DNA of 64,000 nucleotides, from positions 3,833 to 67,832 of the forward strand of contig CALMAI010000004.1 in NCBI GenBank assembly GCA_937858825.1, given 5' to 3'. This DNA comes from an uncultured Candidatus Peregrinibacteria bacterium. Its GTDB lineage: Bacteria; Patescibacteriota; Gracilibacteria; UBA1369. This document shows positions 1 through 64,000 of this stretch, in pieces. Below the pieces are notes generated by a model, which saw only the letters and a program-made list of their open reading frames with translations, was not told the origin of the DNA and did not search any database. Positions within the stretch are counted from its first letter, which is position 1. Every line of letters starts with the position of its first letter. The translations under genes were made by a program, and so were the position numbers.

Positions 1-3000
1 TTTCATGATTTCCAGGTAGTGGTTTGTTGCTTCAGCGAGCGCGCCGAACTGAATGTAGGCGAGTGCGGCGTAGATGTGGTCTTCGGTGGTGAGTTCGTTG
101 TTGGTTGTGAGGTGGTTGAGCTCGGTGAGGCGCGGCGCATCAACTGATGCTAATCCATAAATGGCCTGGAGTTTTCGTGTAAGTGTTTCATCTTTACTTT
201 CAATAATAGCTGTTAATTCTTGTCGGGCGGCCCGGTCATCCCAAAGGGTTTCATCCAGCCCCAGGAGAAGGGAAGTGAGAGCAAGGTCGGAATCGGCATA
301 TGGAACGATTGAGATTCCGCTCGTTGCTGTTTGATATGGTGTATAGTCGAACGCTTCAACCGGTGACTCCTGGTCAAAATACTCCGCGAGTAGTTTTTGA
401 GCGACATAGTCTGCCGCTGCCATGTCGGCACGACGAACGGTGTTGTAAGTAGCACTCATTAAGGTTCCATAGATTGGTCCAACCTCGTTGTTTCCAAAGA
501 TGAGCTCCGTTCGATCTTCGCTTGATCCAGGAATAGTCATTCCTCCTGTGACAGCACCATTCCACATTTTGGTCTCTTTTAAGTGGGTTGAGCTAACGTT
601 TGTTGTGAGAGCGATGGTGTCGGTGTTGTCACCGGCTTTGGCTGTTACTTCAATGCGGTGATCTCCAAGGGTGAGGGTTGGCAAGGTGATATAACTCGGG
701 ACAAAGGCTTTTCCAACGATGGACTCTTCAAAGTTGAGGTTTGGTACTTTGAGGGTGAAGTTTATGTCATTGTCTTCGGTGAGTCCTGTTCCGTATGCGC
801 GAATCGGAATAGATGGGTCGTCGCCTTCCAGATATTCTGGATTGATGACTGGTACAGCAAAGACCGGTTTGGTAACAGGAATTGAGATTGAGGTGTGGCC
901 TGCTTTAATTGTTCCTCCTTTTATGGCTGCGATGCTCGCACGCCATGAGGTGATGTTATCCGGCAGCTCGAAGGTGACTTGAGCGTTTCCGTTCCCATCG
1001 GTTTCTACGACTTCAAAGATAGCTGTATCTTTAAACACGTCGCGGGTTCCACCTTTTTGGTTGTGAACGTAAATTCCGTCTGCAAAGTAGGTGTGATAGC
1101 TCTCTACTTCAAAGTTATAAACTTTTCGTGATTCGTGAATGGTTTCGATGCTGTTAATGACAACTGGTGTTCCGTTTTGGTCAAGGAGGGTGTCTCCCAG
1201 CTTGGCTTTTCCGGCAAGTTGCCATTGTCCATTCAGGAAGATGATGTGCTCTTTTGTTACTCCAAGGTGGTTGTTCATGAGTAGGTATTCGTTGATGTCA
1301 TGTTCGACTGTTTTTACAACTTTTCCGGCCACAAGCCGTCCGTCTCGTGCTTCCGCCCTGGTAAGAATGGCGTCTCCACTCTTAATGTCTTCAATAGATT
1401 TGGTGCTGCCATCGGCCATAAGGATTTGGGTTCCGGCAATGAAACATCCTCCCATTCCGCCGTCAGTTGCGGCGACAGCATTTTCGAGTGATTCATACGA
1501 TTGCCCAAAGTCTGAGAATGAGTTTTCGTAGATTGCATTGAGCGGATCATTAAATCCTTCGGCAAAGAGTGCATAATAGGCTTCGTCGACCAGGTAAATG
1601 TTGGCATAGGCGTTAGCAACGGGCGTTCCGTTGTCGGCAACGTGAACGGTAAGGGTAATGTTTTCTCCCGGTTCGTAGCTTGCCTGGTTTGGCTGAGCGG
1701 TAATGTCGAGTCGGCGGGTTTCGTAGTCGAAGCTGAATCTTCGTGGGTAGGATGCCCGGTATCGGGTTCCATCGTAGCTATAAACCTTTATTGAGGTGTT
1801 TGGGATTCCTTCTTCTTTAAATGTGTAGTCGAAGGTTTGATCTTGAGAAAGGATGTTGGATTCTACTTCACGGTATGCAACTGAGTAGATGAAGGTGTTG
1901 TTTCCGCTCAATTGTTCTCCATTATGATCGACAACCTGGAGTTGAATTTGATCTCCCGGAACAAATTTTTCGTCTTCGTCTCCGCCAACAAGTTGGAGGA
2001 ATCCGTCGTCGTAGCGGTATGATTGTCCAATAAACCCAGTTTCTTTGTAGAAACGATTTTCATCGTCATAAATGGTGTAGATGACACGATAGCTTTTGTC
2101 TTCATCCAGTTCTGGATTGAATTCAATGATCCCCTGGTTGTCTGCTGTTTTACTTTCTTGTGCAACTTCTTCAAAGCGGGTTTCATATTGATACTGGGGT
2201 TGTAATGTTTTTGTGAGAGGATCGTATTTTTGCCCTGTTTCGATACGGTCATTGAAAACCTCTTCAATGAGAATGTTGGCGGTTGCATTTTTTGCTGGTC
2301 CTTGCCATACATCTGCCTGGCCATAAACGTATGGGAGCTCCGCAACTTTGTTCATATCAACTTGTTGAAGTTCCAGGCGAATATTGTCTGCCTTTGTCTC
2401 TATTTCTGACGCGCCAACGCTTGATCGTACTATGTGGATGGATGTTGATCCGGTGATGTCGGCCAACTCTTCTCGCACGGGAGTAATAGTTTGGTATGCA
2501 GTGTAGAAGAGGCTGCAATATATTTCGCCTTCGCATGAGTTGGTGGTGTCGTTATACGTGATGGATGCTTTTCCTTGAATATCGGTTTGGATTTGTTCAT
2601 TTTGGTTTGGATTCACGTAGTTTCTGGTTTGAAGCTCCAGGTTTGGGACTGGCGTTCCTTCAAAGAAGGTTGTTTCAATGTTGATGTTGGTTGAATCGCC
2701 CCGGTAGATTGCTTTTCTTTCCGGAGTTGCCGTAATTTGATATTCCGGTTTTGTGTATGGGGAGACACTAAAGTAGGTTGAGCTTACGGTCTCATTATTT
2801 TGAACCAGTGTGATGTTATATGATTGGGCTGGTAGGCGGTCGATGTTGAAGGATCCGCTGAGTACTTGTCCGTCGTGAATTTCTACATCCTGTTCGTAAT
2901 AGATCTGGTCTGATGTTGCGATTGCATAGTCAAAGAGGAAGTAGTTTGGGGTGACAACAAGTTTTGCAGGACCATTAACTGGTTCGTTTTTTCCCTGGAT

Positions 3001-4614
3001 GAAAGCCCAATAATAGATTGTATCGGTTGGGAGGTAGTTACTACGATCGGTCTGGAAGTAGTCCCACACGGTTTCTTCGTATGAAGACCAGCTACGGAGT
3101 TCATAGAATGTTGTGAATCCATTTGGAGGGGTAACTTTGATTAGATTTTCTCCAGAGGTCTGCTTTTCGTAGTCGTACTGTTCTATTGGTAGTTCATCCA
3201 GTTCCACAAATCCGTTTTGGTCTGTTGATACGGTTGTGTCTGAATTGGAGATTTGAACTGTTGCTCCTGGAATTGGATTTTTGTTTTGGTTGTCGTGGAG
3301 CCAGACAAAGGCTTTCTCTGTGCTAATGTTCAAGAATGCCGCGGTGTTACTTACCTGGATAAGTGATTGCACGACTTCGTCGTTGGATCTTAGTTCTATG
3401 AGGTAGTATCCTTCGGGGAGAACTTCTGGTAGTGCCAGATATTTTGTGTAGTCGGGTCCTTCTAGTGGAAGGTTGTTGAAGCTGAATTTTTCGCTGAGGT
3501 TGTTGGTGTCGATATTTTGTTCGCGATACTGAACCCAGTATGGTTTTCCTGCAAATTTCTGGTTGATAATTTGCTCAAAATTGTCGGCATTTGGAATGGT
3601 ATAAACCGATCCTGATACAACTTGAGACGCTCCTTCTCTGTCATTGAAATTTATTTCCAGAACTGGTTCGCGGGAAGGATCAAATTCGTTAATGTTTTTT
3701 CTAAAGTTGATATTTGTGAGGTAAGCCGTTGATCCACTGGTTTCGAACTGGAATGTGTATGGTTGTCCAAGAGTTTTATCACTTCCTGGGATAGTAAGGT
3801 TTTCGTTGATGGTCACGGTATATACTGTTTCTTTTTTCAACTCTTCGGGCGCGAAAATTCCTGTTTTTCCATCCATACTAAAGGTTCCGTTGATGCTTGG
3901 CTCAATGCTGAAGTTGTTTTGGAACTCTTGGGCGGTGATGCCATAGTTATTGAACTGGATTTCGATGCCGCTATTGGTTGGCACGCCGCTGGTTTGGTTT
4001 CCCGGGATGGTGCTGGTGATGGCAAGTTGGTTGGATACCTGGAATGCCCAGCTGTACTCTTTTTTGTATGGGCTGTCGGTGATGTTTTGGGCTTCGAGGG
4101 TGATGGAGTAAACTTCTCCTTCTTTCAATGTTTCTGTTGGACGGATAATGATTTCGTTGTCAGTGCGCTGTTTTGCTTCGACTGCCACTTCGGGGGTGAT
4201 AATTAGGTTTTGTTCTATTTCCCCGGCATTTATCGATCCTTTACTCTTTAAAAGGAATTCGTTGTCTGCGTCGATGCCGGCCTCACTTTCTGCTAATGCT
4301 GTGAGAGTGTAATAATCTTTGGCTTCGGCGACGTTGACGAACTCTACTGGTAGAACATTTTTTGGTACAAAAATGTTGAATGAAAAGAGGAGAACGAGAA
4401 CAAGGGCAGTTGCCGGTATCAATCCAAATTTAAAGAGTGAGTCAAAGTTGAACCGTTTACGTTTCTCTTTTGTTGAGGGTTCGTTCATGGTTTTGGCTTT
4501 GTCTTGAATCTGGCTTCGAAGCTGATTCTTGAAATCTGGATTTCCTTTTTTCTTCAGCATGGTTGCAAGCTGTTTAAGATCTTTCTCCAAGTTGTTGTTG
4601 TTATTTTTTGGCAT
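1..4614 (-). CDS. Giant membrane-anchored alpha-2-macroglobulin (A2M)-like protein, C-terminus cut by the window edge (>=1538 aa)
   Basis: Absent from the ORF track because there is no stop inside the window. Minus-strand frame read by hand from ATG 4614-4612 (MPKNNNNNLEKDLKQLATMLKKKG...). 4614-3360 and 1680-1 were translated codon by codon with no stop; the interval between them was read through more quickly and no stop was noticed. No track ORF shares this frame. Short N-terminal tail, one TM (FGLIPATALVLVLLFSFNIF), long beta-rich MG/Ig-like region, 'ANIYLVDEAYYALF', the A2M-domain hallmark 'RDVFKDTAIFEVVETDGNGNAQVTFELPDNITSWR', then a helical TED-like region. Confidence 0.85.
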   Translation of the reverse strand, partial: MPKNNNNNLEKDLKQLATMLKKKGNPDFKNQLRSQIQDKAKTMNEPSTKEKRKRFNFDSLFKFGLIPATALVLVLLFSFNIFVPKNVLPVEFVNVAEAKDYYTLTALAESEAGIDADNEFLLKSKGSINAGEIEQNLIITPEVAVEAKQRTDNEIIIRPTETLKEGEVYSITLEAQNITDSPYKKEYSWAFQVSNQLAITSTIPGNQTSGVPTNSGIEIQFNNYGITAQEFQNNFSIEPSINGTFSMDGKTGIFAPEELKKETVYTVTINENLTIPGSDKTLGQPYTFQFETSGSTAYLTNINFRKNINEFDPSREPVLEINFNDREGASQVVSGSVYTIPNADNFEQIINQKFAGKPYWVQYREQNIDTNNLSEKFSFNNLPLEGPDYTKYLALPEVLPEGYYLIELRSNDEVVQSLIQVSNTAAFLNISTEKAFVWLHDNQNKNPIPGATVQISNSDTTVSTDQNGFVELDELPIEQYDYEKQTSGENLIKVTPPNGFTTFYELRSWSSYEETVWDYFQTDRSNYLPTDTIYYWAFIQGKNEPVNGPAKLVVTPNYFLFDYAIATSDQIYYEQDVEIHDGQVLSGSFNIDRLPAQSYNITLVQNNETVSSTYFSVSPYTKPEYQITATPERKAIYRGDSTNINIETTFFEGTPVPNLELQTRNYVNPNQNEQIQTDIQGKASITYNDTTNSCEGEIYCSLFYTAYQTITPVREELADITGSTSIHIVRSSVGASEIETKADNIRLELQQVDMNKVAELPYVYGQADVWQGPAKNATANILIEEVFNDRIETGQKYDPLTKTLQPQYQYETRFEEVAQESKTADNQGIIEFNPELDEDKSYRVIYTIYDDENRFYKETGFIGQSYRYDDGFLQLVGGDEDEKFVPGDQIQLQVVDHNGEQLSGNNTFIYSVAYREVESNILSQDQTFDYTFKEEGIPNTSIKVYSYDGTRYRASYPRRFSFDYETRRLDITAQPNQASYEPGENITLTVHVADNGTPVANAYANIYLVDEAYYALFAEGFNDPLNAIYENSFSDFGQSYESLENAVAATDGGMGGCFIAGTQILMADGSTKSIEDIKSGDAILTRAEARDGRLVAGKVVKTVEHDINEYLLMNNHLGVTKEHIIFLNGQWQLAGKAKLGDTLLDQNGTPVVINSIETIHESRKVYNFEVESYHTYFADGIYVHNQKGGTRDVFKDTAIFEVVETDGNGNAQVTFELPDNITSWRASIAAIKGGTIKAGHTSISIPVTKPVFAVPVINPEYLEGDDPSIPIRAYGTGLTEDNDINFTLKVPNLNFEESIVGKAFVPSYITLPTLTLGDHRIEVTAKAGDNTDTIALTTNVSSTHLKETKMWNGAVTGGMTIPGSSEDRTELIFGNNEVGPIYGTLMSATYNTVRRADMAAADYVAQKLLAEYFDQESPVEAFDYTPYQTATSGISIVPYADSDLALTSLLLGLDETLWDDRAARQELTAIIESKDETLTRKLQAIYGLASVDAPRLTELNHLTTNNELTTEDHIYAALAYIQFGALAEATNHYLEIMK
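1060..1446 (-). other. Hint (intein-like / BIL-type) domain embedded in the A2M-like CDS, 129 aa
   Basis: Hand translation verified codon by codon: CFIAGTQILMADGSTKSIEDIKSGDAILT...LGVTKEHIIF...RKVYNFEVESYHTYFADGIYVHN. Cys1 (block A), T-x-x-H (block B) and terminal His-Asn (block G) are all present. The next residue is Gln (HN|QKGG), not Cys/Ser/Thr. There is no endonuclease insert. Confidence 0.8.
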
Positions 4615-4617
4615 GCT

Positions 4618-5172
4618 TTAGTAGTTACACATTTGTTGGAGTCGCGCCATGGCCCGGTTGAGTTTTACTCCCACGTTTGATGTGGTGATGTTGAGTGTTT
4701 CTGCTATCTCTTTATAGGAGAGGTTTTCGAAATATTTGAGGGTGATGATGTGCTTTTCGTCGTCTTTGAGTTTTTCGAGGGCAAGGTGGAGGGATGAGAG
4801 GCTTTCCGTGAATTCGATCTGTTCTTCGTGTTCTTTCATGGATGTGTCGGCTGCTTCCGCCTTGGTTTCGTTGTTGTGGATTTGCTTGATGGCGGTCTTT
4901 TGTGCCTTCTGATTTGATCGGAAATAGTCGTTCATTTTGTTAATGGCAATGCGGTAGAGCCAGGCGCTGAAAGGTTTTCCGGTATATTCGTAGTCGTCCA
5001 TTTTTTCCAGCGCGGTCATGAAGGTTTCGGATGTGATGTCCTGTGCGTCGTGCTGGTTGTAGACCCGGGAGACAACGTATTTGAAAATTTTTTCAAAGTT
5101 GGCGTCGTAGAGTGCTACAAATGCAGTTTTATCTTGTTGTGCGGCTTCAATGAGCTGTTTTTCGGTGGCCAT
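4618..5172 (-). CDS. ECF-type RNA polymerase sigma-70 factor
   Basis: 184 aa. Region 2 (FEKIFKYVVSRVYNQHDAQDITSETFMTALEKMDDY...FSAWLYRIAINKMNDYFR) and region 4 HTH (LSYKEIAETLNITTSNVGVKLNRAMARL). The stop lies 3 nt upstream of the A2M-like start. Confidence 0.9.
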   Translation of the reverse strand: MATEKQLIEAAQQDKTAFVALYDANFEKIFKYVVSRVYNQHDAQDITSETFMTALEKMDDYEYTGKPFSAWLYRIAINKMNDYFRSNQKAQKTAIKQIHNNETKAEAADTSMKEHEEQIEFTESLSSLHLALEKLKDDEKHIITLKYFENLSYKEIAETLNITTSNVGVKLNRAMARLQQMCNY

Positions 5173-5235
5173 TCCGGGCTGAGGAAAGTAAATTTTACTG
5201 TTGTTTCGGTTGTATAACGATCCTTTAAAACTTTC

Positions 5236-5832
5236 TTACATTTTTTTTAGCATTTCTTCGACCTGGAAGAGTGGAAGGCCGATAACGTTGTGATAGTCAC
5301 CATAAATTGTGTGGATGAATTTACCGGCGTGACCTTCGATAGTTAGAGCTCCCGCAACGTTCAGTACATCGTCCTCTTTAATAATCTGGTCAATTTCCTG
5401 GTTGGAAATGTTCCCAAAGTGCAGTGTGGTAACGGCGTGTTCGCTGAGTTTTTTGATAATTGTACCACGGTCATTGGTCTTGATAACAGCAACACCTGTG
5501 TAAATTTTCATGACATTGTTGCTGTAGGCGGCGATCATTTTTTTTGCCTCAGTCATGGATTTGGGTTTGCCGAATTTTTTACCATTCATGGTTCCGAAAG
5601 TGTCGGCTCCGATAATGATGGAGTCTGGATATTTGTGTGCCACGAATTCGGCCTTTTTGAAGGCTAGGAATTTGGCGAGCGCTGGAGCAGTTTTGCGGGC
5701 GTTCATGTCTTCTTCATATCCACTAGCGTGACATTCGAAATCGATCTCCAGCTCTTTGAGAAGTTTGCGGCGGGCTGGTGATCTGGATGCGAGGATGATT
5801 CTGGCGGGTGGTTTTTTTGGCATTTCTGCCAT
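5236..5832 (-). CDS. maf: Maf-like nucleoside triphosphate pyrophosphatase (septum formation protein Maf)
   Basis: 198 aa. ILASRSPARRKLLKELEIDF, IIGADT and YGDYHNVIGLPL are typical Maf family motifs. Confidence 0.85.
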   Translation of the reverse strand: MAEMPKKPPARIILASRSPARRKLLKELEIDFECHASGYEEDMNARKTAPALAKFLAFKKAEFVAHKYPDSIIIGADTFGTMNGKKFGKPKSMTEAKKMIAAYSNNVMKIYTGVAVIKTNDRGTIIKKLSEHAVTTLHFGNISNQEIDQIIKEDDVLNVAGALTIEGHAGKFIHTIYGDYHNVIGLPLFQVEEMLKKM

Positions 5833-5841
5833 TATACCACC

Positions 5842-6156
5842 TTATTGACGATCTTTTTTCTTTTTGCTCCGAATTTTTATGTATTCGGCGATGGGCTGAT
5901 CGTTCTTTTTGTAGAGGATTTTAAGAATGATCAGAATGCTGGTGGCAGAGGTGTTGAGTGATGCTGATGCAATGAGAGGTATGTCTTGTAAGTGGTATCC
6001 GTAGATTGCCCAGGATAGTGATCCTCCCAAAAAAAGGATAAGCATGGACCATGCGACATCGCGGAGGTGCTGGGTGTGAATGGCCTTGTACACTTCCGGG
6101 ATGAGGTGTGTTCCGGTGAGTAAGACGCCGATATATCCAAAAATAGTGAAATCCAT
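5842..6156 (-). CDS. SemiSWEET / PQ-loop family 3-TM transporter
   Basis: 104 aa with three predicted TM helices. PQ-loop-like 'HLIPEVYKAIHTQHLRDVAW...SWAIYGY' and a basic C-terminal tail. Confidence 0.55.
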   Translation of the reverse strand: MDFTIFGYIGVLLTGTHLIPEVYKAIHTQHLRDVAWSMLILFLGGSLSWAIYGYHLQDIPLIASASLNTSATSILIILKILYKKNDQPIAEYIKIRSKKKKDRQ

Positions 6157-6246
6157 AATAGTTGGTGATTCATATTATTATACCATTTTTTAAGGCGTGA
6201 GTCTATTAAGGGAGTGTGATATAATGGTTCGAGTAATCAAAAAAAT

Positions 6247-7263
6247 ATGAAAAAATATGTTAGTCGGGTTTTGTCTGGATTAGGTGGCGGTGTGCTGCTT
6301 AATTTTTTGTTTGTTTCGCCGGCTCTGGCACATGTGAAGTGGTTTGTGGAAACGGAGGAAATTGTGGCCAAAGAGACCACACATTATGCGCTGACTGATC
6401 CGTTTGTGATGATGTGGATAGCGGTTATTGTTTTAACGGTACTGGTGGCATTTTTGCTGGATATTGTTTTGCCTGAGCCGAAGGCTAAAATTTTTAAAAA
6501 GGCGGAGAAGTGGAAGTCTGTTATTTATAAAATTTTTGCAATAACGATTGGTGTAAACTTCTTGCTGGAAGCGTATCTTGGTGCAGTTTTTGCTCCACCT
6601 TTTAAAGTGGTTTCGACTTTTGAATTTGCACTGGTTGGATTGCAGGTTCTTTTAGGCTTGATGCTTACTTTTGGAGTGAAAGTTCGATGGGCAGCGGCTG
6701 GGATTGTTCTTTTGTATCTTGGATCGATGATGTCTTATGGCGTTATGCCACTTCTGGATGAAGTTTTTATGATTGGAGTGGCGGCGTTTTTGTTTTTGGA
6801 ACATCCAGAGAGTTATACCTGGTCAAAAGAGTACGAGGCTTATGCGATTCCGCTATTGCGTGTTTTTTCCGGTATAGCTTTGATTGTGTTGGCCTTTTCG
6901 GAAAAGTTTTTACACCCGGAATTGGGGCTCAACTTTTTGAACGAGTTTCATTGGAATTTTATGCAGATGTTGGGGATTGCTGATTTTTCGAATTTGATGT
7001 TCGTTTTTTCGGCGGGAGCTATGGAGTTTTTGTTCGGAACGATTTTAATACTTGGATTTATTCCCCGCATTAATATGTTTGCGACAGCTTTCTTTTTCAC
7101 CATTACGTTTATACTTTTGGGGCCGATTGAAGTGATTGGACACATGCCTATTTTTGTTACTGCGTTGGTGATTATTTTGTATGGAGGAGGGGAACGATTG
7201 AATTTTCGGGAATTGATTCCACATAAAAAGCGCAGCAAGGTTGCCGCGCTTTTTGGTAGATAA
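6247..7263 (+). CDS. Polytopic integral membrane protein, function unknown (DoxX-like?)
   Basis: 338 aa. Signal/TM at the N-terminus (LLNFLFVSPALAHVKWF) and roughly 8 hydrophobic helices. No catalytic motif recognised. Confidence 0.7.
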   Translation: MKKYVSRVLSGLGGGVLLNFLFVSPALAHVKWFVETEEIVAKETTHYALTDPFVMMWIAVIVLTVLVAFLLDIVLPEPKAKIFKKAEKWKSVIYKIFAITIGVNFLLEAYLGAVFAPPFKVVSTFEFALVGLQVLLGLMLTFGVKVRWAAAGIVLLYLGSMMSYGVMPLLDEVFMIGVAAFLFLEHPESYTWSKEYEAYAIPLLRVFSGIALIVLAFSEKFLHPELGLNFLNEFHWNFMQMLGIADFSNLMFVFSAGAMEFLFGTILILGFIPRINMFATAFFFTITFILLGPIEVIGHMPIFVTALVIILYGGGERLNFRELIPHKKRSKVAALFGR

Positions 7264-7275
7264 AATCTGTAATTT

Positions 7276-8457
7276 TTAGCTCTTGGTGCTTGGTTTACTT
7301 TGTGCTTTTTGGCGTAACACCATTACAACTACTCCAATAACAAGTAGTGCGACCAGAATTAGCGCCACAATGTTGTGAAGAATCATCGATACAAAGACAA
7401 CAACAGTTGAAACTACTGCGGCAACAATGAATGTCGCGATTCCAATCACGCTTTTGCTCAGGTCTCCAACGAGTGGTACAAAATCAAGAACGGTGCTGAT
7501 TGGTCCAAGGAGCATACCAAGGCTTACCCACATGAGGAAGAATCCAAGGATGCGAAGCCCCCATGTTGATTGGCTGTGTTCTGTGGTCATTTTTGAGAGT
7601 GACTCTTCGTGTGTGCCGCTGAAAATTCGGTAGAGGTTCGTATTTTTTGGGCCAACGAAAGTGCTGAGTTCTGTTCCGGACTGTTGTCCAAAAGCAGTCA
7701 CCTGTTGGTTTGATGGAACAACAGAGTAGCTAATGCGAACATCTCCAACTTCTGGAGTTTCAAGGGTTCCGAATCCTTTAAAAATGTATTTGTTGCTTTC
7801 CAGGGTTGGGGCAATGTCTTCAAAGTTGTCGAAGTACATCATCTCTTCATCGTCGTCCATCATGAGTTCCCCTTCATTAAGAAGGGCTGTTTCTTCTGTT
7901 AATGGTAGTTCCTGAAATGCCGGGAGTTGAGCTTTATCCAGGTTGAGGGTGTAGAGTCCAACTTTGGCTGAAGGAGCTTTAATGGTTTCATCCTGGATCG
8001 CTTTTTGTGGATTTTGGTGGTCGGCTCCAAATTTAAATTTACTGGAATCCGATGGGTTTGAAGTCCAGACTTTTTCGTATGAATAGATGCGATCTTCCAT
8101 ACGTTTTTGATCTGGATTTTGATTGTCGAGGTAGGTGTCATTGTTTTCTACAGATTCGCTTTTTTCATCCCATGCATACATTTCCACGTTGCGGCGGACG
8201 GCAACATAGTCGCCTTCCTGGAGGTAGATGTCTCCAATCATCCCGTCGGTTTCAATGGTTCCGGAAAGAGATACCAGTTTTCCTTCTGCTTCTGGATTTT
8301 GTTCGGTGGCAGAGATTTTTATAGCATCTTTTGCAACTCCAGATAGATCGACACGACCTTCATTCCAATAAAGGACTCCGATCGATACAAAAAAGAGAAT
8401 AAACCCGATAAGAATCCCTTTTAAAGAACCGGTAAGGCGGTTAAGCGAGTTTTGCAT
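7276..8457 (-). CDS. TMEM43/DUF1625-like membrane protein
   Basis: 393 aa. N-terminal TM followed by 'LYWNEGR', a long soluble middle, and a C-terminal cluster of TM helices. This architecture is typical of bacterial TMEM43-family proteins. Confidence 0.5.
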   Translation of the reverse strand: MQNSLNRLTGSLKGILIGFILFFVSIGVLYWNEGRVDLSGVAKDAIKISATEQNPEAEGKLVSLSGTIETDGMIGDIYLQEGDYVAVRRNVEMYAWDEKSESVENNDTYLDNQNPDQKRMEDRIYSYEKVWTSNPSDSSKFKFGADHQNPQKAIQDETIKAPSAKVGLYTLNLDKAQLPAFQELPLTEETALLNEGELMMDDDEEMMYFDNFEDIAPTLESNKYIFKGFGTLETPEVGDVRISYSVVPSNQQVTAFGQQSGTELSTFVGPKNTNLYRIFSGTHEESLSKMTTEHSQSTWGLRILGFFLMWVSLGMLLGPISTVLDFVPLVGDLSKSVIGIATFIVAAVVSTVVVFVSMILHNIVALILVALLVIGVVVMVLRQKAQSKPSTKS

Positions 8458-8558
8458 GACAGGTTTTAAAAAATATTTATGGGGTGATTGTAGAATAGAT
8501 CTTGACTTTTGTGAAGTAGAGGAGCAAAGTCGCGATTAGTACTTGTTATTTTTTTCCT

Positions 8559-8849
8559 ATGGAAAAGCGACTATTTGTTGGAGGCATTTCATGGAGCACC
8601 ACAGAGGATCAGCTCCGCGACATGTTTGCACAAGCGGGAAACGTTGTTTCTTGCAAAATTATTGTGGACAAATTTTCTGGCCGCAGTAAGGGGTTTGGTT
8701 TCGTTGAATTCGAAACCGAAGAAGAAGCCGCAAAGGCTATTGAGATGTTCCATGAAAAGGAAGATCCAAATGGTCGAAAGATCATCGTGAACGAGGCACG
8801 CCCAATGGAACCTCGGGATAATGAAGGTGGAGGAGGCGGAAGCTTCTAA
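8559..8849 (+). CDS. RRM-type RNA-binding protein with Gly-rich tail
   Basis: 96 aa. RNP-2 'LFVGGISW', RNP-1 'KGFGFVEF', and C-terminal GGGGGSF. Confidence 0.9.
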   Translation: MEKRLFVGGISWSTTEDQLRDMFAQAGNVVSCKIIVDKFSGRSKGFGFVEFETEEEAAKAIEMFHEKEDPNGRKIIVNEARPMEPRDNEGGGGGSF

Positions 8850-8869
8850 GTTATAACTTTCAAGGAGAA

Positions 8870-8897
8870 GAGCGGGCTGTGTGTCCGCTCTTTTTTT
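8870..8897 (+). terminator. Rho-independent terminator after the RRM gene
   Basis: Stem GAGCGG (8870-8875) / CCGCTC (8885-8890) followed by TTTTTTT. Confidence 0.7.
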
Positions 8898-8907
8898 GTG
8901 GCAGATT

Positions 8908-10149
8908 TTAGGCGCGGGTGATGTCTCGGTGATGGAAAAGATTAACGGTCCAATCTATCGCAATTTTGATTTTTTTGGATGAAGAGATGAATTTAAAAAG
9001 GTAGACGGTGCGCCAGAGCCACCATGCGATTGGGCCGGACCAGTTGACGCCAAGTGTGTGTCCCAGTGCGCCCCATTGACCTATTGAAACGAGTTCGCCT
9101 TTGGAATGATATTTGAAAGATTTGAGCGGTTTTTGCTGGATGCTGGCGGCAATGTTGTCGGCTACTGTTTTGGCTTGCTGTACCGCAACTTGTGCGAGCA
9201 TAGGAAGTGGTTTGCCGGATTGATGTTCGTAAGATGCCACATCTCCGAGTGCGAAAATGTGAGGATGATCTTTGATTTGAAGATGTTGATTCACTTTAAG
9301 CCGTCTGGATGAATCGGTAGCGATTTCTTGATTGATTTTTGGTGGATTGGCTTTAACTCCAGCGGTCCAGATGACATTGTTTACCGGCAGTGTTTCTCCG
9401 CTTGAGAGTCGAATGTGATCTTTTTCTATGGAAGTGACGCCGCTGTTGAGTTTGATTTGTACTTTCTTTTTGGTGAGCGCTTGGAGTGCTTTTTTGCGAA
9501 GATATGGATTGAACTGTGGTAAAAGTTCCGGGCCGCGGTTGATGATGTAGAGGTTTACATCTCCGGCTTCGATATCCTGACAGTAATATTTACAGAAGGT
9601 TTTGTAGAAGAAATCTGAAGCTTCGCCGGCGACCTCCACGCCAGTGGCTCCTCCACCCACGATGGCAAAACTGAGAAGCTTTTTACGCTCTTTGGCATCC
9701 TTTACTTTTGATGCTTTTTCGAAATTATCGATGAAATAGTTCCGGAGTTTTATGGCTTCGCCAAGGCTTTTTATTGTGAATGCGTTTTCTTTGGCACCTG
9801 GTATGTCGTAGAAATTGGTGGTCGCGCCGGTGGCAATAACAAGGTAATCAAAATTGATATCTCCAACATTGGTATGAACTTTTTTTGCATCAAAATCGAC
9901 CGATTTAATATTGGCAACGTAGAGATTGGTATCGGAATCGTAAATGATTTCTCTTAATGATTCGACGATTTGGTGATGTCCAAGTCCACCAGTCGCGACT
10001 TCGTGGAGCATTGGAGTAAAAAGGAAGTGGTTCGTTTTGTTGACGAGGATGATGTCGGCTTCTGAGGGCTTGAGTTTTTTGCGAAGGTGGAGATAGGTAT
10101 AAATTCCACCAAAGCCAGCCCCGAGGATGACAATTTTGGGTTTGTTCAT
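8908..10149 (-). CDS. ndh: Type II NADH dehydrogenase (NDH-2), FAD-dependent pyridine nucleotide-disulfide oxidoreductase
   Basis: Start moved to MNKPKIVILGAGFGGIY (ATG 10149) because the track start overlaps the upstream gene. Two Rossmann GxGxxG motifs (GAGFGG, GGGATG) and 'FALGDVA'. Confidence 0.85.
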   Translation of the reverse strand: MNKPKIVILGAGFGGIYTYLHLRKKLKPSEADIILVNKTNHFLFTPMLHEVATGGLGHHQIVESLREIIYDSDTNLYVANIKSVDFDAKKVHTNVGDINFDYLVIATGATTNFYDIPGAKENAFTIKSLGEAIKLRNYFIDNFEKASKVKDAKERKKLLSFAIVGGGATGVEVAGEASDFFYKTFCKYYCQDIEAGDVNLYIINRGPELLPQFNPYLRKKALQALTKKKVQIKLNSGVTSIEKDHIRLSSGETLPVNNVIWTAGVKANPPKINQEIATDSSRRLKVNQHLQIKDHPHIFALGDVASYEHQSGKPLPMLAQVAVQQAKTVADNIAASIQQKPLKSFKYHSKGELVSIGQWGALGHTLGVNWSGPIAWWLWRTVYLFKFISSSKKIKIAIDWTVNLFHHRDITRA

Positions 10150-10159
10150 GTTGGGTTGC

Positions 10160-10627
10160 CTAATTGAGAATGAGGACGCTGTAGGTGAGGTAACTGGCAA
10201 AGGTTACCCAGCAGAGATAAGGGATGAGAAGGATTGCGGCAATTCTGTGAATTGGCCATGCCAATATGATGAGTGCAATAATGCTGATTTTTAGGAACAT
10301 AGCCTCAAACAGGGCTAATCCAATATTGTGCATGCCAAAAAATATGTATGACCAAAGAAGGTTGAGAGCAGCGTTGGCGATGAATGTGTAGGTGAGAAGT
10401 TTTCTTCTTTTTTTTAAATTTCCACGAAGTTTGAGTGTCCAAATAAGGATCGCGGAGATGGCGGTGAGAATGTAGATAATGGTCCAGGCTATGCTGTAGG
10501 TATTGCCGTTTGGAATGCTGGCTGGGAGGTTGAGATTGCTATACCAGCCAAGACCAGCTTCTGTAATGAATCCGCCGCCAATGGCGACAAGGAATGTGAC
10601 AGCGACAATAACAAGATACTTATGCAT
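10160..10627 (-). CDS. tspO: TspO/MBR family tryptophan-rich sensory protein
   Basis: 155 aa, 5 TM. 'GWYSNLNLPASIPNGNTYSIAWTIIYIL' and 'NLLWSYIFFG' match TspO motifs. Confidence 0.75.
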   Translation of the reverse strand: MHKYLVIVAVTFLVAIGGGFITEAGLGWYSNLNLPASIPNGNTYSIAWTIIYILTAISAILIWTLKLRGNLKKRRKLLTYTFIANAALNLLWSYIFFGMHNIGLALFEAMFLKISIIALIILAWPIHRIAAILLIPYLCWVTFASYLTYSVLILN

Positions 10628-10638
10628 AGTGGTGGATT

Positions 10639-11088
10639 TTATTGTTGTTCGCTGAAGCGAACTGGCATTTCGAAGAATTCTGGTTCCGGACCGTCTTCAC
10701 CTGCCGGGGATGATTGTATGAATATTAGTTTTCCTTCGGTTGCTTCCGGTGGATCAAATGTGATGGTTGATTCAAATGGAACAAAGTCGGTGGTCATCCA
10801 GTTGTCGGTGGCATAGGCCGGAGCTTTTGCAATTTCCTGTCCGTCGGCTGTTTGGAGTTCAATATCAAAAACGGCTTCAAACATCCAATTCCCACGGACC
10901 TCTCCTTTAATATCCAGAGGACTGGACACTACCTGATGTGGCGTCACGTTATCGATTTTTATGGATGCCACTTTTTGCGTGTTTTCATTTTCCGGTTTTG
11001 TTTGAACTTGGTTGGAGGTGGATTCGGGTGTGGTCTGACATCCGGCAAGTGTTGCTACAAGGATGAGTCCAATAATGGCTTTTTTCAT
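10639..11088 (-). CDS. Lipoprotein with Gmad2-type immunoglobulin-like domain
   Basis: Lipobox LVATLAGC. 'SSPLDIKGEVRGNWMFEAVFDIELQTADGQEI...TDFVPFESTITF' resembles the Gmad2 (GerMN-associated) Ig-like domain. Confidence 0.6.
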   Translation of the reverse strand: MKKAIIGLILVATLAGCQTTPESTSNQVQTKPENENTQKVASIKIDNVTPHQVVSSPLDIKGEVRGNWMFEAVFDIELQTADGQEIAKAPAYATDNWMTTDFVPFESTITFDPPEATEGKLIFIQSSPAGEDGPEPEFFEMPVRFSEQQ

Positions 11089-11098
11089 AGTATGAAAG

Positions 11099-11662
11099 TT
11101 AAGTGGTTTGTTCTAAGTTTTGTCTGCCCCATTTGAGGGTTGTGGCCATCCAGATCAGCTCTTTATAGGTTCTTTCGATGCGGGAGATGTAGGCTTCATC
11201 AAGGAGTTTTCCTTCTTCATCAAAGAGTTTGCTGACAAATGGGAAATTGACATCGGTGAAGGTGACAGCGAGACCCATTTCACGTGCTGATGGGACGAAG
11301 GCTTCGATTGCGCGGACGCCGCCCCATGGTCCGTTGGAGACTCCGGCGAAGGCAACAGGTTTGTGGACATAGTTCTTCAGTTCGCTGTCCATGAATCTTT
11401 TAAGGGTTCCCGGATAGCCGTGATTGTATTCTGGAATGACCAGAAAAAATGCGTCGGCTTTCGCAGAAATTTCTGAATATTTGGGATCTTTATTTTCTTC
11501 ATCGTTGCCGTCGAAGGGCATGTTGAAATCGTTTGGATCTAATAATTGGCTTTCGACCTCGGGGAGTTTGCCGGCGACTTCATGAATAAGTTTTGCTACG
11601 TTAAAAGATCGTCTTTTTGGGCGGGTGGTTCCAGCTATAACAGGAATAAACAGTTTTTCCAT
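11099..11662 (-). CDS. NAD(P)H-dependent FMN reductase family oxidoreductase
   Basis: 187 aa. 'IAGTTRPKRRS', 'FFLVIPEYNHGYPGTLK' and 'GVSNGPWGG' are typical of the FMN_red family. Confidence 0.8.
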   Translation of the reverse strand: MEKLFIPVIAGTTRPKRRSFNVAKLIHEVAGKLPEVESQLLDPNDFNMPFDGNDEENKDPKYSEISAKADAFFLVIPEYNHGYPGTLKRFMDSELKNYVHKPVAFAGVSNGPWGGVRAIEAFVPSAREMGLAVTFTDVNFPFVSKLFDEEGKLLDEAYISRIERTYKELIWMATTLKWGRQNLEQTT

Positions 11663-11781
11663 ATAGACTTTTATTTTTTATAGTATGCCATTAAAGGTTC
11701 TTTTTTGTAAGTGGAACTCGCTTGTGTTTTTTTTGTGAGTTTTGCTATTGTTCGCTTGGTTATTTTTTTACTTTTTACTTT

Positions 11782-12321
11782 ATGGATTTTTCAAGTCATA
11801 CAATAGGTGGAGTTGGTCTTGAGCAGTATGCAAAGCTTTGCGCGCTTATGGCGAACACACAACCGGAAGAAACCGACAAGCATGCGGAAATTGCAGCTGC
11901 AAATGGTGTTTCCAAGGAAAATTGGGAGGAAGCGAAGAAAGGATGGACTGAAATGATGATGGATCCTCAGCACGCAATGGCGATCCAACAGATTTTTATG
12001 CCAACATATCAGAAGGCTCTTGAAGAGGCTTCTGGTGGCGAAGAGCCATGTTCTTTGGATAATTATGCTCGTATTAAAGCAGCAATGATCTATGAAAAAG
12101 ATCCAAACAATCCGGAAGAAAAGATTCCATATGAACAGGTGCTTGAACGAGAAGGATTTACTCCTACCAAGTGGGCAACAGTTGAGAGTTACTGGACACC
12201 GCGAATAAGCAAGGATGAACATGGCCGGTTGCAGGAAGGGAAGTTTGATGAAGCTGCTGCTGCAAAGTTTGGTGAACTGATGCAGAAGTACGCGGATGAA
12301 ATTATGGGAATCGAGCGATAG
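11782..12321 (+). CDS. Hypothetical soluble protein
   Basis: Start moved to ATG 11782 (MDFSSHTIGG...) because the upstream part of the track ORF is Cys/Phe-rich junk. No motif recognised. Confidence 0.6.
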   Translation: MDFSSHTIGGVGLEQYAKLCALMANTQPEETDKHAEIAAANGVSKENWEEAKKGWTEMMMDPQHAMAIQQIFMPTYQKALEEASGGEEPCSLDNYARIKAAMIYEKDPNNPEEKIPYEQVLEREGFTPTKWATVESYWTPRISKDEHGRLQEGKFDEAAAAKFGELMQKYADEIMGIER

Positions 12322-12342
12322 TTATTCAACGCCCTAGAAAAC

Positions 12343-13038
12343 TCAGGAAGAGGTCGCCAAGGAGGCGACCTCTTTTTTTGTGAGGTGGCGCCATTTACCG
12401 CGGGCAAGTCCTTCCAGAGTTATGGTTCCAACACGCACACGTTTGAGAATTTTTATTTCGTAGCCAAGTTTTTCGCACATGCGGCGGATTTGTCGGTTCA
12501 TGCCCTGAATGAGGATCATGCGGATTTGCCGGTTGTTGATTTTACTGACTTTGGCTGGGAGGGTTGTCTGACCATCCAGGTCGATTCCATCACACATTTT
12601 TTGGACGTGCTCATCGGTGATGGATTTGTTGAGAGTGACCAGATACTCCTTTTCCAGTTTATGTTTGGATTTGAGAATACGATTCACGATGTCTCCATCG
12701 TTGGTGAGGAGAATGAGTCCAGAAGAGTGGACGTCGAGGCGGCCGATTGGGTAGACGCGTGTTTTGAGGTCGATGTAGTCCATGACAGTGTTTTCGCTGT
12801 TTTTGTCGGTTGTGGTTATAACGCCGAACGGTTTATGGAACGCGATGTAAATCTTTTGATTTTGAATTTTGACCGGTTTTCCGTTCACGGTGATGGTGTC
12901 TTCTTCGGAAACGGTTGCTCCGAGTTCTGCTTTTTTACCGTTGATGTTTACTTTTCCTGCCTGAATAAGCTTGTCAGCTTCGCGTCTGGAGCAGATGCCG
13001 GTTTCGGCAATAAACTTGTTGATTCGTATTTTTTCCAT
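12343..13038 (-). CDS. Pseudouridine synthase, RsuA/RluB family (S4 domain + catalytic domain)
   Basis: 231 aa. S4 domain 'RINKFIAETGICSRREADKLIQAGKVNING' and catalytic 'GRLDVHSSGLILLTNDG'. Confidence 0.9.
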   Translation of the reverse strand: MEKIRINKFIAETGICSRREADKLIQAGKVNINGKKAELGATVSEEDTITVNGKPVKIQNQKIYIAFHKPFGVITTTDKNSENTVMDYIDLKTRVYPIGRLDVHSSGLILLTNDGDIVNRILKSKHKLEKEYLVTLNKSITDEHVQKMCDGIDLDGQTTLPAKVSKINNRQIRMILIQGMNRQIRRMCEKLGYEIKILKRVRVGTITLEGLARGKWRHLTKKEVASLATSS

Positions 13039-13052
13039 GGTGAGAATGTTCT

Positions 13053-14972
13053 TTAAAAATTTTTAACCCGATGTTTTGCGCGAACCTCTTTCATAATGTT
13101 TTTGAGCCGTGTGGCAAGTTCTTTAAATTCGCCGTTGGAGTTTGTGTCGAGGCCTTTTTTCTGTGCTTTTTCAATGTAAAGGGCGCTGTTAATGAGTCCA
13201 ATGTGGCTGTATGCCTGAGGATAGTTTCCCAGAGCAATGTTGTCTTTTGGATCGAACTCTTCTGCTAAAAGTCCTGTAGGGCTGGTGCATTCGAGTATTT
13301 TAAAGAAGAGGCTTTTGGCTTCCTGGATCCGGCCTGAGTAGGCGAGTACATCTATGAGCCAGAAAGAGCAAAGGAGGAATGCTCCTTCTTCGCCTTTCAG
13401 TCCGTCGTCGGTGCGGTGTTCGTAGCGGTAGACGAGTCCTTCTTTGGTGGTGATTCTTTTGAGGACGGCGTTGAGTGTTCCCTGAATGCGTGGGTCGTCG
13501 AAGGGGAGAAATTTGTAGATTGGTATGAGGAGGCAGGTGGCATCGATAATGTCTGATCCATAGGCCTGAACGAAGCTGTTAATTTTGGAATTGAATCCTT
13601 TTTCCAGGATGTCTTCGTGAATTTGTTGGCGTACGGCAGTCCATTTTTCTCGTGGACAATCTTTTTCATGCTTGTCTGCCATTTTGATCGCACGGTCCAA
13701 GGCAACCCAGCACATGAGTTTTGAGTGAACGAAATGTTGGTATCCGCCACGAACTTCCCAGATTCCTGCGTCTTTGGTATTCCATACGTCGCAGACGTAA
13801 TCGACAATTTTGCTTAAAAATTTCCATTCGCGATCAGAGATGTCGATGCCGAAGCGGCTGGTTTCATAGAAGGCGTTGACGAGTTCGCCATAGATGTCGA
13901 GTTGTTTTTGTTTGGCGGCTCCGTTTCCAATACGAACCGGTTTTGAATCCATGTAGCCGGAAAGATGGTCGAGGGTTTGTTCTTCCAAATCTTTTTCTCC
14001 ATGAAGTCCGTACATAATCTGGATCTCTTCCGGGGCGGTGTTTTCGGTACAGATTTTCATGAACCATTCCAGATTTTTGCGAGCCTCTTTTACGTAGCCG
14101 AGCTTGTAGAGGGCGCGCACGGTGAAGGCGGCATCGCGGATCCAGTTGAAGCGGTAGTCCCAGTTGCGCTCACCCCCAATGTGTTCGGGGAGGGATGTGG
14201 TGGCTGCCGCGCAGATGGCGCCGGTCATATCCTGGATGAGCAGTTTCAGAACGAGTCCTGAACGAATAATCACGTCTTTCCACGGCCCGGTAAAAAGTCC
14301 ACTTTCGGGTTGGCAGACATCGCAGTCATTAATCCAGCTTCGCCAGAATGCAATTGTTGTTTCCAGTGCTTTTTGGCATTGTTCCTCCATGAGACGGCGA
14401 TCGTCATTGTATTGAAGAGCAACCCAAGCGCTTTCACCTTGCTTTAGATTTATGCTCCCTGTGGCTCCTTTGGAGTTAACTTCAAGAGGGATAGAGGTGT
14501 CGATGTAGAGTGACTCTTTGTGATTATTGGCGACTGCCCCGCGATCTGTTTTTTCGAAAGACATGCTTGAGCGCGCGTAGTCAAAGTGGGGTTGGAATTC
14601 CAGATTTATTTCTCCTTTTCCTTTTACGCAGGTGATTTTTCGAATGAGTGTTGGGAAGGTATTTTCATACGGTTTTTCGACATGCTTTACTGGCATGAAA
14701 TCGGTCAAAACAAATGACCCGGTTTGTGTTTTGAAATGAGTTTCCAGAACATTGGTGTTCTTGATGTACTTTTGTCTGGATTTGAACTTTTTTGAAGGTT
14801 GGATAGTGCAATGACCTCCTTTGTCTTTGTCCAACATGACAGCAAAAACGCTCGGGGAGTTGATGTGAGGGATGCAGTACCAGTCGATTGATCCATTTTT
14901 GCCGATGAGGGCAACTGTTAAGAGATCTCCAATAATGCTGTAGTCGTTGATGTGGAGTTCTTTACTTTTCAT
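13053..14972 (-). CDS. Glycoside hydrolase family 15 (glucoamylase / trehalase-like)
   Basis: Start moved to [17 protein letters not shown] (ATG 14972). '[26 protein letters not shown]', '[16 protein letters not shown]', 'IWEVRGG' and 'LLAEEFDP' are GH15 hallmarks. Confidence 0.85.
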
Positions 14973-15396
14973 TGGTGTCCTCTTTCTTTTTAAAGTCGAG
15001 AGCCGCGGAGTTAATGCAGTACCGTTTTCCTGAATCTGTTGGGCCGTCGTCGAAAACATGGCCTAAATGTGCGTCGCATTTTTTGCAACGGACTTCGGTG
15101 CGAATCATCCCATGACTGGTGTCTTCCAGCAACTTAATATGTTCCAGATTTTTAGGATCGGAAAAGCTTGGCCATCCGGATCCGGAATCGAATTTGGTGT
15201 CAGATGAGAAGAGTTCGGCTCCGCAGCAGACACACATATATGTTCCAGACTCTTTGTTTTTGTAGTATTTGCCGGTAAAGGGAGCTTCTGTCCCGCCTTT
15301 GCGGGTGATGTTGTACTGTTCGTCGGTCAGTTTTTCTTTCCAGTCGTTATCGGTCATTTCATTCATATCTTTTTTAGAGTTTTGATCGTCAGTCAT
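14962..15396 (-). CDS. msrB: Peptide-methionine (R)-S-oxide reductase MsrB
   Basis: SelR domain: '[26 protein letters not shown]' and '[21 protein letters not shown]'. Confidence 0.92.
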
Positions 15397-15423
15397 GTGA
15401 AAGGGTTAAGGAGTTGTGTGTTA

Positions 15424-16392
15424 TTAGTCGGCGTATTGAATGAGAGAATCTTTTATAAGAAGATAGTCTGCTTTGTGGCGGTCGTAAGCTTCCTGATTTT
15501 TGTATTGAATTGACCAGGTGTAGCGGGTTTGTGATCCGTCTGGTCCGGTAAAGAGATTGTCTTCGATAGATCTTGTATAGAGGCCGTCTTTGGCTTCGAA
15601 GGTTTTCCAGGTGGTGGTTCGGGTTGTTCCTGTTCCCAGGCTTGAGTTGGAGTCGGTTGAGGTTGTGGTTTTTGTGGCTACTTCGTCTTCGTTACTTCTT
15701 TGGAAAAGGTTTGTTGGCTCTCCGCTCCAGAGTGGTGAATACAGTTCGATTATTACTGTGTCATCGGTGGAAATGAGTTTTCCATAGTCTGTATCGGCGG
15801 CTTGAACCATGAATGTTGATGGATAGGTCAGGCTAAAATAGTCTTTAGCATAGCTTTGGAGGTTGTCGGGTTCATTTTCTTCGTTTGGGAATGGTGGTTC
15901 GTAGAAGATGTAGAGTAGTTCGTGAGCTTCGAGCAGGAGATCGTCACCAGTTTTACTTTCGGCATCTTCGGGAAAATGCAAAGTTTGACTTTCTACTGTT
16001 GTCTTGGATTCGTCAAATTCTGGATCAATGATGTGTGCGTTGTATGTGTGGAGTGTTGTTATGGCTGCGAATGGTTCGTCGCTGTCTTCGTAGAAAAATT
16101 CGTTTACTCGTTTTCCTGTTTCTCCAAAATGTGTGACCTTAATTTTTCGAATTTGATTATCGATTTCATAAAAGGTGGCAATGGATCCTTCGGTTGAAAA
16201 TCCTTCCAGTTCTTTGGTTGTTATGGTGGCGTTTGCTACTTCGGCATTGATCTTACTGAAAATGTCTTCCTGGATTTCCTGCTCTGGAATTTCTGTTTCA
16301 GTTTGAGTATTTGGTTCCGGAGATTGAGGCGCTTGCAGCAGGTTACATCCTGCAAGAGCTAAAGTGGTGATAAGAAGAAGAGTTTTTTTCAT
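15424..16392 (-). CDS. Hypothetical lipoprotein
   Basis: Lipobox LALAGC followed by an acidic linker. No catalytic motif recognised. Confidence 0.65.
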   Translation of the reverse strand: MKKTLLLITTLALAGCNLLQAPQSPEPNTQTETEIPEQEIQEDIFSKINAEVANATITTKELEGFSTEGSIATFYEIDNQIRKIKVTHFGETGKRVNEFFYEDSDEPFAAITTLHTYNAHIIDPEFDESKTTVESQTLHFPEDAESKTGDDLLLEAHELLYIFYEPPFPNEENEPDNLQSYAKDYFSLTYPSTFMVQAADTDYGKLISTDDTVIIELYSPLWSGEPTNLFQRSNEDEVATKTTTSTDSNSSLGTGTTRTTTWKTFEAKDGLYTRSIEDNLFTGPDGSQTRYTWSIQYKNQEAYDRHKADYLLIKDSLIQYAD

Positions 16393-16455
16393 GGTGATGT
16401 TTATGTCTTGGAGTAACTATATCATGGCTTCAGGATTTCATGTTAGGATTGCTGT

Positions 16456-16836
16456 ATGGAAATGCATAAAGATTTACCGGTTTTCACATTTGAGAATCAA
16501 AAGGAGTGTTTGGACTGGCTGAAAAAGCATCATGGGCAGGAGGGGGCGGTTTGGTTTAAGTTCGCGAAAAAGGCAGCGAATATTCCATCGGTTACATATG
16601 CAGAAGCTCGTGAGGCGGCCATTATGTATGGATGGATTGATGGTCTGAAGAATACGTATGACGAGAATTTTTATGTTTTGAGATTTACGGCGCGGCGTCC
16701 AAAGAGTAAATGGTCGAAAATTAATCGAGGTATTGCTGAAGAGCTCATGAAATCGGGTAAAATGAAGGCAGCTGGCCAAAAAGAGGTTGATGCTGCCAGG
16801 AAAGATGGTCGTTGGGAGGAAGCCTTGAAAGCTTAG
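16456..16836 (+). CDS. YdeI/OmdA family protein (DUF1801-associated)
   Basis: 126 aa. 'WLKKHHGQEGAVWFKFAKK...YAEAREAAIMYGWIDG...RRPKSKWSKIN' matches the YdeI/OmpD-associated family pattern. Confidence 0.6.
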   Translation: MEMHKDLPVFTFENQKECLDWLKKHHGQEGAVWFKFAKKAANIPSVTYAEAREAAIMYGWIDGLKNTYDENFYVLRFTARRPKSKWSKINRGIAEELMKSGKMKAAGQKEVDAARKDGRWEEALKA

Positions 16837-17174
16837 ATATCTTTCCCGTTGTAGTGCTCGAGTGTGAGTTTAGATATGTCTACACCTTCAAGGCAGCGGA
16901 CATTGATTCCAACCTGAGGAAACGTTATGCCCTTGGCGAAAGATTGGGTCCCGCAGTTTTTGCAGAAAAGATGATCGATTCCTTTAGTGTTGAATTGATA
17001 CGAAGTGAGTTGGTCTTCTCCTTTGGTGATTCGGAACTTTCCCTGGTCAACAAAGTTGAGGATTAATCCTTTCATGTGGCAGTGGGAGCAGTTGCAGTCG
17101 ATAACTCTGGCAAGGTCGGTGTCGACTTCGTATTGTACTGCGCCGCAGTGGCATGATCCTTTATATGTTTTCAT
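16833..17174 (-). CDS. GFA (CENP-V / glutathione-dependent formaldehyde-activating-like) family protein
   Basis: 113 aa. Zinc-binding Cys pattern 'GSCHCGAV...CNCSHCHMKG...FCKNCGT'. Confidence 0.8.
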   Translation of the reverse strand: MKTYKGSCHCGAVQYEVDTDLARVIDCNCSHCHMKGLILNFVDQGKFRITKGEDQLTSYQFNTKGIDHLFCKNCGTQSFAKGITFPQVGINVRCLEGVDISKLTLEHYNGKDI

Positions 17175-17186
17175 GGTGGATGAAGG

Positions 17187-17513
17187 TTATATTATGATTG
17201 TTTTTAGCCATGATTCAGCTTGTTCGATGGAGGTGAAGAATCGAACGCAATTGTGATTTTTGTGGTCGCGAATGAGTTCTGTTATCCGTTCGCCCAAACC
17301 ATGATCGTCTGGAAGGACGATTGCTATGGGGAAGTTGTAGGTTGTGAGTTTTTGGAATACTTCTCCAGCTATTCTATTTTTAAGGTCAAAGAAATTTGGA
17401 TCAATGTCTTCCTGGGTGAAAATGCAACCGGGGAGTCCGCTTCCAATAATGTCCATGGCATCGTTGACGTTCTGGAGCTTTAGATTATGGGTTTTTGCTC
17501 GAAGATTTTCCAT
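17187..17513 (-). CDS. DUF4180-like protein
   Basis: 108 aa. 'DPNFFDLKNRIAGEVFQKLTTYNFPIAIVLPD...AESWL' resembles DUF4180 members. Confidence 0.45.
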   Translation of the reverse strand: MENLRAKTHNLKLQNVNDAMDIIGSGLPGCIFTQEDIDPNFFDLKNRIAGEVFQKLTTYNFPIAIVLPDDHGLGERITELIRDHKNHNCVRFFTSIEQAESWLKTIII

Positions 17514-17540
17514 GTGTTTATGGATATGGGGATGAAATTA

Positions 17541-17630
17541 TGGCGGAGAGAGGGGGATTCGAACCCCCGAGACCCTTGCGAGTCTACCCGCTTTCCAAGC
17601 GAGCGCACTAGGCCACTATGCGACCTCTCC
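17541..17630 (-). tRNA. tRNA-Ser (anticodon GGA), CCA encoded
   Basis: Reverse complement GGAGAGG...CTCGC-TTGGAAA-GCGGG...long variable arm...GGGGGTTCGAATCCCCC-TCTCTCC-G-CCA. 90 nt, cloverleaf checked by hand. Confidence 0.9.
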
Positions 17631-17689
17631 ATATTTGGGTAGCAAAAAAGGGTGTCGTTATTGTAACACCCTTTTTGAAGTTGAAAACA

Positions 17690-17953
17690 TTAAGCCTGTC
17701 GAGACTTTGCGTTTCGTTTTTCACTCTTCTTTACGAGCTTTTTAAGCTCTGCAGAGAATTTTCCCGGATTTTTGAGGAGGGTTCGTTGTGCTCGAGTACT
17801 CAATCGTACCTTCACTTTCTTACCAGTTACTGGGTCAACGATCGTTTTCTTGCTTGTGTTTGGAAGAAATCGCCGTTTGGTCGCTCGCATTGAGTGACTT
17901 CGATTATTACCAGTTGCTGGTTTTTTCCCTGTTAATTGACAAATTTTTGCCAT
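17690..17953 (-). CDS. rpmB: 50S ribosomal protein L28 (with basic C-terminal extension)
   Basis: [32 protein letters not shown] is the canonical L28 N-terminus. 87 aa with a Lys-rich tail. Confidence 0.92.
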
Positions 17954-18010
17954 ACAATGAGGTTAAAGCCATAGCAGTCTACCACGCTTTTTTGAATTTG
18001 CAAGTTTCAC

Positions 18011-18661
18011 ATGGACTTTTTTTATCTTCTCTATCTGGTTGTCGGCCTTATTGTTGTCATTACTATTCATGAGTTTTCGCACGCATGGGTGGCAAATGCG
18101 CTTGGCGATCCTACTGCGCGGCTTGAAGGGCGTGTTTCTTTGAATCCTCTCAAGCATTTGGACCCTTTGGGGACGATTTTGATTTTTTTGATTCAGATTG
18201 GTTGGGGTAAGCCGGTTCCGGTGAATCCAAGCTATTTTAAGAAGCCGAAACGAGATGAAGCCCTTACGGCCCTGGCTGGCCCTTTGTCGAATCTGTTGAT
18301 AGCTATCCTTTTTTCTATCCCGCTGAAGTACGCGAGCGGATTTTTAGCGGGCTTAGCGATTGGAGAGGAGCCGATTGGGTTTGAATTGGTTTCTGCCATT
18401 GTTGATATGAGTATTGTGCTGTTTGCTTTTAATATGTTGCCTTTTCCACCTCTGGATGGGTCGAAATTTGTCCAACTTTTGATTCCAAAGAGGTTTGAAT
18501 CTGCGTATCGGAACTATTTAAGGAATGGACAGATGTACTTTTTGTTGTTTTTGCTTTTTGACCGGTTCTTTTTAGGGCGAATTTTGGGATTTTCGGCTTT
18601 GGCCTGGTTTGTGGGGACTGTTTATTTCTTGGTTAAGAATGCAATTTTCCTTGGTATTTAG
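18011..18661 (+). CDS. Site-2 protease family (M50) membrane metalloprotease
   Basis: HEFSHAWVANALGD (HExxH) in the first TM region, 'FNMLPFPPLDG' (NxxPxxxLDG-like), and multiple TM helices. Confidence 0.85.
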   Translation: MDFFYLLYLVVGLIVVITIHEFSHAWVANALGDPTARLEGRVSLNPLKHLDPLGTILIFLIQIGWGKPVPVNPSYFKKPKRDEALTALAGPLSNLLIAILFSIPLKYASGFLAGLAIGEEPIGFELVSAIVDMSIVLFAFNMLPFPPLDGSKFVQLLIPKRFESAYRNYLRNGQMYFLLFLLFDRFFLGRILGFSALAWFVGTVYFLVKNAIFLGI

Positions 18662-19165
18662 AGGATTTGTGTTCTGGTTTCTTGCCATTTTTCAAGTATT
18701 AGTAGTATCATTCATTGGATGCTACAACAGCTAGTATTGGCTTCTTGTAAAGGAAAAGCTTGATTTTTTTGGTAAGAAGGATTAATGTTATCTCACTCTG
18801 GGGTGTTCGTAAGAAGACCTTATATACTCTCTCTTCGTAATGACTAAGGGAGTTCAAGATCGGTTCGGACTGTGGTCTGAACATGAGAACACCCACCTAT
18901 TGGATGCTGGGGGTACAGTATCCATAAGGTTGAACGCCATCCTGGAGCACATATGAATCATTCTGCGGCGTCTGCTGGAGATAATTTATCGTCGCCGTAT
19001 GCCTACGGCTCCTACGAGATTTTCTTGTACAATTTTATATTTTCAACCCCAGGATTAAGAGGGCTGTTTGACGTATTGCTAAATTCGTTTTGGATAAGTG
19101 TTCACGTGAACAGTTTGTTCGTATAGAAATCTCTGCCAACCGGTGTTTTTTTGGAAATTTAATTT

Positions 19166-20236
19166 TTATTCTATCTCCATGCTTTGGAGGACCTGTTCGT
19201 AAACAGCAGGGTCGAGCTGGGGGTTGGCGGCGACGACGTAGTAGCGAGTGAAGCCGCCTGTGGCGCGGAAGTCGGTGACGATGTGGCGCTGGTTGCGCCA
19301 TGAGGGTTGGTCTGGGAAGTTGGCGACGTTGGCATTTTTTTCTATGTCGTAACGGCGGGCTGTGTATGGGCCGACGGTTGTGTCGGTTGTTTCGTGAATA
19401 GTGACGGTATTGAGGGTCAGGAAGCTGGATGCGTCAAAGTAACGAATGAAAATTTGTGATCGTTCGCGGGCGGTTCCAGATCCTTTTAGTGTATAGAGGT
19501 TCAGTGATTGGATGGATGGAACATATTCCACTTCCCAGCCAGCAGGGATGTTAAAGCTGAGGTTGAAAATGTCTCCGCCAAGTTCGGTGGCTGAACTGTA
19601 TGTTCGGGTTGGGGGAGTGGGATCCATGCCAAACTGGAGAAAAAATTCGTGCGGATTGATCCAGTTTTCTAGCGCTGATGCAGAAGATTCGTAGCCATTC
19701 ACGCGACTATCGGATCCTTCATATAAACCAAAGTGGAGATGTTTGCGTTCGCCATCGGTTTCTGCAGATTCATGGTCACCAAGGTTGGCCAAAAATTGGC
19801 TTTTGGTAACTTGGTCGCCGACTTGGAGATCGCTTGAAGAGAGATCCAGGTGTCCGTAAATGGCAGAAATGGTCATGTCTTGTATTTCGTGTTCGATGCG
19901 AATCATGCCGCCATAGCCACTGGTGTTTTGGGCGTAGGTTACCGTCCCATCGGCAATGGAGTAAACGGGGATTTCTTTGTTGATGCTGGCTTGGTCGGTG
20001 AATTCGACATCTTCGGCAACATGATATCCGGTGAAACGGTCTTGAATGTATTCGCCAAAGTTTTTGACGGTACGGCGAGAAGTGTACTCTTCTACAGGGA
20101 AGCTGACGGTGGTCTCTTCTTCTTTTGGTGTTTGAAGAACAGGCTCTTCTTGGGGTTGGGGGACTTGGGCAGAAGGGTTTTGTTGAGCGCAGCCAGCTAA
20201 GAGAAGGCTCAGAATGATTGTTGCAGCACGTTTCAT
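19166..20236 (-). CDS. M23 family metallopeptidase lipoprotein with an uncharacterised C-terminal domain
   Basis: Start moved to MKRAATIILSLLLAGC (ATG 20236, lipobox). 'GGMIRIEH...YGHL' and 'HLHFGLYEG' are M23 motifs. The C-terminal ~170 aa have no recognised motif. Confidence 0.8.
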   Translation of the reverse strand: MKRAATIILSLLLAGCAQQNPSAQVPQPQEEPVLQTPKEEETTVSFPVEEYTSRRTVKNFGEYIQDRFTGYHVAEDVEFTDQASINKEIPVYSIADGTVTYAQNTSGYGGMIRIEHEIQDMTISAIYGHLDLSSSDLQVGDQVTKSQFLANLGDHESAETDGERKHLHFGLYEGSDSRVNGYESSASALENWINPHEFFLQFGMDPTPPTRTYSSATELGGDIFNLSFNIPAGWEVEYVPSIQSLNLYTLKGSGTARERSQIFIRYFDASSFLTLNTVTIHETTDTTVGPYTARRYDIEKNANVANFPDQPSWRNQRHIVTDFRATGGFTRYYVVAANPQLDPAVYEQVLQSMEIE

Positions 20237-20240
20237 GCCT

Positions 20241-20744
20241 CTATTGTAGCATCTCTTTTCGCATTTTGTAGCGGATCTGGCCTTCGCGGTAGCGGCGTTT
20301 TTCTTCTTCTGTTTCTGGAACGATTTGTGGAACAGTTGTTGGTTTGCCGTTTTTGTCGATAGCGACCATGGTGACATATCCAGAGGCCGTGTGGCGGACT
20401 TTGCCAGTTTTTGGGTTTTCGGCTTCTATCCGGACACCAACCTCCATAGAGGTTTTTCCTACAAAGTTTACGCAGGATTTTAGCGTAAGGAGTTCTCCAA
20501 CATGGACGTGTTCTTTAAAGTCAACGCGGTCGAATGAAGCGGTTACGCAGTATTTTCCGCTGTGGCGTGCTGCGGAAACGTAGGCAATTTGATCCATGAG
20601 TTTAAGGATTGCCCCACCAAAAACGTAACCCAGGAAGTTTTGGTCCTGGGGTGTCATGAGCGCGGTGATCATGGCGTATGAGTTTTTGACCGTTTTGCCT
20701 TTGCTGGATTGTTTTTTGTTTTTCTTTTGTGGCATGGGTGCCAT
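20241..20744 (-). CDS. Acyl-CoA thioesterase (hotdog fold, YciA/BFIT-like)
   Basis: 167 aa. 'TPQDQNFLGYVFGGAILKLMDQIAYVSAARHSGKYCVTASFDRVDF'. The start overlaps the upstream stop (TAATG). Confidence 0.8.
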   Translation of the reverse strand: MAPMPQKKNKKQSSKGKTVKNSYAMITALMTPQDQNFLGYVFGGAILKLMDQIAYVSAARHSGKYCVTASFDRVDFKEHVHVGELLTLKSCVNFVGKTSMEVGVRIEAENPKTGKVRHTASGYVTMVAIDKNGKPTTVPQIVPETEEEKRRYREGQIRYKMRKEMLQ

Positions 20745-22870
20745 TAGTTTGGAATCAGGTCGATAGTGAACAAGATATTGTAGGTTCCGGATGGTTGGTT
20801 GGCAGGAAGATTAAGGTAGAAGTTGAGAGCTTGGCTGATTCGGGCTAGTCGTGCGGAGGTGCTTTCCATGAGGGTGATGGTGTCTGGGATGTCATTGAGG
20901 TCGGCATCAAAATTGGTTCCATCTGTTGTGTATGCACTAATGAGATTATTCAATTCTGTTGAATTGGAAGCAGTACCGTTGGCATTATCGCTGTGAATGG
21001 CTGATGCCTGGTTCATGTTTCCAATGTCTGTTGATCCATCTGCAAATTCGACTCCGGTAGTGTTGTCGCAATTGGCAGGGGATCCGTAGAGGTCAGAGGC
21101 AAGGTCATCACCGTCCGGGCAGGAAGTGACAATATAAAGATTTTCAAGTGGGATCTCGTCGTCGGTTTCATTTACAAAGATAGAGCTTGTTATAGTAACG
21201 TCGAATCCTCCCGAATTGCGGAGATCTGAAATGGTGATGATGTCATCAGCTTCTGACTCAACATCCACAATTCCGGTTGCTGTATTGTCATTACTAAAAC
21301 TGTCTTGTGGTAGAGACGATGAGAACTTGTTTGGGAAGCTGAAGCTATCGGGGATGTCTTCGAAGCTAATTGCTCCTGCAGAAATGGAGAGACTAATACA
21401 TCCTTCACTGACGGTTGGTCCACCGGAGTCATCATTGTCTAAAAGGGTACCGCATAATGTAGGACTTACATCTGAAATGAGTTGGGCGTAAATATCGAAT
21501 GCTGTGTTCAATCCGGCCCAAACAATGGCACCGCTTCCACTGCCGTTGCTCACCATGGTCTGTAAAGTGTCAGGTCCAGGACTTACTGATCCAAGAGTGA
21601 CTCCTGCGTATGAAAGTTCGAGAGATCCATCGTTCAAAAGGTGTTGAATACGAATAGTGTCGTCTTCTTCGGTTGTAAAGGCGATGAAAGCCCCGCCATT
21701 TCCATCTGTAACAATTGGGTCCGCTCCTTCGCTTCCGGCAGTCGGGTATTCGCTGTTGGCGTCTCCATTATCGGAAACTTCAATCGGTCCGCTCCATGAT
21801 CCGTCGAGGGTTCCTGCACTGGTGATGTGGTCTGCCAGAGTTACACAAAATGCTCCATTGCAGTTTGCCCAAGTGGCAATTATTCCGCCACTGCCATCCA
21901 GTTCAATTCCTGGAACTTCGCCTGCGGTGGCATCGAGTGTTGTTCCTGTTCCCCAAAGAAGGGAGCCGCTGTTATCAACTTTTTGAGCTTTAACTTCGCT
22001 GGCGTTGGTGACGTATCCAAGGTATATGTTGCCGCTGCTATCAAATCTTGTGGTGAATATAGCTCCGTTGTTGTTGGTTGTTATTTGGAGTGGACCATCC
22101 CATGGTGATCCGGCAATGGTTCCTGTGGGACTAATTTTTGTTGTGTAGGCATCGAAAACACCACTAATGGCTTTTGAATAGATTGGGAAAATATTCCCAG
22201 AGCTGTCTGCGTACATCCGGACAATGGTTCCTCCTGTTGCTCCTGCTGGATTTGGGAGTGTTACGATTTTGAAGGTATCGGTTGCTCCGGTGTTCCAGGT
22301 TGAGTTGAGGGTGCCGCTGCTGTTGAGATGTGTTATGTGAAGTTGGTCGGAGGCTGATCGGAATCCAAGGTATGCCCCATCGCTGCCATCATGAAGGAGG
22401 ATTGGGAAATCTCCTGTTTGATATGCGGCATCAGCAGTGATGTTGGTTGGCCTCCATGTGATGCTTCCAGATGAACTTACTTTTGAAACATAAATTTCAT
22501 TGCTGGAGTCTTTCCATGTAATCATCCCACCACCAGCGCTATCTGCAACTAACCCTCCGTATACATCTGATCCTGCCGCAGCGGTTATTTCTGTGTCGCT
22601 GACCCAGAGAGTTGATCCATTACTGGAACTGATTTTTTGCATGTAGATGTCCTGGTCTCCGTTTCGGAAATCGTGCCATGCCACAAGATAGTTGCCGTCT
22701 GAAGCAAGTACGATGTGTGGGTAGATCTGGCTGCTGGCCGCGCTGGTTACTACACGATCACTTGGTGTTGAGGTGTCTGGCCATGCTCCTTGAGTTGTTG
22801 CGAGTGCTATTTGTACCAACAGACTTGCAAGGATGGTAGCAGTGCTGACATTTTTAAGTGTTTGTTTCAT
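20744..22870 (-). CDS. Secreted/anchored repeat protein (about 8 beta-propeller-like repeats) with WxL-like C-terminal domain, paralog 2
   Basis: 708 aa. N-terminal signal/anchor, 'WPDT', repeats of the form 'SDGNYLVAWHDFRNGDQDIYMQKISSSNGSTLW'. C-terminus: 'ISFEDIPDSFSFPNKF...ISDLRNSGGFDVTITS...PSGTYNILFTIDLIPN'. Confidence 0.75.
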   Translation of the reverse strand: MKQTLKNVSTATILASLLVQIALATTQGAWPDTSTPSDRVVTSAASSQIYPHIVLASDGNYLVAWHDFRNGDQDIYMQKISSSNGSTLWVSDTEITAAAGSDVYGGLVADSAGGGMITWKDSSNEIYVSKVSSSGSITWRPTNITADAAYQTGDFPILLHDGSDGAYLGFRSASDQLHITHLNSSGTLNSTWNTGATDTFKIVTLPNPAGATGGTIVRMYADSSGNIFPIYSKAISGVFDAYTTKISPTGTIAGSPWDGPLQITTNNNGAIFTTRFDSSGNIYLGYVTNASEVKAQKVDNSGSLLWGTGTTLDATAGEVPGIELDGSGGIIATWANCNGAFCVTLADHITSAGTLDGSWSGPIEVSDNGDANSEYPTAGSEGADPIVTDGNGGAFIAFTTEEDDTIRIQHLLNDGSLELSYAGVTLGSVSPGPDTLQTMVSNGSGSGAIVWAGLNTAFDIYAQLISDVSPTLCGTLLDNDDSGGPTVSEGCISLSISAGAISFEDIPDSFSFPNKFSSSLPQDSFSNDNTATGIVDVESEADDIITISDLRNSGGFDVTITSSIFVNETDDEIPLENLYIVTSCPDGDDLASDLYGSPANCDNTTGVEFADGSTDIGNMNQASAIHSDNANGTASNSTELNNLISAYTTDGTNFDADLNDIPDTITLMESTSARLARISQALNFYLNLPANQPSGTYNILFTIDLIPN

Positions 22871-22880
22871 TTATTCAAAA

Positions 22881-25010
22881 TTAGATCGTGCTGTCGGCCA
22901 AGGTATATGTAAGAACCAGTGAGTAGCTTCCTGCTGTCTGTGTTGGATCGATGTGAAGATAGAAGTTTGATAAAGCTGACATTGCACCCACGCGACCCGA
23001 TCCGAAAGAGAGCGTTCCATCCATGAGAACAATTGGGCCTCCTCCAAACTGTGAACTTGGAGCCAGGCCGGTGTAAGTACTTGTGTCGGTGAGGTCAGTG
23101 CTGTCGACATCAACATAGAGTGGAGCTGAAACGGTTTGATCTCCGGCGAATCCGGCGCTGTAGGTAACTCCTCCAACGTTTCCTGGATCTGTTTCGTCCA
23201 GGCTGGTAACTATATAAAGATTGGTCAAAGGGATTGTGTATGTTTGTGTTTCTTCCTCAAATATTCCGTCTGGATCAACGGTTACGGTGAATCCTCCAGA
23301 GTTTCGATCGTCGTATACTTGAAGGATATCATCTGCTCCTGGTGGATTGGATCCGCCAGGGTTGTCATTACTGAATAGATCCTGGGAACTTCCTCCGATT
23401 ATAGTTCCAAAGTTGAAAGAGTCCGGGATGTCTTGAAATGTGAGAGTTGATGCAGATATGGTTTGTGTTCCACAGAATGCCTGCGATCCGACTGTGCTAC
23501 AAGGATTGCTAAGACTATCGAAATATTGCATGTAAAGATCGAAAATGCCCCCTCCGGTTTCTTCATCCTGGTAGATCACGACGACACCGGTTGAGCCATC
23601 TGATATCATTTTTGGCTCGACTCCCTTAATTCCAGCGCCGGTTGCAAGGTTTGTTCCTTCTCCGCTGAATTCAACGGAACCATCGCTCCCCAAGTGTTGA
23701 AGTTTTGCGATTGGATATGATTCGCCACCTTCGTAAGATCCGTAGAGAACATACGCGCCGCCACTGCCGTCGGAAAGTACGGGGTTAAAGTCGCGGGATT
23801 GTGTAATGAACCATGAAGTGGTTGCATCTTGAGCGGAAACTGCAACTGGAGCTGATGCCCAGTTCCCTGAACTGTCGAGGCTTCCGGCAGAAACAACGTG
23901 ATGACCATAGATTTCATTGTCTGATCCTCCAGTCTGCCAGGCGACGAGAATACCTCCAGCTCCATCGTAGGCAATGCGTGGTTGTCCACTGAATGAACTG
24001 ACATCTGTAGATGTTATGGTTACGCCACTTCCCCATTGGAGTGTTCCAGCGCTATTGATTTTTTGGGCCTGAATGTTGTTGGGAGAACCGAAGGTTCCTG
24101 CAAGGAAGGCAGTATAGATATTCCCACTTCCATCAGAAATGATGTGCCGTCCAAGGTTTCCGTTTGAATCAGCATCAATAAGGATCGGAGTGTCCCATGG
24201 TGAGGCTGCCTGATTTCCACTGGAATCATATTTTGTTATAGCATAGTAGAATGATGGTATTTGGCTTTCATAAGCAACTACTATGTTTCCCAGGCCATCA
24301 AGTACCAGTTGGGCTGAGTGTTCGCTGGAGCCACCTCCTTGCGTTTCTGGCAGGAAGATAGCGCGCCATGTCCCGCGATCTGCGGTGTTCCAGTTTGTGT
24401 CAACAGATCCGCTGTTGTCGATCCGGGTGAGATAAAGGTCGGTGCTCTGAAAAATGTTAAGGCCTGGCCCGCCTGTTCCCCATACGATGTAGTAACCGCC
24501 AGTGCCGTCTGCTACAGCATGGTTAAAAACTTCACATTCCGTTCCGCCAATGGTTGGGGTAACAGTGCTTCCTGAAAGGGTTCCGCTTGTGTCGACTTTT
24601 TGCACATAGATTTCACAATCCCCACCTCCAAGATCAAGATTCCAGAAAATGTAAACGCCACCGCTGTTATCCGGGAGGATTGAAAGGGTGTATTCATCGG
24701 TTCCGCCGGTATTGGTCACCTGGGTATTGCTAACCCAGAGGGTTGAACCATCGGTGGAGGAGAACTTTTGTGTATAGATATCACCTTGTCCACCTGTGTA
24801 GTCTGTCCAGGCAACGACATAGTTGCCGTCACTTGTTTTAGTGGCGAAGGCGCTATCCTGGCTAACCGATGGGGTAGCAGAAATAGTGATATCGTCTGGA
24901 GAACCAGTATCTGGCCATTGTTTTGAAGTTGCCGCGAGTACAACCTGAACGGTGAGGCTCGCAATCATAGTGGCCACTAATACTTTTTTGGCTATTTTTT
25001 TCACAGGCAA
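22881..25010 (-). CDS. Secreted/anchored repeat protein with WxL-like C-terminal domain, paralog 1
   Basis: 709 aa with the same architecture as 20744..22870: 'WPDT', 'SDGNYVVAWTDYTGGQGDIYTQKFSSTDGSTLW', 'FQDIPDSFNFGTIIGG...YDDRNSGGFTVTVD...AGSYSLVLTYTLADSTI'. Confidence 0.75.
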   Translation of the reverse strand: MPVKKIAKKVLVATMIASLTVQVVLAATSKQWPDTGSPDDITISATPSVSQDSAFATKTSDGNYVVAWTDYTGGQGDIYTQKFSSTDGSTLWVSNTQVTNTGGTDEYTLSILPDNSGGVYIFWNLDLGGGDCEIYVQKVDTSGTLSGSTVTPTIGGTECEVFNHAVADGTGGYYIVWGTGGPGLNIFQSTDLYLTRIDNSGSVDTNWNTADRGTWRAIFLPETQGGGSSEHSAQLVLDGLGNIVVAYESQIPSFYYAITKYDSSGNQAASPWDTPILIDADSNGNLGRHIISDGSGNIYTAFLAGTFGSPNNIQAQKINSAGTLQWGSGVTITSTDVSSFSGQPRIAYDGAGGILVAWQTGGSDNEIYGHHVVSAGSLDSSGNWASAPVAVSAQDATTSWFITQSRDFNPVLSDGSGGAYVLYGSYEGGESYPIAKLQHLGSDGSVEFSGEGTNLATGAGIKGVEPKMISDGSTGVVVIYQDEETGGGIFDLYMQYFDSLSNPCSTVGSQAFCGTQTISASTLTFQDIPDSFNFGTIIGGSSQDLFSNDNPGGSNPPGADDILQVYDDRNSGGFTVTVDPDGIFEEETQTYTIPLTNLYIVTSLDETDPGNVGGVTYSAGFAGDQTVSAPLYVDVDSTDLTDTSTYTGLAPSSQFGGGPIVLMDGTLSFGSGRVGAMSALSNFYLHIDPTQTAGSYSLVLTYTLADSTI

Positions 25011-25076
25011 TTTGTGCTTTTAGTTCTTTGTATTATACCATAAAAATGGCGTTTCTGTAAGGTTTTTGGACTCTTT

Positions 25077-26477
25077 TTAGGTAGCACTTTGCTGTTCTGG
25101 TTCCTGGTCGACAATGGATGATCCCATATTGAGCATAACGTCTTCAAATTCTGACATCCCAGAGAGGTGGAAGAGTCGTCCTGTTGATTCGCCAGTGTAA
25201 TAGACATTTGTTTTGGATCCTTCTTCTACAACAATCAGAGATTTTCCATTCATTTCAACAATGGTTCCTTCCGGTTCCTGTCCTGTTCCGATCAAGAGGG
25301 TGATGACTGCAGGCTCTTCATCTGCCAGACCAGGTCCAAATTCGTATGGACGCATCCCGTTTTCATCGGTTGGAAGTCCCTGGTAGTACCAGGCTTCCGG
25401 GTATTCAATGCTAAATTTGAAGCTTTCACTTGCAAAGACGGCATAGCCGTCGATTTCTGCGAGGATCTCTTCTGGTGTTTGTTCCTCTGTTGATGAGTCT
25501 GGACCATTGGTAGTGGATCCTGAAAGAAGGTTAAGGAGGATGGTTCGATAGATGTTTTCGCTGACTTCGGCGCGGGTGATGGATTCTCCAACACCATAAG
25601 TTGTGCCGGTTACATCCAAAAGGCCTTTATCTTTTGCCGATTTTACAAATGGAGCGTACCACGCGCTGTTGTCGACATCGTCGAAGAGATGATCGTTTAC
25701 GGCACCAGGGATGTTGAGCCCTTGTGAGTTGATAACCATTTTAAGGGCTTCAACTTTGTTTACTTCGTTGGCTGGTTTGAACTCCCCATCCGGGTAGCCC
25801 TGAATCCAGTTTTTGTCTTTTGCATAACAAACATAGACAGCAAACCATTGTTCGTTTACGTCCGGGAAACAGTTGTTGTATTTGTCTGGATCTGGAGTTG
25901 GGCCGTGTGCTTCGGTCAGGATTTTCATGAGCTCCGCGCGATTGATGCTGTTCCCTGGCTTGAAGGTTCCATCCATATAACCAGAAACGACACCGGTGTC
26001 GATGAGGTATTGAATGGCCTGCTCATTGAGTGTTCCTTCTATATCGCTGAGTGGTTCTTTGTGAAGGGTGATGTGGTCGAGAACCCATTGTGCTGTTTCA
26101 TCAAATGTTTCCGGATTGGTGCTGTATCCAAGAGCGTAACCGTCGCTTACGCCAAGGAGTTCAGGTTTTTCGCCCTGGTATTGAGAAAGATCGATCCAGT
26201 CCTGCGTTTCATGACGACTAACGGTAATGGTATCAGTTTCTCCTGGAAGCCCCAATTGAACCGCCTGTGCTGTCCCGTATTCTTCAAAATCCAGATTGTC
26301 TACAGTGACAATGTAGTTGTCCCACTCTGTTGGGAAAATTGCTGAAAATCCGAGTTCCGAATGGTAAATGTTGTTATCTAAAATCTCATCGGCCGTGAGG
26401 GCGAAGGATGTTGGGATAGCTGCGAGAAGGGAAAAAGTCATACTCACAAGCGTGAGTTTTGATATTTTGTTTTTCAT
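25077..26477 (-). CDS. Secreted protein with three S-layer homology (SLH) domains
   Basis: Signal peptide, then three SLH-like units: 'AIQYLIDTGVVSGYMDGTFKPGNSINRAELMKIL', 'FPDVNEQWFAVYVCYAKDKNWIQGYPDGEFKPANEVNKVEALKMV' and 'FDDVDNSAWYAPFVKSAKDKGLL...ITRAEVSENI'. Confidence 0.8.
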   Translation of the reverse strand: MKNKISKLTLVSMTFSLLAAIPTSFALTADEILDNNIYHSELGFSAIFPTEWDNYIVTVDNLDFEEYGTAQAVQLGLPGETDTITVSRHETQDWIDLSQYQGEKPELLGVSDGYALGYSTNPETFDETAQWVLDHITLHKEPLSDIEGTLNEQAIQYLIDTGVVSGYMDGTFKPGNSINRAELMKILTEAHGPTPDPDKYNNCFPDVNEQWFAVYVCYAKDKNWIQGYPDGEFKPANEVNKVEALKMVINSQGLNIPGAVNDHLFDDVDNSAWYAPFVKSAKDKGLLDVTGTTYGVGESITRAEVSENIYRTILLNLLSGSTTNGPDSSTEEQTPEEILAEIDGYAVFASESFKFSIEYPEAWYYQGLPTDENGMRPYEFGPGLADEEPAVITLLIGTGQEPEGTIVEMNGKSLIVVEEGSKTNVYYTGESTGRLFHLSGMSEFEDVMLNMGSSIVDQEPEQQSAT

Positions 26478-26514
26478 GGGGCGGTTTTAAGATTGTTTGT
26501 ATTGTACAACAAAA

Positions 26515-26552
26515 CTCCGTGAATGAATAGCATTCACGGAGAAGTTTTTTTT
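26515..26552. terminator. Bidirectional hairpin terminator between 26577..27389 and the SLH gene
   Basis: Perfect 11-bp stem CTCCGTGAATG (26515-25) / CATTCACGGAG (26531-41). A T-run follows on the plus strand and TTTTGTTGT follows on the minus strand. Confidence 0.65.
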
Positions 26553-26576
26553 GTTCGAAGTGTTGAGTTATTCAGG

Positions 26577-27389
26577 TTAGCGGCCCAGGTTATTCATGTC
26601 CCGGGTGATATTGCAGTCCTGGTCAAATTCGAGCCAGACACCAAGGGTGCTGATCTGGAATCGATATCCATCTTCATCATAGGTGATATTGGCTGCAGCT
26701 TCGGATGAAACTCCTGTTTCGATAGCTTTTTGCCAGATGTCGGCAAAGCTGCATGATGGGGCATCGACGAACTCTCCTGGCGCGCGAGCTGTAGGGCTGC
26801 CTATAGAACGAATGAATCCTTTGTTGGTTACCCAGTAATCAAGATTTACGCTTCCTCCGCGACTGGTGATGTGTCTTGTTTCCCCTGGATTGAGAGCTTC
26901 GACTTTGATTTGTTGGTAATATTCATCAACTCCTGTTGGCGGTGCGTTCTCTGGTGGTGGAACAGTTTTTATGAAGGTATAGGTTGTTCGGGCAGGTGGT
27001 TCATAATCGGCCGCGAAATTTTGAGTTCCATCAACACTAACAAAGTAAGAATCGATTTCTGAAAGCTGGGCTCCTTCTCCGGCATATGCCTGAGCTTCCG
27101 GGAGCATGGCAAGAATGTCGAACGCTGCCGGATCTCCGGAAAATTCGGTTGTTTGTTGTATTCGGTCTGCTTCATCTCCCAGGAATTGTTGGGCGAGATC
27201 CATTCCAAAATTGTCGATGTTATCCACGAATAAGAAGACTACTGCCACTGTTATAATCATGATCACAATCGGCACTATGAGGGCGAGTTTAATAATGTTG
27301 GCTATGGTCTTTTGAGCGTTGCCGCCTATGTTTTGGACGGGTTGCCCGGCCATGCCGGTCATTTTTTTGAGTTCGTCTTCGTATTTCAT
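26577..27389 (-). CDS. Hypothetical single-pass membrane protein
   Basis: 270 aa. N-terminal TM (IIKLALIVPIVIMIITVAVVFLFV) and an extracytoplasmic domain with no recognised motif. Confidence 0.65.
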   Translation of the reverse strand: MKYEDELKKMTGMAGQPVQNIGGNAQKTIANIIKLALIVPIVIMIITVAVVFLFVDNIDNFGMDLAQQFLGDEADRIQQTTEFSGDPAAFDILAMLPEAQAYAGEGAQLSEIDSYFVSVDGTQNFAADYEPPARTTYTFIKTVPPPENAPPTGVDEYYQQIKVEALNPGETRHITSRGGSVNLDYWVTNKGFIRSIGSPTARAPGEFVDAPSCSFADIWQKAIETGVSSEAAANITYDEDGYRFQISTLGVWLEFDQDCNITRDMNNLGR

Positions 27390-27433
27390 AGGAAGGTATT
27401 ATAATAAAGATAGTTATATTTTAATCGAATCAT

Positions 27434-27925
27434 ATGGCTGAAGACCAAGATTTGCAAATGGCGACGTTTGCAGCAGGATGTTTTTGGGGTGTTGAAGAAA
27501 TTTTTCGTTGTACGAAAGGAGTGGTGGAAACGGAGGTTGGATATACGGGAGGGAAAACTGAAAATCCAAGCTATGAACAGGTTTGTACGGATGGAACCGG
27601 TCATGCTGAAGCGGTGCAGATGAAGTTCGATCCGACTATTGTTTCTTATAAAGAACTTTTGGATATCTTTTTTAAGAATCATAATCCGACAACTATGAAT
27701 CGGCAGGGGCCGGATATTGGATCGCAGTATCGGTCGGTGATTTTTTATCATTCGGAGGAACAGAAAAAAGAGGCGGAGGAGTTTGTGGCAGAACTGCAGG
27801 CATCACCAAAGTATGAGGGGAAGAAAATTGTGACGCAGATTGTGCCGGCTGCGCCGTGGTACAAGGCGGAAGAGTATCATCAGAAGTATGTGATGAAGAA
27901 GGGTGGAGGGAGTTGTCATGTTTAA
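27434..27925 (+). CDS. msrA: Peptide-methionine (S)-S-oxide reductase MsrA
   Basis: 'ATFAAGCFWGVEE', 'GYTGG...NPSYEQVCTDGTGHAEAVQ' and 'QGPDIGSQYRS' are canonical MsrA motifs. Confidence 0.93.
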   Translation: MAEDQDLQMATFAAGCFWGVEEIFRCTKGVVETEVGYTGGKTENPSYEQVCTDGTGHAEAVQMKFDPTIVSYKELLDIFFKNHNPTTMNRQGPDIGSQYRSVIFYHSEEQKKEAEEFVAELQASPKYEGKKIVTQIVPAAPWYKAEEYHQKYVMKKGGGSCHV

Positions 27926-27981
27926 AAATTTGGAATTTTTGGTTGAAAGATTTTTGTAGGAGTTCGTGTATTATAAGTGAC

Positions 27982-28584
27982 ATGTTCAAAGATCACCTGC
28001 AAAAAAAAGATGCTGAACTGGTGGCGGAGGCGCTGAAGGATGCTGATGCGTTTGGGCCAATCGTTGAGCGATATGAAGAGAAGCTGTTACGGTATGTCCG
28101 GCGGTTTACCGGTCTTTCCAGGCAGTGCTGCGAAGATGTCGTGCAGGAGGTTTTTTTGAAAATTTATCGGAACCTGAATGGATTTAATCCTGAAATGCAG
28201 TTTTCCAGTTGGGCGTATCGGATTGCGCATAATGAGGCGATTAATTATTTGAGGAAGAATAAGCAAAATGTGCTGCCGCTGGAGACGGATGATGATGAAA
28301 TGGGTGATCTATTGGATGTATTGCATGCGGACGTTGATATTGCTTCCGATACATCCAAGAAGGAGTTACGAGGGGCGGTGCAGGAAGTGTTGTATGCGAT
28401 GCCGGTGAAGTATAGAGAGGTTTTGGTTTTAAGGTATTTGGAGGATCTGGATTATACGAGTATGGGGGATGTGTTGAAAAAGTCGGTGGGGACAGTTGGA
28501 ACACTTTTGAATCGGGCGAAAGAGAATTTTAAGCGTACTGCTCAGAAAAAAAATTATTCTTTTTTTCAATTTTCGAATGAGTGA
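27982..28584 (+). CDS. ECF-type RNA polymerase sigma-70 factor (second copy)
   Basis: Start moved to ATG 27982 (MFKDHLQKKDAELV...). Region 2 'CCEDVVQEVFLKIYRNLNGFN...FSSWAYRIAHNEAINYLRK', region 4 'LDYTSMGDVLKKSVGTVGTLLNRAKENF'. Confidence 0.88.
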   Translation: MFKDHLQKKDAELVAEALKDADAFGPIVERYEEKLLRYVRRFTGLSRQCCEDVVQEVFLKIYRNLNGFNPEMQFSSWAYRIAHNEAINYLRKNKQNVLPLETDDDEMGDLLDVLHADVDIASDTSKKELRGAVQEVLYAMPVKYREVLVLRYLEDLDYTSMGDVLKKSVGTVGTLLNRAKENFKRTAQKKNYSFFQFSNE

Positions 28585-29329
28585 TTTAAAGAAGTCCGTT
28601 TTGGACACCATTAAAAAAGAGGATGTGAAACCGAAACCGAAATGGTGGTTTGTGGTTATGCATTCAATTGTGTGGGTGGGCGCTGGTATTTCTGTGATTG
28701 TTGGAAGTATTGCGACGGCAGTGGTTTTTCATGAAATTTTTGAAACGGACTGGATGGTGGTTGAGCGGCTTGAGCATGATGGGATTCCGGGATTTTTATT
28801 GGTGTTGCCGTATTTGTGGTTTGGCGCTTTGGGAATCACACTTTTGGCCGCGTACTATTTGTATCGGCATACGGAAAATGGATATAAGAAAGGGCCGGTT
28901 GGGATTTTGATTGGAACAGTGGTGATTTCGGTGATTTTGGGATCGGTTCTCTATGAACGTCAGGTGCCGGAGCGGGTGAAGGATGTGATGGTGGAGCATC
29001 TACCGCCTTTTGCGGAGTTTGAAATGCATAGGCAGGAGGTGTTTATGGCTCCGGAGCGGGGAGTGTTGGTTGGTGTTATTACTGATGTTCAGGGTGATAA
29101 GCTTATGGTGTTGAACGATATTAGAGAAAGGGAGTGGTCGGTTGATATTGCTGGAGCGCGATATGGTGATGATTTGATTGAAGTGGATAAAGAAGTGGTG
29201 TGCCTTGGTGAAAAGAAAGGGGATTTTGGGTTTGTTGCGGTTGAAGTACGGCCGTTGCGAGAGCGCTTTTTGAAGCGCTTAATTGAGTTTCGGAAAAAAG
29301 TTGAAAGAAATGTGAAGCCACCGATGTAG
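28577..29329 (+). CDS. Polytopic membrane protein, putative cognate anti-sigma factor
   Basis: Overlaps the sigma gene stop by 8 nt. Short N-terminal cytoplasmic segment, 3-4 TM helices and a soluble C-terminal domain. The function is inferred from position only. Confidence 0.4.
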   Translation: MSDLKKSVLDTIKKEDVKPKPKWWFVVMHSIVWVGAGISVIVGSIATAVVFHEIFETDWMVVERLEHDGIPGFLLVLPYLWFGALGITLLAAYYLYRHTENGYKKGPVGILIGTVVISVILGSVLYERQVPERVKDVMVEHLPPFAEFEMHRQEVFMAPERGVLVGVITDVQGDKLMVLNDIREREWSVDIAGARYGDDLIEVDKEVVCLGEKKGDFGFVAVEVRPLRERFLKRLIEFRKKVERNVKPPM

Positions 29330-29383
29330 TAATGGGTGATGGCGCGCTCGAGCTCCCTCACTAATTATTAAAAAAACATTACT

Positions 29384-30046
29384 ATGACATCTGTTAAGAA
29401 TTTAGCCATTGGGCTTACAACGGTTGCCACTCTGGGGATGCTCACGGTGGCGGCAGCAGCGGAACCGATTGGTCCGCGGGGGGATTTTGATCCATCCAAT
29501 GCTCAAAATCGTCCAGAGATGCACGAAATGATGCAAGAGCATCATGAGGAAAGACTGGCTGAACTGGAAGAAAAGAATCCAGAATTAGCTGCAGAAATCC
29601 GGACACGCATGGAAGAGGTACAGGCTCAAATGGAGGAGCTTAAAGCCGCAAAAGAGGCAGGAAATGATGAATTGGTCACCCAGATTAAAGAGGAGATGAA
29701 GGCTGACATGGAGGCTCATCACGCAGATCGACAAGAGCATCGTGAGGCCGTGAAGGATGCCGTTGAAAGTGGTGACTATGAAGCTTTCATCGAGGCTCTT
29801 GGGGAACATGTTCCTGAAGACATGACTGAAGAGAAGTTTGGTCAGATCCAGGAAATCCATAAACTTCTTGAAGATGGTGATAAGGAAGGAGCAAAGGCTT
29901 TGGCTGAAGAGTACGGTCTTGAAGGTCGGTTTGGTGGACATGGCCCTGGGCGTGGACCACATATGGGAAAGCGAGGAATGAAGATGGGTGAAGGGTTTGG
30001 TGGGCCAGCATTTGCTGGACAGGAGGACGCGGCGCAAGACGCCTAA
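29384..30046 (+). CDS. Secreted helical Glu/His/Met-rich protein (Spy/CpxP/ZraP-like?)
   Basis: Signal peptide (TVATLGMLTVAAAAEP). 'PEMHEMMQEHHEERLAELEEKNPELAAEIRTRMEE', 'MEAHHADRQEHRE', and a Gly-rich tail. Assigning it to the Spy/CpxP family is speculative. Confidence 0.6.
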   Translation: MTSVKNLAIGLTTVATLGMLTVAAAAEPIGPRGDFDPSNAQNRPEMHEMMQEHHEERLAELEEKNPELAAEIRTRMEEVQAQMEELKAAKEAGNDELVTQIKEEMKADMEAHHADRQEHREAVKDAVESGDYEAFIEALGEHVPEDMTEEKFGQIQEIHKLLEDGDKEGAKALAEEYGLEGRFGGHGPGRGPHMGKRGMKMGEGFGGPAFAGQEDAAQDA

Positions 30047-30070
30047 ACAATGCGGAAGGTTAAGGGGTGT

Positions 30071-30111
30071 CCCCTCCGTGGCTAGCAGGTGGCCTGCGGA
30101 GGGGATTTTTT
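30071..30111 (+). terminator. Rho-independent terminator
   Basis: Stem CCCCTCCG (30071-78) / CGGAGGGG (30097-104) followed by TTTTTT. Confidence 0.8.
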
Positions 30112-30120
30112 ATGCAAGGA

Positions 30121-31194
30121 TTATTGGACGCGCGTGACGATTTTGATGTCGTCCATATCCAGGTAGAGGGTGCCGGTGAAGGGGAGTCGATTACTCGTTG
30201 ATGTGTAGATGAGTCGGGTTTGAGCTTTGACGATTGGTGTTGATTCGCTGAGATGGTGCATGGCTTCGATGACGCTTGGGTCGTTGCCTCCAACGCGCAT
30301 AGTTGGGTCGGTGATGCCGTGGATTTGGTTGCCCTCACTGTCCAGCCCGGAAATCATGTCGAAGGATATGCGGCTGACATGAGGTGTGAGAGTGCTGTAG
30401 GCATCGTAGGTGTGGCCAATGCGCAGGGTCAATTCCTGTTGATTTGGTGTGAGTATGTTTTGTGGCAGGAAGTCGTTGGTAACCAAAAGATCTCCTCCTC
30501 CATAGACATTTTTTGTTCCACCTCTTGGGCCAGGGATTGATGTTTCCACCTGGTTTCCAATGAATTGATAGGTGGACCCATTAACCTTTACTTTGCCGCC
30601 GGTTGTCGTGGAAACATCGTTCAGGTTTTGCTCCAGAACAATGCCGTTTTCGAATGGGAATGGATGAAATATCCGATCCAAAATCGTTCGCAAATGATAC
30701 TCACTTTCAATGACAAACTGGCGGTCGCAGTCGGAAGCCGAAGGGTCTTTGAGGCGGATTTTGTTTTTATCCGGCAGCTCTTTTTTAAGTTTGAGGTAGG
30801 CTTTTATGGCATCCTCTTTGGAGTAGGCGGTGTAGCCAGGGAGAACGACTTCGCGAACGGCGCGGGCGAATTCCTCAGAGTAATGAGCAGGAATGTTGTC
30901 TGCTTCCGGGACAATCTGATGGAGCTGGCCTTTGTCGGCATGTTGAAGGTGATCCACCATGGCACCATAAAAGTCGGCAGAAGAGTCCATGCCGTGTTGT
31001 TCTCCCTGTTCTTTCGTGATTGGAGTGGGGAGAAGATAATATGGGTCCAGGTGAGAGATGGGATTGTCGTGTGAGAATCCCTGGGACTCCGCCAATGATG
31101 CGGCCAGGCGGCTGTTGCGCTGAAGGATGTGCTTGGCGTGTGATGGCGGGAGGTTTACTCCTTCGTAGAATGGGATAATGTTTCGTGGTTTCAT
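30121..31194 (-). CDS. Uncharacterised protein, DUF3182-like / possible ATP-grasp fold
   Basis: Start moved to MKPRNIIPFYEG (ATG 31194), which overlaps the upstream stop as ATGA. 'IRLKDPSASDCDRQFVIES', 'GIVLEQNLNDV' and 'ITDPTMRVGGNDPS' loosely resemble ATP-grasp strands. This is a low-confidence family call. Confidence 0.35.
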   Translation of the reverse strand: MKPRNIIPFYEGVNLPPSHAKHILQRNSRLAASLAESQGFSHDNPISHLDPYYLLPTPITKEQGEQHGMDSSADFYGAMVDHLQHADKGQLHQIVPEADNIPAHYSEEFARAVREVVLPGYTAYSKEDAIKAYLKLKKELPDKNKIRLKDPSASDCDRQFVIESEYHLRTILDRIFHPFPFENGIVLEQNLNDVSTTTGGKVKVNGSTYQFIGNQVETSIPGPRGGTKNVYGGGDLLVTNDFLPQNILTPNQQELTLRIGHTYDAYSTLTPHVSRISFDMISGLDSEGNQIHGITDPTMRVGGNDPSVIEAMHHLSESTPIVKAQTRLIYTSTSNRLPFTGTLYLDMDDIKIVTRVQ

Positions 31195-32048
31195 AGTTGT
31201 TTGATGGTAAAGAAAAGTTCTTCGTTCGGGTATTGAATGGTTGTGGTTTTGGGTGGGAGCAGGACCTGGCAACTGAACGGAATGGTGACCGGTTTTGATC
31301 CTTTTTTGGTGAGGATGTGTTCGCCTTTTTTTAGCTTTTCGAATGGTTTGAGAAGGCGGGTGAGTTTATATCCGTGTTGTGGTGCCATGATGCTCCCAAT
31401 GAGTTGATACAGTGCAGGCCGAGGCCATGTTGTAGAGAGTTTTTCCTTTTTGATTATTCCAATTTCTGTGAGGAAATTCAGGGCTGCTTTCTGGGCGGTT
31501 TTTCTGGACTCTTTTGTGCCATGAATGCCGCATTCAACGCCGATGCGAATGGCTTTTGATGATCCGCAAAAAGAGATGAAGGCTTTGTCTTTCTGGATTT
31601 TGGCCATGTTGGAAATAATGTTTGGAATTCCCAGTTTTTTGGCGATGGTCGGGATGGTTTTTGTAAGGATGACAACAAAAGGTTCCGGCATGGCGCTGGT
31701 GGTATGGATGTCCAGTACGTAATCCAGATTTTTTAGGATAGGATAAAGTTGTTGAAGGCGTTTGACTTCATACTGTTTTGGCGATTTCTGGGAGAGTGCG
31801 TTTGAAGGCAGGCGATTCATGTTGAGGTCGCAGAATCTTTTTTTGAGTCGGGTTGCCTTGATGTTGTTGTGGATGAGGATGAGTGTTCCGTGCGCAGGTT
31901 TTATGGTTTTGAGTTGTCGAAGAATGCTTAGTCCTGTTGGTTCGTTGCCGTGGGTGCAGGCAATGATTCCGACTTTTGGGCCGGCTTTTGATCCTTTTAT
32001 AATTGTAATTCCCGGGATGTTCATGATTGTTCTTCTGTACTGATACAT
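31191..32048 (-). CDS. Succinylglutamate desuccinylase/aspartoacylase (AstE/AspA, M14-like) family deacylase
   Basis: 'VGIIACTHGNEPTGL' (Zn-binding H..E) and 'LDIHTTS' are the family hallmarks. The true start may be ATG 32024 (MNIPG...). Confidence 0.8.
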   Translation of the reverse strand: MYQYRRTIMNIPGITIIKGSKAGPKVGIIACTHGNEPTGLSILRQLKTIKPAHGTLILIHNNIKATRLKKRFCDLNMNRLPSNALSQKSPKQYEVKRLQQLYPILKNLDYVLDIHTTSAMPEPFVVILTKTIPTIAKKLGIPNIISNMAKIQKDKAFISFCGSSKAIRIGVECGIHGTKESRKTAQKAALNFLTEIGIIKKEKLSTTWPRPALYQLIGSIMAPQHGYKLTRLLKPFEKLKKGEHILTKKGSKPVTIPFSCQVLLPPKTTTIQYPNEELFFTIKQL

Positions 32049-32113
32049 CAGTACAGATGTTGAAGGGTTAAGTCAATGTTTTTTTCTTTATTTAAACAGG
32101 GTATTATTGGGAC

Positions 32114-32389
32114 ATGAGGAAAATCGATCAATACAAAAAGGAGATTTGGAAGCTTGTGGTAGCTGTTGAAAATGAGAAAGAGGCGAAGATGCTTTTGGAA
32201 GATTTGTTGACTCCGGCCGAACGGGACGCGATCGCGGAACGGTGGCAGGTGGTGAAGCTTTTGGCTGCGGGGAAGACCCAGCGTGAGGTCGCGAAAGAGC
32301 TTGGCGTGAGTATTCAAAAGGTGAGTCATGGAGCTGCGTGGCTGCGTGATTCAAAGGGATTTAAGTACTTTTTAAAGAAACTTTCATGA
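32114..32389 (+). CDS. TrpR-like YerC/YecD family DNA-binding protein
   Basis: 91 aa. 'LLEDLLTPAERDAIAERWQVVKLLAAGKTQREVAKELGVSIQKVSHG' matches the YerC/YecD pattern. Confidence 0.8.
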   Translation: MRKIDQYKKEIWKLVVAVENEKEAKMLLEDLLTPAERDAIAERWQVVKLLAAGKTQREVAKELGVSIQKVSHGAAWLRDSKGFKYFLKKLS

Positions 32390-33012
32390 ACGGACCGGAA
32401 AATCCTATGAACATGTTAGAAGAACTTTCTTATAAAGGAGTTATTTCCTGGGATGAAGTTTTTGATGTCTGGAGAAAAAATGAGGCGAGTCAGCCGGGCT
32501 GGGTGGAGGTGGCGACCAAGGTGAAGGGCTGGCCGGACTGGGAGTCATGGCGGCGTTATATGGCAGCGGAAGTTGGGGCTGAGGAAAGGGAATGGAAACT
32601 CTATGAATTTACAGATCCTATGATCCAGATTCCGGAGATGTTGGTGGGGCCGTTTCAATCATGGCAGAATCAGTTGCCGGAAGAGAAGAGGTTGCAGACA
32701 ACATTTTCTGATTTCATAGCAGAGCGATTGGATTGGGCGAGAGGGCATGGGCGAATTCAGGATATGATTCAACACTTTCCTTCTGCGACACAGTTTACGG
32801 GACTGTATCTGGAGGATCAGGATCGTTTACTCTGTTTTGAAGGTTCTCATCGTGCGGCGTCGGTGGCGTTGGCTGCGCGGGATGGGATGGCAATCGACTT
32901 TGGGGAACAGGTGCCGCTGATTGCAGTGACTTCAATTTCAGGCGATTCTTATAAACTCCTTTTAAAAGCACTGGAGACCGGTTCTGATAATCCGGAGAGG
33001 AAACAGGAGTGA
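32386..33012 (+). CDS. Hypothetical Trp-rich protein
   Basis: 208 aa. The start overlaps the yerC-like stop (ATGA). No motif recognised. Confidence 0.6.
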   Translation: MNGPENPMNMLEELSYKGVISWDEVFDVWRKNEASQPGWVEVATKVKGWPDWESWRRYMAAEVGAEEREWKLYEFTDPMIQIPEMLVGPFQSWQNQLPEEKRLQTTFSDFIAERLDWARGHGRIQDMIQHFPSATQFTGLYLEDQDRLLCFEGSHRAASVALAARDGMAIDFGEQVPLIAVTSISGDSYKLLLKALETGSDNPERKQE

Positions 33013-33046
33013 TAGAATAGATGTAATTCTTTAATTCAAAAAAATA

Positions 33047-33571
33047 ATGAAATCAAAAAACACTTCAATGATTGTGATAATCGGGATATTGCTTCTGGGA
33101 TTATTGGCTTTGGTGCTCTACTTTCAGGGTTCTTTTCAAAATTCCAACGGATCTGATGTAGCGGTTCAGAGTTTTGAAGACTGTGTGGCTGCGGGGAATC
33201 TTGTCATGGAAAGTTATCCCCGAAAGTGCCGGCATGGAGATGTCACATTTACCGAAGTCATTAATGATGTGGATGAAATTGTGGGTGTGCAATGTACTGA
33301 ATCTTCAGAATGTCCGCTGCCAATGATGTTCGCGATTCAGTCGAATTGTCCTTATCAATCTGCCTGTATTGATGGAGCTTGTGCTGTTGTTTGTCCTGTG
33401 TTGGAGCAGCCACCTGTTGTGGAAGAAAGCGTGAGTTACCAGGTTTCATGTTCGGACAGTAGTGAATGTGATTGTTCGGCCTGGGATACGGAAAATCAAT
33501 ATCCATGTGAATGTGTGGATGGGCAATGTTCGGCGGTTGTAGCTCAAAATGGAGCCACGACCGGGAATTGA
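33047..33571 (+). CDS. Membrane-anchored Cys-rich hypothetical protein
   Basis: N-terminal TM (MIVIIGILLLGLLALVLYF) and 16 Cys in the ectodomain. The last 22 nt overlap the antisense tRNA-Thr. Confidence 0.55.
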   Translation: MKSKNTSMIVIIGILLLGLLALVLYFQGSFQNSNGSDVAVQSFEDCVAAGNLVMESYPRKCRHGDVTFTEVINDVDEIVGVQCTESSECPLPMMFAIQSNCPYQSACIDGACAVVCPVLEQPPVVEESVSYQVSCSDSSECDCSAWDTENQYPCECVDGQCSAVVAQNGATTGN

Positions 33572-33625
33572 ACCCGGGACCTCACCCTTACCATGGGTGC
33601 GCTCTACCAACTGAGCTATCGCGGC
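33550..33625 (-). tRNA. tRNA-Thr (anticodon GGT), CCA encoded
   Basis: Reverse complement GCCGCGA-TA-GCTC-AGTTGGTA-GAGC-G-CACCC-ATGGTAA-GGGTG-AGGTC-CCGGG-TTCAATT-CCCGG-TCGTGGC-T-CCA. 76 nt. Confidence 0.9.
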
Positions 33626-33755
33626 CTGATTTGCCCGAGAATTTTAGCATGGAGTAGAGGAATTGCAACTTTTTAAGAAAACTTTATCTGGAGATAATGT
33701 GGAGTTGTTAGGTTGAGGGTGCTTTTGCGCAAAAGGCATTTCTTAACCAAACAAA

Positions 33756-35273
33756 ATGAATCAAAAAATAAAAGCGGGCTTTGTGCTCGGTGTGTGGACG
33801 ATGTCGATGTTGCAGGGGTTATTGCCAATGGGGCGATTAGCAGTGGCGGCGAGTCCCGGGGAGGTGGTTATCAATGAGGTTGCCTGGGCTGGTTCGGCTG
33901 ATTCGGCGAATGATGAATGGATTGAGCTTTTTAATCCGACGGGTTCGTCTGTGGATTTAACAGGTTGGACTATTGAGGATGATGCCGGGGCTTCTGTGTA
34001 TGCGTTGAGTGGGTCGATTGGAGCTGGCGGGTTTTATGTGATTGAGGATAGTGAGGCGGCGGTGCAGCCGAATGTTGCGGACTTAATTGTGAATCTTTCA
34101 CTGGCCAATAGTGGAGATTCGCTTGTGTTAAAGGATGATGTGGGAGGAGTGATTGATACGGTGAATGGCACCGGTGGGGCGTGGTTTGCCGGAAACAGTG
34201 GAACGTTTGCGAGTATGGAAAGGATTGATGCGCTGGCATCTGGGGATGATAGCGGGAACTGGGTAAGCAGCACTGGTGGTGGAGGTATGACGGCTTCGGC
34301 TGGATCAGTAATTCTTGGAACTCCGGGGCAGTTGAATAGTGTGAGCAATCCACCGACGGGTATGCCGGGAGTGAGTATGAATCTGTCGAATCCAACGCCT
34401 GTGGTTGGAGATGTTTTAACGGTTACTGTTGATGTAAGTGACGCTGAGGATCTCTTTAGCTATGGCTTTGAAGTTGGCTATGATCCTTCGGTTCTGTCTT
34501 TTGTGAGTGCCAATCCTGACTCTTTTTTAAGCGAGTCTGGAGCTGTGACAACTTCGTTTCAATCTGGACTGGAAAATGGCAGCCCGGGGACATTGCTTGT
34601 GGCAGAAGCGCGAACTATGGATCCGAAAGTTGGAGTGAGTGGCGACGGAACCCTTTTAACGATGACATTTGATGTTATTGGAGGAGCCGGTCAGTTTTCT
34701 GATATGGTTTTTGGATCTGCGAGTTTTCTTGCTGATTCAAATGGGCCTGTGGGAGCTGGGTTTGCTGATGTTCAACTTTCTATTCAGCAGACGACGGTTA
34801 ATCCGGTGCTGAACACTTTGGCAATAGAGGGTGCTTCGCGCTATACCATTCAGCTTTCATGGGATCCTGTGGCTGGAGCCGACAGCTATAATGTGTATCG
34901 TAAAGATGTGCATGGGAACTGGGTATTGATTGGAAATCCGACCTCGGCACTCTTTCTGGATGCTGATGGGGTGACGAATGGAGGGAATATTATTCCTTTT
35001 ATGACGTATGAATATCAGATTACAGCTCTTGAGGGTGTATATGAGAGTGATCCGGCTTTTGTGAATGGCGTGGAGACGCGCGGGTTGACTGGAGATAATG
35101 ATCGGAGTGATCGGGTTGATGGAGTGGATCTGGATCGGCTGGCACGGCATTTTGCTGAAACTGATGCAGATGTTGGGTTTGACTATCTGGTTGATACAAC
35201 GTACGACGGCATGATTGATGGGAGTGATCTTATTGATCTAGGAGCGAATTTTGCTCTGACTTATCAGCCGTAG
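33756..35273 (+). CDS. Secreted multidomain protein: lamin-tail domain (LTD) + cohesin-like + FN3 + dockerin-like
   Basis: LTD: 'VVINEVAWAGS...NDEWIELFNPTGSSVDLTGWTIED'. Cohesin-like: 'GDVLTVTVDVSDAEDLFSYGFEVGYDPSVLSFVSA'. FN3: 'YTIQLSWDPVAGADSYNVYRKD'. Dockerin-like duplicated loops: 'GDNDRSDRVDGVDLDRLARHF' and 'DTTYDGMIDGSDLIDLGANF'. Confidence 0.8.
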   Translation: MNQKIKAGFVLGVWTMSMLQGLLPMGRLAVAASPGEVVINEVAWAGSADSANDEWIELFNPTGSSVDLTGWTIEDDAGASVYALSGSIGAGGFYVIEDSEAAVQPNVADLIVNLSLANSGDSLVLKDDVGGVIDTVNGTGGAWFAGNSGTFASMERIDALASGDDSGNWVSSTGGGGMTASAGSVILGTPGQLNSVSNPPTGMPGVSMNLSNPTPVVGDVLTVTVDVSDAEDLFSYGFEVGYDPSVLSFVSANPDSFLSESGAVTTSFQSGLENGSPGTLLVAEARTMDPKVGVSGDGTLLTMTFDVIGGAGQFSDMVFGSASFLADSNGPVGAGFADVQLSIQQTTVNPVLNTLAIEGASRYTIQLSWDPVAGADSYNVYRKDVHGNWVLIGNPTSALFLDADGVTNGGNIIPFMTYEYQITALEGVYESDPAFVNGVETRGLTGDNDRSDRVDGVDLDRLARHFAETDADVGFDYLVDTTYDGMIDGSDLIDLGANFALTYQP

Positions 35274-35281
35274 TGAGAAAG

Positions 35282-35320
35282 GCCCGGCGCCCGAAGGGGC
35301 GCCGGGCGTATTACTTTTTA
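35282..35320 (+). terminator. Strong GC hairpin after the LTD gene (terminator-like)
   Basis: Perfect 11-bp stem GCCCGGCGCCC (35282-92) / GGGCGCCGGGC (35297-307) with a GAAG loop. The T-tract is displaced (GTATTACTTTTT). Confidence 0.6.
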
Positions 35321-35329
35321 TATGATGCT

Positions 35330-35950
35330 ATGACAAAAATTTGGACTGAAATGAATCAAAATGGCGACCTTTTGGAGGTTCAGGTGAATATTCAGGACGC
35401 ACCTGCTGATTTTTTGGGGACATCGTTCCATTTGAATTTTCATGAATCAAAAATATCACGTTGGGACTATAAGCTTGGACCGGTCTTTGGAGATGAAAAG
35501 CCGTTTGTTCTGGTCGCAGAAAAAGATAATGCACTTGTAACTGGAATGGCTTTTCAGAGCGGGAATCGCGATGCAATCCAGGACGGAAATTTGATCACAT
35601 TTTCTGTTCAGCTGGAAGGTGGTGAAGAGGCGACCTTATCATTTGACTATCCGGTTTTGAGTCGATATGAAAATGGGCGTAAAGATGTTGAAAATGTGGA
35701 ATGGGTTGGCGTGGCGATGGAGCTTGAGAAAATTGAAGGTGAAGAAGTTGTGAATGGAGAGCCTGATGAAGAGTTGATGGAAGAGGAGGGGAGGATTTTC
35801 CAGGGCAATACGTTAACGTATCCCCCTGATGGTTTTGAGTCTGCCACTGTTACGGATGTGTATCTTTTTATACTGGGTTTTGGGGCTTTTTTATGCGCTA
35901 TGGTTGGGTTGGGATATCTTTATTATCGATATCGGAAAACAGTGCTATGA
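35330..35950 (+). CDS. Cohesin-like beta-sandwich protein with a C-terminal TM anchor and no N-terminal signal peptide
   Basis: Start moved to ATG 35330 because the track start lies in the upstream hairpin. 'LLEVQVNIQDAPADFLGTSFHLNFHESKIS...LITFSVQLEGGEEATLSF' is cohesin-like. C-terminus: 'VYLFILGFGAFLCAMVGLGYLYYRYRK'. Confidence 0.6.
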   Translation: MTKIWTEMNQNGDLLEVQVNIQDAPADFLGTSFHLNFHESKISRWDYKLGPVFGDEKPFVLVAEKDNALVTGMAFQSGNRDAIQDGNLITFSVQLEGGEEATLSFDYPVLSRYENGRKDVENVEWVGVAMELEKIEGEEVVNGEPDEELMEEEGRIFQGNTLTYPPDGFESATVTDVYLFILGFGAFLCAMVGLGYLYYRYRKTVL

Positions 35951-35982
35951 TTGGGTCATTGATTTGTTAACTTTCTTTAATT

Positions 35983-37722
35983 ATGACTGAATCTTTACGA
36001 AAATATTCCTTCATTTTTGTCATCAGCCTTTGCGCTGTGGCGATTTTGGGAGGATGCCAAACACAGGAACAAGGTGATATGCCTTCTATGCTGGAAACAG
36101 CTGAAGGAGTAAAAGCTGAAAGCTTTTTCCCGGAAGATACGGTTATGGCCATGAAGTTTGGCACTGACTCTTCTGATCAGAAAGAGAATCTGGATCGTTT
36201 GAAGACACTTTTCCCGCAAGATGGATTTAACTTTGTGATGGAAGAGTTGGCACGTGATTTTAATGCTGATTTTGAAGGATCCGGGGTAACTTTTGAGGAT
36301 GATCTTCTGCCGGCTCTTGGCGATGAATCAGAGGTTTTCCTTGGGTTTTTTGGGAATTTCAGTGCGGAAGAGGAACCGAATATTTTGGTGGTTCTTTCGC
36401 TGGCTCAACCGGAAAAATTTGTTGAATGGATGAGTACGGAGGTTGAAAATGGACAAGGTTCTATGCAGCCATATAAAGATTATGAAATTTATTCAGGCCC
36501 TGAATCTGATAGTTATATCGTTCACTATAAAGATGTTTTGGTAGTGGGAGATTCACTGGAAAATCTGACTGCCGCGCTTGATCGTGCTGATGCTGGGGCA
36601 ATATCGCTTCTTTCGAATGCGGGATATCAAAGAGGACTGGAGACTGTTGGCGATGGTGTTGCGTTTTTCTATATTGATCCAAGCTTTAGCGCAGACGTGT
36701 TAAAGAGTGATACTGCAGCTATGGAAGAGATGGGTGATATGGAGAACCTTATCAAAGTTTTGGAGGCTTTTGATGGTGAGATGTTCACTTTTGTTGCAGA
36801 GCCAAAGGGGCTTCGGATTAAAGGAACGGTTTATGGAGATCCGGAAAAATGGAAAGAACTGGAAAAAATTGGAAACTTTGATGTGATGCAGTCGTATCTT
36901 TATAAACAGGTTCCTGGTGATGGTATTGTGATGTATTCAGAAGGTTCTGGATTGAAGAAGAGCTTTAATGTACTTGGTGACTTTTATGGTTCGATTGAAG
37001 GGTACCAGGAAGGTATGAATCAGCTGAAGGCCGCGCTTGTATCACAGGGATTGGATCTGGAGGAGGATGTTTTGAGTTTTATGGATAAAGGCTACGCTTT
37101 CGCGCTCTATGATCAGGGAGGGATTATTCCTGGTCTTGGGATCTTTATTGACGCGAGTTCGAATCGTGATGGTGCTCTGAAAACGATGGGTGTTATTGCC
37201 CAGAATATTGAAGTTGGGTTGCAGTCTTTGCCACCTGAAGCAGAAGGTGTGATCGTCTTTGAAAAGAATGAGGATGGTAGCCAATATATGCTTGCTGTTG
37301 ATTTTTCTGCATTGCCGGAAGAGGAGGCAGTTGGTATTCCACCGCAAATTGCCGGGGAAAATATTGAGTTCCACTTTGGTGTAAATGATGACGATCTTGC
37401 CTACTTTGCTCTTTATTCAGGGTTTGGTGAAGAGTGGGGTACTGTTGCCGACAATGAAGCATTTACGGCAGCACTGGATATGATTCCGGGGTATGACAGA
37501 AGTGTTGGATATTTTGATATTGAAGGCATCATGGGGTACGTGGATCGTGTTATGCGATTTGCCATGGTTATGGAAGGTGGAAGTGAAGATGATGTGGATG
37601 CCATGACTGAGTATCAAATGGTGCGTGAATATCTTGCTCCGATGAAATCTCTGGTAATGGGTGGAGCAAAGGCGGGAGACAGCTCTGTTGAGCTGGAAGG
37701 ATTTGTGACAATTGGAGAGTAG
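35983..37722 (+). CDS. Large lipoprotein, DUF3352-like
   Basis: Lipobox 'AILGGC'. 579 aa, acidic, no catalytic motif. The DUF3352 resemblance is from memory only. Confidence 0.55.
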   Translation: MTESLRKYSFIFVISLCAVAILGGCQTQEQGDMPSMLETAEGVKAESFFPEDTVMAMKFGTDSSDQKENLDRLKTLFPQDGFNFVMEELARDFNADFEGSGVTFEDDLLPALGDESEVFLGFFGNFSAEEEPNILVVLSLAQPEKFVEWMSTEVENGQGSMQPYKDYEIYSGPESDSYIVHYKDVLVVGDSLENLTAALDRADAGAISLLSNAGYQRGLETVGDGVAFFYIDPSFSADVLKSDTAAMEEMGDMENLIKVLEAFDGEMFTFVAEPKGLRIKGTVYGDPEKWKELEKIGNFDVMQSYLYKQVPGDGIVMYSEGSGLKKSFNVLGDFYGSIEGYQEGMNQLKAALVSQGLDLEEDVLSFMDKGYAFALYDQGGIIPGLGIFIDASSNRDGALKTMGVIAQNIEVGLQSLPPEAEGVIVFEKNEDGSQYMLAVDFSALPEEEAVGIPPQIAGENIEFHFGVNDDDLAYFALYSGFGEEWGTVADNEAFTAALDMIPGYDRSVGYFDIEGIMGYVDRVMRFAMVMEGGSEDDVDAMTEYQMVREYLAPMKSLVMGGAKAGDSSVELEGFVTIGE

Positions 37723-37744
37723 AGTTTATTGTTGTAACTCAAAA

Positions 37745-37778
37745 GGAAGCCTGGCCATATGGCCAGGCTTCCTTTTTT
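37745..37778. terminator. Bidirectional rho-independent terminator
   Basis: Perfect 12-bp stem GGAAGCCTGGCC / GGCCAGGCTTCC with an ATAT loop, AAAA upstream and TTTTTT downstream. It lies between convergent genes. Confidence 0.9.
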
Positions 37779-37801
37779 GCAATCAAGAATATCTTCTTGG
37801 A

Positions 37802-38500
37802 TTATTCCATCTTGTTTAATTCACAACCGTAAAAGTAACCAACGGTAGTGTAATTTGAAACGCTTGATGGAGCGTTAAATGCAATAGAAATGTCTGTTGT
37901 AGAACTTGGAGCCTGGAACGCGTACAGCATGTGTCCATTTTCTAATCCTGGATAGCTAACGTTTCCGTTTCGTACAGCGGCAACCTGAGCTTGATTTTGA
38001 GGGGCTACTGAACAGTCAAGAACGTATATGCCGTTTTGGTCTGTCGGATAGCGAAGGTCAACGGTTGATATGTAACCTTTCGTAATGGTGTATTGACCAT
38101 TAGGTCGTCCGCTGGCAGAGCCGAGAAATTGTGATAGCGGTTCTGCTTTTTTGATTTCAGCGCCGCCTTGATGACGTGGCGCAACAGGAGTAAGGCTTAC
38201 GCCACTTGATGGCGCGAGTACTGAAGAGGTAAGGTTTGCTGATTTTACAGCATTTTGGTAGCTGATCGCACGGGTTGAGTCATCCAACTTCACAGGTTCT
38301 TCTGAAACAGAAGTAGAGGAAGTGGTAGTCATTGTTGTTCCAGTTGTGTCGCTTGTATCAGTTGTAGTTGATCTGGTAGTGGATGAAGAGCTGAGCTTGA
38401 GGTAACCCTGAAGGTTTTGGCTTCCTCCAAAGTAGGCTGCGGCTCCAGCGACAATGACCAAACCAATTACTATTGGAAGAATGATTTTTTTGTTTTTCAT
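37802..38500 (-). CDS. Hypothetical membrane-anchored protein with Ser/Thr-rich linker
   Basis: N-terminal TM (IILPIVIGLVIVAGAAAYF), a 'SSSTTRSTTTDTSDTTGTTMTTTSSTS' linker and a C-terminal globular domain. Confidence 0.65.
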   Translation of the reverse strand: MKNKKIILPIVIGLVIVAGAAAYFGGSQNLQGYLKLSSSSTTRSTTTDTSDTTGTTMTTTSSTSVSEEPVKLDDSTRAISYQNAVKSANLTSSVLAPSSGVSLTPVAPRHQGGAEIKKAEPLSQFLGSASGRPNGQYTITKGYISTVDLRYPTDQNGIYVLDCSVAPQNQAQVAAVRNGNVSYPGLENGHMLYAFQAPSSTTDISIAFNAPSSVSNYTTVGYFYGCELNKME

Positions 38501-38584
38501 TTTTTGGGGATAAAGAAATTTTATATTCCTTTAACTATACCATATTATTCAATATGGCGCAACTTTAGGGGTGATGATTTGGAT

Positions 38585-38658
38585 TGGCAGGGCCAGGAGG
38601 AATCGAACCCCCGCCAGAGGTTTTGGAGACCTCTGTACTACCACTATACGATGGCCCT
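38585..38658 (-). tRNA. tRNA-Trp (anticodon CCA), CCA encoded
   Basis: Reverse complement AGGGCCA...GAGGT-CTCCAAA-ACCTC...GGGGGTTCGATTCCTCC-TGGCCCT-G-CCA. Closely resembles E. coli tRNA-Trp. Confidence 0.9.
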
Positions 38659-38708
38659 TTGTTTGAAGCACGGGTATGGTATATTGCCGTGAGCTTTCTT
38701 GCAACTCT

Positions 38709-40967
38709 TTACGCCTTATCTGGTGGAATTCCCAGGTAGTCGTAGAGGTATGCCGCGATGTCAGAGAAGAGGAAAGCAGAGGTTTCACCGGCCCATTCGC
38801 TGGAACGCGGTCGATCGAATTTAACAATGAGGACAAATTTTGGATTGTCGACAGGCCCAAATCCGGCGACGGAAGCGATGGTTGTTCCTGCTCCGGAGAG
38901 TGGTTTTCCGTTTTTATATGTTTGGGATGTTCCTGTTTTGGCGGCAATGTAGTGATTGTCGACTTGGGCATTGTTGGCTACACCATTTTCGACAGCGCTG
39001 GTGAGCATGGCGGTGACCTGGGTGGCAGTTTCTTCGGTGATAACTTTGTGGATTGGCGTGACTTGTGTTTCGGTTACTCGGCCATTTTTTTCGATAATTT
39101 TATCAACGATATGAGGCTGCATCAGCTGCCCACCGTTGGCGATAACGGAATAGGCGGCGGCCATTTGGAGCGGTGTTGTGGTAAGACCTTGTCCGAACGC
39201 GTGGGTGACGAGTTCACTATCGGCCCATTGGTTAAAGTGCGCGACTTTTCCCGGATGTTCATTGTCGAATTCGATACCGGTTCGTTCACCGAATCCAAAT
39301 TTAAGAATGTAGCTGTGGAACAGGTTTCGGCCCATTTTTTGGGCTACCCATCCAACTCCGGTGTTACAAGAGTTTTCGAGTACGTTCACCATGGTGACGT
39401 AGCCGGTACATTTGTCGGAAACGTTGGTGATTTCGTATTCATCCACATGGAGAACTCCAGGATCTGAGAAGGCTGTTTGAGGAGTGACATCTTTGTCGTC
39501 AATGGCGCTGGCCATGGTGATGGTCTTGAAGATGGATCCTGGTTCGTATGGGGAAGCAACGATTTTGTTTTGGTAGGCTTCCAGGCCGATCCAGTTTTTA
39601 TACCGTTTGTAGATGTAGAAGACATTGCCATTTTCGTCTTCCACCTGTTCACGCATTACTTTGTAGCGATCGTGGGCAACAACGTTGCGGTAGAACCAGA
39701 AAGAGTCTTCTTCACCTTCGATTGGTATGAGTGATTCAACCTCTTCCGGAGTGAGAGCGATCTCTTCGGTGTCGAGCGCGGCGCTAAAATTATTGGGATC
39801 AAAGCTTGGGTAGTGTGCCATGGCCATGATTCGTCCGGTGTTTGGATCCATAACAATAACCTGTCCGCTGTCTGCCCGGTAGGCCTCGACGGCGCGTGCG
39901 AGCATGCTTTCGATGGTCATTTGCATGGATCGGTCGATAGTGAGGACAATGTCATCACCGTCCTGCGCAGGTTCGATGACGCTGTCTCCAACTGTAATTT
40001 GTCGGCCGTAAATACTTCCGTCACGTTGAGTCTGGAAAACACCTTTCTTTCCCTGTAGTTGAGTGTTGTATTTGCTTTCGATTCCGTATTGGCCAAGTCC
40101 GCTTGGAGTCACGAATCCAAGGGCGTTGGCGGCCAGTTCGGCCTCCGGATAGAAGCGGTAGTACTCTTCCTGAAGTCCAAGGCCAAAGAAGTTTTTGTTT
40201 TCATCCTCCTCTATGAGCTGCCGGATTTCTGCGGAAACTTCCGGGTCGATTTTTTTGGCGAGAATCACGTAGCGATTTTTCCCGGCCAGAATCTGTTCCA
40301 GGCGATTTGGAGTGATGTCCATGTAGTTGCTCAGGACTGACGCGGTGTATTCGATGTTGGAAATTTTTGGTGGATAGGCGAAAAGTTGGCCGTCGATGAC
40401 TTCGACTCCGACCAGGCCTTGTTTGCTGATTTCGTTGAGTGTTTCCTCTGGAAGGGGATCAAAGAAGATTTGTGGACGGACGGTTTGGCCGATGCTGTCG
40501 AAAATGTTTTGATAGAACTGAGTGTAGAGTTCTTCGTCGGTGAGCTCTTTGATTTTTTCCCGGTCTTCCGGAGTTTGGGCGCGCTTGATTTCCTGCTGGA
40601 CGCGTTGTTCGTCTTTTTGTCGTTCAGTTTCGAGGTTGAAAATGAGTGGAGCTATGCGATCCGCGACTATTTTTGGATCTTTGATGAGTGTCGGATCTGC
40701 GTAGAGGGTATCGAGCGTGACGTTCGTGGCCACGCGGACGGTCTCTCCAGAGGCATAGTCCTGAATGAAAATTTCTCCGCGGCGGGCAGGAAGTTCCGTG
40801 TAACCGTAGTGTTCTTTGGCTGCCACTTCCTGGTAGAAACTGTGTCGCATCACCTGGAGGAAGAACAGCCGCATGGCAATCACCCCCACAATAATAACCA
40901 CCAGCACCCGTAGTGCGGTTATTTTCGTGGATGGATCGGTCCCATACTGCTTTCTTCTGCTTACCAT
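38709..40967 (-). CDS. Class B penicillin-binding protein (PBP2/FtsI-type peptidoglycan D,D-transpeptidase)
   Basis: 752 aa. N-terminal TM, PBP dimerisation domain, and SxxK 'GSIFKTITMA', SxN 'NSCNTG' and KTG 'KTGTSQ'. Confidence 0.92.
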   Translation of the reverse strand: MVSRRKQYGTDPSTKITALRVLVVIIVGVIAMRLFFLQVMRHSFYQEVAAKEHYGYTELPARRGEIFIQDYASGETVRVATNVTLDTLYADPTLIKDPKIVADRIAPLIFNLETERQKDEQRVQQEIKRAQTPEDREKIKELTDEELYTQFYQNIFDSIGQTVRPQIFFDPLPEETLNEISKQGLVGVEVIDGQLFAYPPKISNIEYTASVLSNYMDITPNRLEQILAGKNRYVILAKKIDPEVSAEIRQLIEEDENKNFFGLGLQEEYYRFYPEAELAANALGFVTPSGLGQYGIESKYNTQLQGKKGVFQTQRDGSIYGRQITVGDSVIEPAQDGDDIVLTIDRSMQMTIESMLARAVEAYRADSGQVIVMDPNTGRIMAMAHYPSFDPNNFSAALDTEEIALTPEEVESLIPIEGEEDSFWFYRNVVAHDRYKVMREQVEDENGNVFYIYKRYKNWIGLEAYQNKIVASPYEPGSIFKTITMASAIDDKDVTPQTAFSDPGVLHVDEYEITNVSDKCTGYVTMVNVLENSCNTGVGWVAQKMGRNLFHSYILKFGFGERTGIEFDNEHPGKVAHFNQWADSELVTHAFGQGLTTTPLQMAAAYSVIANGGQLMQPHIVDKIIEKNGRVTETQVTPIHKVITEETATQVTAMLTSAVENGVANNAQVDNHYIAAKTGTSQTYKNGKPLSGAGTTIASVAGFGPVDNPKFVLIVKFDRPRSSEWAGETSAFLFSDIAAYLYDYLGIPPDKA

Positions 40968-41056
40968 GTGGGTTTCATCGTGCGGTTATGCTGTGAGAGC
41001 ATCCCGCTTAAATATGGATTCTTATTATACTCATTTGGTGGTGAAAAGAAAGAGCT

Positions 41057-41644
41057 TCACTCTTCCTTGAAAGTAAGAGTGGCAAGCGCTTCATCAAACA
41101 TTTGTTCTACTTTTTCCGGGTCACCTTGATCGGTCGTGATTGTCCACAGTCTGAAATAGCGACCATCCCGCTCGAAGGCGTAGTAGAAGCCATAAGTTTC
41201 TCCTTCAAGGTCGTCCTGGGATCTTCCCAGCATGTTGGTTTCGTATTTTATGCCTTCCGCTCCGTCAATGGTGACGTCAACATTGTTGGCCATAACTCCA
41301 CAAAGCTCAGATTGAGTGCAAATGGTGTAGTTTCTTTCACTTTCGATATCAAAGGGACTTTTTTCGTTTTCTTTTTGTTCGATCATGAAGTTGATCCTTT
41401 CAAAATCGCCTTCATTTTTAGGGATGATGGCTCTGTCTGTGCTTTTATCTACTGGTGCCGGAAGAGTGAGTGAAAAATATTCGTTTTCGAAACGATGGGC
41501 TGGGTCGTTTGGGTCAATGAGTGGCGGGTTTGATAATGTTGTGTTTTGTGAATCGTTTTGTTCCTGTGATTCTGGTTGAGCGGCGCATCCTCCTATTATG
41601 ACTGTTGCCAGCATTCCTATGATGAGTAATTGTGAAAATTTCAT
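41057..41644 (-). CDS. Hypothetical lipoprotein (PsbP/DUF1795-like fold?)
   Basis: Lipobox 'VIIGGCAA'. 195 aa. No catalytic motif recognised. Confidence 0.6.
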   Translation of the reverse strand: MKFSQLLIIGMLATVIIGGCAAQPESQEQNDSQNTTLSNPPLIDPNDPAHRFENEYFSLTLPAPVDKSTDRAIIPKNEGDFERINFMIEQKENEKSPFDIESERNYTICTQSELCGVMANNVDVTIDGAEGIKYETNMLGRSQDDLEGETYGFYYAFERDGRYFRLWTITTDQGDPEKVEQMFDEALATLTFKEE

Positions 41645-41750
41645 AATTTTTGTCTAAGAAATAGCACTCTAACGGTATCAGTTTTTTCTTTTTTTGGCGA
41701 CTGTTTCGCTTGTGGTAGACTACCCGTGTTTGGATTTTTAATTTCTCTTT

Positions 41751-43019
41751 ATGTATAAAAAAACGACGTTCGATAATGGTTTGCGTGTGATTACAAAGTC
41801 TCTTGAGAGTACAAAGGCTGTTACGGTTTTAATTTTAGTGGGTGCAGGATCGCGGTATGAAACAAAGGAGATTAATGGGCTCTCTCACTTTCTGGAACAT
41901 ATGTTCTTTAAGGGGGCCAAGAAATACACAAATACCAAAGAGGTTTCTGAAGCGATTGATAGTGTTGGAGGGAGTTTTAACGCGTTCACCGGAAAGGAGT
42001 ATGTTGGCTATTATGTAAAGGTGGCATCCAAAAATCAGGATACGGCGCTGGATGTTTTGGCAGATATGCTTTTGAATTCAAAGTTTGATCCGGAAGAGAT
42101 TGATCGGGAACGAGGTGTGATTATGGAGGAGTATAATATGTATCAGGACACGCCAATGCAGCAGATTGGATGGGATTTTGAAGAGTTGGTGTATGGCGAT
42201 CAGCCAATGGGATGGGATCAGGTTGGGACCAAAGAGGTGATTCATTCGGTTACCCGGGAAGATTTTATTGCTTATGAAGAAAAGCTTTATTCGCCGGATA
42301 ATATTGTGATTTCGGTTGCGGGAGACGTGGATCATGAAGAGATAGTCGAGAAGATCAAGAATCTTTTTCAGTTTAAAGATACAAAAAAACAGTATCAGGC
42401 TCATCCGGTTCAGGATTTGCCACGGGAAAAATCTGTGCGACTAAGAAACAAGAAGACTGAACAAGGACATTTAATGCTTGGAGTTCCCGGTTATCCGGAA
42501 AGACATCCCGACCATTATGCGCTCAAGATGCTCACGATTGTTTTGGGTGGAAATATGAGTTCGCGGATGTTCCTTTCTGTGCGTGAGCGTCAGGGACTGG
42601 CTTACTATATTAGTACTTCAAGTGATGATTATAGTGATACCGGAACGGTTTCCACGAATGCTGGTGTTTCGGTTGATGGAATCGATCAGGCTATTACCGC
42701 TATCTTAAAGGAGTATAAAGAGGTGGTAGATAATCCTGTTGATGAAAAGGAGCTCCACAAAGCCAAAGAGTATTTGAAGGGAAAGTTGATCCTTCGGCTG
42801 GAAGATAGTGAGGAGTACGCCCATCTGATTGGGAAATATGAGGTTCTTTATGATGAGCAGATGTTGATGGAGAAGATTTTTGAAGAGGTGGATAGGGTAA
42901 CGGTTGAGGATTTGCAACGTGTTGCCAAGGATCTTTTCAAGGAAGATAAGCTGTTTTTGTCTGTTATTGGACCATATGACGATGAAGAAAGATTTGCGAA
43001 GTTGTTGAAATTTGAGTAG
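41751..43019 (+). CDS. M16 family (insulinase/pitrilysin-like) zinc peptidase
   Basis: Inverted zinc motif 'GLSHFLEHMFFKG' (HxxEH) and a downstream 'ERGVIMEE' Glu. Confidence 0.9.
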   Translation: MYKKTTFDNGLRVITKSLESTKAVTVLILVGAGSRYETKEINGLSHFLEHMFFKGAKKYTNTKEVSEAIDSVGGSFNAFTGKEYVGYYVKVASKNQDTALDVLADMLLNSKFDPEEIDRERGVIMEEYNMYQDTPMQQIGWDFEELVYGDQPMGWDQVGTKEVIHSVTREDFIAYEEKLYSPDNIVISVAGDVDHEEIVEKIKNLFQFKDTKKQYQAHPVQDLPREKSVRLRNKKTEQGHLMLGVPGYPERHPDHYALKMLTIVLGGNMSSRMFLSVRERQGLAYYISTSSDDYSDTGTVSTNAGVSVDGIDQAITAILKEYKEVVDNPVDEKELHKAKEYLKGKLILRLEDSEEYAHLIGKYEVLYDEQMLMEKIFEEVDRVTVEDLQRVAKDLFKEDKLFLSVIGPYDDEERFAKLLKFE

Positions 43020-43051
43020 ATTTCGATCTTAACTTTTTTCTTTCTTTCATT

Positions 43052-43838
43052 ATGAGTCGGACTTTGTTCATGTGTCCTCCCGAATATTTTAATGTGGAGT
43101 ACGCGATTAATCCTTATATGAATCTTGATGTGCCGGTTGATAAGGAGTTGGCGATGCGTCAGTGGCAAACGTTGAAACGTGTGTATGAGGAGTTGGGGGC
43201 AAAAGTTTTTGAGATACCGGCTCAGCCTGGTTTGCCAGATATGACTTTTGCGGCGAACTGTGGGCATTTGGAAGGGGATGTCTTTTTGCGGGCAAATTTT
43301 CGGTATGATGTTCGGAAGCCGGAGGCCGGACATGCCGCAGAGTTTTTCCAGAAAAAGAGCCGAACAGTGGTGACTTTGCCTGGTGATGTGGTTTTTGAAG
43401 GCCAGGGAGATACGATTCCATACGGAAAGGATGCTCTTTTTATGGGTTATGGAAAAAGGACAACAAAAAATGCGATGAAAAAATTGGCTGGAATGTCCAA
43501 AAAGAAGGTTTATCCTGTGGCTCTATCCAACGATAAATTTTATCATCTGGATACTTGTTTTGGTCCATTGAATGAGGAGCCGGGCGGCTTTTGGTTCTGA
43601 ACAGATAGATCTTATAGAATCGACTTTTTCTGATGTGATTTATACGAATGAGCAGGATGATCTTGTTTTGGCTCCGAACCTGGTGGTGATTGGAGAGACG
43701 GTTGTTATGGGAGATGGTTTTTCTGATGAGCTTGGGAAGGCGATTGAGCAGAGGGGTTTGAAAGTTGAGGGGGTTGATCTGAGTGAATTTTTGAAATCGG
43801 GAGGAAGTGCAAAGTGTTTGACGCTTGAGGAGTGTTAA
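43052..43838 (+). pseudogene. Amidinotransferase/DDAH-superfamily gene interrupted by a single +1 frameshift
   Basis: ORF 43052..43600 (…FYHLDTCFGPLNEEPGGFWF*) and ORF 43572..43838 (…AAFGSEQIDLIE…SEFLKSGGSAKCLTLEEC) are the two halves of one family member. Removing one G from GGG at 43582-84 restores …PLNEEPAAFGSEQ…. Confidence 0.75.
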
Positions 43839-43883
43839 ATCTTCTAGTATCATTTCCGCGATCATTATTTAAGAAACATAACT

Positions 43884-44372
43884 ATGGCACTTGTATTTGA
43901 TGGAATTAAAGAAAAGACTCTTGTTCTGATTAAGCCAGATGGGATTCAGCGAGGTTTGGTGGGTGAGGTGATGAAGCGGTTTGAGCAAAAAGGTTTGAAG
44001 GTTGTCGGAATGAAGATGATGTCTCTTGATGAGGCGGTTTTGCGTGAGCACTATGCTCATATTGCGGATAAACCATTTTTCCCGGGAGTGAGCAAATTTA
44101 TGCAGAGCTCTCCAGTAATTGCCATCTGTCTGGAAGGATTGGAAGTTGTCCAGGCTGTGCGAATTCTTTGTGGAATTACCAAAGCCCGCGAAGCGGAAGC
44201 TGGCTCTATCCGTGGTGACCTGGCTATGAGTGTGGCGTGTAATGTTGTTCATGCTTCAGACTCTGTTGAAACCGCGATGAAAGAGGTCCCACGCTTCTTC
44301 AATCCAGATGAAATCTTCTCATACGATAAGAGTGAATTCGTGAACGTCTACACAGAAGACGAGCGTGAGTAA
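43884..44372 (+). CDS. ndk: Nucleoside diphosphate kinase
   Basis: 'TLVLIKPDGIQRGLVGEVMKRFEQKGLKVVGMKMM' and 'NVVHASDS' (active-site His). Confidence 0.93.
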   Translation: MALVFDGIKEKTLVLIKPDGIQRGLVGEVMKRFEQKGLKVVGMKMMSLDEAVLREHYAHIADKPFFPGVSKFMQSSPVIAICLEGLEVVQAVRILCGITKAREAEAGSIRGDLAMSVACNVVHASDSVETAMKEVPRFFNPDEIFSYDKSEFVNVYTEDERE

Positions 44373-44393
44373 ACGGGACTTTATCCGGAATAC

Positions 44394-45785
44394 ATGCCAT
44401 TTGTGAGGCTGGAATATCGGCGGCAACCTATACAAGAGGGGCAGACGCCCCAGGCTTTTTTTGATCATGTGCAGGGCGAGTACGCATGTTTGCTGGAGAG
44501 TGGAAAGCACGGAAGGTATTCGTATGTGGCGTATGATCCGTTTGCGGTTTTGTGGATGGACGCTACCCAGCGCGAGATGGTTCAGGTTTTGCAGTTGAAA
44601 GATTTTTTTGGAGAGCCCCGATCGAAAGCGCAGATTTTGGAGAAAGGAGAGGAGTGGCCGGTTTTGGAGATGCTGGAAAAGTTTGAGTTAAAGGCTCAAT
44701 CGCCGGTACCTTTTTGTGGTGGGGCGGCGGGGTATATGAGCTACGATTATGGATGTCGATTTGTGGGAGTGAATCAGAAAGTTTTCGATGATGTGGGTAT
44801 CCCATCCTATGTTTTTGGCATGTATGACAAGGTAATTGCCTTTGATCATGAAGAGAATCAGATTTACTTTTTGGCAATTGGGGAAACAGATGTTGCGGCT
44901 CAGCGAAAATTGGACGAGATGGAGCGTGATCTTGAAAAGCCGATTCCGTTCGCGAGAAAGGGTTCTATGGGGATGTTGAGTTCGAATGTGAGTCAGGAAA
45001 CCTATGTAAGGAAGGTTAAAAAAGTTCAGGAGTATTTGAAGAGTGGAGATACGTATCAGGTAAATTTTTCACAGCGGTTTAGTGGTGATTGTTCGCTTGA
45101 TCCATGGACAGTGTACAAGCGATTGGCCCAGCAGAATCCGTCACCATTTGCCTGCTATTTTGACTATCCGGATTTTCAGATTGTGAGCTGTTCGCCGGAA
45201 CTTTTACTCCGAAAACGAGGGATGAAAGTTGAATCCTGGCCGATAAAAGGGACGGTTGCCCGTGGGAGAAATCCGCAGGAAGATGAGAAAAATACTCAGG
45301 AGTTGATTGATTCGGTTAAGGATGATGCGGAACTTTCTATGATTGTTGATTTGGTGCGAAACGATTTGGGGAAAGTGTGTGAAGTTGGTTCGGTTGAGGT
45401 GCAGGCGCACCGCGATGTTGAACACTATTCGCATGTGATTCATACAGTGTCACGGGTGAGCGGGAAACTTGAGAAAAAGCGAACTTTTTTTGAATTGATG
45501 CAAGCTCTTTTCCCTGGGGGGTCGATTACCGGATGTCCAAAGAAGCGGACTATGGAAATTATTGATGAACTGGAGGATTTTAAGCGTGGCGTATATACAG
45601 GATCAGCGGGATTTATTAGTTTCCTGGGTGAAAGTGACTTTAATATTTTGATTCGAACCATGCTCCATAAAGATGGGAAAGTTCACTTTCATGCGGGTGG
45701 GGGGATTGTGATCGATTCGGATCCAGAAAAGGAGTATCAGGAGACGCTTGACAAAATTGAAGCACTCCGTGCAGTGCTTGACTAA
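44394..45785 (+). CDS. pabB: Aminodeoxychorismate synthase component I (chorismate-binding enzyme)
   Basis: 'GDTYQVNFSQRF', 'SCSPELLLR', 'IKGT..RG', 'LFPGGSITGCPKKRTMEIIDELE' and 'RGVYTGSAGF'. Assigned PabB rather than TrpE from the folate-gene context. Confidence 0.8.
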   Translation: MPFVRLEYRRQPIQEGQTPQAFFDHVQGEYACLLESGKHGRYSYVAYDPFAVLWMDATQREMVQVLQLKDFFGEPRSKAQILEKGEEWPVLEMLEKFELKAQSPVPFCGGAAGYMSYDYGCRFVGVNQKVFDDVGIPSYVFGMYDKVIAFDHEENQIYFLAIGETDVAAQRKLDEMERDLEKPIPFARKGSMGMLSSNVSQETYVRKVKKVQEYLKSGDTYQVNFSQRFSGDCSLDPWTVYKRLAQQNPSPFACYFDYPDFQIVSCSPELLLRKRGMKVESWPIKGTVARGRNPQEDEKNTQELIDSVKDDAELSMIVDLVRNDLGKVCEVGSVEVQAHRDVEHYSHVIHTVSRVSGKLEKKRTFFELMQALFPGGSITGCPKKRTMEIIDELEDFKRGVYTGSAGFISFLGESDFNILIRTMLHKDGKVHFHAGGGIVIDSDPEKEYQETLDKIEALRAVLD

Positions 45786-45854
45786 GCTAGAGGTTGATTT
45801 TTTATTTCAGAGGGGTACAATACTTGGTGATTTTGTCATTAATTTTTCACTTTT

Positions 45855-46076
45855 ATGAAAGAAGATTCTACGATTCCTCCTGCAAACGATACAGAACCGG
45901 GAAAATCCGACTCCAATGATGTTTTTATTGATTTGGACTGGGATGATGAAGAAGAAAACAAGCCGACCCAGATTGTTGATATGAACGAAATTATGAAGGA
46001 TATTGACCGTGAACAGTTCAAGACAAAAGAACAAATACAACGACATGGTATAATTCTTCCGCCAGAGTTGTATTAA
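45855..46076 (+). CDS. Small acidic hypothetical protein
   Basis: 73 aa in the pabB-pabC gap. Highly acidic (DLDWDDEEENK). Coding status uncertain. Confidence 0.35.
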   Translation: MKEDSTIPPANDTEPGKSDSNDVFIDLDWDDEEENKPTQIVDMNEIMKDIDREQFKTKEQIQRHGIILPPELY

Positions 46077-46085
46077 GAAAACTGC

Positions 46086-46907
46086 ATGTTTGTTTGCATT
46101 GATGGGACATTGACACAAGCCCGTGAAGCAAAGATTTCGGTCTTTGATCATGGGTTTTTGTATGGGGATGGTGTGTATGAGACGTTGCGGACGTATGGTG
46201 GCAAGGTTTTTCAACTGGAGAAACATATGAAAAGGCTGGAGTCTTCTGTGCGAGCTTTGGAGATGACTGATGTTTTTGATCCAACAAAAATTGAGCAGTG
46301 GATTGAAAAGACCGTGAAGAAAAATGGTTTTGGGGAATCAAGAATTCGGGTTCAGGTAACGCGTGGGCAGAATGGGTTCACCTTTGGGAAGGCGAAAAAA
46401 ATGGCTGTTGTTATTGTGGTGGAGCGATTGAAGGAGTTGGATGAATCCATTTATAAAAAAGGCGTGGATGCGATGACGGTTGATTGGGAGCGATGTTTGC
46501 CAATGGTGAAGAGTACGAGTTTGTTGCCGATGACTGTTGCGCGGCAGGCTGCGGAGAAAGCTGATTGTTTTGAAGCAATCTTTGTGGAAAATGGATGGGT
46601 GAAAGAGGGATCGATTTCGAATCTGTTTATGGTAAAAAATGGTGTTCTTTTGACTCCAAAGAAGGGAGTTTTGCTTGGGATAACCCGTGGCTTGGTTCTA
46701 AAACTCGCGCGGAAATTGGGGGTGAAGGTGAAAGAGGGCGATTTTACGAAGCGAAAGCTGTATAATGCGGACGAAGTTTTTATTACCAGTACGGTGAAGG
46801 GGATTATTCCGGTGAAAAAAGTGGACAGTGGGAAGATTGGGAATGGGCGTCCGGGATCGATCACCAAAAATTTAATGGCAGCATTTCATGAGTACACTAC
46901 AACATAA
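46086..46907 (+). CDS. pabC: Class IV aminotransferase-fold enzyme, probably aminodeoxychorismate lyase
   Basis: 'FDHGFLYGDGVYETLRTYGGKVFQLEKHMKRLESS' and 'EGSISNLF' are class IV PLP-fold motifs. The PabC assignment rests on context (between pabB and folP). Confidence 0.65.
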   Translation: MFVCIDGTLTQAREAKISVFDHGFLYGDGVYETLRTYGGKVFQLEKHMKRLESSVRALEMTDVFDPTKIEQWIEKTVKKNGFGESRIRVQVTRGQNGFTFGKAKKMAVVIVVERLKELDESIYKKGVDAMTVDWERCLPMVKSTSLLPMTVARQAAEKADCFEAIFVENGWVKEGSISNLFMVKNGVLLTPKKGVLLGITRGLVLKLARKLGVKVKEGDFTKRKLYNADEVFITSTVKGIIPVKKVDSGKIGNGRPGSITKNLMAAFHEYTTT

Positions 46908-47718
46908 ACTGGATAAGGGGCCGCTGGTGATGGGAATTTTGAATGTGACGCCTGACTCTTTTTCTGATGGCGGTAAGTTTATGGACGTTGATGATGCGGT
47001 GGATCGGGCGTTGCAAATGGTGGAGGAGGGCGCAGATATTATTGATATTGGCGGGGAATCAACCGGTCCGGGTTCGGGGAATGTGGATGTGAAAGAGGAG
47101 TTGGAGCGTGTTATTCCGGTATTTGAAAAGTTGCGGCATAAGACGGATGTGCTTTTGTCGGTGGATACGTATAAGCATCAGGTGGCTTTGCATGCGTTAA
47201 CGGTGGGGGCGGATATGGTGAACGATGTGACGGCGTTGCGTGGTGATGATGAGATGGCGAAAAGTCTGGCAGGGCATAAATGTCCGGTGGTATTGATGTA
47301 TGCCAAGGACGAAACTCCGCGAACGACGAATGAGGATGTGCAGTATGACGATGTGGTGGATTCGGTGAAGCGCTTGTTGAAAGAACGGATTGCTGTGGCG
47401 GAGAAGGCGGGAATTAAACGGGATCGTTTGATTATGGATCCGGGAATGGGCGCGTTTGTGAGCAGCGAGCCATTTTATAGTTTACAGCTGTTGAAGCGTT
47501 TGAAGGAACTGGAGAGTCTGGATTGTCCGATTTTGGTTGGAGCTTCGCGAAAATCGTTTATTGGAAAAACATTGGATGTCCCTTTACATGAACGCCTGGA
47601 AGGCGGGCTGGCCGCAGCTGCAATTGCGGTTTGGAATGGAGCTGCTATTATTCGCGCGCACGACGTGAAGGAAACGCGTCGGGTGGTGGACATGGTCCAC
47701 GCGATTCAATCGACTTAA
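46888..47718 (+). CDS. folP: Dihydropteroate synthase
   Basis: 'VMGILNVTPDSFSDGG', 'IIDIGGESTGPG', 'SVDTYK', 'NDV' and 'DPGMGAF…GASRKSFIG' are canonical. Confidence 0.93.
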   Translation: MSTLQHKLDKGPLVMGILNVTPDSFSDGGKFMDVDDAVDRALQMVEEGADIIDIGGESTGPGSGNVDVKEELERVIPVFEKLRHKTDVLLSVDTYKHQVALHALTVGADMVNDVTALRGDDEMAKSLAGHKCPVVLMYAKDETPRTTNEDVQYDDVVDSVKRLLKERIAVAEKAGIKRDRLIMDPGMGAFVSSEPFYSLQLLKRLKELESLDCPILVGASRKSFIGKTLDVPLHERLEGGLAAAAIAVWNGAAIIRAHDVKETRRVVDMVHAIQST

Positions 47719-47722
47719 TAAT

Positions 47723-48172
47723 ATGCTGGTAACCAAAATTTTTACGTTTGATGCGGCTCATCAGCTCACCAACTATTACGGTAAGTGTGAGCGGGTTCAT
47801 GGTCATACCTATACGTTGGAGGTGACGCTGGAAGGGGATGTGCATAGCAATGGAATGGTGATTGATTTTGTTTTGCTCAAGCGGATTGTAAAACGGCAGG
47901 TTTTGGAGCGACTGGATCATCATTTTTTGAATGATGTGCTGGAAAATCCTTCTGCGGAGCGGCTTGCTGTGTGGATTTGGGATCAGCTGAGCGATCTTTC
48001 CAATCATTTAAAGGATGAATTGAACGATCCGAACATGGCTGAAGAGATTAGAAAACTGCTGGAAGATGAGGACGCGGATGTGGATACATCTGATTTGAAC
48101 AAGACATTGCGACTGCATGAAGTGGTTTTGTGGGAGACGCCGACGTCGAAAGTGGTTTATAACGGACGATAA
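47723..48172 (+). CDS. 6-pyruvoyl-tetrahydropterin synthase / QueD-fold enzyme (candidate PTPS-III FolB substitute)
   Basis: 'FTFDAAHQLTNYYGKCERVHGHTYTLEV' and 'DHHFLND' are PTPS/QueD motifs. It sits between folP and folK. Confidence 0.8.
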   Translation: MLVTKIFTFDAAHQLTNYYGKCERVHGHTYTLEVTLEGDVHSNGMVIDFVLLKRIVKRQVLERLDHHFLNDVLENPSAERLAVWIWDQLSDLSNHLKDELNDPNMAEEIRKLLEDEDADVDTSDLNKTLRLHEVVLWETPTSKVVYNGR

Positions 48173-48654
48173 TGAAAAAAGTGTATTTGGGTCTGGGTTC
48201 GAATTTGGGGGATCGGGGGAGGAATTTGCAGGAGGCGTTGGTGCTTTTGGAGCGATGGGGTGTGAAGATTGTGCGTTCATCATCGATTTATGAGACAGAG
48301 CCGTGGGGTTATCTGGATCAGGATTGGTTTTTTAATATGGTGGTGGAAACAGAAACAGAACTTTCACCGGAAGAGCTTTTGCAGGCCACGCAGGCGATTG
48401 AACGGGCGTTGAAGCGTGTAAAGAAGATTCATCTGGGGCCGCGAACTATGGATATCGACATCCTTTTTTACGGAGATATGGTTATGGATAAGCCGGAATT
48501 GAAGATTCCACATCATGGAATTGCGGACCGGAAGAGTGTACTGGTTCCGCTTAACGAAATTGCGCCGGATTTTGTCCATCCAATCTTAAAAAAGTCGATT
48601 GGAGAGCTCTTGTCTACGTGCTCCGATACGTTTATAGTAAATCTCCATGATTAA
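48172..48654 (+). CDS. folK: 2-amino-4-hydroxy-6-hydroxymethyldihydropteridine diphosphokinase (HPPK)
   Basis: 'YLGLGSNLGDR', 'SSIYETEPWG', 'LGPRTMDIDILFYG' and 'IPHHGIADRKSVLVPLNEIAP'. Confidence 0.92.
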   Translation: MKKVYLGLGSNLGDRGRNLQEALVLLERWGVKIVRSSSIYETEPWGYLDQDWFFNMVVETETELSPEELLQATQAIERALKRVKKIHLGPRTMDIDILFYGDMVMDKPELKIPHHGIADRKSVLVPLNEIAPDFVHPILKKSIGELLSTCSDTFIVNLHD

Positions 48655-48659
48655 GAAAT

Positions 48660-49541
48660 ATGGCGACTATCGAATCGTTTGTTGAACATCTGCGATTTTT
48701 GGAGAAGACATCGGTGCGGCTGAGGATTGATTTGCTGCGAATGCTGCATAATGCGCAGTCCGGGCATTTGGGTGGGAGTTTGTCGGTGGTGGAGATGCTG
48801 GTGGCACTTTATTATGGGCAGTTACCGCGTGGACAGGTGATGCGATACGATCCGGAAAAGCCTGGGAGTGAAGAGCAGGACTATTTTGTTTTGTCGAAAG
48901 GGCATGCCAGCCCGGCGCTTTATACAGTTTTGGCTGATCTGGAATTTTTTGATAAAGAGGAGCTGGCCGATTTCCGACAGGTTAATAGTATGTTGCAGGC
49001 TTATCCGTCGAAAAAAATTCCAGGGATTACGCTCTGTAGCGGGAGTCCGGCTTTTGGTTTTGCGGGAGCGGTTGGTTTGGCGATGGCTCTAAAGGCTGAA
49101 CGGCAGCCGTGGAATGTTTTTTGTTTGGTTGGAGATGGAGAGCTTCAGGATGGGCAGTTTTGGGAGGCGGTGCTTTTGGCTCATCACTACAAATTGGATA
49201 ACTTGATTGTGCTGGTGGACTACAATGGTTTACAAATGGATGGATCGCTGCGAACAACGGTGACAGTGGAGCCGATTGCCGATAAGTTTGAGGGGTTTGG
49301 CTGGAAGAGTATTCATGTGATTGATGGGCATAATTTTGAGGATCTTTTGATTGGGATTGAGCGCGGCCTGGAGATTCAGCGCAGGCCGACGGTTTTGATC
49401 TGTCGGACGGTGAAGGGTAAGGGCGTGGCGTTCGCGGAAGGAAAAGCGTCGTATCATGCGGAGGTATTGAGTGATCAGGAGATGTCGGCGGCGTTGCCGG
49501 CTTTGGAAGCGCAATTGAAATCGTATAATCATCCATCATAA
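48660..49541 (+). CDS. Transketolase, N-terminal (TPP-binding) subunit
   Basis: 'GHLGGSLSVVEMLVALYY', 'FVLSKGHASPALYTVLA' and 'LVGDGELQDGQFWEA'. 293 aa, the split form. Confidence 0.92.
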   Translation: MATIESFVEHLRFLEKTSVRLRIDLLRMLHNAQSGHLGGSLSVVEMLVALYYGQLPRGQVMRYDPEKPGSEEQDYFVLSKGHASPALYTVLADLEFFDKEELADFRQVNSMLQAYPSKKIPGITLCSGSPAFGFAGAVGLAMALKAERQPWNVFCLVGDGELQDGQFWEAVLLAHHYKLDNLIVLVDYNGLQMDGSLRTTVTVEPIADKFEGFGWKSIHVIDGHNFEDLLIGIERGLEIQRRPTVLICRTVKGKGVAFAEGKASYHAEVLSDQEMSAALPALEAQLKSYNHPS

Positions 49542-50428
49542 TGTCTCATTTTTCTCTTATCTCAGGTCTGTTGTCGTTGCAGTTGCTCTTTGGAGGTTCG
49601 TTTGTTGTGGATGGTCCTTCAATGGAGCCGACATTGCATAATGGAGATGTGTTTTTGGTGGAGCCGGTCTGGAATGCTGATGAGTATGATCGTGGAGATG
49701 TGGTGGTGTTCTCGCTGGAAGATGATCCTGACTATTTTTATGTGAAGCGGATTATTGGATTGCCTGGAGAAGAGATACAGATTCGTTCGAATGGAGTTTA
49801 TGTGAATGATGAGTTTTTAAAGGAGCCGTATCTGGTTGCGGACACAACGTCTGTTCCGGGAGTTTCCCGGTATGTGGACGATTTTTCACAAACCTATAAT
49901 GTGCCTGCCGGAACGTTTTTTGTGCTTGGGGATAATCGGGAACAGAGTCTGGATTCCAGGCATTTTGAAAATCCTTATATTCCGGTTAATCGGGTTCGGG
50001 GTAAATATGCTGTAAATGTTTTTGAAGAGGAGCAGCCGGTGAACTGGAGTACGGTGGTGATCCATACCGATGATGGGCCGGTGCCGTTTAATGTGGAGGT
50101 TGCGGAAACGCAGGATCAGCGGATGCAGGGATTGATGTTCCGTGAGTCGCTGGATCGTGGTTATGGGATGTATTTTATTTTTGATGAAGAGGCGGTTGTG
50201 GCTTTTTGGATGAAGAATACGTTGATTCCGCTGGATATGATTTTTGTTGATGACCAGGGGTACATTGTGCACATTGTGAAGCGGGCGCAGCCGTGTAAGC
50301 GGGAAAGGTGTCTGACGTATCCTTCCAAATTTCCGGCGAAGTATGTGCTTGAAATTGGCTCACTTGAGACGAATCATTTTGGCATTGAGATTGGGGACAG
50401 GGTGGAGTTTGTTCGTGGCAATAATTGA
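49541..50428 (+). CDS. lepB: Signal peptidase I fused to a C-terminal DUF192 domain
   Basis: SPase I boxes 'DGPSMEPTL', 'YVKRIIGLPGE' and 'GDNREQSLDSRHF'. The C-terminal 'RMQGLMFRESLDRGYGMYFIFDEEAVVAFWMKNTLIPLDMIFVDDQGYIV…KYVLEI' matches DUF192 (COG1430). Confidence 0.85.
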   Translation: MSHFSLISGLLSLQLLFGGSFVVDGPSMEPTLHNGDVFLVEPVWNADEYDRGDVVVFSLEDDPDYFYVKRIIGLPGEEIQIRSNGVYVNDEFLKEPYLVADTTSVPGVSRYVDDFSQTYNVPAGTFFVLGDNREQSLDSRHFENPYIPVNRVRGKYAVNVFEEEQPVNWSTVVIHTDDGPVPFNVEVAETQDQRMQGLMFRESLDRGYGMYFIFDEEAVVAFWMKNTLIPLDMIFVDDQGYIVHIVKRAQPCKRERCLTYPSKFPAKYVLEIGSLETNHFGIEIGDRVEFVRGNN

Positions 50429-50440
50429 TGATTTTTTTGT

Positions 50441-51382
50441 ATGCGATTTAATCCTGAAAAACAGATTTCAACCGAGAAAGCTTTTACTGAATCGTTGGTG
50501 AAGCTGGGTGGGAAGTATAAGAATTTTGTAATTTTGAGCGCGAATGTGGCGGCGCCGCTGGGATTGGCAGCGTTCGACAAAGAACATCCGGACCGGCATT
50601 TTCCGTTTGGGAATAGTTTGCGGGCGATGATTGCGGCGGCAAGCGGATTTGTTGTTCGCGGGAAGATTCCTTTTTTGTGTGGATATGGAATTAGCGTGAC
50701 TGGACGGGGATGGGATTCGATCCGAAACTATTTGAGCGCGACACCGTTGAACGTGAAAATCGTGGGGATTCATGCTGGGATTTTGAATAGTCAGGAAGGG
50801 GCGACACATCAGCCACTGGAGGACATCGCGCTCATGCGATCGATTCCAGGAATGAAGGTGGTCTGTCCTGCTGATGCTGAAGAGGCGAAAAAAGCTGTTG
50901 AAGTTATGATGCTGGATTATGGGCCAACGTATTTGCGTTTGATGCATTTGCCGTTGCCGAATTTGTATGACAAAGAGTACAAGTTTGTTTTTGGGAAAGG
51001 GAATATTTATAAGTCGGGGACGGATGTGTGCATTTTTGCGATCGGAACCACCATGCATACAGCTTTAGACGCTGCGGAAATTCTGGAGCGGAAAGGGAAG
51101 TCGGTGATGGTTGTGAACATGTCTTCGATTGCGCCGTTTGATGAGGATTTGGTGGTGGAGTGCGCGAAAGCGGTGAACCATGTTGTGACGGTGGAGGATC
51201 ATCAGATTATTGGTGGTTTGGGTTCTGCTGTTTGTGAAACGTTGGCGACGCATTATCCGATGAAAGTTTTGCGGTTGGGGATGAATGGGTTTGCGGAGTC
51301 GGGGAAGGTGGATGATGTTTATAGGAAGTATGGGTTGGACGGTGTGGGGATTGCAGAGAAGATTGAGAGCGCAACCAAATAA
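50441..51382 (+). CDS. Transketolase, C-terminal (pyrimidine-binding + C-terminal domain) subunit
   Basis: 'GLAAFDKEHPDRHFPFGNSLRAMIAAASG', 'EGATHQPLEDIALMRSIPGM' and 'VVTVEDHQIIGGLGSAV'. Confidence 0.92.
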   Translation: MRFNPEKQISTEKAFTESLVKLGGKYKNFVILSANVAAPLGLAAFDKEHPDRHFPFGNSLRAMIAAASGFVVRGKIPFLCGYGISVTGRGWDSIRNYLSATPLNVKIVGIHAGILNSQEGATHQPLEDIALMRSIPGMKVVCPADAEEAKKAVEVMMLDYGPTYLRLMHLPLPNLYDKEYKFVFGKGNIYKSGTDVCIFAIGTTMHTALDAAEILERKGKSVMVVNMSSIAPFDEDLVVECAKAVNHVVTVEDHQIIGGLGSAVCETLATHYPMKVLRLGMNGFAESGKVDDVYRKYGLDGVGIAEKIESATK

Positions 51383-51489
51383 AGGGCCAGCTCCTGCGTT
51401 GTCGGAAAGATTTTGATTCCTCACGTATTTTTGAATACGCTGCGGATCAAAATTTTCCTCCGCCTTGGATCTGTCGCCTTTATTTGGTT
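51373..51489. repeat. About 117-nt nested imperfect palindrome overlapping the tkt stop codon
   Basis: Outer arms AACCAAATAAAGGGC (51373-87) / GCCTTTATTTGGTT (51476-89). Middle arms ATTTTGATTCC / GGATCAAAAT. Inner arms ACGTATT-TTTG-AATACG. Confidence 0.6.
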
Positions 51490-51555
51490 GCTTTGTGTAA
51501 CTTTGACTTTTTTAGTGGAGCTGTTGTAGATTGGGGTGCGCGTTAATTATCGTAT

Positions 51556-52422
51556 ATGAATAAGCTAATGACTGAAGAAAATCAACAAAGAGAGATCCAG
51601 GGTGATGATCTTTATCTTGAATCACCAAAGGCATTCCACTTGGAAATGCCGCTTTATCACGAACTTGATATCTTGGATCCTGAAACTGCTGAACGCGTAT
51701 ATGCTTGTATAAGTTATCGGGGAACGATTGATGCTTACTGTGTTTGGTGTGGGAAGGAAAGTGTTTTCAATACTGTTGAAAGGTTTGGGGATGAAATTCC
51801 ACGCCAAGGTCAATCACGTACCGAGGCTTGGATTGAAAGAGGTTCAGATTTTGATAGAGTTGTACATGCGTGTACGCGTAATCATAGTCATGAGTACTAT
51901 GCATACTATTTTAAAGGTGCGGCATTGTTTACAAAAATTGGACAATGGCCATCGGCTGCGGATTTTCAAATTCCTCAGGCAGACAAATATCGGAAAATGC
52001 TAGGAGAGGAGAGGTATAAAGAGTTGACCAAGGGTATAGGTCTTTCGGCTCATGGGGTTGGAATAGGGGCATTTGTGTATCTGCGTAGAGTGTTTGAAAA
52101 GTTGATTGAGGAAGCTCATCTGATTGCTAAGGAGAATGATGAAGCTTTTAATGATGAAACCTATTTAAAAGCAAGAATGGATCAAAAAATTCAAATATTA
52201 CGTGATCATCTTCCATCATTTTTGGTGGAGAATAGATTGTTGTATGGAATTTTGAGCAAAGGCGTACATGAACTTACGGAGGACGAGTGTCGGAAATATT
52301 TTGAGGCGGTGAGAATTGGAATTGAACAAATTCTGGATGAGAAAATTATTCAGGAAGAAAAATTTGAAAAAGCAGAAAAGGCTAGAGAAGCTATTCATCA
52401 AACACATGCAGAGCTCTCTTAG
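51556..52422 (+). CDS. Hypothetical protein: N-terminal Cys/His cluster + DUF4145-like C-terminal helical domain
   Basis: 288 aa. 'CISYRGTIDAYCVWCGKESVF…HACTRNHSHEY', then 'GIGAFVYLRRVFEKLIEEAH' and 'LYGILSKGVHELTEDECRKYFEAV', which resemble DUF4145. Visibly lower GC than the neighbouring genes. Confidence 0.6.
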   Translation: MNKLMTEENQQREIQGDDLYLESPKAFHLEMPLYHELDILDPETAERVYACISYRGTIDAYCVWCGKESVFNTVERFGDEIPRQGQSRTEAWIERGSDFDRVVHACTRNHSHEYYAYYFKGAALFTKIGQWPSAADFQIPQADKYRKMLGEERYKELTKGIGLSAHGVGIGAFVYLRRVFEKLIEEAHLIAKENDEAFNDETYLKARMDQKIQILRDHLPSFLVENRLLYGILSKGVHELTEDECRKYFEAVRIGIEQILDEKIIQEEKFEKAEKAREAIHQTHAELS

Positions 52423-52426
52423 CAGT

Positions 52427-53035
52427 TTAAATCATGATCACCTCTCCATCCTTCAACGTTTTGTATTTCATTCCATGTTCTTGGTAGTATGCGATTTCTT
52501 TGTTGATGTCAGCTGATTCGCTGTGGTCGGATTGGAAATGCGGGGCGAACATCCAGTTGATTATGCCGAGTCCATCCCAGATGGGTTCGTGTTCGCCGTA
52601 GGTTGGGAGGTTTGGTTCGTCGACGATGTGATAGCCTTTGAGTGTTGGAGAAAGAACACACACAGCTGCGCTATAGCCGGCGTAGATTTTGTTTGTTGGA
52701 AGGAATGACTGAAGGATTTTATCGAATCCGCTCAAATTCATGGCGAGGCGGAGATCAAAAACATTGCCACCGCTAATGTAAATAAGGTCGATGTCTTGCA
52801 GCCTTAATGAGAGCTCATCCTTTTTGCCAAAATAATTGCGGAGGTCGAGTCGTTCTGCATCAACGCCAATTTCTTTCAGTTCGCGGAGATCCCAATCTTC
52901 ATGCTTTTTTTGGGTTTCTGGTTTTGCAAAGTCGAGTGCGTTGGAGATATACACTGCTTTGCAATTTTCTGGCAGCAGGTTTTTGAGCTGCTGCGGATCG
53001 TCACCAATTTTGAAGGAAGAGAGGTAGAATTTCAT
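52427..53035 (-). CDS. Peptidase S51 (dipeptidase E-like) family protein
   Basis: Start moved to MKFYLSSFKIG (ATG 53035). The track extension overlaps xfp and is Arg/Pro/Gln junk. 'VYISNALDF' and 'IYISGGNVFDL' are typical S51 motifs. Confidence 0.75.
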   Translation of the reverse strand: MKFYLSSFKIGDDPQQLKNLLPENCKAVYISNALDFAKPETQKKHEDWDLRELKEIGVDAERLDLRNYFGKKDELSLRLQDIDLIYISGGNVFDLRLAMNLSGFDKILQSFLPTNKIYAGYSAAVCVLSPTLKGYHIVDEPNLPTYGEHEPIWDGLGIINWMFAPHFQSDHSESADINKEIAYYQEHGMKYKTLKDGEVIMI

Positions 53036-53043
53036 TGAAAAAT

Positions 53044-55482
53044 TTACATCTTCCACTCCCAGTTCAGGACTTCCGGCATGTCTTGGCCGTGTTTTTGGAT
53101 GTAGCGCGCGTGTTTGCGGAGCATGTTTTTGCAGAAGCGGATGACTGGTTTGGCTTTTTTGGCGAGCTGTTTGTTTTGTTCGCTCACACGTTCCAAAGCG
53201 TCGATGGCCAGGTTGTAGCGGTCGGTTTTGTTGCACACCATCATGTTGAACGGTGTGGTTGTGGTTCCTTCTTCCTGGTATCCGTGGATTGAGAAACGGT
53301 GGTGTCCTTCGTATGGGAAGAGGAGGTTGCGAATGGCCCCAACGTATCCGTGGAAGTTGTAAATGACGGGTTTGGTTTTGGTGAAGTATTTTTCAAAGCT
53401 TCGGCGCGCGAGCAGGCTCTTCTTTTCGTCACCAAGTCCAAGGGCGGTTAATTCAGAAACGTTTACAAATCGGCTTTTGAGAGATGGGATTTTGTCTTTG
53501 AGGAGTTCGATCGCAGCTAAACATTCAGCGACCATCACATCACCAGAAGCGGCGAACACCACGTCTGGATTTTTTGCGGCAGATTTTCCAACCCAATCCC
53601 AAATGCCGATTCCGTTTTTCACTTCTTTCTTGGCCTGAGCAACGGTGAGCCATTGTGGCATCATCTGTTTTCCGGCAACAATCAAATTAATGCTGTTGGT
53701 TCGGTTCAAGCAATCTTCCAAAATCACGTTCAAGCTGTTGGCATCGGCAGGGAAGTAGACACTGCAGAAGTCGCCGTGTTTTTCCAAAACGTTGCTGACG
53801 AAGCTTGGGTTTTGGTGAGAGTACCCGTTGTGTTCCTGTCGCCATCCCACACTGGTAAGGAGGAAATTGAGCGATGAGTACGGTTTGTGCCACTTGTGTT
53901 TCATGGCTTGTTTTACGAACTTGGCGTATTGGTCGACCATACTGGCGATGATCATGGCAAACGCTTCGTAGGTGGCGAAGAAGCCGTGGCGTCCGGTGAG
54001 CAGGTATCCCTGCAGCCATCCCATAAGGGTGTGCTCTGAAAGCATTTCCATCACGCGGCCGTCCGGTGCCAGATTTTCATCGTACGATTTTACCGGCCAC
54101 ATGAAGGCGCGGCTGGTGACTTCGAACAGTTTGAGGAATTTGTTGGATTCGGTTTCGTCCGGGCAGAAAAAGCGGAAGTTTTTGTTCCGTTTGTTGAGTT
54201 TGAAAATGTCGCGGAAGTATTCGGATGCGACGGTGGTGTTGCTGGCAACGGCCTGGCATCCTTTTTGCTGGCAGATGATTTCGTACTTCTTTGGATCTGG
54301 GAGTTTGAGTTCTTTTCGTCGGTGTCCGCCGTAAGTGTGAGGATTTTTCCCCATGCGCAGATCACCTTTTGGAACGTATTTCAAAACTGTCGGTTTTGGT
54401 TCACCTTTGTCATTGAGGAGTTCTCCAATCTTGTAACTTTCCAACCATTTTTTGACGAGTTGGAAATGTTCTTCGTTCGTTTGTGGATCTTTTACCGGGA
54501 TTCCATGTGAGTGGAACATCCCTTCAATTTTTTTGCCGTCCATCATTTTGACGCCGCCCCATCCTTTTAAACATCGGTACACGATCATCGGCCACTTTGG
54601 TTTGAGTGGTTGTACTTTTTTGGTGCGGGCATCTTTTTGGATTTTGGTGATCTCTCCGTAAGCCCATTCCAGCGCGTCGATCATGTCTTTGTGATTGTGC
54701 TCGCTTGATTTAAGGTCGCGTACAATCCGAACCTGATATCCGTATCCATGGAACAGGTCGGTGAGTTCTTTGTCGCTCATGGATGCGTAAATGGTCGGGC
54801 TGGTGATTTTGTATCCGTTAGCCAAAACGATTGGCAAGACTGCTCCGGAAGTTTTTGGATCCAGATATTTATTGCTGTGCCATGCCGCGGCCATTGGTCC
54901 GGTTTCTGCTTCTCCATCTCCGACTACGCAGGTGGCAATAAGCTCTGGATTGTCCATCACGGCACCGTAGGCGGTTGAAAGTGAGTAGCCAAGCTCTCCA
55001 CCTTCGCAGATGGATCCTGGTGTTCCGGGATTGGTGTGGCTTGGGAATCCTCCCGGCCAGCTAAAGTCGTGGATCAAGTTGCAGACTCCTTTGTGGTTGC
55101 GAGACATTTTTGGGTAGACTTCGCCCATGGTTCCTTCGGCAAACAGGTTGGCCAAAACGGCTGGCGCTCCATGTCCGGGCCCGGCAATAAAAAGCATGCT
55201 GCACTTCTTTTTTGAGATCAGGTAATTGAGGTGTGCGTATAAAAAGTTCTGTCCTGGCACGCTTCCCCAGTGTCCAAGGATCCGTTCTTTCATGTGTTTT
55301 TGTTCCAGCTCACGTTCAAGAAGATGGTTCTCTTTCAGGTAAAGTTGAGCGGCACCAAGGTAGTCGGTATAGCGGATGTATTTTTCTAACCATGCAATGG
55401 CAGCGGCGTTGTTATTGGAAGTTTTTTTTCGCGATGTTTTTCGTGTGGTTCTAGTCTTTGCTACTGCTTTGGTTTTCGGCAT
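53044..55482 (-). CDS. xfp: Xylulose-5-phosphate/fructose-6-phosphate phosphoketolase
   Basis: Start moved to ATG 55482 (MPKTKAV…). 'LGHWGSVPGQNFLYAHLN', 'GPGHGAPA', the XFP signature 'EGGELGYSL' and 'GDGEAETGP'. Confidence 0.92.
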   Translation of the reverse strand: MPKTKAVAKTRTTRKTSRKKTSNNNAAAIAWLEKYIRYTDYLGAAQLYLKENHLLERELEQKHMKERILGHWGSVPGQNFLYAHLNYLISKKKCSMLFIAGPGHGAPAVLANLFAEGTMGEVYPKMSRNHKGVCNLIHDFSWPGGFPSHTNPGTPGSICEGGELGYSLSTAYGAVMDNPELIATCVVGDGEAETGPMAAAWHSNKYLDPKTSGAVLPIVLANGYKITSPTIYASMSDKELTDLFHGYGYQVRIVRDLKSSEHNHKDMIDALEWAYGEITKIQKDARTKKVQPLKPKWPMIVYRCLKGWGGVKMMDGKKIEGMFHSHGIPVKDPQTNEEHFQLVKKWLESYKIGELLNDKGEPKPTVLKYVPKGDLRMGKNPHTYGGHRRKELKLPDPKKYEIICQQKGCQAVASNTTVASEYFRDIFKLNKRNKNFRFFCPDETESNKFLKLFEVTSRAFMWPVKSYDENLAPDGRVMEMLSEHTLMGWLQGYLLTGRHGFFATYEAFAMIIASMVDQYAKFVKQAMKHKWHKPYSSLNFLLTSVGWRQEHNGYSHQNPSFVSNVLEKHGDFCSVYFPADANSLNVILEDCLNRTNSINLIVAGKQMMPQWLTVAQAKKEVKNGIGIWDWVGKSAAKNPDVVFAASGDVMVAECLAAIELLKDKIPSLKSRFVNVSELTALGLGDEKKSLLARRSFEKYFTKTKPVIYNFHGYVGAIRNLLFPYEGHHRFSIHGYQEEGTTTTPFNMMVCNKTDRYNLAIDALERVSEQNKQLAKKAKPVIRFCKNMLRKHARYIQKHGQDMPEVLNWEWKM

Positions 55483-55507
55483 GGTTTGAAGGTTAGATTT
55501 TATTTTG

Positions 55508-56170
55508 TTATGGCAGGAGTTCTGTGTAGTCGGCGATAATTTTGTCCGCACCGGCACGCATTAATCGCTCTTTTTCTGTGCTTGTTGTTATACCAACGCA
55601 ATACATGTTGGCAGCTTTTGCTGCCCGTACGCCGCTCACGGCATCTTCAAATATTATACACTGCTTCGGCTCTAATCCTAATTCGTTCATGGCGAGAAGG
55701 AATGTTTCGGGCGATGGTTTGGGTTCACTTATATCCTCTACGGAAATAATATTTTTAAAAAAGTGTTCCAGGCCAATCTTTTTGAGAATTTTTTTGGATG
55801 GCTCCAGACGGTTGCCGGTGGCGACGATAATTTTTTTCTTTTCAGCGGAAAGGAGATTCAGGAATTTTTCTGCTCCAGGTACTGCTTGAATATCGTTTTT
55901 TTCAATCAGCTCTTTATAAATGTTGCGTTTGCGTATGATCATTTCTCGAACCTGATCGGTCGAGAGTTTTCGATCATGTTTTTCAAAAATGTGAGGGATG
56001 ATTTTTTCGGATCCCTGTCCGTTGTAGAGGGCGACATCATCTTTCAGTGAGTATTCGATTCCGTTTTCGGCAAAGAGCTGGCGGTAGGCTTCAAAGTGAA
56101 AATGCTGGCTCACTGCCAGAGTGCCATCGAGGTCAAAAATGTATCCTTCTGCATCCCGAATATTAGTCAT
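55508..56170 (-). CDS. HAD superfamily hydrolase (beta-phosphoglucomutase-like subfamily)
   Basis: 'YIFDLDGTLAVS' (DxD), 'VATGN' and 'CIIFEDAVSGVRAAKAANM'. Confidence 0.85.
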   Translation of the reverse strand: MTNIRDAEGYIFDLDGTLAVSQHFHFEAYRQLFAENGIEYSLKDDVALYNGQGSEKIIPHIFEKHDRKLSTDQVREMIIRKRNIYKELIEKNDIQAVPGAEKFLNLLSAEKKKIIVATGNRLEPSKKILKKIGLEHFFKNIISVEDISEPKPSPETFLLAMNELGLEPKQCIIFEDAVSGVRAAKAANMYCVGITTSTEKERLMRAGADKIIADYTELLP

Positions 56171-57443
56171 TTTGGACGAATATTTTTTCCTTGGTAAAGA
56201 TGCGCGTTACTGCTGTTGTCAGCGGCATGTACCAGTTAAAGTACATTATATCAAGCACCTTCTTCATAAGGAAAGGGATTATTCCGCTGAATACAATGTT
56301 CCCGCGAATGAACATGTATCTTTTTCCTCCAAGCGGGACAAGATATCCTTTTAGGAAAGGTTTGAACTGTTTTTTGTACTGTTTGTTGATGTCAGCCCAG
56401 ATGTTATAAGCAATAATTTTTCCTTCCTGGGCGGCGAACTGTCCGGTTTTTGGAATGAATTCACCGGTTTTTGGGTGAGTGATAGTGGCATTATCTCCGC
56501 CAGCAAATATGTTTGGATAAGCTGTGCATTCCAGCATTTCGTTGACATCCAGTTCTCTATATTTGTTGAGTTTGCTAAAAGATTGGAGCAGGGGATTGGC
56601 TTTGATTCCACCTGTCCAAATGAGGACATCATTTTTTTGAGTGGATGTTTCTTTTGTTTTTTTATCCTCAAGAATCAGGTTGCCGTTTTCGTATCCTTTT
56701 ATATAGGTTCCCTGCATTGGTTTGATGCCAAGCTTTTTTAAACGTTTTTTTACGATTTGGTTTGGTTTTTTCCCGAGTTTTAAGAATTCGTAGCCACCAT
56801 CAATAATGGAAAGATCAACATCTTTGCGTGAGAAGGAGTATTTTTTTGAGAGTTTGTTCAGGAATCCAATCAGTTCACAAGAGAATTCGATGCCGGTTGC
56901 TCCGCCACCACCAATGGCGATGCACACTTTTTCGTCGGTCTTTTTTTCAGCTCTTTCCTGAAAGAGTTGGTCCAGATGGCAGTTAATGGTGAGGGCGTCG
57001 GTGAGCTCTTTGAGCGGGAATGAGTGATCTTCAATGCCGGGAATATTGTAGTAGTTGGTTACGCTTCCGACCGCAACGACCAGGTATTCGTAATCGAGTG
57101 TCTCTCTTTTTTTTAAGGTGATCGTTTTTTTGTCTGTATCAATGGCTGTGACGCGGTCGCGATAAAAAGTGAAACCGGATTTTTTGGCGACATCGGTGAT
57201 TTTAATGCAGACAGAATCTTCGAGCGCGGTTAAGCAGGCCTGTGTGATTTTTTCATTGTAGGCTGAAGCGATCTCGTAGAGGTCCGAGTGATAGACGTGA
57301 ACATTGGTCTCGTTCACGACAATCAGGCGATAGTGTTTGGAGGTTTCGGGTGTTTGTTTGAGCTTTTTGCTCAGTTCCGTGGCGACTTTTAGTCCGCACA
57401 GTCCACCTCCTATAATAACGATATTCTTTTTTGTAGAGGACAT
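56163..57443 (-). CDS. Type II NADH dehydrogenase-like FAD oxidoreductase (second copy)
   Basis: 'NIVIIGGGLCGLKVA', 'IGGGGATGIEF' and 'IFAGGDNA'. 426 aa. Confidence 0.8.
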   Translation of the reverse strand: MSSTKKNIVIIGGGLCGLKVATELSKKLKQTPETSKHYRLIVVNETNVHVYHSDLYEIASAYNEKITQACLTALEDSVCIKITDVAKKSGFTFYRDRVTAIDTDKKTITLKKRETLDYEYLVVAVGSVTNYYNIPGIEDHSFPLKELTDALTINCHLDQLFQERAEKKTDEKVCIAIGGGGATGIEFSCELIGFLNKLSKKYSFSRKDVDLSIIDGGYEFLKLGKKPNQIVKKRLKKLGIKPMQGTYIKGYENGNLILEDKKTKETSTQKNDVLIWTGGIKANPLLQSFSKLNKYRELDVNEMLECTAYPNIFAGGDNATITHPKTGEFIPKTGQFAAQEGKIIAYNIWADINKQYKKQFKPFLKGYLVPLGGKRYMFIRGNIVFSGIIPFLMKKVLDIMYFNWYMPLTTAVTRIFTKEKIFVQND

Positions 57444-57560
57444 TGTGATTTTATAATATCCGTATATTTTACCATAAAATTTATATTCTGTATATGTAGC
57501 TTGAAGTCGGTTTGAATTGTGGTTAGCGCTTTGCTATGATCGTGACAACTTTCAAACATT

Positions 57561-58508
57561 ATGGCTATGCTTTCGAACTCATTTAAGATCTTCTCTGGTT
57601 CTTCTCATCCGGAACTTGCTGAAGAGATCGCCAAACTATTACGGGTGAAGGTGGAGCCGATTGTTTTAAAACGTTTCGCGAGTAACGAGATTTATGCCAA
57701 GGCTGAACAGACTGTTCGTGGATCGGATGTTTATATTATTCAAACATGTACAGACCGTGTGAACGAAGATCTGATGGAACTGTTTATTTTGATCGATTCT
57801 TTAAAGCGATCATTTGCTGAGAGGATTCATATTGTGATGCCATACTTTGGATATGCGCGTCAGGATCGTGTGGCGACTCCGCGTGAACCGATTACCGCTA
57901 AGTTGATCGCGGATTTGTTGAGTGCTGCGGGAGCGGATCATGTGGTGACAATCAGTTTACACTCTGACCAGGAACAGGGATTTTTTAATTTTCCGGTCGA
58001 TAATTTAAGTTGTTATAAGCTTTTTGCATCATACTTTAAAAAGAAGAAATTGGATGATCTTGTAGTGGTTGCGCCGGATACCGGAGCGACAAAAATGGCA
58101 AAGCGTTTTGCTGATCTACTTGGCGCTGAGTTGGCGATTTTGCATAAGACACGCCCGGCACACAATGTTTCTGAAGTGACGCAGGTGGTTGGAGATGTGA
58201 CGGATAAAACCTGTATCCTTTTTGACGATCTGGTGGATACCGCCGGGACAGTGGTGAACGCGAAAGAGGCTTTGTTGAAGCGTGGAGCGAATAAAGATGT
58301 CTATCTGGCGGCGACTCATGCGGTCTTTTCTGATCCGGCTGTGAGCCGTTTGAAGGCGGCGAAGTTTGCAGAGGTTGTAGTGACGAACTCCATCCCTCTT
58401 ACTCCGGAAAAAATGTTCCCCGAACTAACTGTTCTTTCTGTGGCGCCGCTTCTTTCCAAGACGATGCATAATGTTCATAAGAAGAAATCTGTTTCTGAGG
58501 TTTATTAA
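57561..58508 (+). CDS. prs: Ribose-phosphate pyrophosphokinase
   Basis: 'KIFSGSSHPELAEEIA', 'YFGYARQDR', 'VAPDTGATKMA' and 'ILFDDLVDTAGT'. Confidence 0.93.
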   Translation: MAMLSNSFKIFSGSSHPELAEEIAKLLRVKVEPIVLKRFASNEIYAKAEQTVRGSDVYIIQTCTDRVNEDLMELFILIDSLKRSFAERIHIVMPYFGYARQDRVATPREPITAKLIADLLSAAGADHVVTISLHSDQEQGFFNFPVDNLSCYKLFASYFKKKKLDDLVVVAPDTGATKMAKRFADLLGAELAILHKTRPAHNVSEVTQVVGDVTDKTCILFDDLVDTAGTVVNAKEALLKRGANKDVYLAATHAVFSDPAVSRLKAAKFAEVVVTNSIPLTPEKMFPELTVLSVAPLLSKTMHNVHKKKSVSEVY

Positions 58509-58523
58509 TTTTTAACAATTTGT

Positions 58524-58832
58524 ATGTCAGAAGAAAAACAACATATATATATAGGAGGGGATAAAAAGGCACATAAAGTCCGTGAAGAGGTGGTCGCCTT
58601 TTTGAAGGAGAAAGGGTATCAATGTGTGGAGCTTGGAATTTTTAATGGTGATGAAACGAGTTATGAAAGAATTGAATTTGAAGTAATGGAAAAGGTTCAT
58701 CAGGAAGAGCCGGGTTCATTTGGGATTTTGATTTTTGGAACGCAAGAGGGAAAGAAGATTGAGAAGCCGGTTGATTCGGAAAAGGATGGTGGGAAGAAGG
58801 ATGAGGATAAAGATAGGAAGTCTGATTCGTAA
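58524..58832 (+). CDS. Degenerate RpiB/LacAB-like N-terminal fragment with a Lys/Asp/Glu-rich tail
   Basis: 'HIYIGGDKKAHKVREEVVAFLKEKGYQCVELG…SFGILIFGTQEG' aligns by eye with E. coli RpiB 'KIAFGCDHVGFILKHEIVAHLVERGVEVIDKG…GGILICGTGVG'. The catalytic Cys is replaced by Phe and the C-terminal half is missing. Confidence 0.55.
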   Translation: MSEEKQHIYIGGDKKAHKVREEVVAFLKEKGYQCVELGIFNGDETSYERIEFEVMEKVHQEEPGSFGILIFGTQEGKKIEKPVDSEKDGGKKDEDKDRKSDS

Positions 58833-58841
58833 TTTTTGTTT

Positions 58842-59531
58842 ATGACAGCGAAAGAGCAGGCGGCAGCAAAAGCACTGGAATTTGTTCAAAGTGGAATGGT
58901 TTTGGGGCTTGGAAGTGGTTCTACATCCAAGATTTTTGTGGATATGCTTGGTGAGAAACTGAAGAATGGTGAGCTTGAAAATATTGTTGGAATTCCAACA
59001 TCAGAGGCTACGGCTGCTCAGGCGAAAGATTTAGGGATTCCGCTTTCAACGATTGATAAGCATGGCGTGATTGATCTGGCGGTTGATGGAGCGGATGAAG
59101 TGGATCCGGATCTGCAGTTGGTGAAAGGTTGGGGAAGAGCTTTGCTGCGGGAAAAAATGGTAGAAATTCATGCCAAAGAGTTGGTGATTATTGTTGATGA
59201 TTCCAAGTTGGTGGAAAAGTTGGGAACCCGTGACTTTATTCCAGTTGAGGTGGTGCAGTTTGGTTGTGGTGCGACTATCCGCTGGATGAACGAGTCTTTG
59301 GAAGGGTGTCGGGCAGAGCTCTGGAATGAAGATGGTGCACCGGTTGTGACGGATAATGGGAACTATTTGGTAAAGCTTTTCTGTGATGGTGGAGTGGAAG
59401 ATCCTTATATTCTGGCAGACATGCTGGCTATACGGCCTGGAGTTGTAGAGCACGGGCTTTTTTTGGATTTGGCGACGAAGGTTGTGGTTGCTGGTGAATC
59501 GGGAATTCAAGTTCTGGAAAAAGATGCCTGA
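58842..59531 (+). CDS. rpiA: Ribose-5-phosphate isomerase A
   Basis: 'VLGLGSGSTS', 'AVDGADEVD', 'KGWGRALLREK' and 'VVEHGLF'. ATG 58842 is preferred over the TTG at 58836. Confidence 0.92.
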   Translation: MTAKEQAAAKALEFVQSGMVLGLGSGSTSKIFVDMLGEKLKNGELENIVGIPTSEATAAQAKDLGIPLSTIDKHGVIDLAVDGADEVDPDLQLVKGWGRALLREKMVEIHAKELVIIVDDSKLVEKLGTRDFIPVEVVQFGCGATIRWMNESLEGCRAELWNEDGAPVVTDNGNYLVKLFCDGGVEDPYILADMLAIRPGVVEHGLFLDLATKVVVAGESGIQVLEKDA

Positions 59532-59549
59532 TTTTGGTATAATAAAGCC

Positions 59550-60173
59550 ATGAAAGTAAAAATCGCACCATCAATTCTGTCGGCAGACTTTGGGAAACTG
59601 AATGAAGAGATTGCATCGGTTGAACCGTATGTGGATTTGTTGCACGTGGATGTGATGGATGGTCATTTTGTGCCAAATATTACTCTTGGCGCGCCGATTG
59701 TGCGTAAGATCCAGACAAAGCTTCCATTGGATCTGCATTTAATGATTGAACATCCGGAGCAGTATATTGATGATTTTGTGGATGCGGGTGCGGCAAGTAT
59801 TACCGTTCATGTTGAAGCCTGTAAACATCTTCATCGGGTTATCCAGCAGATTAAAGCTGCGGGGGTGAAGGCGGCTGTTTCTATAAATCCGGCTACACCG
59901 ATTGAAGAGATCAAACATGTTTTGGATGATGTGGATATGGTTTTGGTGATGAGTGTGAATCCAGGTTTTGGTGGACAGAAGTTTATCCCTGTTGCCCTGG
60001 AAAAAATTCGTGAACTACGCAAGATGAAGCCGGAGTTGGAAATTGAGGTTGATGGAGGTGTGAATGGGGAGACAGCCAGGCAGTGTGTTGAAGCTGGAGC
60101 GACGATTTTGGTTGCGGGCTCTTATATTTTTGGAGCGAAAGACCGAAAGGCTGCCATTGAAAGTTTGCGGTAG
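59550..60173 (+). CDS. rpe: Ribulose-phosphate 3-epimerase
   Basis: 'IAPSILSADF', 'LHVDVMDGHFVPN', 'DLHLM', 'MSVNPGFGGQKF' and 'EVDGGVN'. Confidence 0.93.
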   Translation: MKVKIAPSILSADFGKLNEEIASVEPYVDLLHVDVMDGHFVPNITLGAPIVRKIQTKLPLDLHLMIEHPEQYIDDFVDAGAASITVHVEACKHLHRVIQQIKAAGVKAAVSINPATPIEEIKHVLDDVDMVLVMSVNPGFGGQKFIPVALEKIRELRKMKPELEIEVDGGVNGETARQCVEAGATILVAGSYIFGAKDRKAAIESLR

Positions 60174-60198
60174 TGATATGACAAAAATCTGACATGTG

Positions 60199-60230
60199 AA
60201 CAACCCCTTCTTGAGGGGTTGTTTTATTTT
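60199..60230 (+). terminator. Rho-independent terminator after rpe
   Basis: Stem AACAACCCCT (60199-208) / AGGGGTTGTT (60214-223) followed by a TTTTATTTT tract. Confidence 0.85.
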
Positions 60231-60267
60231 TGATAGTATTGGGTTCACAATCTTTTATTCTCGGTTT

Positions 60268-60969
60268 ATGGCTGGTACTCCAGAAAAGGGGTTTGATGAT
60301 ATGCGGGGCGAAGATGAGGCAATAGTTGTTGGTGGGGCACGCCATCGAAAATGGAATCGAAAAGAGTCCGGAGTTCGGCGTGTATTCTCACTTTTGCCAG
60401 AGGAAGAGTCGAAGAAGAGTCGTATTCATCATGTTTTGTTAAATGAAGGAGCGAATGTTTTGTTGAGTGATGAAGCTTACATGAATCATGTCCGTGGAGA
60501 AGTGTGGAAAGCTGTCCAGAATCAGCTTTTGAGAAGTCAGATTGATCTGAACAAACTTCGTAGACGTATGGCTCTTTTGGAGGCGCGAATTGGAATTCTT
60601 GATCCTTTGGCGAAACAGTTTGAGGTGGAGGAGGAGAGGGATACAGTTCCGGCCAGGTCGGGCAATCAAGAGGTTGAAAAGGGAACTCTTACGGCAGAGG
60701 TGGCTTCAGAATATTTGCTTTCATGTGTTACTGGAAAAGTGAAAGGGAATACCATTGTTTGTAATGATATTCACAGTTTAACACTTGATGGGGTAGAGAG
60801 ACTTGCTACGTGGTATGGGACTTTACGTTTTCCGGATATGAATGCTGTGGACTTTGGAGAAGAGGTCCGACAAGCCTTTTTGAAAGGTAATGTGGAGGCT
60901 GTTTTTGCTGGTGATAATCCGGTTATGACAAAGGGAGAGAAGAAGAATTTTCAATCAGATAAATCCTAG
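60268..60969 (+). CDS. Hypothetical protein
   Basis: Start moved to ATG 60268 because the track start lies inside the rpe terminator. There is a coiled-coil-like middle section. No motif recognised. Confidence 0.55.
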   Translation: MAGTPEKGFDDMRGEDEAIVVGGARHRKWNRKESGVRRVFSLLPEEESKKSRIHHVLLNEGANVLLSDEAYMNHVRGEVWKAVQNQLLRSQIDLNKLRRRMALLEARIGILDPLAKQFEVEEERDTVPARSGNQEVEKGTLTAEVASEYLLSCVTGKVKGNTIVCNDIHSLTLDGVERLATWYGTLRFPDMNAVDFGEEVRQAFLKGNVEAVFAGDNPVMTKGEKKNFQSDKS

Positions 60970-61037
60970 AGGCCAATCTGTTGAATGGTTCTTTGCATGA
61001 TTTTTCCGCGAACATCAATCTGGAAAGTATTCTGAAA

Positions 61038-61114
61038 TGGTGCACCCGACAGGAGTCGAACCTATGACCTCTGGCTCCGCAAGCCAGCGCTCTATCCAGC
61101 TGAGCTACGGGTGC
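61038..61114 (-). tRNA. tRNA-Arg (anticodon GCG), CCA encoded
   Basis: Reverse complement GCACCCG-TA-GCTC-AGCTGGATA-GAGC-G-CTGGC-TTGCGGA-GCCAG-AGGTC-ATAGG-TTCGACT-CCTGT-CGGGTGC-A-CCA. 77 nt. Confidence 0.88.
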
Positions 61115-61321
61115 TTACATTTTGTGTATAGCCTTCGCAACTCTTCGTCATCTCAACTCCTCGCTCGCTCGCGCATATTTGAAATGCGCTTAGCTCGTCT
61201 CGTCGTTGGCTTTCTTGAATTGCTTGGCTCTGCCCAAAATGTGATTTCAGGCACGGAGTAATGTAGCATAAGTGGTGGTGAGTGCAAGTTTGTATATTTT
61301 TTGTTGTGCGGACATATTCTT

Positions 61322-61341
61322 ATATGCTAATATTTGCATAT
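61322..61341. promoter_or_regulatory. 6-8-6 inverted repeat overlapping the arsR-family start (candidate autoregulatory operator)
   Basis: ATATGC (61322-27) … GCATAT (61336-41) in an AT-rich spacer immediately at the start codon region. Confidence 0.3.
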
Positions 61342-61630
61342 GACTGATTTGTGTAAAGAGATTGCGCGCCTTGGGAAAGGTATTGGGAATGAAAACCGGT
61401 ACCGGATTTTGGAGGCTCTTATGGGTGGGCCACTCACGGTTGGAGAGATTGCTGAAATTGTTTCTATGAATCAGCCGGCGGTATCGCAAAATCTGAAAGT
61501 TTTGAAATCGTCTGAACTTGTTGAAGATAAGCGCCGGGGAAAAGAGGTTTTCTACTCTGTTAATGTTCTTTATATGACCAAGCTTTTGAGAAAAATGGTT
61601 ATGGACATTGAAAAAGGAAAGAAAAAATAG
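61340..61630 (+). CDS. ArsR/SmtB family winged-helix transcriptional regulator
   Basis: 'NRYRILEALMGGPLTVGEIAEIVSMNQPAVSQNLKVLKSSELVEDKRRGKEVFY'. ATG 61340 is preferred over the TTG at 61334. Confidence 0.88.
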   Translation: MTDLCKEIARLGKGIGNENRYRILEALMGGPLTVGEIAEIVSMNQPAVSQNLKVLKSSELVEDKRRGKEVFYSVNVLYMTKLLRKMVMDIEKGKKK

Positions 61631-61653
61631 TCTCTATTTTATAATGCTTCACT

Positions 61654-62292
61654 ATGCAGAATACTGTTTTAAATGACTCTCCTTATATTACACTCCCGTC
61701 TGAAGCGGTTGTTGCAAAAACCATGAAATCTTTGGAGGAGCGGGGAATAACCTCAAGTCTTTATCCAAATCGTGAGGCCGCCCTTGAAGCATTGAAAAAG
61801 ATGATTCCCGAAGGCGCGTCGATCGTAAATGGCTCTTCACGCACACTTGAAGAGATTGGATTTATTGAATTTTTGAAGTCAGGATCTCATCCCTGGAATA
61901 ATCTTCAGGAAAAGATTGTGGAGGAGTCTGATCGAGAAAAACAAACGCTTTTGAGGAAGAAATCTGTGGCAGACTATTTTACTGGTAGTGTTCATGCTGT
62001 TGCGGAAACAGGGGAGCTCATTATTGCATCTGGTTCAGGAAGTCAACTTCCGCCGCTTGTTTTTACGGCTTCGAATGTTCTTTTGGTGGTTGGTGTTCAG
62101 AAAATTACACCAGATCTATCTTCTGGGATTGCACGACTGAAGGAGTATGTGTATCCGCTTGAAGATGAGCGCATGAAGAGTGTTGGTATGGGAGGAAGTG
62201 TGCTTTCAAAGCTTCTTATTATTAATTCAGAGCCGGCGTTTATGGGAAGAACGTTTCATGTTCTTTTTGTGAATGAAAAGCTGGGGTTCTAA
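61654..62292 (+). CDS. LUD domain (LutC/YkgG-like, DUF162) protein
   Basis: 'GSVHAVAETGELIIASGSGSQLPPLVFTASNVLLVVGVQKITPDL' is typical of the LUD domain. Confidence 0.65.
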   Translation: MQNTVLNDSPYITLPSEAVVAKTMKSLEERGITSSLYPNREAALEALKKMIPEGASIVNGSSRTLEEIGFIEFLKSGSHPWNNLQEKIVEESDREKQTLLRKKSVADYFTGSVHAVAETGELIIASGSGSQLPPLVFTASNVLLVVGVQKITPDLSSGIARLKEYVYPLEDERMKSVGMGGSVLSKLLIINSEPAFMGRTFHVLFVNEKLGF

Positions 62293-62299
62293 TGAAGCC

Positions 62300-63100
62300 T
62301 TAGTTTGAAGCAAAGTAATCTGCCATTTCCTGGTGAATGTGTCCGTTGGTGGCGAGGATTGAAGGCTCCTGAATGTCGAACTGTGATCCGTTGAGATTGG
62401 TCACTTTTCCGCCGGCTTCCTGGACAATCAAGAGTCCTGCTGCCATGTCCCAGGGATTGAGCGCGAGCTCCCAAAAACCATCAATTCGTCCGGCGGCTGT
62501 GTAGCAGAGATCTAATGCGGCGGCTCCGCAGCGACGAATGCCTTGAGATACATCAATAAAGTGTTGATAGTGTTTCATGTTTGGGTGGATGAGTTCCGGG
62601 AAGCTTGGATTGAAGCCTGTTCCCAAAAGTGACTCTTCCAGTTTGGTTGTTGAGACGTTCAGCTTTTTGTCGTTGAGGAAAGATCCTCCACCTTTTGATG
62701 CGAAGAACATTTCCTGGAGCATGGGAGCGTACACAGCTCCAACAGCTATCTCGCCTTGTATTTCCAGTCCGATTGAAATGCAAAAGTATGGATGTTTGTG
62801 TGCGAAGTTGGTGGTTCCATCAATGGGATCGATAATCCATCGATAATCGGGGTCTGCCTGTTTTGAACTTCCTTCTTCTCCGAGAATGGAATGGTTGGGA
62901 TAGGCTTTCTCCAGCTGTTCAATGACAAATTGTTCAGTTTTTTTATCGTACTCGGTAACAAGATTTGCTTTTCCTTTTAATTTGAAAGAAATGTCTTTGT
63001 TATAACCTTCAAGCATGATTTTGCCTGCATCTTGTGCAATTTTTTTGCTCAAATCGAGGTATGGCTGGAGTGATTCGTTCATGAGGCTCATAAAAGTCAC
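62300..63100 (-). CDS. suhB: Inositol monophosphatase family protein (SuhB-like)
   Basis: 'ILGEEG', 'WIIDPIDGTTNF' and 'GAAALDLCYTAAGRIDGFWE' are canonical IMPase motifs. Confidence 0.9.
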   Translation of the reverse strand: MTFMSLMNESLQPYLDLSKKIAQDAGKIMLEGYNKDISFKLKGKANLVTEYDKKTEQFVIEQLEKAYPNHSILGEEGSSKQADPDYRWIIDPIDGTTNFAHKHPYFCISIGLEIQGEIAVGAVYAPMLQEMFFASKGGGSFLNDKKLNVSTTKLEESLLGTGFNPSFPELIHPNMKHYQHFIDVSQGIRRCGAAALDLCYTAAGRIDGFWELALNPWDMAAGLLIVQEAGGKVTNLNGSQFDIQEPSILATNGHIHQEMADYFASN

Positions 63101-63282
63101 AGGATAGTATCATTACGCGGTTTTTTATTTCAAGGCAAATGGGTTGATCTTATAGAGAGAATGTTTCGCGAATCGCAAATTTTTATAGTAAAAAATCAGG
63201 TTGCTCAACATCGCAAGTCGAAGATAGGGAATGAGGGCCTCTTTTCTTGACGAACGAGAGGCAAACTATTAGTGTGGAGAAT

Positions 63283-63329
63283 GTTCTATATGTAGTGGCT
63301 TTCTTTCTAGGGTTACCCATATCTTGTGG
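63283..63329. promoter_or_regulatory. Two phased 16-mers resembling NrdR boxes upstream of nrdJ
   Basis: GTTCTATATGTAGTGG (63283-98) and TACCCATATCTTGTGG (63314-29) match 11/16 and 10/16 of the acaCwAtATaTwGtgt consensus. Centre-to-centre spacing is 31 bp, about 105-150 nt upstream of the nrdJ ATG. Confidence 0.35.
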
Positions 63330-63433
63330 TCGTGCCCTGTATTTTGCTCTCTTCTTTACCTGTCTGTGAAGATCTGAAATGGGTTCCGCTATGTATAAGT
63401 TTCGAACGATTTCCATCCTTTAACGTTACACCT

Positions 63434-64000
63434 ATGCCACCTGCTTCTCAAAAAAAACTCCCACTTTCATTGGAAGAACGGACAAAAAAAGGTCTGAAAA
63501 TTCCTCGATTTTTTACCGAGGAAGGAAAAGATCCATTTTCATACTATGAGTATGAAAAGCGAACTTCTGTTATTAAGAATCCAGATGGAAGTACTGTTTT
63601 TGAGATGAAAGATGTTGAGGTGCCAAAAGGATGGTCTCAGGTGGCTACTGACATTTTGGCGCAAAAGTATTCCCGAAAAAAAGGTGTGCCTCAAATGGAT
63701 GAAGATGGAAAACCTGTTTTGGATGAAAATGGTAACGTTGTTACTGGTGCAGAAAAGTCTGTAAAACAAGTAGTCGGGCGTTTGACCAGCACCTGGAGGC
63801 ACTGGGGTGAAGAGTATAACTATTTTGATTCAAAGGAGGATGCTCAGGCTTTTGAAGATGAACTGAACTACATGCTGACCGGGCAAATGGCTGCACCAAA
63901 CAGTCCTCAATGGTTTAACACCGGTTTGGCACATGCTTATGGTATTACCGGTGATCCGCAAGGGCACTACTATGTGGATCCAGAGACAGGAAAGCTTTCA
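63434..64000 (+). CDS. nrdJ: Class II (adenosylcobalamin-dependent) ribonucleotide reductase, N-terminal 189 aa, continues past the window
   Basis: Not in the track (no stop). Hand translation: MPPASQKKLPLSLEERTKKGLKIPRFFTEEGKDPFSYYEYEKRTSVIKNPDGSTVFEMKDVEVPKGWSQVATDILAQKYSRK…MAAPNSPQWFNTG, the typical NrdJ N-terminus. Confidence 0.85.
   Translation, partial: MPPASQKKLPLSLEERTKKGLKIPRFFTEEGKDPFSYYEYEKRTSVIKNPDGSTVFEMKDVEVPKGWSQVATDILAQKYSRKKGVPQMDEDGKPVLDENGNVVTGAEKSVKQVVGRLTSTWRHWGEEYNYFDSKEDAQAFEDELNYMLTGQMAAPNSPQWFNTGLAHAYGITGDPQGHYYVDPETGKLS

Follow-up and report, generated by a model that had tools for sequence, protein, structure and literature searches.

The window analysed here, a stretch of 64,000 nucleotides, opens within a gene on the minus strand for an A2M-like protein with an embedded Hint domain. 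The gene runs from an ATG at position 4614 to base 1, and its translation gives 1538 codons with no stop; only these codons are visible because the gene passes beyond the start of the window. On the same strand, directly upstream, is a gene (4618..5172) for an ECF sigma-70 factor of 184 aa (Pfam Sigma70_r2, 8e-15; Sigma70_r4_2, 4e-15; Sigma70_ECF, 5e-7), whose stop codon is separated from the A2M-like start codon by a gap of 3 nt. The same gene pair is present at all six inspected loci (L001-L006), and an ECF sigma gene is paired with the A2M-like gene at 44 of 70 informative genome loci. The other neighbours, both in the window and at the inspected loci, are unrelated housekeeping genes, and a six-gene context of the mag-operon type is absent around the A2M-like gene in these same places. 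The architecture of the protein recurs elsewhere: clustered at 50% identity, the proteins that have it form at least 149 clusters (the family members counted below), and it is found in all of the best 80 of 488 related stretches from species-representative genomes, most with CPR names.

The A2M-like host protein

The protein starts with a predicted cytoplasmic tail (aa 1-60; 4435..4614, minus strand), a putative anti-sigma segment in which 5 Lys/Arg residues lie directly before a single predicted transmembrane helix (aa 61-83, FKFGLIPATALVLVLLFSFNIFV; 4366..4434, minus strand). The helix is indicated by a hydrophobicity scan together with the positive-inside rule; from this N-terminal anchor and the same rule, the remainder of the protein, Hint domain included, is predicted to be extracytoplasmic. 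Tail length differs with the gene context, having a median of 61 aa in sigma-linked loci versus 14 aa in sigma-less ones (Mann-Whitney p 2e-10). Pfam detects no known anti-sigma domain in the tail of the window protein, and a zf-HC2 anti-sigma domain scores above cut-off at the tail position only in P0014, a homologue that has no Hint domain. The A2M-like protein of the window, like that of about 60% of the relatives, is probably also a membrane-spanning anti-sigma partner of the upstream ECF sigma factor.

Within the ectodomain, Pfam recognises A2M_BRD (PF07703, E 6e-10, above cut-off; aa 881-1016; 1567..1974, minus strand). This match covers MG6 and the linker in the A2M fold, a part which by way of the family profile aligns to chain residues 814-881 of the E. 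coli A2M YfhM and to C5 residues 414-607. It also recognises MG7 (Pfam A2M, PF00207, E 7.5e-6, above cut-off; aa 1197-1254; 853..1026, minus strand), which contains LPDNITSWR and has confident strands in an AlphaFold2 model spanning residues 860-1340 (mean pLDDT 83). In the translation, the rest of the ectodomain (1..852, minus strand) is CUB/TED-like, lacks CxEQ and ends at the window edge. Matches of the window protein to bMG3 and MG2 fall below cut-off; the full-length homologue P0001 has bMG10, and the C-terminal part of full-length homologues aligns in the profile to YfhM 1307-1604. The family profile matches YfhM, Salmonella A2M, TEP1, CD109, human A2M and C5, and in Foldseek the model matches CD109, A2ML1, A2M, C3/C4/C5 and ECAM (E 1e-13 to 1e-9). 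With the single protein as query, phmmer matched no solved A2M; the kinship in sequence is only distant.

The role of the large A2M-domain membrane proteins of CPR bacteria has so far been guessed to be defence against host proteases. The C-x-E-Q thioester motif occurs neither in the translated window protein nor in the full-length homologues P0001-P0021, and it is absent from 146 of the 149 family members. As predicted from these features, the host is a thioester-less A2M-like protein, anchored in the membrane at its N-terminus, and not a classical periplasmic A2M.

The Hint domain and its insertion site

The Hint domain, of the A-type BIL/PT-HINT kind by Pfam, PDB and model comparison, spans 129 aa (residues 1057-1185; 1060..1446, minus strand). 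These residues read CFIAGTQILMADG...LGVTKEH...VYNFEVESYHTYFADGIYVHN, with DGGMGG before them and QKGGTRDVFKDTAIF after. The domain starts CFIAGT, with Cys1 encoded by codon 1446-1444; block B provides Thr64 and His67 in VTKEH, block F reads VYN...HTYF, and the domain terminates in YVHN, in which His128 is followed by Asn129 (codon 1062-1060). The original prediction had read this insert, in a text identical to the translation, as a complete mini Hint domain of BIL or pretoxin-HINT type, and profile searches with the protein bear this out. PT-HINT (PF07591) matches at 59.4 bits (E 6.1e-16), well above its gathering cut-off of 27.7. The weaker Pfam matches are Hom_end_hint, Vint, Hint_2 and Intein_splicing, the last at 33.7 bits and below its cut-off of 35.8, and NCBIfam intein_Cterm (TIGR01443) scores above cut-off. 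The top PDB sequence match is 2LWY, a 'bacterial intein-like domain' (7.7e-11 for the sequence alone and 4e-19 for the family profile). In the AlphaFold2 model the 10-residue pLDDT block means of the domain are about 77-94; by fold, too, 2LWY is its nearest solved relative, on which Foldseek superposes it with a TM of 0.84 and an rmsd of 2.0 A over 137 columns, and the block F/G signature VYNF.V...HTY....HN is common to both. A homing endonuclease is absent from the 129 aa.

The residue that follows the domain, Gln1186 at +1 (codon CAA; 1057..1059, minus strand), is non-nucleophilic, as had been pointed out from the window, and the +1 residue is also non-nucleophilic in 140 of the 149 members (94%; D 64, E 30, Q 19, A 19, S 7, N 4, K 3, T 2, I 1). 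A canonical class-1 intein was rejected as a candidate, the +1 residue being Gln and not Cys, Ser or Thr. Since at least two substitutions separate CAA from every codon for Ser, Thr or Cys, the +1 Gln is no single-base error. This, together with the family-wide residues at +1, speaks against an ordinary class-1 intein with an error at +1. A chimeric contig and a sequencing error are ruled out by the occurrence of the same architecture and junctions in many independent NCBI, ENA, JGI and Logan assemblies. A decaying remnant would be at odds with the strong purifying selection described below and with the uniform composition, the GC content of the Hint domain being that of its flanks. The window by itself would not have sufficed to reject artefact, ordinary intein and remnant, but nothing was found in favour of these explanations, and they can be practically dismissed. 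The suggestion that cleavage depends on thiol or redox state finds no support in the sequence, and 148 of the 149 Hint domains have a single Cys.

The Hint domain is flanked by the Pfam matches A2M_BRD (881-1016) and A2M/MG7 (1197-1254), so that the placement first proposed for it, the bait-region slot of an A2M-superfamily protein, holds. On the N-terminal side, an LNK-type helix segment (YLVDEAYYALFAEGFNDPLNAIYEN; aa 1007-1031; 1522..1596, minus strand), with helices at model residues 152-157 and 165-169 and a V-D-E-A that is invariant in the family, leads into a variable, disordered linker (SFSDFGQSYESLENAVAATDGGMGG; aa 1032-1056; 1447..1521, minus strand) that by pLDDT and profile entropy is a residual bait region. 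In this linker pLDDT falls below 50 at model residues 178-195 (aa 1037-1054), and no other segment in the family profile is as variable (entropy 2.77 bits, versus 1.90 for the Hint domain). It ends in a conserved Gly-Gly at positions -2 and -1, the -1 Gly being present in 140 of 149 members. On the C-terminal side, homologue alignment places the alpha'NT-type motif Arg1191-x-x-Phe1194 within residues +2 to +15 (KGGTRDVFKDTAIF; 1015..1056, minus strand). In homologues with and without a Hint domain alike, the Arg is invariant and the Phe has a conservation of at least 90%. This Arg follows 6 residues after the Hint C-terminus, which leaves a conserved C-terminal linker of about 5 residues. At 1.68 bits, the short post-Hint alpha'NT stretch is the only junction segment with an entropy below that of the Hint domain. 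From the Hint C-terminus onward the profile aligns to human A2M 721-803; in human A2M, the bait region comprises P690-T728 and the conserved alpha'NT residues are R732 and F735 (PMC9352918).

In Hint-less homologues, the flanks close seamlessly: 0-5 residues occupy the Hint columns and the junction reads GG-D. One of these proteins, P0014, has an unrelated 47-aa insert at the same variable linker. Because a 25-aa variable, disordered linker is kept upstream of the Hint domain in the window protein, the domain supplements the bait; the other half of the original suggestion, that it had replaced the bait, does not stand.

Conservation and inheritance

Both catalytic ends of the domain are invariant in the family (Cys1 in 149/149, His-Asn in 149/149), as is V-T-x-x-H of block B in a 13-sequence alignment, and the domain is 129 aa long in 119 of 149 members. 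This invariance argues against a purely structural role, which would not need the catalytic residues. Alternatively, the domain might be inactive and act only as a folded plug or in recognition, until external proteases remove it by cutting the linkers on either side. It would then occupy the slot that the ANA domain has in C3, and a variable, disordered linker is still present upstream; the post-Hint linker, being short and conserved, would however be a poor protease target, and an inactive plug is regarded as very improbable.

Pairwise identities average 54% for the Hint domain and 36% for the host, and the divergence of the one follows that of the other (r 0.90). Between the window and L001, dN/dS is 0.034 for the Hint domain, a value based on 24 substitutions only (21 synonymous, 3 non-synonymous), and 0.078 for the rest of the protein. 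The domain has been passed on vertically across hosts diverged to 26% identity and occurs in sigma-less relatives as well; among the closer homologues no Hint-less protein was found. By these comparisons the Hint domain is under stronger purifying selection than its host and is vertically inherited, and the arrangement is that of a large, vertically inherited CPR family and no singular event. Mobile-intein behaviour was rejected as a candidate, given the lack of an endonuclease, the divergence that tracks the host and the site in a variable linker.

The seamless flanks bear on a further explanation, namely that the Hint domain cuts itself out and joins the flanks in the manner of A-type BILs: an N-terminal thioester is formed, Asn cyclises and the freed +1 alpha-amine attacks the thioester. 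This would restore a continuous Gly-rich bait and recreate the ancestral GG-D linker of the Hint-less homologues; the commonest -1/+1 pair of the Hint-bearing family, G-D, is the same as that junction. The mature protein would then be an ordinary single-chain type-II-like A2M, and the Hint domain a tolerated passenger or a maturation step. BILs have no +1 nucleophile and yield mostly cleavage products, but those of type A can also splice (PMC4031507; PMC7664689), and the earlier statement that splicing should be impossible was too strong, since aminolysis allows A-type BILs to join their flanks (PMC4031507). In addition, the invariance of both catalytic ends would be equally expected if ligation were the selected outcome, canonical splicing is conceivable in the 9 of 149 members with Ser or Thr at +1, and extracellular thiols that compete with aminolysis are presumably few. 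Splicing is nevertheless considered unlikely. Cleavage prevails in the BILs that have been tested (PMC4031507; PMC7664689), the domain has no homing endonuclease and is vertically inherited, and it is one of the two most conserved junction segments, with a dN/dS below that of its host. Moreover, as the insert of P0014 illustrates, the site is a variable, indel-tolerant linker, from which a merely tolerated element would be easily lost, yet the closer homologues all retain it.

Proposed self-processing and known systems

The reading to which we give about an even chance is that the Hint domain is a domesticated A-type BIL/PT-HINT autoprocessing domain, which serves as a self-cleaving 'cleavable moiety' in an A2M-superfamily ectodomain. 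Once the protein has been exported and has folded outside the cytoplasm, Cys1 would undergo an N-to-S acyl shift at Gly1056-Cys1057, the resulting thioester would be resolved mostly through hydrolysis, and cyclisation of Asn1185 would cut the Asn1185-Gln1186 bond. Both cuts would free the Hint domain and leave two pieces, an N-fragment anchored in the membrane (MG1-MG6 and the linker) and a C-fragment beginning 5 residues before the alpha'NT motif; a minor spliced fraction could arise via aminolysis. In this way, the Hint domain would do autonomously the job of the attacking protease in A2M, or of furin plus convertase in C3/C4/C5. An extracytoplasmic location is typical of BIL/PT-HINT hosts and untypical of inteins. 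In characterised members of the A2M family, the bait or ANA cut frees the alpha'NT, and the freed alpha'NT triggers a large conformational change, so the Hint domain could replace the external cutter. Self-processing or self-activation of the host is a reasonable inference. The presence of the Hint domain in sigma-less relatives ties its role to the A2M-like body and not to signalling through the sigma factor in itself.

It is in eukaryotic A2M that the alpha'NT 'plug-in-channel' trigger has been demonstrated; here it is extended by analogy to a thioester-less bacterial clade. If the Hint domain fired constitutively, there would be no protease-triggered trap, and the variable linker that has been kept would be without an obvious role.

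The thioester at Gly1056-Cys1057 might also be resolved by an external nucleophile, as in Hedgehog, so that the anchored N-fragment would become covalently tethered, for example via an amine or hydroxyl group, to a molecule at the host-cell surface, to peptidoglycan or to an attacking protease. Such tethering would functionally substitute for the CxEQ thioester of classical A2Ms, which nearly all members lack (146 of 149). The Hedgehog cleavage site is G/CF, and the Gly-Gly/Cys-Phe junction resembles it. CPR bacteria spend their lives attached to host cells, and their surface proteins with A2M domains are believed to face the defences of the host (PMC8080830). On the other hand, the Hint-less sister proteins P0013-P0021 also have no CxEQ, so that loss of the thioester is not linked to gain of the Hint domain. 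The 129-aa domain contains no extra region for recognition of an adduct; its invariant His-Asn points to selection on the C-terminal cut too, which Hedgehog-type Hint domains do not need; and the thioester would be exposed to water, with no protecting pocket of the kind formed at the TED-MG8 interface. Resolution by an external nucleophile is therefore judged quite improbable.

Returning to the self-cleaving domain, a bolder version is possible, although we hold it only tentatively: the Hint domain might be a third kind of 'cleavable moiety' beside the bait region and the anaphylatoxin domain, one that autocatalytically fires the protein's own conformational switch. In a two-step, C3-like sequence, the N-terminal cut would be the maturation step, equivalent to that of furin, and a slower or condition-dependent Asn cyclisation would be the activation step, equivalent to that of the convertase, which lets go of the alpha'NT and so springs the A2M-like body. 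Where the gene is linked to a sigma gene, the extracellular event would be passed on to the ECF sigma factor. If this is true, the protein would act at the surface as a switch, either self-timed or gated by the environment, that is widespread in CPR episymbionts.

To our knowledge, all characterised A2M-family proteins (A2M, ECAM, MagD, C3/C4/C5, TEPs, CD109) need another enzyme for the bait or ANA cut, and neither a self-cleaving moiety in an A2M-family protein nor a published description of the Hint-in-A2M arrangement was found in the literature searched. BIL/Hint domains and the A2M fold are each known; their combination in the bait slot, as predicted here, appears to be new. Harwood et al. 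called for non-proteolytic means of breaking connectivity, and a self-cutting A2M member, if that is what this protein is, would put the 'plug-in-channel' model to a natural test. It would also add to the known uses of BIL/Hint domains, which are toxin release and the diversification of proteins, point to a conserved, abundant surface machine in CPR/Patescibacteria, and offer a self-triggering scaffold of possible use in protein engineering.

With class-1 mini-inteins such as the Mtu RecA mini-intein (PDB 2IN0), the domain shares the Hint fold, Cys1, T-x-x-H, His-Asn and a size of about 130-140 aa without an endonuclease. Unlike them, it has no Cys, Ser or Thr at +1, it sits in a variable linker and not in a conserved active site, and its host is extracytoplasmic by prediction and non-essential-looking. 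The Hedgehog Hog domain is similar in its Gly/Cys-Phe junction and in the N-to-S acyl shift that gives a reactive upstream thioester, but it has a sterol-recognition region and no C-terminal His-Asn cut, whereas the domain described here has the His-Asn and no extra region.

Type II A2Ms (P. aeruginosa MagD, E. coli YfaS) resemble the host in their large A2M fold, lack of CxEQ, association with the cytoplasmic membrane and bait-type linker. The gene for MagD belongs to the six-gene mag operon, and the MagD bait is cut by proteases; the present protein differs from MagD and YfaS in having its own N-terminal membrane helix, a gene that follows an ECF sigma gene, and the Hint domain. Autoproteolytic ECF anti-sigma factors include those of the FoxR/FecR type, which use an N-O acyl shift, and RsgI. 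By analogy, the A2M-like protein would share with these a single-pass membrane topology, a gene beside that of an ECF sigma factor, and a self-cleaving extracytoplasmic part. In FoxR/FecR and RsgI, however, cleavage occurs near the membrane and feeds regulated intramembrane proteolysis, whereas the cut predicted here lies about 970 residues from the membrane helix, in a domain that sigma-less relatives also have.

The closest relatives of the domain itself are BIL/PT-HINT domains such as C. thermocellum BIL4 (PDB 2LWY; 31% identity, TM 0.84), with which it has in common Cys1, the block-B T-x-x-H, VYNF...HTY, the terminal His-Asn, the lack of a +1 nucleophile and a predicted extracytoplasmic host. 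By analogy, its chemistry would also be theirs: an N-terminal thioester and Asn cyclisation, with cleavage favoured over splicing. Classical BILs and pretoxin Hint domains, however, are found in hypervariable, non-conserved proteins or just before exchangeable toxin domains, whereas this one is fixed at one site of a conserved host with several domains, is inherited vertically across CPR, and is followed by MG7-CUB-TED-like domains and no toxin. The bait region of A2M, ECAM and MagD and the ANA domain of C3/C4/C5 occupy the same slot, after the LNK helix and directly before the alpha'NT R-x-x-F and MG7, and the Hint domain would resemble the ANA domain in being small, folded and detachable at both ends. 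Bait regions and ANA domains depend for their cuts on other enzymes, namely attacking proteases or furin plus convertases; the Hint domain has its own catalytic residues for both cuts.

Fold and setting of the Hint domain

The A2M-like gene begins with an ATG at 4614 on the minus strand and runs past the start of the window, leaving 1538 codons visible with no stop and its last ~290 residues outside the window. TGA encodes glycine in some Gracilibacteria, and a comparison of codes 11 and 25 over the window did not separate the two. The gene has no in-frame TGA, and its closest genome match is labelled Peregrinibacteria (the Hint-bearing homologue P0001 is labelled Gracilibacteria); consequently, the genetic-code question is irrelevant to this gene. 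The Hint (aa 1057-1185; window 1446..1060, minus strand) reads CFIAGTQILMADG...LGVTKEH...VYNFEVESYHTYFADGIYVHN, and lies between ...DGGMGG on its N-terminal side and QKGGTRDVFKDTAIF...LPDNITSWR on its C-terminal side. The residues and flanks read in the original prediction agree exactly with this translation.

Profile searches and the modelled fold both confirm that the segment is a Hint domain, as had been proposed. Pfam PT-HINT covers all 129 residues (E 6e-16; 59 bits against a cut-off of 27.7), with weaker, partial matches to Hom_end_hint, Intein_splicing (under its cut-off), Vint and Hint_2, and the NCBIfam intein C-terminal splicing motif exceeds its cut-off. By sequence, the nearest solved structure is an A-type bacterial intein-like (BIL) domain of Clostridium thermocellum (PDB 2LWY; 7.7e-11 from the single sequence, 4e-19 from the family profile); Hint domains of Rhs-type and ADP-ribosyltransferase toxins follow in the ranking, and then RecA mini-inteins. 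An AlphaFold2 model of aa 860-1340 (mean pLDDT 83) superposes on 2LWY with a TM-score of 0.84 and an rmsd of 2.0 A. A class-3 intein mechanism is ruled out, as the second Cys is missing and with it the block-F nucleophile of the WCT motif. The polymorphic toxin implied by the NCBI name of P0001 is ruled out as well: MG7, CUB, TED-like and bMG10 domains, and no toxin, lie downstream of the Hint. Cleavage conditional on thiol or redox state had also been suggested; such a switch finds no support among the family members, since 148 of the 149 Hints have a single Cys.

The host is an A2M-like protein, with Big_5, A2M_BRD (aa 881-1016) and A2M/MG7 (aa 1197-1254) above the Pfam cut-offs and MG2 and bMG3 as weaker matches. 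A single-protein phmmer search of the whole sequence against PDB sequences returned Hint relatives and no A2Ms; the family profile was required to reach E. coli YfhM (ECAM), Salmonella A2M, human A2M and C5, and it also reaches TEP1 and CD109. The non-Hint parts of the model match A2M-family structures in Foldseek with E-values of 1e-13 to 1e-9. The CxEQ thioester motif is missing from the window protein and the full-length homologues, as it is from 146 of the 149 family members. At its N-terminus the protein has an anchor, consisting of 60 residues followed by a single hydrophobic helix with Lys/Arg on its N-side; the Hint is predicted to be extracytoplasmic.

Within this host the Hint occupies a well-defined slot. 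Upstream lie LNK-type helices (LVDEAYYALF...), joined to the Hint by a 25-residue linker (aa 1032-1056). In the model this linker has a pLDDT below 50 at aa 1037-1054, and no other segment of the family profile varies as much (entropy 2.77 bits; the Hint has 1.90 and the stretch just after it 1.68). Downstream, Arg1191-x-x-Phe1194 stands five residues past Asn1185; in Hint-bearing and Hint-less homologues together, Arg1191 is invariant and Phe1194 is at least 90% conserved. From the C-terminus of the Hint onward the profile aligns with human A2M 721-803, and in human A2M the bait region (P690-T728) is followed by the alpha'NT segment with its conserved R732 and F735 (PMC9352918). Alignment to Hint-less homologues, a check that had been proposed, shows that the flanks join seamlessly: 0-5 residues fall in the Hint columns of P0013 and P0015-P0021, whose linker reads ...AEGGEGG|D...R..F.D. 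The -1 Gly and the commonest +1 residue, Asp, are therefore the ancestral linker residues.

The linker has other features of its own. P0014, a Hint-less homologue from Bacillota (L004/L005), has an unrelated 47-residue insert at the exact Hint site (window 1446/1060), and this site seems to be a hot spot for insertion. Although the pre-Hint linker (window 1447-1521, minus strand) is otherwise variable, many members share a short aromatic-x-Ser-His motif in it, [YF]-x-[YS]-S-H (e.g. YTYISH, AYVSHE); in the window protein SYESLE takes its place.

Distribution, conservation and inheritance

The first homology search found 12 Hint-bearing homologues in NCBI, ENA, JGI and Logan assemblies, with identities from 94% down to 28%; Hint-less relatives start at 27%. 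An exhaustive search with a profile of the junction (aa 960-1290) then yielded representatives of at least 150 clusters at 50% identity (E <1e-89), and 149 of the 157 sequences (these representatives plus P0001-P0012) show one continuous linker-Hint-MG7 match. In these 149 members the catalytic residues of both junctions are invariant, Cys1 and the terminal His-Asn each being present in 149/149; the -1 Gly is found in 140/149, and 119/149 have a Hint of exactly 129 aa. A catalytically dead plug, a very improbable reading, is hard to square with this invariance. The +1 position is occupied by D (64), E (30), Q (19), A (19), S (7), N (4), K (3), T (2) or I (1). In the window protein it is Gln1186, which is no nucleophile; no Ser, Thr or Cys codon can be reached from its codon, CAA, by fewer than two substitutions. 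This distance, together with the occurrence of Hint-bearing homologues in independent assemblies (from NCBI, ENA, JGI and Logan), excludes an artefact or a sequencing error. The nine members with Ser/Thr at +1 (P0056, P0061, P0086, P0115, P0128, P0153, P0154, P0157 and P0173) could in principle, judging from this residue, splice canonically.

A GTDB scan with one genome per species gave 488 related stretches, and the Hint is present in all of the best 80 of these. Most of the best 80 have CPR names (Peregrinibacteria/Peribacteria, Gracilibacteria, Uhr-, Magasanik-, Falkow-, Moran-, Dojka-, Doudna- and Portnoybacteria, Paceibacterota, Parcubacteria, Saccharibacteria); ~16 are labelled, as recorded, uncultured Gammaproteobacteria, Flavobacteriales or Nanoarchaeia, and about a dozen are unclassified. 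The closest locus among them, at 96% identity, is in a Peregrinibacteria MAG. Two narrower queries probably ran into a word-index limit: a search with just the Hint gave 7 short Hint proteins and did not recover even P0001, and a Hint-deleted junction, used for recent Hint losses, returned no matches. Tandem Hints, with 3 to about 7 closely related copies, occur in P0117, P0135, P0105, P0084 and P0069; their linkers are only K-G, K-G-G or K-G-G-G (...VHN|KGG|CF...), recalling the GG|C...HN|xKGG flanks of the A2M-like family.

Mean pairwise identity is 54% for the Hint and 36% for the host, and Hint divergence follows host divergence (r 0.90, 78 pairs). A comparison of the window with its 94%-identical relative gives a dN/dS of 0.034 for the Hint (21 synonymous and 3 non-synonymous changes) against 0.078 elsewhere, and the Hint has the same GC content as its flanks. 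Taken together, these results indicate that inheritance of the Hint is old and vertical, under strong purifying selection, and they speak against the Hint being a newly inserted mobile element or a remnant in decay. In particular, the equal GC content and the tracking of host divergence rule out recent horizontal insertion.

The adjoining sigma-factor gene

Three nucleotides separate the start of the A2M-like gene (anchor region 4366-4614, minus strand) from an ECF sigma-factor gene at 4618-5172 on the same strand (Sigma70_r2, r4_2 and Sigma70_ECF matches). A co-directional ECF sigma gene lies directly upstream not just here but also at each of the five other loci inspected (L001-L006), Hint-bearing and Hint-less, and this arrangement recurs in 44 of the 70 genome loci with enough upstream DNA. 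The cytoplasmic tail before the membrane helix has a median length of 61 aa with a sigma neighbour versus 14 aa without (Mann-Whitney p 2e-10). The tail of the Bacillota homologue P0014 contains a zf-HC2 anti-sigma domain; no known anti-sigma domain is detectable in that of the window protein. The sigma pairing, the correlation with tail length and the zf-HC2 domain of P0014 argue that the window protein is probably the anti-sigma partner of the adjoining factor, which points to a so far undescribed class of anti-sigma factors whose ectodomains are A2M-like. Since relatives without the sigma gene retain the Hint, its role belongs to the A2M-like body.

Further upstream, window 5236-8457 encodes Maf, a 104-aa ORF, a 338-aa ORF (no Pfam match) and a TMEM43-like protein in the same relative order as in L001, the locus of the 94%-identical NCBI MAG GCA_041389165.1; the window thus comes from a close relative of that genome. 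Elsewhere in the window, a second ECF-type sigma factor (27856-28584, plus strand; Sigma70_r2, r4_2) is overlapped by a 250-aa ORF (28577-29329, plus strand) with a weak, sub-threshold match to the membrane-protein family HlyIII, possibly forming another sigma/anti-sigma pair.

A candidate self-removing domain and its known counterparts

The sequences are already public under automatic names ('polymorphic toxin-type HINT domain-containing protein', 'alpha-2-macroglobulin family protein', 'Ig-like domain-containing protein'), and the Hint-in-A2M architecture seems to have gone undescribed. Like the original prediction, which knew of no A2M with an embedded Hint, full-text literature searches found no paper joining A2M with Hint or intein domains, and nothing relevant on anti-sigma factors and macroglobulins. 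CPR papers cite large A2M-domain membrane proteins (e.g. in Vampirococcus lugosii) only as a possible defence against host proteases; the papers examined that mention A2M-domain giant proteins are silent on Hint domains and inteins, and the one in which sigma was looked for has no mention of it.

BIL domains lack the +1 nucleophile, and their products arise mainly by N- and C-terminal cleavage; type A members can, in addition, join their flanks through attack on the N-terminal thioester by the amine that Asn cyclisation releases (PMC4031507, PMC7664689). In the A2M family, a chain break just upstream of alpha'NT leads to retraction of this segment from the MG2-MG3 channel and a conformational change (PMC9352918). 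We see an even chance that the Hint excises itself through two cuts that are not coupled to each other. Its excision from the precursor would yield a membrane-anchored N-fragment and a C-fragment starting QKGGT-R-D-V-F, and the protein would thus carry out autonomously the step for which other family members depend on a protease.

The main competing account, which we consider unlikely, is splicing by aminolysis, which would restore the ancestral GG-D linker and an ordinary single-chain protein. In its favour are the seamless joining of the flanks and the Ser/Thr that 6% of members have at +1; however, a Hint that is simply a spliced-out passenger fits poorly with the dominance of cleavage in tested BILs, with the lack of a mobility signature, and with retention of the domain in a linker that tolerates indels, as the P0014 insert illustrates. 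Hedgehog-like transfer of the thioester to an outside nucleophile is more doubtful still, given that the Hint-less sisters are thioester-less too and that His-Asn is invariant.

We class as new the combination of a BIL-type Hint and an A2M-fold host, each of a known kind, in a functionally critical slot. In having no CxEQ, the window protein is like the 'type II' bacterial A2Ms, which also lack the thioester (PMC5764988); unlike them, it has its own N-terminal anchor. A counterpart of the Hint is the folded ANA domain of C3, C4 and C5, which occupies the same slot as the Hint but is detached by other proteins, furin cutting its N-terminus first and convertase its C-terminus later (PMC9352918).

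Follow-up and report, generated by a model that had tools for sequence, protein, structure and literature searches.

Pairs of an ECF sigma factor and an anti-sigma factor constitute a major signalling mechanism of bacteria, although the signal that is sensed is unknown for most of them. In a 64,000-nucleotide stretch of DNA from an uncultured "Candidatus Peregrinibacteria" bacterium (the whole of which is referred to as the window), a gene for such a sigma factor directly precedes one for a giant membrane protein resembling alpha-2-macroglobulin (A2M), raising the question of whether this protein could serve as the anti-sigma factor. The one job known for A2M-type proteins is the detection and trapping of proteases by means of a bait loop.

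The sigma gene occupies positions 4618..5172 of the minus strand (184 aa, with its TAA stop at 4618-4620), and three nucleotides, AGC, separate its stop codon from the ATG of the A2M-like gene at 4612-4614 on the same strand. The latter gene (1..4614, minus strand) remains open over at least 1538 codons up to the window edge, such that the first 1538 codons lie within the window. The 3-nt spacing had been reported in a first-pass annotation of this DNA and was confirmed when the coordinates were re-read. We found no terminator-like site on the minus strand between the two genes and no other anti-sigma candidate adjoining the sigma gene of the window; a separate canonical anti-sigma gene, which would have counted against the pairing, is thus not present beside it, nor is an alternative anti-sigma gene adjacent to the sigma gene in any locus examined. 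Though one close homologue is labeled "Gracilibacteria," an alternative-code group, we rejected an alternative genetic code because the 1538-codon frame is free of stops under table 11 and the genome with 99% identity is assigned to Peregrinibacteria.

Judging from its sequence, the 184-aa protein is an ECF (group IV) sigma factor. It contains the Pfam domains Sigma70_r2 (residues 21-89, 54.8 bits) and Sigma70_r4_2 (residues 127-178, 55.7 bits), scores 118 bits against the generic ECF model TIGR02937 of NCBIfam (cutoff, 42.9), and has SigW of B. subtilis as its closest solved structure (5wuq, E = 2.6e-16). Its length is standard, and it displays no features of partner-dependent ECFs. Those sigma factors of Clostridia and other Patescibacteria whose genes neighbour an A2M-like gene reach approximately 90 to 112 bits against it; the second ECF sigma factor of the window itself scores 53 bits.

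Situated 67 nt upstream of the sigma ATG is a candidate ECF-type promoter, TGTAAG-N15-CGTTATA (5213..5240, minus strand), the -35 element of which shares bases with the stop codon of the Maf gene lying upstream. This is the sole match to the pattern on either strand of the 64-kb window, with 0.04 expected by chance, and a search across the window for further copies, as possible regulon members, returned none. Of 18 related sigma genes from Patescibacteria and Clostridia, 11 have a match to GTAA-N16/17-C[GA]TT[AT] in the 150 nt ahead of them, against a background rate of 0.008 per 150 nt, noting that this expression was derived from the same loci. A functional ECF-type promoter in front of the sigma factor's own gene (AAC-like -35, CGT-like -10) would imply autoregulation.

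Near-identical full-length homologues of the A2M-like protein are 1824 aa long, one of them (P0001) being 94% identical over 100% of the query and another (L019) 99% identical. The sole hydrophobic segment of the 94% identical, 1824-aa homologue lies at residues ~57-90, and the tail has 14 K/R versus 7 D/E; this basic character implies an N-in orientation. In the AF2 model of the window protein, the corresponding single transmembrane (TM) helix spans residues 60-82 (4369..4437, minus strand). The description given in the first-pass annotation, of a cytoplasmic segment of ~60 aa, one TM helix, and a huge ectodomain, is therefore borne out as a basic tail of 59 aa, one TM helix, and an A2M-like ectodomain, and the protein does occupy the position (a 3-nt gap) and possess the topology (N-in, single TM) of a single-pass anti-sigma factor. 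A second ECF module in the window, which had been regarded as laid out in the same way, corresponds only in part: its sigma gene (27982..28584) does share 8 nt with a gene for a membrane protein (28577..29329), but the product of that gene has a short segment of ~20-25 aa ahead of its first hydrophobic stretch, appears to be multi-pass, and has no Pfam or NCBIfam match.

The ectodomain begins with a Big_5 Ig-like domain (residues 195-292; 3739..4032, minus strand; Pfam, 54.3 bits, cutoff 23.6) and includes the A2M bait-region domain A2M_BRD (residues 881-1016; 1567..1974, minus strand; Pfam, 39.9 bits, cutoff 22.7). Directly behind the bait loop and the HINT domain that it holds is the Pfam macroglobulin domain "A2M" (residues 1197-1254; 853..1026, minus strand; 26.1 bits, cutoff 21), which contains the family signature LPDNITSWR and whose part of the family profile aligns with residues 721-803 of human A2M; weaker Pfam matches are to bMG3 and MG2. 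A single-sequence search of the PDB with this protein recovered matches to the HINT part only, and the family profile was needed to reach A2M structures; that profile matches E. coli YfhM/ECAM (1.7e-17), Salmonella A2M, CD109, TEP1, C5, and human A2M. Furthermore, the fold of residues 860-1300 in the AF2 model matches C4, CD109, C3, A2M, and ECAM at a probability of 1.00. As a large protein with macroglobulin domains and a bait-region domain, it is a member of the A2M superfamily.

Its thioester site is degenerate. Thioester-bearing A2Ms have GCxEQ at the position where the window protein has RRADM (421..435, minus strand), and alignment with the CxEQ-bearing relatives P0025, P0029, and P0031 shows RADM in place of CxEQ. 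The 11 family members aligned at this site read R-x-D-(Q/D/A/I/M), and the CxEQ motif is absent throughout the sequences of all 22 family members. These features make the ectodomain consistent with the thioester-less type II (PMC5764988), of which MagD, also without CxEQ, still traps protease after its bait is cleaved (PMC5764988). The "bait" of the family to which the window protein belongs is a Gly-rich linker, and no protease-trapping activity is known for this family; both points count against the explanation proposed below.

Inserted into this Gly-rich bait loop is a HINT domain of the type-A bacterial intein-like (BIL) kind (1060..1446, minus strand; Pfam PT-HINT, 54.7 bits, cutoff 27.7), extending from Cys1057 to His1184-Asn1185, with Gln1186 at the +1 position and VTKEH at residues 1119-1123. 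Its best sequence match in the PDB is the BIL domain 2lwy, at an E value of 2e-10 as a single sequence and 7e-19 as a family profile, its fold matches that of the gp41-1 intein (TM 0.84, rmsd 2.4 A), and the segments flanking it have pLDDT values below 50 in the AF2 model. At 57% identity, the HINT domain exceeds every other part of the protein in conservation; all 12 HINT-bearing homologues retain Cys1, the VTxEH motif, and the terminal HN without variation and have a non-nucleophilic residue at +1, and homologues without HINT have a mere GGxGG linker at the insertion site. From these conserved residues alone we infer autocatalytic activity, and during maturation the domain most likely cleaves or splices the bait loop in which it lies. 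For type-A BIL domains in general, cleavage predominates and splicing is occasional (PMC4031507). Searches of the literature that combined "bacterial intein-like" with "macroglobulin" returned nothing, and the insertion of HINT exactly in the bait loop is a domain combination unreported in the literature searched. The insertion is reminiscent of complement C3/C4, in which proteolytic maturation takes place at the linker equivalent to the HINT site.

To establish how widely the A2M-like gene is paired with a sigma gene, we examined the best 80 of more than 550 homologues; 64 species representatives were scorable, and we counted as tail-bearing those whose cytoplasmic tail was 30 aa or longer. 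An ECF sigma gene abuts the A2M-like gene in 20 of the 24 tail-bearing representatives but in none of the 40 tail-less ones (Fisher p = 5e-13), and around the four other tail-bearing homologues no sigma gene occurs within 8 kb. The sigma-linked architecture, at ~30% (20/64) of the species representatives, is not rare among the homologues examined. When homologues were looked up individually, an ECF sigma gene was found directly upstream in 8/8 tail-bearing and 0/3 tail-less cases, with the other neighbours differing among the tail-bearing ones. Synteny of the pair in relatives, a test suggested along with the first-pass annotation, is thus maintained, and in most loci the gap between the two genes ranges from -16 to +13 nt, the bulk of those among the species representatives being -11 to +13 nt. 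The pairing is far beyond chance. Because sigma-linked and unlinked members interleave at no fewer than eight places on a rough tree, we rejected a single-clade artefact as the source of the correlation; tail and sigma gene accompany each other in both Patescibacteria and Bacillota and have been gained or lost repeatedly. In two Bacillota relatives (L052 and P0014), a zf-HC2 domain replaces the tail on the same ectodomain (33.3 bits in L052; Pfam cutoff, 22.2), with a 4-nt overlap between the sigma and A2M-like genes in each of the two.

The candidate sigma-binding segment of the window protein is a two-helix cytoplasmic tail, residues 6-44 (4483..4599, minus strand; LEKDLKQLATMLKKK / PDFKNQLRSQIQDKAKT), in which AF2 predicts helices at residues 6-23 and 28-44 (pLDDT, 72-78). 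This segment is 47% identical to homologues whose overall identity is 36-38%, placing it in the 79th percentile of 36-aa windows, whereas the linker behind the helices is only 14% identical; E10, L16, M19, F28, L32, R33, and A40 are invariant. Class I anti-sigma domains (ASDs; zf-HC2, PF13490) consist of four N-terminal helices over ~80-100 aa, often with HxxxCxxC. The window tail has two helices only before the TM segment, a helical part (44 aa) shorter than a class I domain, and neither Cys nor His. Comparison of the N-terminal 60 aa with anti-sigma domain profiles, a check that had been recommended, gave no match: residues 1-100 have no Pfam match at E values up to 10, and a Pfam scan of this and eight other tails detected no anti-sigma domain except the zf-HC2 of L052. 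Alignment of the window tail with the zf-HC2 tails by hhalign likewise recovered no similarity (E = 0.13), and descent from a class I ASD can therefore not be claimed. The non-zinc tails share one short helix, "P..dF+..L+..L," at E values of 0.004-0.009 and a probability below 10% (hhalign). The AF2-predicted tail does have the short two-helix form of class II (CnrY-like) anti-sigma factors, a resemblance of form only.

Based on these results, the sigma and A2M-like genes probably form an autoregulated operon for an ECF sigma factor and its membrane anti-sigma factor, the latter being a giant, thioester-less A2M-like protein. This anti-sigma reading, which draws on sequence comparisons, is well supported by comparative genomics, namely, by the co-occurrence of tail and sigma gene, the interleaved tree, the zf-HC2 relatives, and the candidate ECF-type promoter before the sigma gene. 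In the class II factor CnrY, two helices bind sigma-4 and sigma-2 (PMC7406223); by analogy with such short factors, it is likely that the two tail helices hold the sigma factor at the membrane, and the first would cover sigma-4 and the second sigma-2, in class II fashion. Rather more tentatively, a change in the ectodomain might free the sigma factor in two proteolytic steps, a site-1 cut followed by an intramembrane one by a site-2 (M50) protease. The likeliest such change would be cleavage or engagement of the exposed bait loop by an extracellular protease. The window itself carries, at 18011..18661, an intact gene of the M50 site-2-protease family, which has the motifs HEFSH and LDG. That a foreign protease would make the first cut, and that regulated intramembrane proteolysis (RIP) would then release the sigma factor, as envisaged in the first-pass annotation, we put forward as pure inference, and the interpretation offered there is, overall, partly supported. 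Once freed, the sigma factor would transcribe its own operon, leading to more A2M-like protein at the surface.

Several other explanations must be weighed against this one. The A2M-like gene could be only a co-transcribed target or effector of the sigma factor, which would then be under a different control, for instance at the level of transcription or through an unlinked factor, leaving the tail with a role in topology or anchoring only. ECF regulons commonly take in genes downstream of the sigma gene, and this alternative also accords with the window tail having no recognisable anti-sigma domain and with the four tail-bearing homologues that have no adjacent sigma gene. A mere target, however, would have no need for a tail, yet tail and sigma gene go together in interleaved clades at the frequencies given above, the tail helices are conserved above the average of the protein while the linker is not, true zf-HC2 anti-sigma domains stand at the same place in relatives, and no examined locus offers an alternative anti-sigma gene beside the sigma gene; we consider this explanation unlikely. 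Although the genomic evidence shows that tail and sigma factor are functionally coupled, it cannot give the sign of that coupling, and the tail could be an activator instead of an inhibitor, serving as a pro-sigma or tethering element that the sigma factor requires for its activity. Such a role has been described for the N-terminal fragments of FecR-type regulators. In one anti-sigma group the N-terminal residues are essential for ECF activity (PMC7406223). But the zf-HC2 domains of the relatives are typical inhibitory domains and the sigma factor, of standard length, lacks the features of partner-dependent ECFs, making a positive role very improbable.

It is also conceivable that self-cleavage of the ectodomain by HINT is itself what triggers regulated proteolysis and frees the sigma factor, a possibility raised in the first-pass annotation. 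Autoproteolysis is needed for signalling by RsgI-type anti-sigma factors, and the invariance of Cys1, TxxH, and His-Asn, the conservation of HINT above all other parts of the protein, and the mostly cleaving activity of type-A BIL domains would all suit such a trigger. The distribution of the domain, however, does not follow that of the sigma gene: HINT is present in 11 of the 44 sigma-less homologues and absent from 11 of the 20 sigma-linked ones, including all those from Bacillota. This mismatch links HINT to the A2M-like ectodomain and its biology rather than to sigma coupling and, with HINT ~975 residues away from the membrane, it disfavours HINT-mediated cleavage as the trigger, which we judge improbable. 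HINT in the bait loop is instead an independent trait, which belongs to the Patescibacteria lineage within this A2M family. As a long shot, HINT might function as a "self-cleaving bait," in which a Gly-Cys thioester intermediate stands in for the lost CxEQ thioester, such that the ectodomain would fire, or covalently capture a nucleophile-bearing target, without a protease cut, and the tail would report the event to the cytoplasm in sigma-linked members. If this were true, it would represent an A2M with a signalling function, in which intein chemistry and a complement-like trap are combined with ECF transcription control.

Returning to the anti-sigma reading, the locus combines elements of several known systems. 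Like SigW/RsiW, it is a tightly coupled two-gene operon with an N-in, single-TM partner and a candidate ECF-type promoter before the sigma gene; the solved sigma factor closest to that of the window is SigW, an M50 protease gene lies in the window, and the relatives L052 and P0014 bear the zf-HC2 motif found in class I. Unlike RsiW, the window protein has a tail of two helices (~44 aa) with no zinc motif and no Pfam ASD match and an A2M-like ectodomain of ~1740 aa, and RIP is a conjectured step here. The tail is predicted to be a short two-helix cytoplasmic domain, as in class II CnrY, but no sequence similarity between CnrY and the window tail was detected. To our knowledge, proteins of the CnrY type are small and do not themselves include a large sensor domain.

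With MagD of P. aeruginosa (type II) and ECAM/YfhM (type I), the window protein shares the A2M domain set and fold as well as an outward-facing arrangement with anchorage in the cytoplasmic membrane. Its anchor, however, is an N-terminal TM helix that bears a cytoplasmic tail, whereas YfhM is a lipoprotein and MagD has a signal peptide, and its gene is paired with an ECF sigma gene rather than with pbpC or within a six-gene mag operon. The family occurs in Patescibacteria and Bacillota, not in Gram-negative bacteria as do MagD and ECAM, and the window protein differs further from these two in the HINT insertion in its bait loop and the Big_5 domain at its N terminus. Its HINT domain has the Cys1, TxxH, C-terminal His-Asn, and lack of a +1 nucleophile characteristic of type-A BIL/PT-HINT domains, but unlike the usual members it is situated in an A2M-like bait loop and not upstream of a toxin domain.

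RsiV senses lysozyme and RsgI has carbohydrate-binding modules, so that in each the ectodomain is the receptor for an external macromolecule. The concept would be the same here, with an anti-sigma ectodomain recognising an external enzyme or polymer and thereby starting sigma release, but the sensor fold differs. An A2M-type protease trap acting as an anti-sigma sensor is not described in the literature searched, and nothing relevant emerged when anti-sigma or ECF was searched for together with macroglobulin. The co-occurrence of tail and sigma gene suggests an undescribed sensor/anti-sigma pair, which may link protease attack at the surface to gene expression. If the pairing works in this way, it would provide a testable route from such an attack to a transcriptional response in ultra-small Patescibacteria and in Clostridia; bacterial A2M-like proteins would gain a signalling role beyond passive protection, and a minimal two-helix module would be added to the anti-sigma factors.

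We found no RNA runs that hold the sequence, which is present only in DNA metagenomes, from wastewater and activated sludge. The homologues bear in their source records only the names "HINT domain-containing," "Ig-like domain-containing," and "alpha-2-macroglobulin family."

The A2M-like gene (1..4614, minus strand), which encodes a large membrane protein related to alpha-2-macroglobulin (A2M), is directly preceded by an ECF sigma factor gene (4618..5172, minus strand), whose 184-aa product carries Sigma70_r2 and Sigma70_r4_2 domains. At the junction, the TAA stop of the sigma gene is followed by AGC and then by the ATG of the A2M-like gene (4612-4614), and this 3-nt spacer, together with a frame that stays open for 1,538 codons up to the window edge, confirms the direct coupling of the two genes described in the first-pass annotation. 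No terminator-like site was found between them on the minus strand, and the sequence arrangement shows a predicted single operon. Full-length, near-identical versions of the A2M-like protein are 1,824 aa long; the homologue P0001 is 94% identical to the window's protein, and that of “Candidatus Peregrinibacteria bacterium HKST-UBA20” (L019) is 99% identical. The HKST-UBA20 genome has the same order as the window (Maf, sigma, A2M-like), with genes for a class II (Asp/Asn-type) tRNA synthetase and SmpB following.

The sigma factor scores 118 bits against the generic ECF model of NCBIfam (TIGR02937; cutoff, 42.9), and its closest solved relative is Bacillus subtilis SigW (5wuq; E = 2.6e-16). Same-clade sigma factors that adjoin A2M-like genes are 45 to 54% identical to it, those beside non-zinc A2M-like genes of Clostridia and other Patescibacteria score about 90 to 112 bits against it, and the window's second ECF sigma factor scores 53 bits. 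Related sigma genes have an upstream motif in common (TGTAAT-N14/15-(T/G)C(G/A)TTATA in Patescibacteria and CGTAAC-N16-CGTTAA in Clostridia), which in the window marks a candidate ECF-type promoter, TGTAAGAAAGTTTTAAAGGATCGTTATA (5213..5240, minus strand), the sole match in 64 kb against an expectation of 0.04. Of 18 related sigma genes, 11 have a match to the motif regex in the 150 nt upstream (background, 0.008 per 150 nt), an enrichment that is indicative only, because the regex was derived from the loci on which it was counted. The motif resembles ECF promoters in general appearance and suggests positive autoregulation.

The full-length homologue has one hydrophobic segment (about residues 57 to 90), and its first 59 residues include 14 K/R against 7 D/E, which implies an orientation with the N-terminus in the cytoplasm. 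In an AF2 model built with eight homologues, this cytoplasmic tail forms two helices (residues 6 to 23 and 28 to 44; pLDDT of 72 to 78), followed by a disordered linker and the transmembrane (TM) helix (60 to 82). Among homologues with 36 to 38% overall identity, the tail helices are 47% identical (79th percentile among all 36-aa windows) and contain the invariant residues E10, L16, M19, F28, L32, R33, and A40; identity in the linker between these helices and the TM segment is just 14%. With its two helices and a length of about 44 aa, the tail looks like a class II anti-sigma factor, in which one helix lies over sigma-4 and the other over sigma-2 (PMC7406223), a likeness of form that we regard as functional analogy and not as family membership. 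The window's tail has no Pfam match, contains no Cys or His, and shows no similarity in hhalign to the zf-HC2 tails of relatives; the sole element that the non-zinc tails share between Patescibacteria and Clostridia is a short “P..dF+..L+..L” helix (hhalign E = 0.004 to 0.009, with low probability).

True anti-sigma domains do occur in the family: in two Bacillota homologues, L052 (Acetivibrio sp.; zf-HC2, 33.3 bits against a cutoff of 22.2) and P0014 (precomputed PF13490 match), a zf-HC2 anti-sigma domain replaces the tail, and in both the sigma and A2M-like genes overlap by 4 nt. Across the 11 homologues whose gene neighborhoods we examined, an ECF sigma gene lies immediately upstream on the same strand in all eight that bear a tail (P0004, P0007, P0008, P0009, P0010, P0013, P0014, and P0016), and the remaining neighbors of these eight vary between loci. 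The other three (P0017, P0018, and P0019), in which the TM helix starts at the N-terminus, have no sigma gene and have a Memo-family gene downstream. Directly downstream Memo-family (PF01875) genes form a recurrent pairing with A2M-like genes, present in the sigma-less L014, L015, and L016 (the three sigma-less homologues with neighborhoods examined) as well as in the sigma-linked L011.

The same association emerges when each GTDB species is represented by one genome (64 of the best 80 of more than 550 relatives could be scored): an adjacent ECF sigma ORF accompanies 20 of the 24 homologues with tails of at least 30 aa and none of the 40 with shorter tails (Fisher's exact P = 5e-13). In linked loci, the distance from the end of the sigma ORF to the A2M-like start ranges from -16 to +164 nt (mostly -11 to +13 nt). 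Sigma-linked members come from Peregrinibacteria/Peribacteria, Uhrbacteria, Doudnabacteria, other Patescibacteria, and Clostridia/Peptococcaceae, and in a rough neighbor-joining tree of the ectodomains they interleave with unlinked members at at least eight places, which rules out inheritance of the association from a single clade. The four exceptions (L029, L034, L048, and L064; tails of 34 to 65 aa) have no sigma gene within 8 kb, and their low-complexity tails do not contain the “P..F+..L+” helix; two of the four, L029 and L034, group as sisters of the sigma-linked L040 and may have recently lost the sigma gene. The anti-sigma-like placement proposed in the first-pass annotation thus stands for position, topology, and conserved synteny, but not for likeness of the N-terminal tail to an anti-sigma profile.

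Pfam assigns four domains to the A2M-like protein above curated cutoffs, all encoded on the minus strand: Big_5 (residues 195 to 292), A2M_BRD (881 to 1016), PT-HINT (1066 to 1185), and A2M (1197 to 1254). A profile of 20 family members matches structures of Escherichia coli YfhM/ECAM (1.7e-17), Salmonella A2M (4e-14), and human A2M (8e-8), as well as CD109, TEP1, and complement C5, and a fold search with the AF2 model of residues 860 to 1300 (mean pLDDT of 76) retrieves complement C4/C3/C5, CD109, A2M, A2ML1, and ECAM with a probability of 1.00. Because both searches retrieve A2Ms, membership in the A2M superfamily holds at the level of sequence and predicted fold. The family is thioester-less: where thioester-bearing relatives have GCxEQ, the window's protein aligns a degenerate RRADM (421..435, minus strand), 11 aligned members have R-x-D-(Q/D/A/I/M), and CxEQ is absent from the whole sequence of all 22 members. 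The type II A2Ms of bacteria share this condition; one of them, MagD, lacks the thioester yet traps protease once its bait is cleaved (PMC5764988).

An intein-like (HINT) domain (1060..1446, minus strand) cleanly interrupts the Gly-rich loop that joins A2M_BRD to the macroglobulin domain after it; in homologues without HINT, the sequence at this point is only GGxGG(G)D-x-x-R. The profile stretch right after the HINT domain aligns with residues 721 to 803 of human A2M, which places the insertion in the bait loop; in the AF2 model, the linkers on both sides have pLDDT values below 50. At 57% identity, the domain is better conserved than any other region of the protein; its best PDB sequence match is the bacterial intein-like (BIL) domain 2lwy, and the middle domain of the residue 860 to 1300 model retrieves the gp41-1 intein (TM score of 0.84; root mean square deviation of 2.4 Å). 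All 12 HINT-bearing homologues retain features of type A BIL domains, namely, Cys1, a VTxEH motif (block B TxxH), a terminal His-Asn, and a non-nucleophilic +1 residue (Q/D/E/N/A). Type A domains mostly cleave and sometimes splice (PMC4031507), and HINT-mediated cleavage had been suggested as a trigger of sigma release. That trigger is disfavored by the distribution of the domain, found in 9 of the 20 sigma-linked homologues and 11 of the 44 unlinked ones (among the 64 scored from the best 80 of more than 550). The domain therefore marks a Patescibacteria lineage within this A2M family and lies outside the sigma coupling. Our literature search for BIL domains or “bacterial intein-like” together with macroglobulins found no paper.

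We infer that the tail probably holds the sigma factor sequestered. More tentatively, an event at the ectodomain, most plausibly an external protease engaging or cleaving the bait loop, might lead to site-1 and then site-2 proteolysis and so free the sigma factor, which would raise expression of its own operon. A possible intramembrane protease for both ECF modules of the window is a 216-aa Peptidase_M50 protein of the site-2 protease family (18011..18661, plus strand; intact HEFSH and LDG motifs), encoded 13 kb from the sigma/A2M-like pair. Pairs of ECF sigma and anti-sigma factors are of a known kind; what is new is the proposed sensor, a thioester-less A2M-like protein whose bait loop in this case contains an intein-like domain. 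A literature search joining anti-sigma or ECF factors with macroglobulins found no paper, and an earlier listing of this architecture in a large table is possible.

The second ECF module (27982..29329, plus strand) has a membrane-protein gene that overlaps its sigma gene by 8 nt. The 250-aa product, with a short N-terminal segment (about 20 to 25 aa) and seemingly several TM helices, has no match in Pfam or NCBIfam; it may be an anti-sigma factor of another, unclassified type. Elsewhere in the window, two ORFs in tandem, each encoding about 708 aa (20744..25010, minus strand; no Pfam match), are flanked by genes for an M23 peptidase (19166..20377) and an SLH-domain protein (25077..26477), and the four may form a cell-envelope cluster. 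All 2-kb bins of 1..64000 have a positive GC skew (+0.06 to +0.38) and AT skew stays negative across the window, although genes occupy both strands; the entire window appears to belong to a single replichore whose strand bias is unusually strong.
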